A stretch of 54,890 nucleotides of DNA, filler included, from Sphacelaria rigidula (GCA_964200075.2; 4 parts of 4 records of this genome joined end to end with filler, not necessarily neighbours in it), one strand, 5' to 3'. Positions 1 to 54,890 are shown, counted from the whole stretch's first letter. The notes: generated from the sequence alone by a model not told the origin. A program made the numbers and translations.

Positions 1-67
1 CGTCCCGGCTTTGTAGGGATTCGAGGTCAATGGTCTTATGACTATGGCATGCATGATCATGAGTACC
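1..67 (+). mobile_element. 3' tip of a dispersed non-LTR retrotransposon-like repeat (family B)
   Basis: CGTCCCGGCTTTGTAGGGAT..GAGGTCAATGGTCT.ATGACTATGGCATGCA.GATCATGAGTAC recurs at ~31715-31790 and ~34225-34290, and reverse-complemented at ~9305-9375. Confidence 0.7.
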
Positions 68-727
68 GTAAAACCACTCTTTGCTTTTTCTGTTCTTTCC
101 GTCGATGTTTGCAACCGAGTACGGTGCAGCGGTACAAATCACGCCGTACCACATGGCGAAAACAGACTATGATATCTTGACAGCGTGCATAAAACATATT
201 CTCGAGGTATTCTACCGTAGGGGGTGCACGTTTCAGTTCAAACGCTTTCTGAGGCTGCACGCTACGGTCCAGATGTTTGTAATCCAGAGGCCCCGACAGT
301 GGAATGGCTAAAATAACACAAGTGAGCACCCCTGCAGCACCGTAAAGCCAATTTCGTGCTTTTTCCCGTGACGTTTCGAAAGTTATTGATTAAAATGATT
401 CGAAGTCGAGTTCGCCAACTCCTGCACGAGTCAGATGTAAACCACTGCGGTGTTCGTAGGTTGTATTGTATATGTGTATGTATATATCATACTGTGTATC
501 TCTCCTTCTTAGTATCTCCTTCCCTCGAGATAGTTTTCTTCGGGGGTGTTTTCCGTTCTGCGTACCTGGATGGTAATCACGGTTGAATTTTCGGGTCATC
601 ATCTAATGTGTGTCAATCAATAAATTAAGCAATCAATCGACGGAGATTATCGAGGATTGGCGGCTTCATGTTCCACTGATTATGACATCAGACGCCGCGT
701 TTGTCTTCTCCGCATCATGTTGGTTAG

Positions 728-3700
728 GTGACAACGACAGCATTGACGACCGCTGTCGGCCCTCAACACCAAGCGCCGAACGATACCGCATACTCGTTTC
801 AATCGCTGGAAGCATGGCCCTCGCTGTCCCTCACCAATGTGAGTTTGCATTCCGTCCCTCCGGTCCATGTACAACAGATCGAATTTTGTTGGTGTAGCTT
901 GTGCTGTCCTCGTTCCGTAGTATACCAGAGATGTGTTCTTTCTTCTGTCCCAACTGCTGGGCAACACACAACAGGCGGATATCGTATGTAAACATTGTTC
1001 GGACGCCGTTTATAGATGTGGTCTTTATGTCTCCAACCCTTTCAAGTACTTTGGAGCTGCGACGAGATGGTGGAGATATGAGGCAAAAACTTGCACTCGG
1101 ATACTGCCTTCTAAATGCCATAGTTTTCAATGCGTGTTTTTCGTGATATTTCAGATCGGCTCGCCGGAGGAACTCTCTAGTAAAACTCGAGTGTCGAAAT
1201 GCATGGAGCGAGAAAACATTTCCTGAACGTTCTCAGCACCGGCCCGATTGTTCAATTGCTTCTGCTCCCACTCGATGGGCATTACATACTTTCCACTTTA
1301 CCTCGACACACTGCTGCCCCCATCAGAAGAAGGGAGTTGATACAAGCAATCATAGCAACAACACTATTCTACGTATGTATCGAGATTTCGCAAGGGGTTG
1401 CATGTCACTGCATGTTGGAGCACTTGCTGTGAACACGGCCAACAAACCAGCTGAGTCACGAATCTGCGTCCCAGATCGCCCTCACGATTTCGCCACTCAC
1501 ACAAATCTCAGTGGATTCAATGCTGAAAACGTTCGTTTGCGTCCTGCGTGCCGTCTATTTTGGTGTCTATTGCCGGGTAGGTTGGGAAGGTCGCAGATCA
1601 ACAGTACGATGGTAATGCTTCGCGTCTGGCCAGCAACGGGTTGGCCGACGTGGGAGAGTACACCACTTATGAGATTACGATAACCAACACCGGTGAGAAC
1701 AATGCTTGCCCACAGCGGTAGATTCCAACCGGTGGGGTTGGTTTTCATTTTTGCGATACTCCAGTGGATATATTCTCATACCTGAACATAAGAGCGCGCT
1801 GTGAAGAGTCAAGGTTAGAGTTGTGCCGCATGACTCTTCAATGCCGCATAGAACCCCGGGTACTACCCCATATAGGCAGAGGTTGCAAACCGGACGCCCT
1901 GTACAGGTGAATGCAAATACTAGACAGACGTCAAGATGAACATGAACACCTCGAGGTGAAGTAAACGGCGAAGTAACTGAACTCACTCGTGCATTCGCTA
2001 TAGCAAGCATTACCTGCACCCGGCTTACTTGTTGATGTGGCTGGTCACTTTACGCTGGTCGGACGGTAGTAAGCATCGGCGGCGATGTTGCGTCTGTGGT
2101 GGAAAGTTGAATGCTTCCGCACACTCAGCAGAAGAAAGCAATAAGTTCGGGCTGTAGTGCTTCAGGTTTGATCATGCGTGCTAGTGACACGCATCAGGCA
2201 CACAAAAATGTCCTGATACCATATACTTTTTGCCTGCAAACTTCCTCAAGATTGTGTGAAAACCGATGTTTCATCGTGACACAATTGGTTTAATATCGGG
2301 TGACACATCTATCTTCAGCCCCATATTTAATACATTGATATTGTACCCGATAAATCAATATTCTGACGGTCGATAATACGATACTCATCTCTGCATGTAC
2401 GCATCCCTATTGCGCGCCGTGATGCCCGTGCGGATATTTTCATGCGTTCCTCTGCCGTTTAATTTTTGAGCCATCTTCTCGTTTTTCGCGTGTTCTTCTC
2501 TCTGCCCTCACCCGGTATACTCTGTGTCCCGCTGCTGCACAGCTGGCGGTTGAGATTTCGTGCTCAAATAGTGCGGGTCCCAAATACTTGATTGGCGATC
2601 TGCGTGGTATTTGCCTCTTGTGCGGCTTCCTGACCTGAAGCCCTCGGAGATATTGTGGTCCAGCTCGTGAACGGCATTAGATCTTAGCTTGCCGCTATTC
2701 CATACCGTTTCACTTTTGTTTCGCAAAAGCTTATGCTGATTGTTGTCTCCTTGTATGTTCGCCCATCCGCCTCGTGCGCATTTCCCCTCCCTATTTCGTT
2801 TGAGCGAAAAAGTGTTTCTGTACATTCACCGTAGGGACGTCGATCTTCTGACCACATCACAACTTGATTAGGCCCGGGTTAGTTAAAGTAGTGTGCGACA
2901 AATAATCAGCCTAATTACTCCATCACTGGTGCCCCGCAGGGATGCTGAGCGTTCACAAAATCGTGGTGGAAGAGATGCTAGAAGGGGCGGAGGTGGTGTG
3001 CGACACGCATCACGTCGGTCTAGGTCGCAGCTATGTATGCAACGCGACGTACCCGCTGACGCAGGTAAGGCTTGGCACACGTACGCTGGTCTCATTCGAG
3101 ACACTGCGCATACTGATTTTATTATTCTTGCCGGTTTGGCACTTCCTGTATCTGGTTCGTGTCTATATGTTTTCACTGTGGTGGCTGCGACTCAAGTGAG
3201 AGAATCATCGGACTGAGCAAGTGAAACGATGCGAGTGCGTGGGCGAAGGACGATCGCGTCAATTCCCGTTTGTCCTGTGTCCATCAAAACATACATTGGG
3301 AAGGTGCTCAAAGGCTGAACGAACGCGGGGGAACACGCACGTTCGAAGCGGGCTTTGTCCGTAATGCCGTCGACGTGATCGTGCCAGCTGATGAAACAAT
3401 ATTCGACCTCGACGGCAATCCTCCCCGGAATATCGAGTCATGGTCTCTCCACAAAATGTAAATGTCAAGTGCAACAACACCATTCCGCGTATTCCACAAA
3501 TCCGTGCAGATCTCATTCTCATTTCCTCGGCGACGAATAATCAGCGCTATAGTCAAACGACGATGCCAGAAGATTTCCCACTGGCAGATAATGTACGAGG
3601 ACATTCCGATACTCACCTGAACCAGAATTGATGCGAGTCTTGGGCTGAACAGAGCGGTTCTTCGCTTCTGGACTAATGTTGTCGTACCACTGTTCCTGCT

Positions 3701-6700
3701 TTTTCCCAGTTTCGTTTCAGCGAGTGTCTCCCTCTTTTTGCCTCAGACATGTCGTATCTCGTGGCCACAGTCGCGTTCGTATCGGAACAGGAAAATCAAG
3801 CAATCAACTTTGAAGAAGAGGGCGGTCATTGAGAGACGATGTAGCGTACTTGGCAGCCACATTACCCACGGCATGCATGCAAACTCGGGCGAACATATCG
3901 TCCAAACCCGGCATGGTGGTCGAGAGAGCAACAATTTCGAAGCCGCCGAATAGACCACGGAGCTCACAGTCAACTGTGATGATGTGTGCTCATGTTTTCC
4001 TCGGACCGAACGACAAACAGAACGACCTGGACAACGGGGAAGTCACCAACGTCGCCCGTGCAGTCGGCTATGGTCCAAGGAAGAGTGGAAGTGATGGTGA
4101 AAACCGTTCATCCACCGAGGCTGAGGGTAGCGCTTGGGTGGATCTTCCGCAACACGCCTCCTTACAGGTTTGCAGCTCACGAACGTGGGCACGGACACTC
4201 CTCGTTCACAAAAAGAACAGAGTATTATACTATAATGTGAGGTTATCACAGACTATCCCGTCAGACTGCAATCATGTACCTTTTTTGTAATGCATCGTCC
4301 CTTCGGTGGTACTTGATTTTTATTCCACTAGCTGTTGTCAATAATTCCTGGTACGCACGTATTTGCTTTGCACAACTCATTCCAGGGTGGCACCTCGAGT
4401 TCAACCTGCCCATACGCGTGGATCAGTTGCTCGTCATTGCCTGCCACCTGTGTCTGTGTCCATCGATTGCTGAGGAAGATCGTTCAATTCACTTCTCTTA
4501 GCCAACGTGTGTAGCACGGGTTGGGTTGCGGAAGAATAAACCTGCCTTCGGTTCTGCAAAACGTACAACCTTCAGAGACATGAAGAGAAATACGCGTAAA
4601 ATATCCTGTAGCAATTTAGGATACATCGGAAGCATGTTATACTAAATGAAGTGCCTATACTACGGGCGAAGGGTACTATCCCCGAGTTGCGCACACCTGC
4701 TTCACGTTACGTGCGTTATACTCGACCATGTCGACGTCCGTGCACCAGAGTTACCGAGAGTCTGTTCTTCGCAGAAATTGGTTGCGTTTCTGGTTAATAC
4801 CGCAAGAAACCTTCCACGTTCGGGGAGGAAATATGCTTTCTGATCTTAACAATGATCGTGCTGGGTATGTGACGTCATGTCTTGTTTGTACGGCAGATGG
4901 ACCAGGCGTGTACTTGGGAAGACGGGAGTCCAGAAGATGGTTGGCCGGATCCTGGCGAATTCATGCTCCTCACGTACACTATCAGGTGAATCATTACATA
5001 GGATGTATTCATTCTGCGCTTGTCATGAACTACCTGCATATGATGATTTGACTGCATTTCCTGTATCACGAGCTGAGCATTCATAATGGCACGAATTACG
5101 CGCGCACAGGCACGACCCAACCCACGTGTGGTGTTCACATACCTCCTTGAACGCGCTGCGTCAAAAAGGACAGTGAATTTGTCTCCTACGCTTGCGTGCA
5201 CAATTTCTCAACTGAACAACTCCTCAGCTGCTCAAGTGATCTCCGTACCCCTGTGAAGCCGGAAGTATAACGCGTATACTTGACCGTCAATTCTGACTAT
5301 GTCAGACGTTAAGTGAATGGTGATGAATAGATGCGCGTGTGTATTTGCATGATGAACTTCGAGAATGTGCACACCCGATCGGCCAACCGCGAATAGAAAC
5401 AACGGCAGCGTAACGCTTTTGGACGGAACCATACTCGAGAGAGACGGAAGTGGAGGAGGGATCGACTGCTCGCTAGATTCACTGGCGCCAAACGACGAGG
5501 TGGAAGCGCACTTGAAGCGAACAACTGAATTTGATCGAAAACATCACCTACGTCTATTTTATGTCTTTTTTTTAGGCCTTACCGCTTCTTGATTTCTGTG
5601 GTTTCTGTCACTAGGCTCGATGGACGGATGATGCTTTGAAAATATGTCTTTTCCGCTACCGATGGCCGGCACGACAAATTTCGTAGCCTAGCGGACGTGT
5701 AGCAAGAAGCTGGCTGAAAATGGTATGTGCTAGGTAGTTTAACCCATTTCCCAAGAGTCGGGTAGGGTGGGAGCTCGGGATTCACACCCGGCTGGTCCTC
5801 CAATCGTTTCCGACGGATGTTTTTGGGTTCCACCGAGCTTTCACACGATACACAACCGCTATTTGTGTGTTTCTTTCAGGCGACGTGCACATCTTTGAAC
5901 GTCATCACCCAGTCAGACATCGACTCAGGCTCGGCCACAAGCACCTCCACTATCACTGCCATGAGGTGAGTATCGCCGACAACCATCTGCCGTGACCAAC
6001 TTTTCCGCGCCGCGGTGACCCAACAGATAGTGCACCAAGACGTGATTGGGCAGGTTCCGTGGGTTGTAGTCCCGTCGTAGAATTACTTTCGAGCTTCCGA
6101 TGTCCAGAATAGCATGAAACCGTAAGTTGGGAAAGGACATTGATGAAAGTCGACAGACTGCAGGAGTTCTCATCCGATGCACGATAATGCAGTACGATAT
6201 TAATTGTTTTCTGAGGAGTAGAGACTCGTCCTGCGGAGAGGGGGAGCGAGCCAGGGGTGGAAGGATCACAGTTGAACATAACGACACAAAACAAGAAGTA
6301 TAACTCTACGTCTCCACACGGGGACTGAATGGTAGTAGCGTTCTGCATTCACTCGGTCACTTGGTTGAGTCCTGCCTCGACATAGTTAGCTGAGTACGTC
6401 TGGAGCATTGTCGATACCATGAGTGCTACGTATGCGGACGCCCTAGTGGATACCCAACGGCAGCAACAGTTCCGCCGACGTGACTTTTCCTGTTAGCTTC
6501 TCAGCTTACATCATCTATTTCCCCAAGGTAACAAGTCAATGCTGTCGCGCTACCATACACGCTTCGGTGGAGGATCCCAGAGTCCATTGTGCATGTTCAG
6601 ATCAAACCTAGCGCGTACAAAAAGACCGTAGCTCCAGCGCTGTATCATGAGCCGCCCTGCGGGCGGCTTCCAGCTGTGCACTCCCAAGCCCCACTGTAAA

Positions 6701-9700
6701 TTCATAGCGGCTTGTTCGATCTGTTTTTGTACTTGTTTTTTCTCTCACAGTCCCCTGCAACTGCCTACGGCGGGTTCGGCAGCTTGCTCCTGGTTATGGG
6801 AAGATATACCGCCTTTGATAACGGCAAACGTCACCGCGCGTTTCGTGGATGAGAGTGGCGATGGCCTTGCCCAACTAGGAGAAACTATAACGTTCAATAT
6901 CACTATCGTCAACACGGGCAAGGTACTGCCATTCATCTTTGTTTGGTCCACCGTGTAAGGATTGTAACATTGTTGAAGTTTAGAGTAGAGTCGAATCCGC
7001 ACTAGGTGTATCAACGTTATCGACACTACAGAAACCCGACGCCGGTGTTTCTTGCAGCAGTATAGACGTTTCCGAATAGTACGAAAAGTCGGCTCACGTT
7101 GTGTGCGTTAACGTCGTCGAAGTGTGTTACCCGCGGATGGATCCTACTGCGACGCGCTCCAGGCAGCTCCGACCTCCGGTCTAGTACTTCCAGCTACGAG
7201 CTGCTGCTGAAAAGGCTAGGAGAAGAACAATTAGAAGGGTCGGCATAGTGAAGGGTGTACCGCACAAATACGCGAGGACGCTAGTTCTATCTAATATGAG
7301 GTGTATGACGCGTAGCCTTTGATTCGTTGATCACCTGAGTACCCCCATCACTGTCAATACTGGCAAGGTAAAGTCCAATAGGTATAGAGCTGTATTATCG
7401 ATTAATCACGCGACTATGACGGGAAGGTGTTCGGGAACATGAGCACCGTTCACTACAGTTTGAAACTTTTCATATCAGCCAAACCACGAGTGCTACTGCT
7501 CGAGAAACAAGTAGATAGCCTCAAAATCTCCCGGATAGGAATGGTTCGCAGAAATGAAAGCAAGAATCAGGACATGGTTTTGCGGACGTCCCATCTCAAC
7601 AGCGAGGCGAATTCAAGTGGGGAACCACATACCCTCGCAGGAGAATCCACAAAGAAGCAAACTCAACATAAATGTTCCCTCCCTCTCGTCAATCAACCGA
7701 ACGTGTCCCCCTCAGGTAACCGTAAGCATTATCGACGCGATTGCAACGGCAGTATCTTCATCATCTTCAACCAACGCGACCGCCGTGAAATCCAACCATT
7801 CGGAATCATCGGGATCTACTCTTTCCCCGGGCGAAACGCTGCACTCCACTTCGGAGTACTCAATTAGCCGAGACGAGAGTAACCTCGGCGAGGTAAGAGC
7901 ACCCGTGCTCGACGACCCACTGGGACTGGAAGTCGCATACGAAGAGCTAAATGAAGCGAGGAACGGTGTGATAGATCTTCTCCATCCGAAACCATAGCTC
8001 TGCGGTGTTTTTGTCTTCATACTCGAGCTTCTATTATATTGACTCTTTGAAGGGGTGAGGCCACATTTCGGACCAATATCTCAAGCTGACCTTCAACGCC
8101 GTCGACGAAGGCGCAATCGCTGAGCAGCTCCTCCCTCCTCATGAGTACCATCCCTAGTGACAACATGCCGCATATTTTCTTGGTCTCCAGTTCATCAATA
8201 TAGAATACCGTTGCACCGAAGCAGTTGTCCTTCACGTGTTTTCAGTGGTTTCTTCGAAGCTCATCTGGTCAGGGGCCGCGCCCTTGGGGTTCAGTGTATC
8301 GTAGCACTAACGGACTACAACGACATCCCACGCCGAGCTCACCTGTAGTACTTGGGATTACTCTGGTGTCTAAGGGTTTAATCCGGGAGAAAATCGTGAA
8401 AAATAGCACTTATCAGCCGGGGTTGTCATACTGCGTCGGAATCATCCTACGATCGGGGGGGGGGTCTTTTGGGCCATTTGTTGCTCGAAATTTCGAGTCA
8501 GATNNNNNNNNNNGAAGGATGTCTGACACAATTATGAGCCTCTTTTTTCGTGCAACCAAATACCTCCCCCCCTATCGTAGGATGACTCGTCGGCTACAGT
8601 ATTGTGTCGCATAAGTGGGCAACGACGACACTCATACCCACCCCGACACTACTGCTTGCAATGCGCGGGGGAGAGGGGCGTTTTTTTCTGTTGCTTGCCT
8701 CTGTGGTTTGACCATTGACCACGCATCCCTTTCGAAATGGAGCACTGTTCCTACCCCTTATAAGGAGCGCTTCAATAGTAGGGGGCTCGTGACGTTATTT
8801 CTTTACATTTCATAAGAACAGTGCACATATCTTATCCTCTTCCTGTTTCGCCATCTGTGGCCACCATCTGTCTCCTAGCATTGCGATCGTTTTGTCCCTA
8901 CTATCAAGTGTACCAAACGTTTTCATGCTATTTCCGTACAGTTCCCCAATTCCCTCTGACACGTCCCGTCCCTCCTTGTATAGCTCATATTCGCCCACTA
9001 CATGAGTTCCGCTCTCTGTTACTTTCCCACAGGGGAAAATTCTGCTATCACCTCCACCCGACTACTGGTATACCTCTTCTTCTTTGCAACGGGCGTACTC
9101 ATTTTTTGCTTACCTTGGTCGTCTGACCATTGACCATCTTTGCAACGGGGGGGGGGGGGGGGTTGGGGGGGTCCTTGGCCCTGGCGTGCCATATGGAGAA
9201 GCCCGCCAACCCCCCTACTGCNNNNNNNNNNCTTCTTTTTCCTGTGGTGCTGGTCGGGTCTCGGCGCGGCGGAGGGGGGGGGGGGGGGGGGGGGGGCGGA
9301 CTGGGGGGTCTCATGACCTTGCATGCCATAGTCATGAGACCATCAACCTCACATCCGTACAAAGCCGGAGCGGTGCAGGTCGGGTTCTCAACGGACCAGG
9401 CTCACAATCACCAGGCGCGAAGCGCCGTGATGTGTTCGGCGAGTCGCGCGAAGGGTGGGCTTCATCTTACTAAGATTGTACTGATAATCTTGAATGTGGA
9501 TGACAACCTCGAATGAGTTGCTTCATTTTCTGGTATCACCACTTCCAGAGACGGCCACGGGGTTACACATTTGCCTCATGGTTGTTCATCATGTGAACGC
9601 CACCTTGTACGATAATCTCATTCACGCGGAGTTTAGGTTATGATCTAAGCTCCACCACGATCATGGCTACCGCAGAAGAACCCAAGCGAAGAAAAAACTG

Positions 9701-12700
9701 TACACCGCTTGCCTCGGCTACGCAATGGGGGGGGGGGGGGGGGGTGCCGAAGACGCAGGTGAAGGTTGTTGACGCTCTCGCGGGGGTGGGGTGGTGTACT
9801 TTTTTAACAATTTTTGTTACTCNNNNNNNNNNTTTATATTTTGTGTTTTTTTTGTTTGTGTGTTTTTTGTTTGTTTTGTGTTGTGTGGGGTGGGTTGGTT
9901 TTGGTTGGTGTAAGACAAGACGGGAACAGATGCTACGTCTCCCCCAGGGAGCCGTGTGTGCTACTCTTATACAAATATCGAGTTTAGATTATGGTGAATC
10001 CAGCGTGGGACTCGTGTTGGGTCATTGTTTCTGTATTACTCGCGCGGTTTTTTCTCAAGCCACAAAGATGTAAGGTCGTGGTTACTGACTACAAATGACT
10101 CAAGTGGTCTAACTCGTTAGATGCTGGTATATGTATTCGTCATACTTAAGCGTTCAAAATCCTTGGGAGAAGTCAGTCGTCCTGAAGAACCCTCCCATCT
10201 CTCACGCGGTAGCTGCTTTGAAACGCATTGTAAAGCATTGGATGACGATTCATTCCCACGCTTTCCACGACAGGAGCTACCAAGAAAAGATATTTCCATT
10301 ACGATTCAGGCAGAGCATGTACCAGTTTGATCCCCGAGTCGCGACAGTCTTGTAGAACTCAGGCGGAACACGACAGAGCTTTGACCTCACTTGATATCCA
10401 TCGTATTGGAATTTAACCACGGTGACAAACGTTTCTGCTCCGACGGTGCCTTGTTGCATACTCGGCGAAAATGACGCAGAGCACAGCGGAGGTAGCTGTG
10501 ACAGTTACAGGCCCCAACGGCACAGAAGCAACGTTCACCTATACCTACATCCAAGATCTCCCGACGAAGCACGGCGTGTCACTCACGTTGATTGGAGGAG
10601 ATACTGCTTCATCTGACGTAGACGGAGACGGAAGATCGTCCAACGGCGATGTCGTTACTTTTGCACTTACGGTCACGAACACGGGGAGTGTAGATCTCAC
10701 AGGAGTACGAGTGCTGGCGGCGGAATTGGATGGGCTGGGCTGTCAGCGATTCGTCCCCTCGGCCAGCACCACAGGTTTGTGGGCAGGGTGTACCCTTGGC
10801 CTGCCCGATATTCTGGTCCGTGATATTCACGCAGACTTCAGGCTGATGTCTGTTCAAATTACAACGTGCTGGGTGATGCATACCACCGCAGCCGACCAAA
10901 TTGTTTGAGCCCCAATTTCGTGCGTCAATACGAGTGCTCGGCGCTAGACTTGATTGTTTCCAGGGAAAAACAACTTCTGAGTATTTTCACGACTTCCAGC
11001 GGATTGAGGTAACTACCTGCGTGTGTGTGTCTGCAGGCCAAAGCCGAAGACTTGATTGGACCACGAACGATACCGATCACGATACATTTCCCCAGGGCGA
11101 AAACTATACGTGCACAGGATCGTACACGCTCAGCCAGGTCAGTACTAAAGTACGCAAATATCGAGTATAACACTGCCATGGCTAGGAGTTATTTTGGGGG
11201 GGAGAGTTGAGACCCCACAATACACTCCGAATAAATCGACCCACGGCGCGCTGTATATTTGGCAGTTCCATAAGACTCAGTTGTCGATGCACCAAACGCT
11301 TGGCTTGAAAAGGTATGTACGGAAATACCTGGCGGGTTCATCGCAATTTTGGCGATGACACTGCTTTGAAAAGCTCAGCATCTTCTCCTAGCACTACAAT
11401 ACTGTACACAGTTGAATACCTCCCTCCGACAGGCAATAGGCTCCGCACAGACCACCATCATGCGTGTTCAAGGGTGTCAACCGATTCTGATCATATTAGA
11501 CGTTGATTAAGCGATGGTGTGTATATATGCGATACATTTCTCCTCGACAGGATGATGTCGACGCGGGGGTGTTACACGCTACAGCTAGCGTCACGGGATA
11601 TGCTAAAGATGCAGGTAAGCATAGGCAATACTGACTGCCAGGTTCTGCGTCGTTTTATTGCCTGCCCTTTCAACAGTGCGCAGACTCGTAAAGGAATGCT
11701 TCTGCAGAATATATCAGATGTTTCGCTCAGACATTGTTCAACGCATGGAAAATATTGTTCACCTGCCCTCTGCTAGTATGCAGACTCGGGGTGGTAAAAA
11801 TTGCTGCATAATACAATCATACCAGCTCAGACCTTTTTCGAAGTTCCAACAAAATACCGTGCTGTAAGTAAGTAAACGAACTTCCGTCGGGCAACAGCGT
11901 TTGCAGTTGAAAGAAAAAGGTATTGTCACGTCTTTAAACGGGGGGAAAGATGTTTTTCCTCCGGCTATCTCGCGAACGTTGCTCGCCATCAATCATTGGT
12001 CCACGAAGGTGCTCCAGTAAATGTGTACAAGCAACGATATCTTTGTTCAAAACCAGCCCTCGAACACTTGACCTGCTAAGGAGTATGTCCAACGTGTTAT
12101 ACCTATCGTACCTACTTCTCTCCGAAAAAATCTGAAAGGGATATCCAGTGCTGCATATTTCCATACAGACTGGCGTTTTAGGTACATTTTGCTATCTCAC
12201 GATCTTCGGCGACTGCTTTCCTTGGATCCGCCATGGCTGCATAACTGCAGGACGTCCGAATGTTAGATACTTTGGGGTCAGGGTCGGCTCATTGGCTCAA
12301 CGGCATCACCTGTTTTCATACGTCCGCCCTCGGAGTGGACATTTTATGTCAATGAAAGTCTTCTTGTCGGGACCCTTTTACGTTAGTGCTTCGTCTCAAT
12401 CACAACGTGTTCGGTTTTTGATGTTCAGGCGGAACCTTTGTGGCGGCTGGTGCCGAAGAAACGCAGATCTTGGAGGCACATCATTCCGTAGTACTGGTAA
12501 AGGTAAGAGAATCCTCGGATAATTCAATATGCTTGGCTATACCCGTACGTAAGAGACCAAGACGTATATACTCCTGCAGAACGCAGTCCTTTCCCTTGTT
12601 TCTTCTCACATCTAGCGTCTCCCCTTTTCCCTGAGGACGATCCTGCGGTGTCAATGGACCATCCCATCTTCCTCTCTCTCTTTATACCCGATAAACGCCT

Positions 12701-13519
12701 TAAGTTTTGGTGCCACGCATTAGATCTTTGATCATTGGAGGGTGAAGAGTACGAACATGTGTCCGTGTTGTTGACACCTTCCTTTAAACGATCTCTCGTC
12801 TAGTGCAGATCCCCAGATGACTCCCCATTGGACGGTACACGAGTTGCGACTGAGAAAAACAATGTAACGGCACCGCGAAGTACGGATATGTGTTCTTCTG
12901 GTAGTGGATGAATGGTGTATAGTTCCGGAGTAGAACGCGTTCACGCAGCTCATGTGGTGTTGTTGCTTCAGAACACACTCTCTTGCGTTGTGAAAGGGTA
13001 CGACAGCTTGACTCAGGTAACGTCCGCAAGAATCCACTTTACCTGGGAACTGGGATTGGTTGTCGCACTTTGATTGACCCCCAGGGGTCCAGCTGTGGTC
13101 TCATGATAGACGTACCCAAAAAACCCAAAACTGAAACGCTCCCCTGGGAAGGAATATCTATCCGGTCCCACACGGCATATGGCTCACCTAGCACTGCTGA
13201 TGGTCTGTGTCCGAGGGTCAGTCTTCTAAGATGTATATGGATATTGAATACGCTCGAGTCTCTACCTTGCGGCATGCTGGATGGTACGTTAGGTAATCGT
13301 TGGACTAAAGCCCAAATGACGACCTCCGGCTGACCAAAACTATGGTGTAAAATGTTCTTCAAGCTGGCTTTGTTCACCTGCATTTATTCGCTGAAACTCC
13401 CGCCCCAGGTGGGCAAAGTGATCGACCCGGACGGCGACAATCTGGCAGATGTGGGGGAGACTATTGAATATGAACTGGTGGTCACCAACACGGGAAATGT
13501 TCGTGTCGGAGACCTTCAG
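728..13519 (+). CDS. Partial multi-exon gene (both ends off-contig) for a putative secreted/surface protein with tandem DUF7507/DUF11-like Ig-fold repeats
   Basis: 14 GT-AG exons with compatible phases: 728-838, 1581-1692, 2940-3064, 4021-4167, 4897-4985, 5397-5499, 5880-5965, 6751-6922, 7716-7892, 10480-10774, 11037-11137, 11551-11614, 12429-12502, 13409-13519 (1767 nt, 589 codons, no stop). Recurring motifs: GLADVGEYTTYEITITNTG, DGLAQLGETITFNITIVNTG, DGDGRSSNGDVVTFALTVTNTG, DGDNLADVGETIEYELVVTNTG; and CNATYPLTQNDLDNG, CTSLNVITQSDIDSG, CTGSYTLSQDDVDAG. Confidence 0.88.
8425..8605. mobile_element. Small terminal-inverted-repeat element (MITE-like) containing a 10-N gap
   Basis: Left end CATACTGCGTCGGAATCATCCTACGATCGGGGGG is an imperfect inverted copy of right end CCCCCCCTATCGTAGGATGACTCGTCGGCTACAGTATTG. 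Confidence 0.5.
8690..9010 (-). mobile_element. Degenerate 3' end of a LINE ORF2 (family A)
   Basis: Minus-strand translation GEYELYKEGRDVSE..FGTLDSRDKTIAMLGDRWWPQMAKQEEDKI..RNSAPFRKGCVVNGQTTEASN resembles the C-terminus of brown-algal LINE ORF2 as I recall it. It lies in intron 9 of the repeat gene. Confidence 0.7.
9095..9440 (-). mobile_element. Two further LINE-like 3' tips (family A-like at ~9095-9150; family B at ~9305-9440) separated by poly-G tracts and an N gap
   Basis: KMVNGQTTKVSKK matches the family A end. YGCEVDGLMTMACKVMR matches family B copies at 1-67, ~31700 and ~34200. Confidence 0.65.
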
Positions 13520-13649
13520 GTAGTACGTTTTGGGTAGCCGATTACCGATTGATGTGCAAACCCCCCCCAAAAACAAATTAAGCCAGGAAATATGGCAACT
13601 CATTGTTGGCTGTTATCCAAATGCAAGATAATCAGTAGGCTTCGGGCCG

Positions 13650-13749
13650 NNNNNNNNNNNNNNNNNNNNNNNNNNNNNNNNNNNNNNNNNNNNTTAATTA
13701 ATTAANNNNNNNNNNNNNNNNNNNNNNNNNNNNNNNNNNNNNNNNNNNN
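13650..13749. other. Artificial contig-joining linker
   Basis: 44 N + TTAATTAATTAA (stops in all six frames) + 44 N = 100 bp. Confidence 0.98.
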
Positions 13750-13899
13750 AGGTACACGCGGCCCAAACACGTGGAATGGCGCAAAAGTTACGTGGATACC
13801 CCTTGGACCAGCGGTCAACTTTTCTCTCCCTTTTGGGCAGTGGGGCCGAAGAAATCGTGGATTTGGTGATTCGTAGTCGTGGTGATTCGTCCTAACCGT

Positions 13900-14297
13900 T
13901 CAAGTAACTCGCCTCGCCAACCAAGCACCAACTGTAGGATCAAGTAACTTGGTCCATCTACGCTCGGTTCAAGCAACTTGCCTCATCCAGTCTAAGATCA
14001 ATCGACTAGCTTCCCCCGTACTCGGTTCTTGTAACTTGCCTCCCGTAATCTTTAATCAATTAACCTGCCTCAGCTATTCTGCTGTCAAGTGAATTAGTTC
14101 ACGTATGCTCTGTTGAGGCATTTTGCCTCAACTAGTCAAAGATCAAGTGATTTGGTAGACCCATACTCTGTTCAAGTAAGTTGCCTTCCCTATGGCTGAG
14201 TCAAGTAACCCGCCCTGGCTGGTCTAATATCAAGTGGCTTGGTTCGCCTATACTCCGTTCAAGTGATTGATTCCCGCACTCTTAGATCACGTGACTC
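13900..14297. repeat. Degenerate 29-bp minisatellite (~13 units)
   Basis: TCAAGTAACTTG-like heads at 13940, 13969, 13998, 14027, 14056, 14085, 14114, 14143, 14172, 14201, 14230, 14259. Confidence 0.8.
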
Positions 14298-15393
14298 ATT
14301 TTTTATATACATTAGTGTAGAAACATATTTATGTATAATTTGGTATGTCCCCTGGAGGCTGAAAATAAAAAAGAGAGGGTGTGGGTCAGGAGGGATATTT
14401 TCGGACACCCCTGTCACAACAGCTGTTTTTTGAAAACACAAAAAGCCCTCACACATGATCATGCGGGTGTCGAATATCCGCATACCGTAGAAAGTGGTGC
14501 TGGAGAACCCCCTACAGGTTTTGAGGCACAAGTCAAGTGAGAGTATGTGTGTCTTCGCCGAGCTTTTTCCGTGGGGTATCATGCTGTCATGCTGTGCAAG
14601 TGTGGTGCCGTCTGGCAGCCACCACTCACTGCTGTGATATTTGCGAACAACGTACATCCTCTCTATCCATGTACGCTTTTCCTGCAGTGCTGGCACACCT
14701 CAAGCGTGGTATTTGATCTTATAAGCCTTCCACATCGTCTCAAGTGTACTTTTTTTCCCCACTGTACTGTACCGTACACGAAAACTTGCTTCCTCAGCGA
14801 TTGAATACAACGATATGGGGCAATCAGCGTGTCATCGCTCTCCACTGAACACAGTCTATCTACTTCAAGCTGTTGCTATTTCTGCTCCGAGTTGTTGCGC
14901 AACAAGGTCACAGTGTGCAGCTGTCTTCATAGCCCAAGAGGGGGAAGACAAGGCGCAATGACTGCAAACAGGGCAAAAAACGATGTCTTGGCCTGTGTTT
15001 TCCCATGGCTGAGTGGTCGTTACTCAAATGGTCAAATACGGCTGAACTGCAAGTTAGTTGTTCTGTAGTTGATCTCAGGGAACACAAGGTGACAAAATTA
15101 ACCAATCACAGCAGTCAAAATAGCCACCTCCTTGTCTTCGGGGTTGGTGCTTGCCTTGAGTTGTTGCTTTAGAGACTCTCATGCGGACATGGTTAGATTC
15201 TAAAGCTTCCCTGGTGATGTGTGATCAGGCATCCCCCACACCCCTGGAAACCCCCTTCCCCTTCCCCCTGGAAACCCGTAGATGCACCTCGATGGTCAGC
15301 CCCCGAAACTGTCCCAAGGCGAGGCTCGCACTCAAAGGGTTAACCTTCACGTGCTGTGTATCCGGTCCCCTGTTGTTGCCTTTGAAACTATAG

Positions 15394-18300
15394 TGCCACT
15401 AGCTCGGACAGCGATAACCCTGCGGAGTCGGGCACGATCTTCATGGAGACTTTCGACCGAGAAATTGCAGGTGTGTGTGGTGTGGCGGTCTGCAGCCTGC
15501 AGCACGGTACAGCCCTCAAATCCTTGCCGTCGTGCGCGCCGTGTTATGCACGGACGCTGGCATGGGCAGGCTGAGTGATGAGTCTCCGAATCAAATTCAC
15601 CGTACCCTCTGTTCATACTTTCGTATCTTCAGTACCGCTGTACCCATAGAACTTCGAGCATGCATCTATCATCCGTGCTCAGCCCTGCGGGAGCTGGGAA
15701 TTACAGTCTACCCCGGATCTATGATGGCAAACATGAACGTCTCAAAAGCACTTGCTGTGACGCTCTATTGTACTTCGGTGTTGTCCGAGGCTGCTTCTTG
15801 TGCTACGCGTACAAGCAGTTCCAAAATACGTTTCTCGTCGTTTTTGGACATTTCTAAAAAACACCGTCAAATACCGTGGGACGTTTCCTCGGAAACTTGC
15901 GAAATGATGAAAATTCTCAACGAATCCTATTTCTCCGAAAACAATCGAGGAAGGGGTCCCATCTTTCAAACTATATCGGAATTTTTGGAGAAAACGATAC
16001 GACCACACATGCCTCCATATATGCACGTGGCGACTGAGGAATACGAGGGTAGTTAACCGGCGTTGGGCTACAAACGTCCATGATTGGCACATTTTACAAG
16101 TATCGCTAACCCTAACCCCAACCCGACGTATACCGAGATTCTTCCGGCAAAAGCGGTACATCGCATTCCGCAGGCAAAGTGCGGCCTTGGTAGACCCCAA
16201 ATCGGCGCCTGTGGCGCCGATTTCAACGCAAACGCGTTCTGCGCACGCGAGGAGCACACGGGACTGTCAACCCCACCAAAGATCCGATTCTCGTTGTACA
16301 CACTCAAAGTGAGTAATGTGTCAACCATGAACATTTGTAGCCCAAGGCCGGTTAACTCTACTGAGGAATGCAGAGGCTTGAGGCTGTCTGGATAGGTGAG
16401 ACGAGGAGCTCATGGAAGTTCGGTCGGCCAGAATCCCGACGTGTCGGCGGTAATGAGTCTGACGACCGCCGATGGCAGTATCACGTTATTGATGGCGAGG
16501 AATGATGGGGAGCTGATTGTGCTGGTTTTTTCGACGGCGAATTTCCGGTTACTTCGGCGCTCCCTCTTTGTCCTTGCGATGCAGTGCCTGACGCCTGCTG
16601 CTCTGCCACATTTCCTCTGCACGACACGATGTATATACTCTTCTGTCCTTTTCACTGTTATGCAACTCTGTAGTTCATCACCAAGCTACAACGCCGCCTC
16701 CGAAAATTCACGCCTCTCTGTATATGCGCGATTGCAGCGAAATACAGCAGTCAGCCAATCTTGGATTGTTAGGGTGTACATGTTGTGTTCATCGAGCGAT
16801 TTTGTGAGTCATGCGTTTTTTAGCGCATTGATCCTCGACTGTCGTGAATGTGACTCGAGGTTTTAATGGGCAAGTTGTACCCCTCACGTGCATGCCATCA
16901 TTCACGCCTATGTTAGTGGCTATACAGTCTATCGTATCGTGAATCCATGAAAACTATGGCGGGGATCGTTCGTGCAGAGATGGACGAAATCGTTGGTACA
17001 AGCAAGGAAAGTTGACATGAAGTGATAACTGATGGGCATACCCGAGGAAGGGATCCAGCCATGGTGAAAGCATGGACAGACCCGAGGCGAGCAAATGGGA
17101 ACCCTCGGAAATACTCCAACGGTTGGACAGATGAATGGTTCGTCTGGAAATTACTAGATTCTAGTGTCATTGATCCGTACCGTATAAAGAAACCCTTCGG
17201 TTTTGTTTTCAGCGTTGCAACCCCAGGTACGCGCAGCCCACGCACGTGGAATGGCGCAAAAACTGGGTGCGAGACCTTTTCGACCAGCGGTCAACTTTTT
17301 TTTCTCTCTTGCGAGCAAGAACGCCTGAAAAATCGTGGATTTGGCAATTCGAACCGGCGATGATTCGTCCGAACCGTGGAATACTCGCTAGAGGAAACTC
17401 GAGAAAAAGAAAAGACGAGGAAATAAAGGAAGAAGGAGAGATGGAGCAAAGTAAGTTGAACAAAAACGGAAGATGAATACAATAGAACAGAAAACACATG
17501 GACAGGAAAGGGGGGAAGGAGGAACATGGACACGAAGAAGTGAAAATCATTACAAAAATAGGAAGGAAAAACCACGGAACAAGATATGGCCATTGCCTGC
17601 AGCATGTTCAGAATGATCGGAGAAAACGGCCGTCTCATGTCAAGTGCACTGTCCTGTTGATCCACCTCACATCGGCGATTGGGAAGATAGCACTGGGCAC
17701 CCGAAGCCAGAACTACTGTGGCACAGCACCACTCATGGATTATGGCTCATATCACTCGACAATGCGTGTAACACTACTGCTTGAAGGAACACCCTAGCTG
17801 CTTACACTTATTCGTATCTTATCTGCACCGACGCACCGATGCGGATGCACAGAATATTCTGAGATATTTACTCATTGGCGACTTATCAGATCATTGCGTG
17901 CGCGCACGGATCTGGGAATCTTGAAGAAGCGGTGGTATAAATTCACGATTCGTCCACGTTCAAACATTGCACAAATCAACCATGCAGTTCATTTCGGGCA
18001 AGTGTGGTTTGTGCATGTTTTGGACTTGTGATTCATGCGGCACTACATGGAACGGAACAATCTTGCTCGTCATTCATGTGGTACAACCTCGAAGGTACAT
18101 GTTTCCTATTTGTGATTCATACGGCATGAATCACGCGTACACATTTTCCACTTGTAATTCATACAGCATGAATCATACATGTACGTTTTCCACCGTTCAT
18201 TCACAAGACATGAATCACGCGCGCACATTCCCCACCTCTCAGGTGTACGGCATGAATCAAAGGCAGATTATTCCGACCACCTTTTCTATGCCGGGACCCT

Positions 18301-21300
18301 TTACTTTGGCACGCATTACGCAACCGCTGCACATGAGGCTCGAATCTTACGTTCATTTTCCGCATCCAAAAAATTGTGCGGCATGACTATCGCGCACTGT
18401 GATAAACCTCACTTGTGGCTGACGTCGCACACATGTTGAACACTATTTTTTAGAGTAAATGATGCCGATTCAACGGTTCACGCACCCTAGCAATGAAAGG
18501 GGGAACTCTTCCGCCGCTAGTGTGGGTCATCCGTTGAATAATCATTTTGACTTGAAAGATGAAAACGAAACCCAGGTCGTCAACTCTGAAGGTCAAAGGG
18601 TCAACGCGCGAGAGTTGTAGAACGCCAGTCACCCGTAGAGTAAGTTGTTGGTTATTCACATGAATGAAAGCGTACTGTTCTTGCGATAACGGTAATATGT
18701 TATCGCTTCCCTTCCCAGCAGTGATTTATTTGGAATGCATCGAAAGTACGTATTTCTCGCCCGCCATTCGCGCGGCACGAATCAAGCGCACATGTTTGCC
18801 AGCTGTCCTTGATGAAGCATGTACCATGTACATATTTCCCACTTGCGATTCGTGCGGGATAAATCGCGTTGATACTTTCCCCAGCAACGAGTCGTACAAG
18901 GTTCGTACATGATTTGTACTCTTTCTTCATGTGGCACTGTTTCGAGCGTATCCAATGCCGTTTGCCGATCGTGCGATGCCACCTCCATCGTACGTTTTTA
19001 TCATCTGCCGTTGACACATGATGACCCTTTGGCACACGAATCGCACTCGACAGTGGTAACGAGTCACCTCTTACGAATCTAAATCCGTCCGGTGTGGGGG
19101 CTATTCACAGTATCCCTCGTCCATGATGTCAAGTCGAAATTCGTCGGCGTTGAGACCTTCATATCCGGAAGGGGTTATCTATACCGTCGGCCACCTCAAC
19201 GCTTCAGTTGTGACTCTTCCCGTAGCTTCTATATGTACTGTAGTACTGCTGCTGGACACGCCGTGATCAACTGCAACTTTACCTACGAGGTGCAGATATA
19301 TCGAGGGTGCTGGCCGAGCTCGTGGCGGGACACAAACAAACAGCGGCGGGAACGGGACTGGTAGGTGCTAGGCATGCGCACTCGAGCTCAGCTGGTACCA
19401 ACGTCGATGACGTGGGTGCAGCATTGGACGATCTTATCGATAGGGTGAAGGGGCTTAGACAACGCACCGCAGAAGCGACGCTATTCTTGTCGGCCTACGA
19501 CACCAGGCGAGCCCTCGAGGTAGGTGCCTTACCGCTCACGGTAGAGCAAGCCGTGCGTTGTGCCAAACTGGGGTGGTGGTGTGTACAGCATGTCGTGTGT
19601 CGTTCCCTGTTGACAGCTCCGCATCGTTCTTCTGTGAAGCTACGTACAGTACGAAGGGGCTGATGCAGAAACGCCACTTGCACGCCCGCACGTGACAGTC
19701 ACAGATCCCCCACACCCTTACATGTGGTTCGAATGTCACTTTTGTGGCATTCGTTCTTGTGAAAACCCCACGTTGAGGCCTCTAGGACGAGAAATGTTTT
19801 CTTGTTTTCCTGTTTGCACGACACAGCTGTGCAGGTTCGTTCATTTTCTCACAACAGCCTGTGAAGAACGACGTAGTGGCGTCAATATCGGATTGCGGAT
19901 GATGTGACCGGCGCGTATTTCAATGTCGATTATGTTGACGGAAACCCTGCAGGAGGCTGGAAAACTCTTGTACAGTGTCGAAACAACGCGCGCAGAGATT
20001 GCGCCGAGGAAACGATTCTCGTTCCGCAGTAGGAAGAGCGGCAAGGGAGGCGCCGACGCGGGGAGGGGCGGCCTGTCGAAAATGAAGGCCGCGGCAGAGT
20101 CAACACCACCGACGGTGACAGGTGAGATGTAACCAGTGGAAGATGTAGCAGAGGCTATAGTATAGCCCGAACAACAGTACTACGAGACGCCATAGGACAG
20201 CTATGTTGAACATGATCGAAGTCGGTGGTGTCCTGTCGCAGTGAACACCTTTGTGCTGCTGTGACAGTACAGCGCAGTCACGTGGAGTTACGTGGGGCAA
20301 CCCGAAGTTAAGGAATTATTTTCTCAGCGGGTGCAGCAGTCTCGTATCACTTGGCATGTCAAGGCACTGACAAGGTGCGAGCGGAGATTCATATCGTTTA
20401 TCAGTCAGAGCTTTGGAGCAAGTGCGTTGGATGTTTTTTCTCCACGACTTCACGGGGGGGTGGAGCGTCGTGAAGAGGGAGGATTATCATCATTTTGCGT
20501 GTATTTCGTGATTGACTCAGCACTACATGTCGTCCTCAACGCGATTGCAGAGATTGCGCCCTTGAAGGGGTCGCCATTACGAGGGAATCATATTTCTAAC
20601 GCCTCGACGAACACATATTGCTGCACCTGCCGAACAAGGCATTCCGAGGATGTGGCATATTGTGTTATAGCTGCGGCTTTGGTAGTCGACCTGATGACAC
20701 CGTGGCCTGATGTACCGACACTCATCGCGCGCACTAGAGAGCACGAGTACTTGATATACTTGCTTCGTGCACCTTGCATCGTGATTATTTTCATCTCCAG
20801 AGCTCGAGAGTGACGGAGACCGGTTGGGGTTGTGCGGGTTGAAAGAGCAAAGTATGGACGTGAGCGCAGAGGACGCTGACAAAGACAAAGACTTCAATGT
20901 CTCAGACCTGACCTCATGTACCGTCAAGATGTGAGTCTCCAGTGTGGTTCACCGTGTGTCCGACAGCAGATCACAACGTGGATGGTGCCTATGCTTCGTC
21001 ATCGATTGATTCTATGGCCTTCAGATGGTTGTGCATCCCGAAGTGCCCCGAGGAGGCGCCTCGGTAGGCGGATACACCTCTCTTCGGCGAGATCCATCTG
21101 CGTATTTTCTCTCCACGGGCAACTGTATCGCAGCTTCGACGTAAAGCCCATGTCCACACACTATCCATCCCACACGCAATCTCCCCACCCTGTGTTCTAT
21201 AGGGTACGAGTTTTTGTTTACCCGGGATCTTTACCCGGGTATAACCTGTAACCGACAGTTATGTAAGATCTCGAACCCTTTTGGTACTGACGATGGAGGA

Positions 21301-24280
21301 GTGTGGATCTCGAGATGCTGTTTTTTTAACGACATAGGGTTGAGTTTTTGTAGCTTTCACGCAAAACTATTCACGGTTCGGACGAATCATCGCCGGTTCA
21401 AATCAACAAACCCACGGGTTTTCAGGTCTGATTGCCCAAGAAAGAGAACAAAGTTGACCGCTGGTCAAAAAGACCTCCACGCAATTTCTGCGTCATTCCA
21501 CGTGCCTGGGCTGCGCGTACCTGGGTTGCAACGCCGAAAAACAAATTCTAAGGATTGATTCGTACGGTACGAATCAATCACCCTAAAATCAAGTAATTTC
21601 GAGGCGAATCACCATTTCGCCCGACCCTTAAAGTTGTTAGCCCGAGGCGTTTTTCAGACCAGTATAGAAATGTGCCCCAGGGCAGCTCGGGACTCAGTAT
21701 ATAGAAACTAGGCAGGTGGTGCCGGTTTTTGTTTGTGTAAAGTTGAGGCAGGCAAGTGCTGATTTTGGCTGTGTGCACAAAGTTGAACACACTCGACTCG
21801 TTGCGTCACCTCACTGGACAAACGTAATCCGACCGCACCGGGGTGACATTATGGCTGCGCGTATGATGTGTCCTAGTGGATTCTTTCGTGGCCTTCTGCC
21901 GTAAAAATGATTGCCGTCGGTCTTTTCCGTTCCCACCTTCTTTGTCAAGGCTTGAAATAATGAGGCGTCTATGCCGGGGATCGCAGAGGAGGGTTCCTTA
22001 AGGGTCAAGGACGGAGTTAGACTTTGAAAAATTGCGCAGCTGTACTGTGGGTCATTACGAAACATTTTAAGGAAGGGGGTTTTCGTTTTTATTTTATTTT
22101 TTCATTCATCATCGGGGGTTCCGGAACGGCATGTGACACACCCAGATCCCCCCAAACCCTGAGACCCCCGATAACCGAGGAAATAATAAAATCATAAACC
22201 GCATCCTTACTAAATTTTGTCATGATCGAAAGTATATATGTGCAATTTTTCAGAGTCTAATTTCAGAAAGCAGCGTGAGGTTTCGCGGATGAGTGCATTT
22301 GTTGTGTTGACGATGAACCAGTCTGTACTGGCCCTCTCCCCGAATCCCCTGCCTTGTTTCTATTGGCCAGCCTGCATGTCCTTGGAGCGCTGCGGCTTCG
22401 TCGATTAACTTCGAGTCGGGTCATTTGCGGACCAGTTCGTGGCCCAATATATGTGGAGGCCTGCAAAGACTGCGTCATCGTGGCTGCAGGCCGACAGGTT
22501 TGTGCAGCAGATGACGCAGATACTCACAACGTTTTTTCGCACAGCTCTCGCGACTGTGGAGCTACTTTTCCTCGAGAGTTTACAATGCAACGGTTACACA
22601 GCACCAATTTAATCAGGAAGCAGTATGAAGGACCGGAAGGTGAGCTTGCGATGACTAGCACCATGCCCTTGATCATAATTGTATTCTGTAGTTAGTTCCC
22701 GCTTCTAACCGATGGTTGCCTGTGGTACGCCACCGCCTGGTTACCGTACTCGTGCCCAGCTGCGGATACACGACAGCGAACGTGTGGACTTTTACGTGTT
22801 GGTAGCCAGCGGGCCCATAATTGAAGACTGCACAGCTCTTCGCTTCGCACCATCGGGGCTACAGTATACCGCTCACGAGGGACAGCTTCAGGCGAGTTCA
22901 ACACAAAACACGCAAGTGTGCGTTATTTACTTTCGCTAGAGAAGTCAGCATTAGAAGTTTTCAGAATTCGTAGTTGTTGTAGTTCTCGAGTTTTTCTCGA
23001 GTGTTACTCTTCATTACTACTTGAAAGTGCTGGCGCCGGTAGATTTAGGGGAAAGCGTAGGCCGCGCTCAAATTGCAGTGCCCAAGTTGGTGTTTTTGGG
23101 GCGATACGGACTAGATGTCCCGTTTATCAGGAGGGCGATATTGACCATTTTTGGTCCAAGAAAAACAATTGTCCGGCTCTTCCGCAAGGGAACGGTAAAT
23201 ATTCAAATAAACGAATACTTCAGCGAAGTACGTATACGGTTCTTCACAACAACGATTGAGATCATGTTTGCCTCCTATCCTGCACAGACCTCAGTCAAGC
23301 ATTTTCTGCGGATGGCTTCTTTTCGTTTTTTTCGCATAACATTTCCCATGGGCACTCAAAAGGGCTGGCGTCGATAATTTTGGCAAAATAAGCAGACCGT
23401 GCTCAAATCACAATGCCCAAGTTGGTGTTGTGGGGGCGATACGGAGTAAAGACCCCGTTTATGAGGAGGGGGTTATTGACCGTGAATGGTCCAAGTAACA
23501 TAGTTTTCCGGCTTGAGCGCAGTGAATAGGTGGAATTAAAAAATAATCCTTCTTGAGTCTTCACTTAAATGATCGGGATCGAGTCGGTCCACCGAAAATA
23601 CAGAAAAGCTAAAACCTGGGGTTGCACTTTCGCAGGACCCCCGAAGATCGGTCAAGTCTGTAAGTCACTCAATATTGATCGCCGATATACTTCCTCACAG
23701 TATTTGTCGAAAGGATAAAAATACCTTCAGATGCCTATTTTTTGGCATCCAACAGTCACTGTGATGAGCGGTGGCAAGCGGAACAATTTTTAAAAATCTT
23801 CGAGAAACTAAGAAATTACGAATTCTTCATACTTGTGACGCTGACTACTGTAGATACGTGCAGCAACGCTAGTCGCAAGTCGGGTCAAAAGCGTTGATCC
23901 CTCCTCAACTCATGCGCAATCACAGGTGACCGGTACCGGGTCATGTATTGTAAGACTCTTGTGCGTGGGATGTACGGTCCTGCAGCAGCAGCTATAACGG
24001 CAATGCGCCACGCTGACACAACCCGAAACTGCCACTTCACGTGCTTTCGCCATTACGGCTATGCCATTCAATCCAACGTTGACCCTCCTGCACGCTCACT
24101 GCTATCTCACGCGCGCTGTGTGTGCAGGAGGCTGGGCTCTCAGAGGTGGTCAACGCGTGGGAGGATGTGAAGGATTTCAAATGGCACCGGGCGCAAAAAT
24201 CGCCCAATTGGGAAACCATCCCAGAGTCGAGCAGAGAAAGTGATCACCTGTCACCACAGTACCATCGATGCGCAAGCTGA
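15394..24280 (+). CDS. TBCC: Tubulin-specific chaperone C (tubulin-binding cofactor C); first exon(s) not found
   Basis: Exons 15394-15470, 19296-19519, 19953-20121, 20801-20930, 22371-22497, 22760-22891, 24128-24280 splice in frame. Motifs: NPAES..FMETFDREI; AEATLFLSAYDTRRA; EIAPRKRFSF; GPVRGPIYVEACKDCVIVAAGRQLRIHDSERVDFYVLVASGPIIEDC; NAWEDVKDFKWHRAQKSPNW; stop TGA at 24278-24280. Confidence 0.93.
16053..16355. mobile_element. ~300-bp MITE with ~40-bp TIRs and TTAA at both ends (piggyBac-like)
   Basis: TTAA-CCGGCGTTGGGCTACAAACGTCCATGATTGGCACATT ... AATGTGTCAACCATGAACATTTGTAGCCCAAGGCCGG-TTAA; lies in a TBCC intron. Confidence 0.75.
17171..17383 (+). repeat. Dispersed ~210-bp repeat (family C), three copies in contig 2
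   Basis: CGTTGCAACCCCAGGTACGCGCAGCCC..CACGTGGAATGGCGCAAAA..GACCAGCGGTCAACTTTT..GATGATTCGTCCGAACCGTG. Partial copy at 13750-13900 (+) and inverted copy at 21368-21577. Confidence 0.8.
18027..18280. repeat. Degenerate 42-bp tandem repeat with palindromic core
   Basis: Units at ~18027, 18069, 18111, 18153, 18195, 18237 with core GTGATTCAT-ACGGC-ATGAATCAC. Related remnants at ~18825-18900. Confidence 0.7.
21368..21577 (-). repeat. Inverted copy of dispersed repeat family C
   Basis: Reverse complement of 17171-17383 (CACGGTTCGGACGAATCATCGCCGGTTC..AAAGTTGACCGCTGGTC..CTGCGCGTACCTGGGTTGCAACG). Confidence 0.8.
22943..23846. mobile_element. ~900-bp non-autonomous TIR element with an internal direct duplication
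   Basis: Left end AGTCAGCATTAGAAGTTTTCAGAATTCGTAGTT vs reverse complement of right end AGTCAGCGTCACAAGTATGAAGAATTCGTAATT. Internal ~100-bp block duplicated at 23066 and 23401. Confidence 0.6.
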
Positions 24281-25715
24281 AGTGGGCTTATTTTGTACAA
24301 GGATGTCGAATAAATGACAATAGGAGTGATAGGGGAATCTCGAACGCGCCTTGTTGTCAGTCCGTTTGTGCGAAATGCAAAGTGCTGAGATGCGAGAGAA
24401 ATGTGATCGAGTTGTATGGGTAACGCCGAGGGCGCCGGAAAATGACGAATATGATGGCCTAAGATGTGGTTCGCCTCTTGAGTCGGTGCAGAGCGTTGTA
24501 CCCGAATAAGTTGACCGATCACGGGAAACAGCTGCCCTTGCGTAGACGAAATGATGTCGGATCGAAGCGATGGTCATGGCAGGCCTTGCATCAAATTTAC
24601 GGGAATCATAAAGGTTCAGTGTAGAATGCTAGCGAACTTGGCCAGCCAGCATTGAACAACGTTCGTGAGATTGAGAGTAAAGCGCTGATTGAGAATGGCT
24701 TTGATCATCTGCTTTAACTTGGCCAATTTTTCATTCCGTGTGTGCTTTTCTTTGCCTTCATCACTGGCGTGTGTATACAGCTAAACCTCGATATCCTACT
24801 CGGGGATATCAAGGGCCTCAGTGGCAAGCTACTACAGAAAGCATATTGGGTCTCGTGGAGGGGCATTTCGGAACTGAAATGATCCATTCACTATTTGACG
24901 GCTTGGCACTATCATATCTCTCGAAAACATTGTTTTTGGTGTTCGTGGAGGGCTTATTTATGATGGTGCGCGATGGAAGTTGAATAAGATGAGTTCAAAG
25001 CATGGGGATAGCGGCGAGTGTCCATGATCCTCCCGAATGCAGGTGTGGTATGTGCGCAAGACCTACACTGGTTCGAGGTACAGCTGTTTCCCCAGCAACT
25101 CTACACATGGGTTGTCATCATCACCCGGCTAGCATCTCCTGATCAATAGCAAGGATTTTGACATGAGCAGCGTTGCACTCGCGTCACCGTGTCTCTGAAC
25201 CCGTCCGAAGATGGTTCCATGATATCTTCTCCTTGCCACCCGGCACTAAAATAGTCCTGTGCGGTTTTGTTCAGCAGAGCCAGTCATGGGCGTTTCTTCG
25301 TCATGTCGAGAGCCTACGGTCGGTGCCATAAGCACCGCATTCTGGAAAGCTACGTTCCTGTTCCGAAAATTAGTTCCATGTAGAGCAGGTCGGTGATGCG
25401 TGCCCCTCGGAGCCCCGCGAAGGCCCCGCCGGAGGCGAAAAATAGGGGATCTTTAAGGGCGCAGCGCGGAGAATTTTTTCGGATATGTAGCCCCCCCCCC
25501 CATCCCGGAGGGCATTTTTTTCGAGAATTGCCATGATTTTTTTTGTCAACTTTATCGAAGGAAATTGATCAATAAACAATGACAAACACCGAAAAGTCTG
25601 GTGGGCTTTGCGGGGTTCGTATATCTGCTTCTGCTCCTTGCCCGCTCTGTCCCGATGACCCCAGATGCCGAAGGGCATTTCTTTCAAGGGTCTACATGTT
25701 GCACGGGCGACAGAG

Positions 25716-26410
25716 TTACACGTTACGTCCACCTTACGTTTTGGCCGAAACGTAACGTGAACGTTGGAAAAAAAAATACGTCATGAACGCAACGTGAAAA
25801 ATTCAACGTGACATGCGTAACAACACGTGATTTTACGAATTTGGGATGAGAACCCGGAGAACTAAAATCTTCGTATCCACACCAAATCTTCGAAACATGC
25901 TTCCATTTTTTCACTTGTCGGTAGCTATTGACAACTACTACACGCCATACAAAGTTCGATTTCGATAACCGAAGTGTCGGGGTCCTAGGTGAACAACCAA
26001 TTGGTGGGGTACAAAGTTGGATTTGGGGGGATTTAGGTGATCCGATCGGACTCCAAAATTGGTTGTTAACCTAGGACCCCCCCATTTCGGTTATCGAAAT
26101 CCAACTTTGTATGGCGTGTAGTAGTTGTTAATAGCTACCAGTAAGCGAAGAAATGGAAGCATGTTTCGAAGATTTAGTGTGTATACGAAGATTTCAATTC
26201 CCCGGGTTCTCATCCCCAATAAATAATCCATTCTCAATTTGTAAAATCCCGTGTTCAACGTCACGTGAACGTTAAATTGCCCAAACGTCCAAATAATGAA
26301 ATATGAAACGTTTCATGTGACATGCAACGTCTATTACACGTTACACGCTACACGTAACGTTTCATGTTACGTTACACGTTACATGAAACGTCATAAGCGT
26401 CACATGAAGC
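25716..26410. mobile_element. Foldback/palindromic element
   Basis: Arms 25841-26002 and 26057-26219 are highly similar inverted repeats around a ~54-bp spacer, flanked on both sides by ACACGTTAC/GTAACGTG-type short repeats. Confidence 0.75.
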
Positions 26411-27398
26411 GGTGAAACCTCAAGCTTGCAATGAATTTCAAAATCCTACAAGATTGTGCTTCAATTAACACGAGTGACTTCCAATTCCAATTTCACAACG
26501 TGACGTTGGTCTCTGCTGTGGGTAAAAATTCGACTGGCCGGTTTTTCGCAACTCCGTTGTTGCGACCTGATTTTTGCGACATTTGTTAAGCTAGGTTTTT
26601 CCACTCTAAAACCCCCATCGATTTCGGTTTTTCGGGGATAACTTGCCAAGCAGAAACTGAACGCATCTCGCTCCAAGGGGCACCCAGACACGCAGCAGTT
26701 GCTGCTGCCTACCTAGTATCTATCATCCTCCAAATCGAAGACTTGAGTGAGAACCCCCAGCGTTTGGTGCCCATGTACAAGGACGGTCTACATGTAGTAT
26801 CATGCTCCAAAACCTACCCGACAAGGGGGCAACATCCCCGTACAGACAGCTCTAATGCTAGCAGATCCTACGTTCTGACAGCCTGGCAGCTGGCAAGGTG
26901 GTTACGGTAATTTCCTTCTAGCAACATCAACTCACGGTGCACTGGAGCAGAGTTTGCAGGTGGATATTTCGGCGATTGCCACACGTGCAGTTCGCGCAGA
27001 TGTTGCATAGTTTTTTCACGATTTCACTGAGTAACATTACATACATGTACAGGTGGAAATGGACCAGACCCTCCGTTACATGATAAATCGAGATGTACCA
27101 GACCCTGCATTATATTTGAAAATGTACCCAACCGTGGACTTGAGATTTCTACGGTCAGTACGAACACGTTGTTGAAAGTGCACTGCGCAAAGTCAGGGTG
27201 TTGTATGTCTATTAACGTTCTCCACAATGAGCGACGACTTGAGTGCTCGCCCTACTGATTTTCACGGCCAACGAGCAGTTGTTTTCTCCTTCATTTCCAT
27301 GTAGGGGAGGGAGGGAGCCCCCCCCCCCCCCCCCCCCCCCCCCCCACCGAGCGCGGAGGGGAAGTGGGGAAGCCCCGTTTTTCCGCGGGGAGGGGGGG

Positions 27399-27498
27399 NN
27401 NNNNNNNNNNNNNNNNNNNNNNNNNNNNNNNNNNNNNNNNNNTTAATTAATTAANNNNNNNNNNNNNNNNNNNNNNNNNNNNNNNNNNNNNNNNNNNN
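27399..27498. other. Artificial contig-joining linker
   Basis: N44-TTAATTAATTAA-N44. Confidence 0.98.
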
Positions 27499-30384
27499 TG
27501 GGATCTTTACTGCCAACGTGAACGTTCCTGCTCTTATCGAGCCTTCAACTTTTGCAGACATGGCTCCATCCCAAATCTTTGCGTGCTTCGATTGCCGGGC
27601 TTCTTGATAGCTACCAGGCTCTGACGCAACATTCTGAACGAGTTTGCGCACGAGTTCTATCTTCTCTTACTTCATCATTCTCAGGCGCATCAGTATTAAA
27701 ATTAGCAAGCGACATGCCGCGGACGACGAGCGGCTGAAGGAGGTGCCTCCGCCTCTACCTTCTGCCCTCCCGGCCCAATCGACTCTACATCACCATGCCC
27801 TCCCGGCCCAATCGACTTTACCTCATCATCCCCTCCCGGATCCGCCGTCTCTACTTCCCCTGTTTCCAGCCCCCCCTGCCCCCCCCCCCCACTTTTATCT
27901 CAAGTGCTAGAGAAGACACAGAGGGAGCTGTTATACTAGAGAAGTTGTTTACGGGCGAAAACGCTACAGAGGGGGAAGGTGGAACAGAAGGGGACTGGCC
28001 TACACTGCCTGCATCAACACTGCCAACCTCATCGAATCCTGCACCATGGGGTAACACTGCGTCACGATTCACACGAATACGAATGTGTTGAATTCCCCTT
28101 CCTGCAAGCGGCCATACTTCAGCTTCTACATCGTCGTCACTTTCCTCCCCTCCCTCTTCCGCGGTCTCAATCGGCAGAGGAGGTTGCGGTGCAGGGAGCT
28201 GTGACGGCAACGCCTGCCACGTCACATCTCTCGTTTCCTGAATAGTCCCAGCCCTCGTAAGTACTCTGTGATAATCACGCGGGTGGTCTCTCGAAGGACC
28301 GACATAAAAGCAAGTCTCACCTTTCGGTAGCAGCTTAGACGATCGCTACCACCTGCAGTAAGCCGGCTTCAAAAACGGATAAGGTCTAGCAGGACGAGGT
28401 TCTCCATACCATATCTCATACAACGACTTGGAATCAGGGTTAGCAGAGCACGCTGCGTGGTTGAGTGCCTCACAAGCCCAGCGCATTACCACAGCCCAGA
28501 GTCTGTCAGTCTTGGATAATTGCACATGCCCAAACAGAACTTTCGCCTGAATACAAGCCGCCATAGCGGCCTCCTCAATCAATCCCAATCCACGCACTGC
28601 AACACCGTTATATTGGGGACTGTAAGCCGGAACTCTTGTTTGATCAAAAGCTCATTGCACATAAATGCAAACTCCCCCCCGAAAGGCCCCCCATCCACTG
28701 TCAGATCTAGAAATCTCAACCAATGATGGGATTCCACCAGCACGCACACTAGTAAGAAAACTTCGGAAAGCACTCCCAGCGTCTGATTTATTTATCAGGA
28801 AATACATCCATGCACGCCTTGTGAAATCATCCTTCACAGCCATGGGGTATCGTTTACCACCTACGGATGCAACGTCCTTCCTCCCTCCCAGGTCAACAAA
28901 AACTCTGCCCAACTTTTTATCCGATCTGCGTTTAGTTTCATGAGCAATTCCTTTCCTACGACATCGAACATCCCGTACAAGCATGCATGTCACCGGTCAG
29001 CTCGGTATCTAGCCGTTTTACAGTAGTACGACGTAATCCCTCGTGTAAATGAGCATAAATATTATGGAACTCGTTCACACCCATCTTCTTTTCATGCTTG
29101 GGGTTCGGAGGAGTGAGGGCAGCCAAACACCGAACCAACAGAGTCATCTCCCAGATGATACGCAGTCGCAATTAGCATGCCATCGAAGTTCTGAAAAGTA
29201 ACATGTCCGTCGTAAGCAGTCATCACACCATCAGGATCACCAAGGCCATTCCAAGACTTGCCATCAAACTCTGCGTTGGGGGGAAAGAGGTTATACCCTA
29301 AGTTGGGAGAGTACAACACGTTCTCCAACTCTACGGAAAACTCGCTGTCAGCAATTACAAACACCAACTCCAGAGTTCCAGAGAGTGCTACCTCATAAGT
29401 CACTCCACCAATCCCGTTCACGTTCTTGTGGCGAAGCTTTACATCCTTCATACAAGAGAGAGAATCAGTCATGTGGAAAGCAGTACCCGTGTCTGCATAC
29501 CAACCTTCGACACACCTATCCTTCCTTACAAGAGAAGAGAATTCACGAACAGCATCATCACTGTACACGCACTCACGCAGCATGGCATCGTATAATGTTA
29601 CCAGACACGCCAGATCACTAGAGTTGTTCAAGCTGGTTTGAGAGAGCAACACCAAAGTAGACCTCTTACCGTTCTCATCCTCGGCATTCTCGGATTCTCC
29701 GGTCTGGGTAGGATTAGCGATCACGCGAGCCAGGCAGTCCTTCCTCTAGTGACCCTTCTCTCTATGAACGATGGATCATTCGGACAGAACACCACAAGAG
29801 TTTCACGCAAAATCTTGTACTTGTGCGACAGTCCCTCAAGCATCAGGTTGCACACCTCTCTGTCATATTTCTTGACTTCAAGATATCTACCATCAAGGAT
29901 CCGCATGAAACAGTACGGCACCCAGCGTTATTGCTGGGGCCCTTTAAACCGGAACCTAATGCACCGCTATTTTGCTACAATCAAAACCCAGAACGAAACA
30001 AGCAGCTAGATTACTGGCTGTATACATTTTTAACAACAGTATCATGTTGGTAAGTCGAAATCAATGCCTGCAATCGGAATACAAGCGTCAGAAACAAACG
30101 CCTCATACAGATTGTTATATCGGGCACTCAACAGAAAGTTCTGCAACTATGAGGGATACGACACGTCGTTACCGTCAGAAAACAGGAGCATTGGGAACTT
30201 TAAAAAGACCCCTACCCAACCTTCCTGTATCACAAATGTTAGCCCCAGGAATTAGATTCCACTGGCTACGTTTTCCCACCACTTACTCGACGGAGAAGGA
30301 GCGGGCGGAACAGAGGACTGACCTAAAGCCCCACCTACAGTCCCGATCGAACCAAAGTTTACTGCAGCAACAGAGGAACGATTT

Positions 30385-30625
30385 AAAGAAGATACATGTG
30401 GATTCAAGCCTGAGTCTGCCAGACTGCTACTCCCAACCCACATGCTAGACACGCCTAAGCCTTGGGCATCGCCACCCATACCTCCCGCGGTCCCACCAGT
30501 ACCGAATTACAGTAGATACATATGGATTCAAGCCTGAGTCTACAAGACTGGTACTCCCAACCCACATGCTGGACACGCCTAAGCCTTGGGCATCGCCACC
30601 CGTACTTCCCGCGGTCCCACCAGTA
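30385..30625. repeat. ~123-bp tandem duplication inside copia gag
   Basis: TGGATTCAAGCCTGAGTCT..CTCCCAACCCACATGCT.GACACGCCTAAGCCTTGGGCATCGCCACCC..CCCGCGGTCCCACCAGTA occurs twice (GGDAQGLGVSSMWVGS..DSGLNP x2). Confidence 0.9.
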
Positions 30626-30935
30626 GCATCGTCAGAAAGATGCATACTAGTCTCTGGCCCGCTGCCTCCCGGCGCGACAGCTACAAAACCAGAGGACCCC
30701 ACTTTCTCTCCCTGTTGCTCAACTAGCGACGATACTACAGTCGCAAGCTGAGACAATTGTGTCTCTATGGAACGAATCCTCTCACCAATTTCCTGCGATC
30801 CAACCTCAGCTGGGTCAACCGCAAGATCTTTGTTCGCCAGTTCAGCCATGATGAGGCAGGTTGATCAAGCCTCCCTCAATAGTCTCATGCACGGTCCAGG
30901 GGGACGAAGCAACAGTCGACTGATGCGCTATAGCG

Positions 30936-31209
30936 TGTTGATAAACTCGTGACTTTTGGAGAAAAAATGTATTGTTGTATTATTGAGACCTTGGTCCGCA
31001 GAGACGGGCCGGGAAAGTGGAGTGAGCAAGGTAGGCTAGCTCTCGTCATCTACATCTCAGAGACTCTAGAAACCACACGGTTCCAGCAATGGAACTCGGA
31101 CCAACGCACTTCATTACGTACCGCAAAAAACTCGGGTTGTTCCCCGCACCGCAAGTACCATGCTCAGATTAATGCAGTATCCACAAAGAGTATTCCTACA
31201 TAACCAACA
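30936..31209 (-). repeat. Putative 5' LTR of the copia element (~274 bp)
   Basis: Bounded by TGTTG (30936) and CAACA (31209), just upstream of gag. The second LTR is not in the window, so the boundaries are unconfirmed. Confidence 0.6.
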
Positions 31210-31399
31210 GAAAGGACCGCGAACGTTCTTCGCAATTCTCAAATATACGATACTACAGCAGCTATCACGAACAATGTTTTCACCTATTTAAATTTTTTTC
31301 TTGTTCCGATTGGGAATTATCAACCACTCGTTGAGTGAAAACATAATATGCAGCCTTCTCGAAAGAAACACCAAGCATGACGTAAATCTATCCTATCGT

Positions 31400-31790
31400 A
31401 GCTTGCACAACACCTCTACGGCAAGGACACAAAGTATGTCCACCCCAGGAAACCCCCAACTTCCCTTCTTTTGTGCATGGTGACACACCCAATGAAGCGG
31501 TGCAACCCGTCGTTGTCTCTGGAGGTAGCGATACCAGAAATACGAAGTACGTAATTCCAGGCTGCCATCTATATGCAAAAAAACTAGTCGGCTTCAGGCC
31601 GAACAATCTTAGCAGGATGCAGCTCACCCCCCATGAGCGTCGCCGCACACATCACTTCTTCTCGTGTTCGGTGATTGAGTACGAGCCTGGTCCGGCGGAA
31701 AACCCGGCGTGCTCCGTCCCGGCTTCGTAGAGATGCGATATCAATATTCTCCTTGTGACTATGGCATGCAAGCTCATGAGTACGCCCCCC
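31400..31790 (+). mobile_element. LINE-like 3' fragment (family B)
   Basis: Ends in GAGCCTGGTCCGGCGGAAAACCCGGCGTGCTCCGTCCCGGCTT..GACTATGGCATGCAAGCTCATGAGTAC, shared with 34195-34290. The 5' limit is approximate. Confidence 0.65.
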
Positions 31791-31829
31791 TTCCTGCATG
31801 TCGTCTGTCCTCGATCGAACGTTTGGCAG

Positions 31830-32221
31830 ATTCTTTTGGAAAGCGGCGCGAATCCCCTGGAGGAAGACAATCGGACTCGCACTCCCGTGGAGGCAGCTGG
31901 CAGAAAATTCCGGTTAGATTTCAGTTTCGTGAACGTCGTTTATTCGAGAGACATATCCATGGCATTCAGTCAACATCCGTTCGAGGTCACAGAAGCAGCA
32001 GAATCATTGCCAAGCAACCTCGGAGTATTTGTCAGTCTGTTTCTTCTTTACCCCACCACCGTATCATCAGTGCTTGTACCTCGCTCCTGCAGAGCTCCTG
32101 GATGAGTCCCGGCTAGTATAGTGTGACCTCCAGATAGCTGAGTCGCAGCCTGTTCCCACGACCTTGCTCATTTTTTTTTGTTTTGATTTGTTTTTGAACC
32201 GAGTAGAGTCATGTCGCGACG

Positions 32222-32274
<53 letters not shown>

Positions 32275-33677
32275 CCAACCACAACACACAAAACCATACC
32301 CACAACACCCAACACAANNNNNNNNNNGTCCCCGCGCCGTGGCCCTTTTTTTTTTTTTGGCGTTTGTTTTTAAGCCGGTTAGACTCTCTCCGGCAGGCCC
32401 CCCCCCCCGCCCCCCCGAACCAGCCTCAAAACTGTCACGAAAAAAATGCTCATACAGCACATGATAGGTTTAAGACAGCATGAAGCGCCTCATATGGGCG
32501 ACATTAGCAGAAACAATCCCGAGCTTGGGAGTTCCCAGCTCCTCGGTGTGCTCGGCTTTTGTCACTTGGATTAACAGAAGGATTTTTTGCCTCCTCAACC
32601 AACCACTTTTCTGAGGGGGGTCTAGCGCGGCATCAGGCAACACATCCTTACCCTCAGCTATCCCGCAGGGGCCTGCCGAGTTGCCCCCTTCCCCCGGGCC
32701 CGTATTTGATTTAAGCCTAGTATTTCCCCCCTTTTTTCTCTCATATTTTTGTCTCTCTCGTTTTCTCCCCCCAAGTCAGTTTCACACGTTTCTTCCTTTT
32801 TCATCTTTCCCCCTGCTCGAGTTTCCTTAAGCCGGTGTTTCCACCATTTCACCTTGGGTATACGCCCTCCTAGTAACCAAGACTGGGTCTGTGGCGGGTC
32901 GATGAACATGTTGTAACAGTCCGACAACCAATCGATCAATCAGCCAAGCTTCGGGCAGCGAAGATTTATTTTGGGCTCTACTCCAAAAGCGTTCATTCGT
33001 ACATCAAAATCAAGCCACGAGACGTTCGCATTGGTCGGATGAGTTGACTGTTGTTAATGCTTGCATTGGCCTTCATCCGGGCCCGGATGAGTCCTGTCTC
33101 CGCTTTTTCCCCATCAGCATCATTTGCAACGGGCAGAGTTCTTGCCTCTCAGCATCTTCTGCAGCGTGGGTTTTTTCATGCTTCGATTTTCATTCATGAC
33201 TGGTGGTTACTGTGCCCATGCTTCGGTCTCTAGCAACACATGAAAAATCGCTGCCTGTGGTAACCCCGAAAAGATATCTCCGGTCAAAGTCACGTGTCGC
33301 ATTCTTCACGCCACCACATTGCGACCCTCCCGTGTCGCACGTTGCACAACTACCTTCACTGCTACTGCTACTGCCCGTTCTACAGGAGTGCAATGGCCCA
33401 AGTGTTCAAGCAGCACCTGTCTCAGGCGGAGCTCTTGCAGCTACTCGCGCGGATCACTGCCAAAAGGACTGTGACCCGACTCATGCAACAGTTCGAGGCT
33501 GTTTGCGATGTCTGTCGTGTTCGCCCAGCGTCCAAGTGCGCCGCTCAGAAACGGGAGAGCTTCGCCACGTGGCTCTTCGCCCACAACCGCCTCCCGAAAG
33601 CGGGAGAGGGGGTGTGGGGTAATGTCCGACCCTCCTGTGTCGAAAAAATAACAATTGATGGAATGAAAGCGAGATGA
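31830..33677 (+). CDS. Last two exons of a probable ankyrin-repeat protein
   Basis: CAG|31830-31912|GTTAG encodes ILLESGANPLEEDNRTRTPVEAAGRKF (ankyrin-like LLxxGAxxxxxDxxxxTPxxxA). It joins in phase 2 to TACAG|33386-33677 (RSAMAQVFKQHLSQAELLQLLARI...MKAR*). Confidence 0.65.
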
Positions 33678-34194
33678 GATATTGTTGCTACTGGTTGTAG
33701 TGGTTTCTCCGTAGGGACAAAGGCCCACGAGGGAAAACAACTTCAGGAGCCGCACTCAAAAGGATAGCGAAGAGATATGAGCGATAGCTGCACCCAGTTC
33801 GCCCGCGAATTGTCCCAGGAAGACCAGCCTACTGTATGTGATGAGATGAAGGGAGACAGCGATTGTACACACTGCATGAACCCGGATTTTGGTCGGGGCG
33901 ATTGCCCCTACCGTGGTGATAGCCCGTGTGTGAGGGCAAAAATGCAGCAGGTGTCCCGCATGATGCTCGTCGTCCGTCGGAGGACGAAATCATATATATC
34001 TTTCACCTGTTCACCAACAAAGCACAGCGCCACCAAACAGACTGCCCGACGTTCTCAGCACCGCGATGCCAGTGTCCGCCTACGAGAATTCCGCCTTCGA
34101 CAGTGTCACTGCGACTCCCCAAAGCTATTCTCGACGCCACAAACAAAAGCCCTACCGACGTAACTCACCCTCGTACCCCCCAGAAAACCCAATG

Positions 34195-34292
34195 AGCCTG
34201 GTCCGGCGAAAACCCGGCGTGCTCCGTCCCGGCTTTGTAGGGATGCGAGGTCAATGGTCTCATGACTACGGCATGCACGATCATGAGTACAC
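34195..34292 (+). mobile_element. LINE-like 3' tip (family B)
   Basis: Close match to 31683-31790 and 1-67. Confidence 0.7.
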
Positions 34293-36718
34293 CCAGAAAA
34301 CCCAAACCACCAAAATTGTTTTCACCCCTTACGACACTGTCCTAACCCCCCCCCCAAGAGCCCCCAAAACTAAAAACCTAAACTACTTGCAATTCGTCAC
34401 AAAAACGTCCTCACTCCACTCGCACTGTATACACTTTCCGTGAATCCGGAAATCGTCCAAGGTGTGGCGATGGCACAAAATCTTTGCTGTGTCCCAAAAC
34501 AAGATGAAACGGGGCCTTTCCCCTGGAACAGCTGAATTAGCCCTTTCCAACGACTAAAATAATGTGATTTCGATTATTTGTGTCCAGTTCTCGAGAAGAC
34601 GCGCTCGTCACTCCAACAAGGTAAAACGGCCAGTAGTCATTCTAGCTGCACCGCGATGCAGTAAACCCTTCCTTTCGAGCTGATGACGCCCTTGCCCCCG
34701 CTTCTGGCAATAAAATCGGAACATCAATCAGATGTCACGTACGTCCGAATTCCCCGACAGTGCTCGACAAGCATTGCCTTTCATGACGCCGTTGCAGGAT
34801 TAGCGCGTGTTTCTGTTCAGCGTTGAGAATACTGTTGGGTAAAATGTGAGTCCGTCCACTCACGGGAGTGTTGTGGCTGACGTGTTACACTTATCGGTTT
34901 GCTTCAGTTGCTTCCCGAGTTGAACTCGCTCATATCCGTTTCACACAGGGCGACAGGTAGCGGCGGACCAACGTGCACAAGCGGGAGTATGTATCCAAAC
35001 TGATCCAACCAAAAACAGAAGATACCCAGGGAAGATAACACATTCAGCACGCAACAGCACTATGATCGCCCCTACGTCTCGCCCCACGGTGTCCTACTGC
35101 CGTTTCCGCTCCCCCCGAGAGTGCGTAACACCAATCAACCACGAATATCGCCAACGTGCGTGATTGACGTTCTCCAAGCCCACAAAAAGAAACCACCCAC
35201 GCGTTCGGTTTTCGTGTCTCCGTAGAATATGACTACACCATATGCTCCATTGTATTGTCCCTCTGTAGAATGACCAACAGGCCCTACCACAGCAAGTAAG
35301 TAGACATGAAATGGCACAAACTCTGCGCATTCAACGGTGGGGACCTGCTTGGCTGATGGCGTCGCTGAGATCCTGCGCGGCACGCATAGAATATGTACCA
35401 ATACCATCGCAAACTTTCACCCTGGAAATGACAATCTTGCCCCGTTCCGTATCTTCATGTCCGGGACAAGAACACTATTGCCGCCCGGTCTTCACGCTTA
35501 AAATTGCGCCCAACTCACCAGCCAAACTGTTCTCACAATTCCAGGGAGTCGGGAACGAACCAAAAGTAAAGGAAACACACGACTTGCGCCACTACGTGAC
35601 AACTGCGTTTTGTCTAGTTCCCCTTCTCGGTCACCGTCAGCACTTTACCCGGCAAGACATTCATATGTGCGCTCCGGCTTTTACTTCAGGCTTGAATCAC
35701 AATGACCTATAACCCTTGGCTGCTACTTACCTTGCTTCTTGCCTATCTAACTACACAAGTAGTGAAAGCCTCTCCCATACTGTACCTACGTGCTGCCGTA
35801 CAGTATCATTCTTCACAGCATTTTGAAGAGCACCATGCCAAATTCCAGAGTATACTCCATCGCCGCTAGACCACGGCCAAAGTCCCGCAAAATCAATCCC
35901 ATAGCATCGGCATTTTTTGAGAGCACCCTATTAATAGCACATGTATCCATGTTTCTAGTGGACAGGTACACAGCTCGCGAAGAAGGTACGGAACGCCGAT
36001 GAAAACGGGATTTTCAACGACATCAGTATCTCCAAATTCTCACGAAGGAATACCACAGGAATACATCCCATTCCGGCATCCTGCTGCACTGCAAATTTTG
36101 AAGGCAACCACGCTATTAATAGTAAACCGAGTAGTGTAGTACCTTCCTCACACTCTGTACTGATCTTCGCTGAGCCAACGCCTTTTTACAAAGCTACATC
36201 ATCCACGGTGTCACCACGCAACACTACGAACTCACACGTACGCTCAGGGAACGTAACGGAAAAACCACTTCACTTTGCCTCTTACATCTTAGAATAAAAA
36301 GAAAACGCACACGCAAGCGCCGGATATCCCTTTACGACTGTTGCACGCAAGAAAACGTATCGTGTGATGGAACGGCTTGCGTGGAAATCTTGGTTCGAGG
36401 GCTGAGAGTGCTCTCCTACTATATATATATATATACAGAGGATACAATCGGGTTACCCTGGTCTAGCCCCTATCCTGGACATGTAGGCCAGCAAGTAAGC
36501 CAGCAAGCACGGAAGAGCGCACCCACTCTCCTCACTCCACCGAGCTCATCACATCCTCCCGGCATTGCACGAACGCGAGGTGATTAATTAATGACCACGT
36601 CGACATGTGGTACGGTATCACGCGTGACTCCGCCCGAGTCGGGGATGCGGCGGGAGTGAAGAGTAACCATGGCTAGTGCAGCACGGCATTAGAGTAGGCT
36701 ACAGTTTGCGCTTGACAG

Positions 36719-39264
36719 TCAAGTGCACATCTGCATCATCCCCGGCATCAGCAAAGAGCCGTTTCGTAGCACTGGCCGGGCTGGAGGAGGCTGAGGGGCG
36801 CTTGCACGGAGTGGGCTTCGCGGCACAGTACTGCGCAGTGATCGTACCAACAGAGAACGAGCATCGGGGAGGGGGGAGAGGGGACGGTGGATGTCCGGCG
36901 CGTTTTCACTGTAAGAAAATACGACACGATTATACGGTACTGCTAGTACATGCATGCTGTCCTTGGAGCCAAGTCAACTACTTCTACACACTCATTGTAC
37001 GGCTGTGACGGTCTTACAACATTTGGTCGTCCAAGGTGAACCAGTTAGCCAACACCTTTCCACAAAGTGCCCTCTAGTTTGCATGTCTTCATGTTTACCC
37101 CAAAGCCCAGAGTCACCGTCTCGTCACGTCGACCAGAGACAGACCCAGCTGCTACATCATTTTTTTCATTACAGGAGCGTTACTAGAAATTAGCCTGGCG
37201 ATTTTCTTGTTCTTCGCTCGCTCTTCTTTGTTCTTGTGTTTTTCTCGTCATTTTCCATCTTCCCCTCACCACCGAGTTTCCTTCGACAACTGTTTTCTTT
37301 TCTTCACCTTCGGCATGCCTATCTTGTGACCACAGCTCGATTCATCGAGGATCCGCCATTGAACGTGCGCCATTGAATCAAAACAATCATCAAGTCAGTC
37401 GATAGATACACAAAAATACCTTGATGGTTATTCAACTGCATGCTTTACAAAGTCTTCGTTACCTCGTCGTAGTCATCGTAGTCACTCTCGTCCTCCTCCT
37501 CACAGCTACGGAACTTGCTCCCCGAGCACGGCGTCCCCATCTGCACCGCGCGTGCCGGAGGCGTGGCACACAGTTCCAACCATCTCTCCCCTTTACCGCT
37601 CTCACCACCACCCCCGCCCCCACCGACAGATTTCATTGGTGTACGACACAACGGGTCCTCGCCCATCGCCGACCCCCCGCCCGTCCCGTCCGCACCCTCC
37701 TGCTTGTGCTTTTGCCGGCTGGGATCATCCCGCCGAGACGAATTGTTGAGGAGAAACTCGGGCCTGTTTTCTTCTCCTTCTTGTTTTCGCGACGCGAAGC
37801 CTCCAGCGTCAGCCTCATCGCCCCCCTTGCGGGTGGTGTTATCTTCTCTGCCCCCGACCCTGCACACCGAATACGGACTGCTGTACCGGGGGTTCGTGGT
37901 GGCTGCGGGAGGAGACACCGCATCGAACATCCCGGGGGGCGGCACCACTGCCGACAGTCGCGCCGGGCGGGTGTTCCCGCTTGTTCCCTCTTTCAGCCCC
38001 TCCGCCGCCGCGGAGCTGTCAGCACCGCTCAACATTGCCGCAGATGAAGAGGTATCAGACCCACAGTCACCGTGCCCTGTGCCTGCGGCAGAACTACGGG
38101 CATAGATACCATCGGTGCGACTACCGCCATTGGATGGGTAACTGCCATCACTACCGGAATGGTTGGCAGCGCTCGAGCGCCGCGCGGGCGCACCAGGGGT
38201 GATGGTGCGGTCTACTCCTCTCCGGAGGGACAGCTTCGCCTGCACACTACGGCTGATGGAGTGCCTTCCAATTTGCTCCACCGGTGTTCCGAGGGTCACG
38301 CGGAGGGCGCTACTGCCCAACGGGCCTTTGAGTCTGGGTACCTCAGTCTTACATCTGGGTTTCTGAAAGGATACCAACGACGCGGCCGCTTGGAGGGCAT
38401 CTGTAGACTCCCCGGCGTTGTTGGGCGGAGCGTGGCTACTGCTTGAGCTCACTGCCGATCCTTCGTACCATGGCTCCGAGTTCTGATTCTGCGCCCAGGA
38501 TGTTTCCGAGTCAACGGAACACGAGCGTTGCTTCCTACCCCCGGCGCAGCTGCTTGAGGGGCGTTGTCTTGGGCGATGTCGCGAGTCGATTGGGGTGAAA
38601 ACATCCGCGAGGGGCACCCCATCAGGAGCAGCGGTAGACGTCCCTTCAGAAGCAGCACCGGTGACGGCTGCCGCGGCGGCGCCACAAGCCACACCCCAAG
38701 CATTTTCCCTATTTTCCTCATGAGATGAAGTATGTGCCACACTGTTTTCTTCTGCTCGGACGGCCTCGGCCTCCTCCCCTTTCCCTCTCCCAATATTATC
38801 GGCATCGTCGCCATTGGCTCTGCGGTCATCCACACTTTCGTGGTCGCTTGGCTCCGCACTAAAAGACGACCAGACTCGCGAATTTGTGCCCATGAGGTCA
38901 TCGCACGGTGGAAGGGACAACAATGCTCGGGTGGTGGGCGACACGCTGCTCAGGCTGCTGTGCGGAGAGAACAGTGGCAGCAGACCCGCATCCAACTCGC
39001 CGTCGTAGCCACAGTACAGCGACGTTTCGAGCATGGTGGGCGACATCACCAGGTGGTCGCAGGGCAGATTCGCGGGGTCGGTGTTGCTGCTGTAGCCTCC
39101 CGTCGCGGACATGTTTTTTGGTGTGATCGCATCGTCCGACTTCCGAGAACAGAGTCCGATATAAACAGCGGGGTTTTCGAGTTGCGCAGGGGGGGGGGGG
39201 CGGGTTCGGGGGATCGNNNNNNNNNNGTGCGGTAGGTGCGTGTGCGCGGGGGGGGGGGGGGGGT

Positions 39265-39300
<36 letters not shown>

Positions 39301-40635
39301 CGGCGGGTTCGGGAGGTTTTCGAGTGGTCAGAAGCGTGTGATGGTGCAATGAACGACATGCGGCATCGCTTACAGAGATCCCAAATCACAAAATATCGTA
39401 ATGGGGGCATTCAAGAAAAGCAGCCACCATGACGGCGAAGTTATTGCTCCTAAGGAAGGCTATTCATTCTCATACGGCCTGCATTCATCCTGCTTTCCAA
39501 CAACGAGCAAATGCGACCGTCTGCAGGTGGCAGGGAGTGGAACACGCCAAATGATATAATCAGTGATGGAGGGCGGCGGAGCGGACATCGCGTCACCTTC
39601 GGTGAAGCCTCTTGCCCTGCTGCTGTCTTGGCATTTCGCTCGCGTTTGGTGGCCTTTGCAAAACCTGACGGCGCTGCGCCTGCAGTGTTGTTGCCTGCGG
39701 AAGACTTCCTCTTCGCAGGTGCAGATTGCCGCCTGCGAGCGCGACAGCAGAGTCAGGGAGAGCAGATCAGTCATATACCCACAAAGAGCAATATTACCGT
39801 GGAAACGAATCATGGTTGAGGGAATAACTAACGCCGGACATTCACCGCTCGTTTGAGGCCTTGACGTCCCACCGCCTTGGGACGACGTTATGGTTGTTGA
39901 CGAGGCAACTAAGGTCACTCTCTCATGAAACAGCAGCAGCACGTTGCTGTGGATTCTAAAAACGCACAGTACATAGAGCAAACTTGGCAGTCGCTTCGGC
40001 ACCCTCACCTTCGCTTCATCGCTGGCGCAGCACCCGCCTCACCATCACCGGCATCAATCTCACCGACCCCGCGTTTCTCGGCCCGAGCCTCCTTCCGCCC
40101 ATTATGAACTTGAACACCCACACCCACACCCACACCAACATCAATATCTACAATGTCGTCTTTCTGGTCGCCTTTCCCCGGATCACAGTCCGACCTCTCC
40201 TCCTCAAGTCTCATGCCAACTCCAGCCCCGTCGCCCTCCGCCACAGCCTCGCCACCACTGCCGGCACTGCCCCCCGAACACCCTGCGTAGTCATCATTCC
40301 CCATTGCGGAACAGTCTACGGAACGGTCGACGGAAAGATCACCGTTGCTACTGCCGCTCAGGGTTCGGCCGTTACGGCCCCTTTTGGCGGTCGGTCGTTT
40401 CTCCGGAGGCTGCCCTTTCGGTTGTTCCGCAGGGGTTAGACGTGTGACGTCATTTGCCACCGCTGAGTTGAGCAACTCCTTCGCAGTGCCCGCAGCGGGA
40501 CCCGTGGTTTGGCTCACGACTTTGTGACTAGACACACAGGTTTTGGACTTGGTGCCGCTGCCCTTTGGCCGCCCCTGCGCTACGCCAGACATCTTACTGC
40601 ACCGAACGGCCCGCACTGCTCCCTCGATATCTCCC
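36719..40635 (-). CDS. 3' part (>=~890 aa) of a large low-complexity Ser/Gly/Ala-rich protein of unknown function
   Basis: Phase-compatible exons 40635-40009, 39732-39597, 39139-37463, 37322-37270, 36908-36719 (stop). One exon is 1677 nt and fully open. Basic clusters PAKRKSS and PKVKKRKQ. No recognisable folded domain in the visible part. Confidence 0.72.
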
Positions 40636-40989
40636 CTTCAGGCGGTAATGGTTCAGCACAGAGGTGGTGCACATATTCGCCAGGAGGGGGGGGGGCAGAG
40701 AGCAGGGGGGGGCGTCGGAATATCGATTCGAATAGACGATCCTCGCATATTCAAGTGGCAAGTCCAATCTTTGCAGATGTGAGTCCCTGAATGTATACAT
40801 GAATGTAAGACCCCTGAGCCGATCGCATGCAGGCTGTTGGACCAATCAGATCCCCATGCAACATCCACTCTGGATGGGTGCATGAACCTGCGGTGCATGT
40901 GTCGTGCAGAGAACGCTCGCAAAACTCCCGTGGACGGCACGGTTTAACGAGGGAATATTGGCGGCGGGATCGCGGGAACCGACCCTTCA

Positions 40990-41144
40990 TGTGTGTGTGT
41001 GTGTGTTGTCGTCCCATCTATTCTGGGCGCCGGTCTACATCTTTCGGTATATGTGGGCGCACCAGCCGGGGTCACACAGGAGGAAGGTCAACACAGGAGC
41101 TTTTTTCATTTGTTTTCAATACCCCACCTTCCTTCTGCGGTGCT
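40990..41144 (-). mobile_element. Retroposon 3' end with (CA)n tail (family D)
   Basis: (GT)n-CCCATC..GGTCTACA.CTTTCGGTATATGTGGGCGCACCAGCCGGGGT.ACACAGGAGGAAGG is nearly identical to 48570-48725. Confidence 0.75.
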
Positions 41145-41244
41145 NNNNNNNNNNNNNNNNNNNNNNNNNNNNNNNNNNNNNNNNNNNNTTAATTAATTAA
41201 NNNNNNNNNNNNNNNNNNNNNNNNNNNNNNNNNNNNNNNNNNNN
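41145..41244. other. Artificial contig-joining linker
   Basis: N44-TTAATTAATTAA-N44. Confidence 0.98.
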
Positions 41245-41399
41245 GGAGGGCAAGAATTAATGTTTAAAAAAAAAAAAAGGGGTTTTGCCCCTGGGCTTGG
41301 TTCGCCGGGTTCCCCACAAGCCCCCCCCCCCCCCCCCCCCTCCCCCGTCTACCGCGCTAATGAGCCAAGAGCAGATGTCTTGTGTGTCCATTACTTCAC

Positions 41400-44300
41400 C
41401 TCCTGAGGCATGGTACCGTAAACAACGGAAAGGTTGACTCCGGCCTTCTCGAAGATCTTTCCCCCTGTCAATACGCGAGAGATTCCGCCCCCCCCGTTCG
41501 GCCGCACCCACGCGTCTTCTTGGAACTTCCCGGAAAACGACACAACGGGGGCAAACACACACACCAAATATATCAAGGTTAGGTTGGGATAGGGTACCAT
41601 GCCTGAGGGTGCCCGGACTATCGGCTGCTGGAAATGCTGAGTATTACCGAGCAACTGGGGGGTACCGACCGCGGAATACTCCAGCGAACGTGAGCCATCG
41701 TCTTGAGAGAAAAGTCGAGAATTTAAGGTTGCTCTACACTATGGTACCAGACTCCATATCCTCACCATCTTCGGAGTCTTTTTACTGGAGAGCAAGACAA
41801 GTTTTCACGCTTTCGGGCCGCGACAACGGTCATCACGAGGAGGTATCACATTCATACATTGACACGTGGGCACACGTTGGTTGTCAGTGCAATTAACAGC
41901 AACAGGAGCGAGCTGACCTACGTCACGTACGTCCATCAAAAACCAGATGTCAACGAAGCAGCAGATCTTGCCGGCTAACAGGCACATGTGAACAACACAT
42001 GCATAACACACAACATAACTCATGCGGCGAAAGCGATGTCGAGGTTTCGCCATACTAGGGCCCGGTATTCCGCGATGTCCTGCCGCAGTGCAGTCGACAC
42101 TATTTTTTCGCAAGTAAAACCCACTACGGTATCCTCCAGCGAAGCGGCATAGTGCGGGGTGTAACCCATGGCGCGGCGACGCCGCGTTCCGGTTGGCAAC
42201 CCGTCGTACCATGGTGGGATCCGCCGTACCTCTCCCCTCCACGAAGTAGGTGAACAGCTGACTGACAGTCGGATTCTTTCAAACGGAACGTTCGGGTTAT
42301 TTTCCCACCCTTTCAAATGTGGGAAGAAGGCAAAAGATCACCTTGCCCTCGCCGTCCAACTCCTCGATTCGCTTGCAGATGTCATTTTGGGCCGAGCGGC
42401 AGAGGGCTTCGAATTTGGCCCTCATAGAGTCGTTGCCCTCCAGCTCCCGCACCAAAGTGTCCGGTACATCCTTCACCGCCTACGTGTACACCCCACAACA
42501 GAATAGAAACAGCAACAAGCAGGAAGCAACTTGACCGAGAGACATGAACAACACCATCCATTGATGCATCAACCATCGAGACAACATGACAAGACTCCAC
42601 CAAAAAACACTGGACAACGCACGATACCCTAAATCCCTCACTGGGTGAACATGTCAAGGTTTCCACTTTGCTCAAGCGCGAAAAGCGTGTGTGTGGGGGA
42701 GGCGGGGGCGGGGGCGAGCCGAATAAATCCAACTCCAAATGTTTAGGGCGTCAAATCCAGTTGGACCCGTGACCTCAAGTTGACCAAAAGCTGCTAGGAG
42801 CCCGCCTACTAGAGTTCTCCGTTTGAGGATGCACACTGCCGAGAGATTGACGACGGTTGACCACGGACCGGAAAACTTGTTGGATATGGCTATCACGAAG
42901 AGTGCACATCGGCGCAAGCTACGCAATAGCCTGAAGATGACCATTCCTGCTCATAGAAAACCGAGCAGGGAACGATCAGGTAACCTACTGAGTATCTAAG
43001 TGAATCAGGTGTCGCTCAGCATGAACGCCACTTGTTGCCCAACAAAACCGTCCGTGCCGCTAACAAGGTCAGAAACGGGAGAGGGGGTTGGGTTGAGGCC
43101 ATTACCTGCGAGAGATGAGAGCTTTCATGAATGATCGTCGTATAAGAACCAATGAAAACAGTGACTACACAAGAGCCTCGACAACGGAGCCACGTGGTCG
43201 ACATGAGTTGGAGAGCGGCACCGTGACAGAAACAAAAAAAACAGCAGCCAAGACCGTCATCGATATCCATATCTTGACAAAATCACGAACGTCTCAACCG
43301 TTCTTAAATTAAACACCCGAACCACCAAGCACAGTCTCCCTCTCACCATCCTATAGCATGTTAATGATCAGGAAAACGCACGTCACCTTGTGAGTGTCCC
43401 AGCCGATGCTAGGTGCCGCTGTAGACTGTGGAGTTGACGACATCGCCGCCTGCGATATCACAGCAAAATAAAAGTGCAGGAGACGAAATACAGTACAGCA
43501 AATGCGTCAAGTCACGAATCACCTGAAAAATGGAAACCAAGGCAAACACGGCATGGCGTGGGTGACCCTGGTTCTCATCGAGCGACAACTTTCACAGCAC
43601 CCGTCTGCGATCTTTCAGCCAGCATGTGTCATTTTCCAGAAGGATCCATGATCGGACTCGGCCGTGCACCCCGTATTGTGTCATGGATTTCAAGCCCATC
43701 CATCAGGTGAAGTTGAGGTCTCGATTCCTTAGACCCACTATTATGGCAACGAATCTTGAGTTTTTCGGGATCCCGATTTTGAAAAAATCGGGAGGACTCA
43801 AATTCGTGGACTCAAAATGGGGGGACCGTTTTATGGCACAGACAGTACAGTATCACAGATTTGTGAAACGATTATCTTCACAGACGATCATTTTTTGCAT
43901 GAGTGTGGTACTGCATACTCGTGCATGAAGCCCAACAGCAGGCAGGCGGTAAACAATCCTTCGAGTACAGTGCCGTGCCTTGGTTCCCTAGGGCAATACA
44001 GTACAGGGCACCACATCCGTACAGTACATGATGATGCCGTGTGGTTGTACATGATCACGCAGCCGGTATTGCGAGCACAGAGAACAAACAGTGAGCGAGC
44101 AGAGTTCAGTAGTGCAGCGCCGTAGATCACCCCTCAAGTACAGCGACAACAGCTGGGAGAGTACAGTAGCATTCGTTATGGTGATACATATGGCAGCGCA
44201 GAGCAGCATAAAATATTGCTATCGCCGCAGGGTATGGCGTCAGCACTTGTTATCCGCTTGTCAAACCCCGTGCGAAGTTGCTTCAGCAGCTGGGGCGGGC

Positions 44301-47300
44301 GGTAGGCACGCCCTGCTCTGTCACGAGAATGTCTTCATGAATAGTTATCCATCCACTCGGCTGGTCTGATTAGTTGCTCTCGTGCTGGTTTGGTTGGGCT
44401 GGGCTACCTCTTCGTGTTAGATGACATACTGTAACCATGCTTACTTGCGGAAAGCGTTGCACCCGCTCCATCGTGTTTCATGAGCATTCTTCTACTTACA
44501 ACAGTTTCCTGTTCTGTTGCGCTACCGCACCATGTCACACTACTGCACCATGTCACTAGCTGCGTGATAGCATGTCACAAAGCCGAGTCAAGTCACCACG
44601 GTTTTACAGAAAACAAGGAGGAGATAGTTCAGTGCAAATTCGTACCATGTGAAATTTCAGACAAATTCATGCCGGGTTCTCGCACAAACTCTACCGAGAC
44701 TTCCGTCAACCCTTTATCCCACAAAACTTCGATTTGAGTCCTGGCTTGTATCACGACGTTCTCACCTGTCCCTTTGCTACTCTGTAATTCGTCTGAAGAA
44801 TGAAGAATGGCAATTTTGACAAACCAAGAAATAAAAAAACCGGAATCGACGTGCAGTCTGCATGCTCTCACAGCATAGTGTACTGTACCAAGCCTGCAGC
44901 AACATCACCATCGACACGAAAGTCGCCTGCATCACATATAAACCTCGCGGCGGCCGTGTCAATTCATGTAATTCATGCACCACACCACCCCCATGACTGC
45001 CATGGTAGATGTCATCTTGACATATCTTCATATTGATATGGGCTGATACCAGATGGACATCTCTGATCGTTGGCTACAGCACTGAAGGCTCTTGAGGAGG
45101 TCAGCGGGGGTCAAGCCCTCTCTACACGGCGCCGCATGCCGCATGGCTTAGGCAGAGAACGCACAAGGTCGAGGTGGAGCATGACGGAACACTATAAAAT
45201 ATATTATATCAGAACACTACATCGACACCGAGAACCGATAGCATATACTAATATCAAAATGCAGTATTGATTCTTAAAAAACTGGCTGATACGATCAATA
45301 GTATTTGATAAATCGATTAAGGGGTCGGCTGATACCTGACGCACGTCCCCCAAAACACTCTTTGTTTTGTGAAAAAGTTGCCAAGATGAAAAGGCTTCGT
45401 TTCTTGTCTTGTTCTGGGGAGGGGGGGATCGCGGCGACCAATCAGAGGACATCTCCTGAGGTCTTTTGTTCGGAAGTTTATTCTCTTGTTCCATAGTACA
45501 TGGCATGAGGAGCGAACTAACAACTTCAGTGTTCGGAACCGCGTGTCGCGTCGGTTTTGATACGAATGGGATACAAGAACAAGAAATGAGGTTTCAAGCG
45601 GAGCTCAAAATCTCTGGGTAAAACTGGCCGGTTTCGATACTGCCGCAGCGCACAGCGACAACCGAGCCACATACAGCAACCCACTCTCCTCTGCCCCATA
45701 ACCACCATCCGACTGGGGACAGTTATGTCAGGGTAAGTTACCCCCAACCAGCAACCAACGACACAACCACACGTGGGAGAGCGTGGGATGACCCGAAGAC
45801 TAGTCTTCTAGTGTGTGCGTTGTGCCGGTGGTCATGCAACAGACGAACTGGACAGTGTGCCACTTCGACAGTGTTGAACTCAAATCTCAGCCTCGCCGCA
45901 GCTGAGTGTTGCCCCGTACTGGGAACAAAATTCAACCTGTAAGCTACAGAATGCTACCCGAAGCTGGGGCACCGTCGTGGAAACCGCCCATGGAAATGAG
46001 ACATGTGTGAGCAAGTGCCAGATTCGGCGGGCTGGAGCTATAAGAACGGCCGACGCAGGCTGGGATGGCTGCACCTTCCCCGTAATACCTAGACTCAATG
46101 CGAGTACCATGATCGACATGCCAAGGATAAATCGGAACACATTGTGTACGCGCGTTTTTTTTTGCCCAAGGTCTTTTATCACCTGAAGCCGTGCTGCGGA
46201 GGTCGGTCATTCCCAGCTCTACTCATTGTGATGTGTATTTTTTTCCCAGCTGTTGTCGTTCTCCTCATTTCCTTTTTATGCTCGGCTTTTTTTTGTGTCC
46301 TTTATTTTGACTCCGTTCGTTCCATCATTCTCTTGTTTTGTACCGCCTTTCTTTTTTAGCGAGCGGTTTCTGTTGCTCACCTCGGGTACGCCCATCTTGT
46401 GACCACAGTAACAATACACCAATACATCAGTACGGTCCCTCGGAGATCACTTAGTGTGCCACTGTCATTCAATCAATCGATCAACCCGATTGTGGTACCC
46501 TGGTGCATGCACAACTGTCTATGAAACGCTCTGCTGACTGAACCAACAGTCGGCCGAACAAGCTTCAAGATATTCCCATACGAAGAGTTTCCTTCCTGCA
46601 CCAAAACCCGACATTAGAAAATTAAATTGTACACGACCAGGGAGTTTTTCCCGGCTACATCCCGCAGCGTGAAAATCCCGAAATCCCGCTCATCCGCGCG
46701 CCGTGAAAATATTGCAAGGGCAGGTCGGGTAGGGTGTGTGCTGTAGAATAGTCGGGTAAAATACCCGGGTGTTTACTCTACCTAAGCTTTGAGGTAGATT
46801 GGGTACCGCCTCAAATACTCTACCCAAATTGTGGGTAGATTGAGTACGACCTCAAATGCTTGACTCAAACATTGGGTAGGCACTTTCAGTAATACCTGGG
46901 GATAGAGCATCACTTGGCTACATTGGGTCTATCTAAAATACTTTACCCAGTTTTTGGGAAGATTATATACGATTTCAGTACTGCACCCAAATAATGGGTA
47001 AGACCGTCTCATCACATCATTTTTCGGTCGAAAAAAAGTGCGGTGGGATTGATCCGAGTGAAATCGTCCATTTCTCGCGAGTTGGGTCCAAGCGAAGTTT
47101 CAGGTTTTCGATCGGAAAAAGATTGAGAGTCGTGAAGCGGTACTTATTCGCTTGCGTACAGTGCAGTACTGTACTGCCTGCACTGTGTGCATACAGCGTG
47201 CCTGAGTGTGTGTGTGCGTGTTTCGTACAGTAGGATGTGGAAGAGAAGCGGGCAACGTGCAGAGAAAACAGCGCAGGGCTATTTGTGATCTCTGCTCAAC

Positions 47301-49541
47301 CCTCAGACAGCGAGCGTCGCCTCAGAATAGTTTCACAGGCAGACATTCCGGAGAATTTCGGGGTTTCCAGTGGCCGGGGGGGAGGTCTGTCCGCAGAGCA
47401 GCCGAAGAGCTCACGAAATTAATTGTGTGTTTGGAACTTTCCCGCGGAAACTCCTAAGCCAGGCACGAGGCCGGAGAGGCGCGAAATAACCATTCTAACC
47501 AATCACAGCCGTCAAAATGAGCACGTAGATCGTCTATAGGTGGACTACTTCGCTCTACCGGTATTTCTTGTTTTGGTCATGGGGATTCAACCAAAGATTC
47601 CATGGGTACAAAAAATCGATTCTCTACTTTGTTCGAGACCTGTGCCGCCTGTCGGATGCCCCATGTGTTGCCAGCATAGCTTCACACTATAATGTTGTTG
47701 TAGTACACCAAGTAGAGGACTCAGCAGCATGCGGTAAATTGTGTTCAGTTGAGAGATATGGAACCCTGACTATTTCTTGCCGTTGTGTCGAGCAGAGACA
47801 TACACACACATACTAACTCTGTACGCTATTGACTGCACTGTCGAAGCGGTCAGGGGTTCTCTGGAACAAGTTTCTGTATAGATGGCCAGCACTCAAATGA
47901 TCGTGTATTAAAGCGTTTTGTTGTAGCAAGAAAAGGGCTGTTTTGAACCCCCAAATGTGGCCTACGTACCATCTCAGTCCACCTGCGAGGGGGTCGCTGC
48001 GTCAGGGTTCAAGTGCGACGTGAAAACGACGTGAACAACGTGCAGCTTTGTATTGCCTGCACTGTACATGAAAGTACTCAAGTCGATCGCCCACCCTACC
48101 ACACAGTTTCGTCGCCGATTCCCACCATGAAAGATGCCCAAGTTTTGGCCAACGTAAGATGAACACATCATACCCAACTACTGCAGCAGTGTATCTACCC
48201 CTGTGCCAAACCCGTGCTCTATCCTGCAGGGTTGCGGTGGTAGCTGAGAATGAGTTGTGTGGGGTTTGCATGGTTCTGTGAACGGGTAGAATCTGGCGTG
48301 GTGATCTGCAAGATATGAGTCAAGTGCCCCCTCGTATCTTTCCTCCGCATGTTTTCGATCGAAAAAGTCCAAGGGCAGGTCGGGTAGGGTGTGTACTTTT
48401 GGATCCTCGAGTGAAATACCCGGGTATGTACTCCACCCAAGGTGTGGGTAGATTGGGCACAGCCTCAAATACTCAACCCATTTCTGGGTAGATTGGGAAC
48501 GACCTCGAATACTCCACCCAAATATTGGGTAAGCACCCTCAGCAATAACTGGGTAGAGAGTATAACTTGTGTGTGTGGGTGTGTGTTGCCATCCCATCAA
48601 TTGTGGACGCTGGTCTACACCTTTCGGTATATGTGGGCGCACCAGCCGGGGTGACACAGGAGGAAGGCCAACACAGGAGCTTTTTCCTTCTTGTTTTAGT
48701 TCTCCACCTTTTTTCTGCGGTGCTTGCCTTTTTTTTTTTTTATCGCGAGAGGGCTCCAGCTGCCCCTTTCAGTATCACTTGGGTACGACCTCAATGCTCT
48801 ACCCCCAAATCGGGTAGATTAGACACGACCTCAAATATTCTTTCAAAATATTGAGTGAGCTCTCTCACCAATACCTGGGTACACAGATTATCACTTGGGT
48901 ATAAACTCAATCTCTATCCAAATGTTTGGGTACTAGAAACGTGACTTTTAAAAAATACTGAGTATTGACTATACTCTACCCGACCTGTCCTTGAAGCATA
49001 GGTCGTTGATACCCAATTTGTAAATTGATCACTTCCGGCACCTGGTGCGGCAGGTACTGCTGTGAAGGATGGCTATGGTGCGCGTTCATTTTGGCTCATC
49101 ACGAGATACTGCAATGCGGTAAAGTAGTAATCCAGCGCAGTGCTCGGGACCGCACCCTCTCGAATGGTCATGTTGACCTTCATCAGCTGTTGTGCGAAAA
49201 TCAATCAGTCACCCCCGTTGGGGAGCCCACATGGTGGCCAGAGATGACCACACTGACATGAAAAACTGCACCGAAAGCACCAACAGAACGAGCATAACCT
49301 GCGACCTACTATTTCCAGCAACATCGCAAAATCAATAGGAAGGCTAGCCTACACATCGGATCATCTCGAGAGACCAACTCACCCCTCCCCGCACTCCCAC
49401 GATATTGTGCGCTCGACGCGTGTCCAGCTTTCCGGCCTCCTTCCCCAGGGTCACGGCAACTCCCGACCCCGACACTAGAAACGACTGCGCCAACGGCACC
49501 AGCGTTGCCACACCAGCGAGCGCTGCCCATTTCCGGACCAT
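41400..49541 (-). CDS. CPOX: Oxygen-dependent coproporphyrinogen III oxidase, plastid-targeted; first four exons (3' end off-contig)
   Basis: Exons 49541-49383 ([23 protein letters not shown]...), 43449-43387 (..SIGWDTHK), 42479-42342 ([46 protein letters not shown]), 41525-41400 ([42 protein letters not shown]). All introns phase 0, GT-AG. HemF signature GGGISRV..G..FEKAGVN.SVVYG. Confidence 0.94.
46715..47000. mobile_element. Truncated copy of the CAAGGGCAGGTCGGGTAG MITE
   Basis: Same left end and internal GGGTAGATTGGGTAC..CCTCAAATACT subrepeats as 48370-48993; right TIR missing. Confidence 0.7.
48370..48993. mobile_element. MITE with TIRs CAAGGGCAGGTCGGGTAG / CTACCCGACCTGTCCTTG, carrying a nested insertion
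   Basis: 18-bp near-perfect TIRs and internal subrepeats; lies in CPOX intron 1. Confidence 0.8.
48570..48770 (-). mobile_element. Short retroposon insertion (family D) with target-site duplication
   Basis: Flanked by AGTATAACTTG (48559-48569) and AGTATCACTTG (48771-48781). (CA)n tail on the minus strand. Second copy at 40990-41144. Confidence 0.78.
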
Positions 49542-50421
49542 GGTTGCCCCAACCCTCCGATTTGTGTGTTAGGTAGGAGGGGTCCGTGCTGCTGTTTGAG
49601 TACGGGCGCAAACGTATGGGTCAAAGGGGGATGACGGTGGCAGCCGCACCTCAAAGGGAGCGACGGTTGCATGACGACGGAGATGAACATTACTGTCTGT
49701 CAACCAAGTCTCTGAACCGCATGTTTTCGTACTGTTGTGCTTTTGTCATTTTTGGGGTGTATACGCATTATCTCAAATAGACAACAAAACATACACACAA
49801 GAACATCAACATCGGGCAAACAGCGACATATATCGTCAAAAGATAGGCTGGTGTTGAGTATGGCAAGTCTAGGCAAGTCTAGGTAGAGTGCTGGGTCATT
49901 GCAGAGAACGATACCGCTGTGCGGCTAGTTGAAGGGTTGCTCATGTAATGATGGCTTCGGCCGTGTTTACAGAGCCGCATTTTTTTCGCCGTACCACAAA
50001 TGCGATCAAAGGCGAAACAAGGAATGGTTTTTCCTTGAAAAATCTACAGCTAGACGTGAACATAGCAAAGCAGGGTTGCTCTCTCACCTTGCTGAGGTCC
50101 AGCTTTGCTCCGGTGCTGCCGTCCGAAGCCTGTCGGTGCTCAGTCTTACTGCTACGCGTGAAAAGTGTCATTGTATTTGAACTGTCCTTTAACATTTTTC
50201 GTTATAGAAAACGACAGTTTTGTAAAGTGTCAGGATGCGCTCGCATACACGGTCCGTTCATCGGCACACTTCTCCCATAAGGCCACGGCGAACGGTGAAG
50301 GCACATCGCGCACGATACATCGTGTGGGGAGCTGGCGTTATCCTGGATTATCGTGTGATTTTTTTTCGTCAGATTCTACACTGTGAGAATAGACGGCAAC
50401 AATCAGGAGCGAAAGAGACAC

Positions 50422-53400
50422 ATGCCCGTGGCGAATGGTACTCCAGGCCCAGCCAGTGATGCTTCAATCACCCAATTGCAACAGCAGCAGCAGCAGCAGC
50501 AGCAGGATGATTTGGGATTACTTCCTGTAGTCAAATTCTTGCAGAGTGCGCTCGCCATGAAGGCCAAGGTATGCGTGTCTATGTGTGCTCTTACGGAGAT
50601 TGCTCTCTCCCTCGCTCGCTTGCACCCAGAAACAGGATCAATGATATCTACTCCTCCGTTCCGTACAGCTGTCGACTGTCCGGTACTATCCGGACTACGC
50701 ACTCGCCTGTCACGTAACTACTGTACTACCTGTATACAGGACATAATGCAGTGTGCAGTGCGATGGATACCGATACGTTACATGCGTCTAAAAGTGATGG
50801 GAATGAGCACGCCTCTGCAACTTCACGCGATTTTTTCGTACAACGTGCGGCTCTTCAAGGTCGCGGATGGTTTGCTGCACGAGATATGATCTACAGTAAC
50901 GGTCGTTGCGAATGAGTGTTCTCTGTCCCTTGTTCGAGATCGTGGTTGTGGCGACACTGGCTTGTGCGGGGGAATCGTCATTTCGCTTCATCTTCACGAA
51001 ACAGCACAGGAACGTCCCGCTGCGCAACATCCCGTCCCAGCTGGTTTGCCCACTAAAATACTACTACTGTTTGTACGCACATCTTCGCTATTCACAGATA
51101 TTAGCTATACGACGTATCATTCCAATATTTTGGATGTGCAGATCTCTGACCGATGCTCAACTCTCAGCATGCGTGCTGTACAGGTTGGTTGAAGGAGAAC
51201 AAATAATAGTGAAATGTTGGCTGGGCGAACAGAACAGCAAGGCACGAAAAGTACCCCTTTGTTTTCATCTGTACAGCATGTTACAGACAGTTGCAAGGTT
51301 ATGTTCTGTAAGGTACGGGTACGTTCTGTAGGGTATGTGATTCCTTGCAGAACTTACAGAACTGTCGCGTACCGGTATGACAGTCTTGCAGGAAATACAG
51401 AACTTGTCGGGTATGGTATCGGAAGCTTACAGAAAAGTGGTACCGGCAATCGGGTAACTCTTTCAGGGTATACCCGCCCCTCGGGTTAGGCTTGGGTTAG
51501 GGTAAAGTTTTTGTACAGAACTCACAAAAATTATCGGGTAGGGTATGGAGGTTGCACAGAAAACCGTACCCGCGACCGGGTATCTCATTAAGAGCATACC
51601 CTTGCCCCCCGGTGACGGTACGGGAGGCTTACAGAACTCACAGAACTATCGGGTACCGGTATGGAAATCTTACAGAGTTTACAGAACTCTCGTGTACGGT
51701 AAATACCCGGCAAAATACCCCGGGTATACAAAACACCGTACCCTGCAGAACACGACCTTGGTATTATCATCATCCGACCTACGTCACTACAACAGTGGCG
51801 AAATACAGATGACAGTTCACGAAAACTCTGAACGGCTTTCACGGGGTTGATAGAGAAAGACTGCACGAGCAATCACGGTCGTACATTGATTGTCAACATC
51901 TATCGGTTTCACGTACACTCCCAGAGAGTACATGAAGGAGCATTCACGGCTGCCCGTTCTCTGGAAGCTCCTTCGGCACACGATAAAATCACCGACGGCC
52001 TTGACGACTTTCGGTGGCAGCTCATATACTCTGTGCTGTGCATGTCGGTGACAGTCTGGTGGGGTGTGATGACCACGACACAACCACCATCAACGTCGAT
52101 GACGTGCGTCTTGCTACGTGATCCTCTGGTGGCGTAGATGAACCACCCCCGCTCGAGCCACCACTCGCGAGTCTGGGGGTGATTGATCCTGACGGTATGC
52201 AGGGCTGATCATGTTTTGTGTTCCCACTCAGCGGTACCTCGTATCCCGTCAGATCCCGAACTGAAAACTTTTCAACATTGAATTATTCTTGGTGTGCAGT
52301 TTTGAATGAAGGAGTTGGGTGGGTTGATCGATGGGAGGTACATGTTCAGGTCATGAGGTGGTGTTTGGATTGAACCTATATCCGTACCTCCCCAAGGTAT
52401 ATGTATGTGCTCATACCTGCAATCGGGTATATCTAAAGCGGTATGCCCGAATCCCGGGTAGGGTGTGGGAGGCTTACAGAGCCCACAGAACTGTCGGGTA
52501 CCGGTACCAGATGAAAGTCTTACAGAAAACACTTACCGGCAATCGCGTATTTCTTCAAGAGCATACCCACGCTCCGGGTACTCGCGTACATTTTGTACAG
52601 TACTTACAGAACTGTCGGGTAAGGGTATGGGAGGCTTACAGAACTCACAGAAAGTGTCGGGTAGGGTATGGAGGTTGCACGGAAAACCGTACCCGCAATC
52701 AGGTATCTTATCAAGAGCGTACCCGTGCCCCCCGGTAACGGTACGGGAGTCTTACAGAGATTACTCAACTATCGGGTAAGGGTATGAAAGTCTTACAGAG
52801 ATTACAGAACTGTCGGATATCGGTATGAAAGTCTTACAGAAGTCACAGAACTGTCGGGTACGGTAAATACCCGGTAGAGTACCCCAGGTATACAGAAAAC
52901 CGTACCCTACCAAACACAACCTTGGATTCTTTGAATGGGCCGTGGAGGGACGACAGTTTGTCATGTATTCCAAATTGTTGACGGCAGTGATATGAGTTTA
53001 TTTTGGCATGGTTGAAATACCCTGTCTGTCGAAATGTTCATGTGCACAACGGACAGTATTGCTCGAATGTTCCTTGGATTTGGGATTTGACGATACGATG
53101 AACGTGGATATAATTCTAGGCGTAGGGTTATACAAGGCGCCCTCAATCCCCTTGTTGTGATGACTATTTGGCTACCTGGGCACGATCAGCTTTGGCCTAC
53201 CGTTGCTCTGAGGTCCAAGTGGGTCCTGCTGGTGAGCGATGGTTGTGGGAACTTTTGGCTTCTCGTCGTGACTGTATAATACAGGAGGATATCTGATTTC
53301 TGTGAAAATCTGGATTTGAACAGCTCACTGAGATTTGGACTTGGGAGCACTGTTTACACAGCTGTGCTCGCGGCAGATGCATACACGGCTCGAGCATTTG

Positions 53401-53756
53401 TTCGTGAGAACATACAGGACAAAGGTGTAGTGCGGCTGTTTTCTCGGGAGGCTACTGAGCTAAACTACATAATAATCATGGACCGTTTTCACTCTTGGGG
53501 TCTCGGGCCGTTTGTGGAGCACGGCAGCATCTTTTTCGCATATCTCTCCTCACCTTTGGTCAAGATGTTTTGTCAAAAATGGTAGTTACCCAAAATTCGG
53601 TCAGGATCCATCTTTTATAAAATCTCAGAAATATTTACTGACCACTCACCATCATTGGCCGAACGTTTTCTTTTACCATCTCTAGGTGAACTCGAACTTA
53701 TTTTAACGGCTGAACGCCGGCATGCACTGTTGTACGACACTTGCTTGCTACATTAG
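50422..53756 (+). CDS. Tentative small multi-exon gene of unknown function with an N-terminal polyQ tract, divergent from CPOX
   Basis: Exon 50422-50568 (MPVANG..Q9..AMKAK|GTATGC). Phase-compatible chain ~51142-51241 (GC donor), 51925-52013, 53324-53424, 53686-53756 (stop TAG). The link between exon 1 and the chain is unresolved. Confidence 0.45.
51294..51760. mobile_element. MITE with internal ~30-bp TACAGAACTGTCGGGTA subrepeats
   Basis: TIRs CAAGGTTATGTTCTGTAAGGTACGG / CCGTACCCTGCAGAACACGACCTTG. Confidence 0.75.
52392..52925. mobile_element. Second copy of the TACAGAACT-subrepeat MITE
   Basis: CCAAGGT ... CCGTACCCTACCAAACACAACCTTGG, with the same internal subrepeats as 51294-51760. Confidence 0.75.
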
Positions 53757-54117
53757 TACAGTGCTTTCGGGCATGTTTTAGACAGGAAGAAAACGAATTA
53801 ATATCGAACAAATAATCTTTAGCCATCCTCAATTGCAACAGAGCGTGGATAAAGTGCCACATAGTCTACAGCATCAGCGGAGCCTAAAGTCACAATCTTG
53901 AAATCTCCGCTGTCAACGACCATAACTTGGTACCACAACAGACGACATCCCTCCTATGGAATGAAGCAAAGGCCGAGAAAAGCAAGAAGCACTCGTCACA
54001 ATCCACCCAGCACAAAGCACACAGCACACACGTCAAGCCGCCTTGCCGTACCGCAGTGCCCGCCACATGGTACATGCGGGATAAAAACGATAACGAGGGA
54101 CAATAAATCAATCCACC

Positions 54118-54747
54118 TCAAAACAAGGCGCGCCTTGACGTCATATCAATGGATCCTGACCGACTCCCGATACCACCAGGCACAGATCCCATGGGTGGTG
54201 AGATGGACGACGAAACGTTCTCGTGGAAAAATGCGTCTTCAACACCGCTGGTGCCGCCCCTGCCCCATGCTAGGCCATCATCTGCAAAACTCGACGCCAT
54301 TGCGTTGCCCAAACTCCGCCCCATTAAGCTTCCGACCGCTACGGAACTCGACGGGGTAACCGACATGCTCTCCGTTATGCAAGCGTCCGCGAACTTTCGG
54401 GATACCGCCACGTCCACTTCGGAATCGTCATCACTACTGCTACTATTTTCACCAGCTGCCTCATCTTTGCCGTCCGATAAGCCGCCGCGTCGTTTCGCTT
54501 TATAACGCCGCGCGCGAGCGCGCGCCTTGAGCTCACCAGCGCCTCCCGCTTGATCCCTCAAGCTGACCGATCGCGGGTTTGTTCGATCGTCGTCGTCGTC
54601 GTCTATGTCACCGTCTCCGCCCGATGAAAAGTCTGACGAATCGCCGTCGGAGGAGGAGACACAGTCCGAGTCGGAGACACCAGTGGTGCTGGACGTGCGA
54701 GGTCTACGCATGCGGTCACGCGCTGAGGCCTCCTTGTCTTCTTGACC
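54118..54747 (-). CDS. Probable terminal exon of an acidic/Ser-rich protein (rest of gene off-contig)
   Basis: CCAG acceptor followed by a 630-nt open frame (GQEDKEASARDRMRRPRTSSTTG...SRRALF*), GC-rich, with Asp/Ser tracts. Confidence 0.6.
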   Translation of the reverse strand, partial: GQEDKEASARDRMRRPRTSSTTGVSDSDCVSSSDGDSSDFSSGGDGDIDDDDDDRTNPRSVSLRDQAGGAGELKARARARRYKAKRRGGLSDGKDEAAGENSSSSDDDSEVDVAVSRKFADACITESMSVTPSSSVAVGSLMGRSLGNAMASSFADDGLAWGRGGTSGVEDAFFHENVSSSISPPMGSVPGGIGSRSGSIDMTSRRALF

Positions 54748-54890
54748 CTGGACAACGCCATTAGATCAAAGCGTTGCGAGTGCATACAATGCGCGCGGGG
54801 GGGGGGGGGGGGGGGGGGTTCATAACCCCCCCACCCACCACCCCCACCCCCCCCACCCCCCCCCCCCCCACCCCCCCCACCAACCCGCCC

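Follow-up and report, generated by a model that had tools for sequence, protein, structure and literature searches.

How does an algal assembly come to hold coding sequence for tandem domains of the DUF7507 (CLIPPER_2) family, which is known from surface stalks of bacteria and archaea (10.1101/2025.04.25.650565), and is that sequence a working gene of the alga? The window, meaning the whole 54,890-nt stretch of Sphacelaria rigidula DNA (GCA_964200075.2) that was analysed, consists of four contigs joined by N44-TTAATTAATTAA-N44 artificial linkers. An earlier note had read one intron-split gene there as a prokaryote-derived adhesin scaffold domesticated by an alga. We found that contig 1 (1–13649) carries a spliced gene of this family with prokaryote-like affinity.

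We built the exon model anew from ORF pieces, a home-made HMM based on 250 bacterial domains, and GT-AG sites, onto which exon boundaries were moved by 1–3 nt. This independent rebuild gave 14 GT-AG exons on the + strand from 728 to 13519 (Table 1), summing to 1767 nt or 589 codons with no stop; exon number, frame and end coordinates are the same as in the earlier note. The remaining five frames of the spliced sequence contain 15–35 stops. Intron sequence has 3.5–3.9 stops per 100 codons, a rate at which about 21 would be expected over 589 codons. The 13 introns range from 262 to 2587 nt (mean 848 nt), with a GC content of 0.487 compared with 0.552 for the CDS. A six-frame search of the entire window gave nine ORF-piece matches at E<0.05; all were on the + strand, within 1626–13522, and followed the HMM order collinearly, so the DUF7507 signal is not due to chance. 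Hidden or decayed exons were sought inside introns 4 and 7 as well as in the upstream stretch 624–728, with none found. The HMM likewise found no further piece in 67–727, and outside contig 1 no piece of the window matched DUF7507 at E<0.05.

The gene extends past both contig ends, as had been proposed. Exon 1 opens at an AG acceptor and is therefore preceded by other exons, either further upstream or outside contig 1. At the other end, an RNA-like contig (X6 rec22) extends 156 nt beyond exon 14 with no match to 13522–13640, so the transcript goes on for at least that length off contig 1. The 14-exon model is an internal fragment of a gene, with both ends missing.

Table 1. Exons of the DUF7507-type gene on contig 1. 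R0–R5 are successive repeats; HMM scores refer to the bacterial-domain HMM, and the Pfam DUF7507 cutoff is 27 bits.
Exon	Position (strand)	Content	Profile score	Splice sites and RNA-like evidence
1	728..838 (+)	C-terminal part of partial repeat R0 (37 codons); predicted	HMM alone not significant, E=31	AG acceptor, GTGAGT donor, frame continuity; faint depth, one RNA-like run, bin 500–938
2	1581..1692 (+)	R1 start, acidic loop to N-T-G motif	HMM 20.0 bits	GTGAGA donor; X7 rec23 spans 1608–1691, then directly 2939
3	2940..3064 (+)	R1 middle, both conserved Cys and Y-x-L-T-Q motif	HMM 23.2 bits	Entirely within X7 rec23, junctions on both sides
4	4021..4167 (+)	R1 end (D-x-D-x-G, V-x-N-x-A strand, linker)	HMM 22.5 bits	5' junction seen in X7 rec23 (4018–4080); donor CAG|GTTTGC predicted
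5	4897..4985 (+)	R2 start; predicted	No HMM match of its own; spliced R2 50.3 bits	GT-AG sites, phase, motif
6	5397..5499 (+)	R2 middle; predicted	HMM 10.9 bits, E 0.041	Phase-2 junction completes codon with exon 5
7	5880..5965 (+)	R2 second Cys and T-Q-x-D-x-D-x-G; predicted	HMM 15.9 bits, E 0.0012; Pfam DUF7507 15.8 bits, under cutoff	Pyrimidine-rich acceptor, GTGAGT donor
8	6751..6922 (+)	R2 end, linker, R3 start	HMM 20.9 bits	Acceptor predicted; X6 rec16 spans 6823–6920 plus 53 nt more left unplaced
9	7716..7892 (+)	Remainder of R3, repeat without Cys pair; predicted	HMM 9.3 bits, E 0.13	GT-AG sites, phase 0 both sides; faint RNA-like depth, bin 7524–7962
10	10480..10774 (+)	R3 end and first 60% of R4 (98 codons + 1 nt, largest exon)	HMM 38.5 bits; Pfam DUF7507 29.8 bits	X6 rec21 joins 10771 to 11034
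11	11037..11137 (+)	R4 insertion, second Cys, Y-T-L-S-Q		Donor predicted; X6 rec21 spans 11034–11134 plus 49 nt more
12	11551..11614 (+)	R4 D-D-V-D-A-G and next strand; predicted	HMM 11.9 bits, E 0.02	GT-AG sites and phase; faint RNA-like depth, bin 11475–11913
13	12429..12502 (+)	R4 end, closing with L-V-K strand that opens R5		Donor AAG|GTAAGA; X5 rec15 spans 12426–12500, then 13407
14	13409..13519 (+)	First third of R5	HMM 39.2 bits; Pfam DUF7507 30.3 bits	Present in X5 rec15 and X6 rec22

Spliced sequence, which the earlier note had named as a check on the model, was found at four of the 13 junctions (1692|2940, 3064|4021, 10774|11037 and 12502|13409), where contigs of the RNA-like runs X5–X7 have the intron removed exactly, with no mismatches. 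That these runs are RNA is our guess; they carry the same species label and belong to a different study from the DNA runs, and the depth of their contigs is low (2–4). The other nine junctions are predicted, and exons 1, 5, 6, 7, 9 and 12 have no RNA-like contig piece among the matches listed. Separately, RNA-like depth of 2.9 was recorded in bin 4451–4889 (two runs), which is outside every model exon and contains ORFs with no HMM match.

Against the bacterial-domain HMM the spliced product reaches 250 bits. It comprises four complete repeats (R1–R4, about 109–152 aa) with a partial repeat at either end, the same count of DUF7507/DUF11-type repeats as in the earlier note. Splicing matters to the signal: spliced R1 reaches 86 bits, whereas its three exons taken singly score 20–23 bits. 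Seven single ORF pieces were tested against Pfam DUF7507 (PF24346, CLIPPER_2; gathering cutoff 27 bits). Two of them, exons 10 and 14, were over the cutoff, three were below it and two had no match (five at E≤10), and the window's exon ORF P0170 has PF24346 as its precomputed Pfam label. The Cys pair at HMM columns 57 and 70 (97% Cys at each in bacterial domains) is kept in R1, R2 and R4 and replaced at both positions in R3. N36 and G38 are retained in all five repeats that cover those positions. The repeats retain the fold core, consisting of the N-x-G turn, the aromatic positions, T-Q-x-D-x-D-x-G and, in three of four, the Cys pair.

DUF7507 domains are expected to fold as compact, CnaA-like Ig sandwiches with some seven strands. 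No complete algal domain lies within one exon, and the structure we modelled is that of a domain from the bacterial relative P0115. The model (pLDDT 84) has eight strands plus a short helix, and its PDB matches were generic Ig-like/E-set sandwiches with TM scores of 0.5–0.6. Given the homology (86 bits for R1), we infer that the algal repeats adopt an Ig-like β-sandwich. Sequence searches of the PDB yielded nothing below E 0.38 for a profile of exon-10 relatives, no matches at E≤0.01 for a whole bacterial DUF7507 protein, and none at E≤1 for a profile of seven bacterial domains.

Where are the nearest relatives of this gene? A phmmer search with exon 10 against 1.84 billion representatives returned 1554 proteins at E≤1e-3. 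Among the best 150 of those 1554, 148 were long multi-repeat proteins, and the others were two short ORFs with 61% identity. An organism name was carried by 10 of 20 clusters examined and by three of seven matches of one search. The named close relatives are giant proteins of Actinomycetota with 35–44% identity per domain (36–44% over HMM positions 10–100), from Phycicoccus, Haematomicrobium, Aeromicrobium, Crossiella, Nocardioides (three), Naumannella, Gephyromycinifex, Brevibacterium and Amycolatopsis (three). We verified the phylum for three of the genera; the rest we take to be Actinomycetota as well. This affinity may be biased because the order of the 150-protein list follows scores added up over all repeats, an advantage for giant proteins. 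All seven Atlas clusters listed were DUF7507, and the six with recorded taxa were 100% Bacteria. The closest homologues among named relatives are prokaryotic.

The only matches closer than the named relatives were four short ORFs with 56–83% identity over exon 10. Their identity falls to 17–48% in the read-through past the exon 10 donor, and this drop at the splice site argues that exon 10 is under constraint. A word-indexed search at near lengths returned nothing but the window's own ORF and P0171. Pattern scans gave 86 matches in prokaryote species genomes, of which three were relatives (Ilumatobacter at 40%, Arcicella at 46% and Tenacibaculum at 47%, the last two loci being Bacteroidota), along with 350 matches in JGI metagenome contigs and 217 in viral contigs that included no relatives. 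Since these scans require exact short patterns, they are weak evidence of absence.

We also built a domain tree (FastTree, 91 columns) from R1–R4 and the 250 bacterial domains that were the best full-length matches to R1. The algal repeats did not form one clade. Their last common node takes in 63 of 254 leaves; R3 pairs with R4, and R1 and R2 each sit beside single bacterial domains. Because the algal repeats are scattered in this way, neither a donor nor nesting can be read from the tree. The repeats are 21–28% identical to each other versus 36–44% to their best bacterial domain, and being nearer to bacterial domains than to one another suggests that they entered as an already multi-repeat array. 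On the distribution of matches among named relatives, horizontal transfer from bacteria is likely. The prokaryotic origin claimed in the earlier note therefore holds as far as named close relatives go, which are all prokaryotic, but the tree gives it no nesting in a bacterial clade and no donor. Its interpretation as a whole stands in part: family, host, splicing and affinity are supported, and a resolved transfer phylogeny is not.

A different history would have the family old in stramenopiles or in eukaryotes generally, either passed down vertically or gained a single time by an early ochrophyte ancestor, with the likeness to Actinomycetota reflecting expansion and sampling. A diatom gene, Phatr3_J48356 of Phaeodactylum tricornutum, is listed as 'DUF11 domain-containing' in a published table (PMC12113381), and this annotation opens the way to an older ochrophyte-wide acquisition or to independent transfers. 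Like ours, it is a stramenopile nuclear gene, and it is annotated with the sister Pfam family DUF11. Full amelioration and dense introns would also fit a great age, as would the strong divergence among the algal repeats. Against this, the best 150 of the 1554 phmmer matches include no long, high-identity eukaryote-style model, the Atlas taxa are bacterial, and the per-domain identity to bacteria (36–44%) is high if the divergence goes back to the separation of the domains of life. The 2025 isopeptide-domain survey reported no credible eukaryotic members (10.1101/2025.04.25.650565). We regard an old family as unlikely, though worth keeping in mind. Our literature search found nothing joining DUF11 to horizontal gene transfer in a brown alga, and the terms 'DUF11' and 'adhesin' are absent from the main text of the Phaeoexplorer paper. 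Two other leads were set aside: a lily 'adhesin-like' protein has GLEYA-type repeats and is irrelevant to DUF7507, and a chrysophyte preprint matched only through DUF1118.

If a bacterial array was acquired, it has changed in one conspicuous respect. Among the 250 bacterial domains, K8 is present in 86%, D49 in 99% and N88 in 100%; conservation and strand position in the bacterial-domain model suggest that these residues form an internal isopeptide bond, in the roles of first-strand Lys, catalytic Asp and penultimate-strand Asn. The corresponding algal columns read N/E/N in R1, Q/E/S in R2, unaligned/A/A in R3 and I/A/A in R4. None of the four complete algal repeats has all three of Lys, Asp and Asn, and the putative cross-linking set thus appears not to have been kept. 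Certain DUF11 domains likewise have no isopeptide residues (10.1101/2025.04.25.650565). Because the putative cross-link residues never occur together in a complete repeat, the gene is no plain copy of a bacterial adhesin stalk. Of the domesticated adhesin scaffold proposed in the earlier note, the intron-split, transcribed eukaryotic gene is borne out; the incomplete Lys/Asp/Asn set in all four repeats tells against a scaffold taken over unaltered.

The same loss could mean that the gene is a transcribed relic, an adhesin gene that has lost its function along with the cross-link residues and is decaying under weak expression. R3 lacks both Cys as well, the expression signal is low, and both ends of the gene lie off contig 1. 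This is hard to reconcile with 14 exons that are free of stops where about 21 would be expected from intron sequence, and with splice sites that are intact and in use. A relic would also not be expected to show the drop in identity among relatives at the exon 10 donor, nor N36 and G38 kept in every repeat covering them. We consider decay very unlikely.

The host looks like a brown alga, in keeping with the algal genome named in the earlier note. Contig 3 contains part of a copia integrase with 86% identity to Ectocarpus sp. CCAP 1310/34 (Phaeophyceae), an interspersed repeat is common to contig 1 and this copia-bearing contig, and the introns contain high-copy host repeats. The DNA run X1 has single collinear contigs over 500–8484 and 9910–13093 at the genome-wide depth of about 29. 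Introns, host repeats and composition all show the bacteria-like gene to be part of the host DNA. An origin by bacterial contamination or chimeric assembly, which the all-bacterial named relatives and the published attribution of eukaryotic matches in DUF7507-type families to likely contamination (10.1101/2025.04.25.650565) might bring to mind, is hardly credible and is refuted as far as the present data reach, given the 13 GT-AG introns with four seen removed, the intronic repeats, the collinear DNA contigs, and a best prokaryote-genome match of 47% in the pattern scan. A genuine DUF7507 gene, with 13 introns and spliced transcripts, thus occurs in at least one eukaryote, and the range of the family extends to eukaryotes.

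The reading we favour, with some reservation, is that a brown alga, or a close relative of one, carries here a transcribed nuclear gene for a secreted matrix or adhesion rod made from a naturalised, bacteria-derived DUF7507/DUF11-type array. A bacterium would have passed the array, already multi-repeat, to the algal lineage in the distant past, with Actinomycetota as the nearest named relatives. The gene would since have become fully naturalised, and it now has 13 spliceosomal GT-AG introns and a coding GC of 55%. The product, a tandem series of Ig-like β-sandwich domains, may serve as a rod-like spacer or as a matrix or adhesion component of the algal extracellular matrix, and it might be stabilised by disulfides, possibly with N-glycans or Ca2+-binding acidic loops, instead of isopeptide cross-links. 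Since both ends of the protein are missing, we can only infer the putative extracellular role. More tentatively, and with appreciably less confidence, we suggest that brown algae (perhaps with their nearest sisters) domesticated a bacterial adhesin stalk as a matrix protein, swapping isopeptide bonds for disulfides, glycans and Ca2+, which would make it the first CLIPPER_2 family verified in eukaryotes. If true, the domesticated stalk may be linked to cell adhesion in the independently multicellular brown algae. Apart from that reading, the gene offers a natural experiment, since residues close to invariant in bacteria were lost after the likely transfer while the fold core was kept.

Compared with bacterial and archaeal CLIPPER_2 stalks, the algal gene matches in sequence family, in tandem layout and in its core (G-D/E-x-I-x-Y, V-x-N-x-G, the Cys pair and T-Q-x-D-x-D-x-G). 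It differs in being a spliced eukaryotic nuclear gene whose complete repeats never combine Lys, Asp and Asn. Its repeats have about twice the N-x-S/T density of bacterial domains (2.04 versus 0.98 sites per 100 aa). The signal peptide, tip domain and anchor of the fibrillar adhesin architecture would belong to regions outside the algal fragment, which is bounded by the ends of contig 1. Domain by domain, the algal repeats score best with the giant actinobacterial DUF7507 proteins (6065 aa in Phycicoccus sonneratiae; 2–6 kaa in Nocardioides, Naumannella and Brevibacterium), up to 55 bits for R1 and 49 bits for R2. These giants are intronless and have far more repeats than the algal fragment, and a member of one cluster bears the name of an LPxTG surface protein.

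This is not a new kind of system, since transfers from bacteria to brown algae are already known, and the Phaeoexplorer paper puts their share at about 1% of genes. Cell wall/envelope is a prevalent class among HGT-derived brown-algal genes, and the mannuronan C5-epimerases have their closest bacterial relatives in Actinobacteria at about 30% identity (PMC11468063; 10.1101/2024.02.19.579948). Like them, the algal DUF7507 gene is bacteria-like, intron-naturalised and putatively of the cell wall/envelope class. The epimerases are enzymes with published phylogenies, whereas the gene described here encodes a structural repeat protein and so adds a non-enzymatic candidate to the bacteria-derived extracellular-matrix genes of brown algae.

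The gene on contig 1 is a spliced, expressed nuclear gene that codes for 4.5 or more DUF7507 domains in succession. A loose regular expression for the V-x-N-x-G turn matched 15 times in the six frames of the window, and four of those matches, all on the plus strand (~1674, 6899, 10666 and 13475), lay in the full acidic-loop/G-E-x-I-x-Y context. Pfam found DUF7507 in five of seven ORF pieces, and two single exons exceeded its curated cutoff of 27 bits (29.8 and 30.3 bits). We built a domain HMM from the 250 bacterial domains that, within the proteins from the homologue search, gave the best full-length match to a single spliced repeat, and scanned with it all stop-to-stop pieces of at least 12 aa in the six frames of the whole window. 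The nine matches with E < 0.05 all fell within 1626-13522 on the plus strand and followed the HMM in collinear order through successive repeats. Exon borders were placed at GT-AG sites that preserved the frame. The resulting model has 14 exons and 1767 nt and reads through 589 codons with no stops; its five remaining frames have 15-35 stops, and stops occur in the introns at 3.5-3.9 per 100 codons. This independent rebuild agreed exactly with the earlier note, from the start at 728 to the end at 13519. The domain HMM scored the spliced product at 250 bits. The first complete repeat (R1) scored 86 bits when spliced, whereas its three exons, taken singly, reached 20-23 bits each.

Splicing was examined in three small runs that come from another study but are labelled with the same species name as the DNA runs; we guessed these to be RNA, and they are not recorded as such. 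Contigs from these runs skip introns, and every skipped stretch has GT at its start and AG at its end after 1-3 shared bases are settled. A DNA run gave collinear contigs instead. The spliced junctions that had been predicted from the sequence were seen in the RNA-like contigs for 4 of the 13 introns; the remaining nine are inferred from GT-AG sites and frame. RNA-like contig depth was also seen within intron 4. The ORFs there had no match to the domain HMM, and the signal could come from an extended or alternative form of exon 5, from a different transcript or from a low-copy repeat.

The gene takes up the entire contig, which explains why it had been described, correctly, as running off both contig ends. 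Exon 1 begins at an acceptor site, so the gene extends upstream too. One RNA-like contig continues for 156 nt past exon 14 with no match to the last 120 bases of contig 1, which indicates that the gene goes on elsewhere. The contigs are joined every ~13.7 kb by six-frame-stop linkers; in agreement, the database entry for the window's own exon ORF gives its contig a length of 13,649 bases. Since the window is four joined contigs and not one stretch of genome, neighbourhood arguments across the linkers are meaningless. Two stretches of contig 1 consist of repeats of very high copy number that contain long runs of G and three 10-N gaps. Their summed contig depth is 1e4-6e5, compared with ~29 elsewhere on the contig, and many rearranged joints were present in all runs.

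Positions of features along the window
Feature	Positions (strand)	Remarks
Contigs 1-4	1-13649, 13750-27398, 27499-41144, 41245-54890	each ~13.65 kb
Linkers	13650-13749, 27399-27498, 41145-41244	N44, 12 bases (TTAATTAATTAA), N44
Intron-skipping contig	1608-1691 / 2939-3061 / 4018-4080	RNA-like runs, mismatch-free
Intron-skipping contig	10698-10771 / 11034-11134	RNA-like runs, mismatch-free
Intron-skipping contig	12426-12500 / 13407-13521	RNA-like runs, mismatch-free; last exon in two runs
Collinear contigs, DNA run	500-8484, 9910-13093	general depth ~29
RNA-like contig depth in intron 4	4451-4889	just 5' of exon 5 (4897); depth 2.9, two runs
Very high-copy repeats	8402-9718, 13231-13640	intron 9; past exon 14
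Repeat common to contigs 1 and 3	1-66, 9301-9561; 34193-34296, 31506-31788	69-94% identity
Ty1/copia-type fragments	27851-29745 (-)	
Integrase piece	28349-28651 (-)	contig 3
Second short repeat	13750-13899 (-), ~17200-17360 (-), ~21380-21555 (+)	contig 2
Ser/Ala/Pro/Gly-rich frame	37445-39385 (-)	646 codons
Weak chaperone match	19244-19663 (+)	18.6 bits, cutoff 27

In a survey of isopeptide domains (10.1101/2025.04.25.650565), eukaryotic matches to the family are deemed likely contamination. Here, an algal host is supported by a copia-type integrase piece, an interspersed repeat common to contigs 1 and 3, a mean intron length of 848 nt, and a GC content of 0.552 in coding sequence versus 0.487 in introns. 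Proteins of the brown alga Ectocarpus sp. CCAP 1310/34 match the integrase piece at 86% identity across 97% of its length, and this alga is the source of all 11 named matches among the 40 returned. The original description, an algal genome, can be narrowed to a brown alga or close relative. The integrase lies within retroelement fragments that include a Pol beta-barrel domain (33.9 bits); because the frame is interrupted by stops, this element is probably a dead copy. One frame of the common repeat gives a recurring peptide-like string, and its copies lie at contig ends and gaps or close to them.

When exon 10 was compared by phmmer with 1.84 billion representatives, 1554 matches reached E ≤ 1e-3; 148 of the best 150 were proteins 869-7892 aa long, each matching in 5-50 stretches. 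Organism names were present on 10 of the 20 clusters examined; with three Amycolatopsis matches, this gives 13 named, all of them Actinomycetota, as was confirmed for three of the genera. As this ranking rewards many-repeat proteins, the affinity is a lead and does not identify the donor. When prokaryote species genomes were scanned by pattern, three loci turned up at 40-47% identity, one of them actinobacterial and two from Bacteroidota. The sole nearer sequences found were short ORFs in public assemblies (P0171, 83%; P0154, 59%; P0143 and P0158, 56-57%). Their similarity to the window is high over the exon (56-83%) and falls in the read-through past the splice donor (17-48%), as would be expected if related genomes carry an orthologous or paralogous copy of the exon under constraint.

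The earlier reading of an adhesin-like repeat gene is confirmed as an observation (exons, splicing, DUF7507) and partly supported as an interpretation: the gene is likely to have come from bacteria by transfer, and a FastTree domain tree was uninformative on donors. Between HMM positions 10 and 100, identity among the four complete repeats (R1-R4) is 21-28%, and each is 36-44% identical to its best bacterial domain. Because they are less alike mutually than to those domains, transfer of an array already diversified fits better than repeat expansion after transfer. Two intron positions have the same phase in R1 and in R4 and the partial repeat R5, one after the first-strand position and one between T/S-Q and D-x-D-x-G. 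Given such divergent repeats, we read this coincidence as a probable CAG|G site preference and not as shared ancestry. As far as our searches of main article texts go, no eukaryotic member of this known prokaryotic surface-domain family had been documented before. A diatom "DUF11" gene (Phatr3_J48356) is listed in a table of PMC12113381.

The unusual feature of the algal gene is the loss of the candidate cross-link residues. The isopeptide survey (10.1101/2025.04.25.650565) names DUF7507 "CLIPPER_2" and predicts that such CnaA-like domains carry Asp-catalysed Lys-Asn bonds linking the first strand to the penultimate one. Three HMM columns fit that description and are a candidate isopeptide set: K8 (86% of the 250 bacterial domains), D49 (99%) and N88 (100%). 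In the structure predicted for a single bacterial domain (pLDDT 84), each lies within a strand or where one ends; these are strand 1, strand 3 and a long late one. PDB sequence searches found no solved structure on which to confirm these columns. In each of the four complete algal repeats the set is incomplete (in the order K8/D49/N88: R1, N/E/N; R2, Q/E/S; R3, unaligned/A/A; R4, I/A/A), and R5 has the Lys. The Cys pair, present in 97% of bacterial domains, is retained in three of these four; N36 and G38 are retained in every one of the five repeats that cover them. N-x-S/T density is about twice that of the bacterial domains (2.04 versus 0.98 per 100 aa).

Paired conserved Cys need an oxidising compartment, the characterised relatives are all extracellular, and glycosylation sites are enriched, from which we infer that the product enters the secretory pathway. 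It may form a beads-on-a-string rod in the extracellular matrix, serving as a spacer or as an adhesion or matrix component, and its domains would be held by disulfides and not by isopeptide bonds. For the bacterial domain model, Foldseek returned only generic Ig-like sandwiches. Solely from weak sub-threshold matches to Ca-binding proteins in a PDB profile search, one might speculate that the acidic D-x-D-G-type loops bind Ca2+.

Elsewhere in the window, a second short repeat occurs three times on contig 2 with the same translated string. A long open frame rich in Ser, Ala, Pro and Gly coincides with the GC-richest part of the window (0.59), and its poly-Pro tract adjoins a 10-N gap. One ORF piece weakly matches, below the cutoff, the N-terminal domain of tubulin-specific chaperone C.
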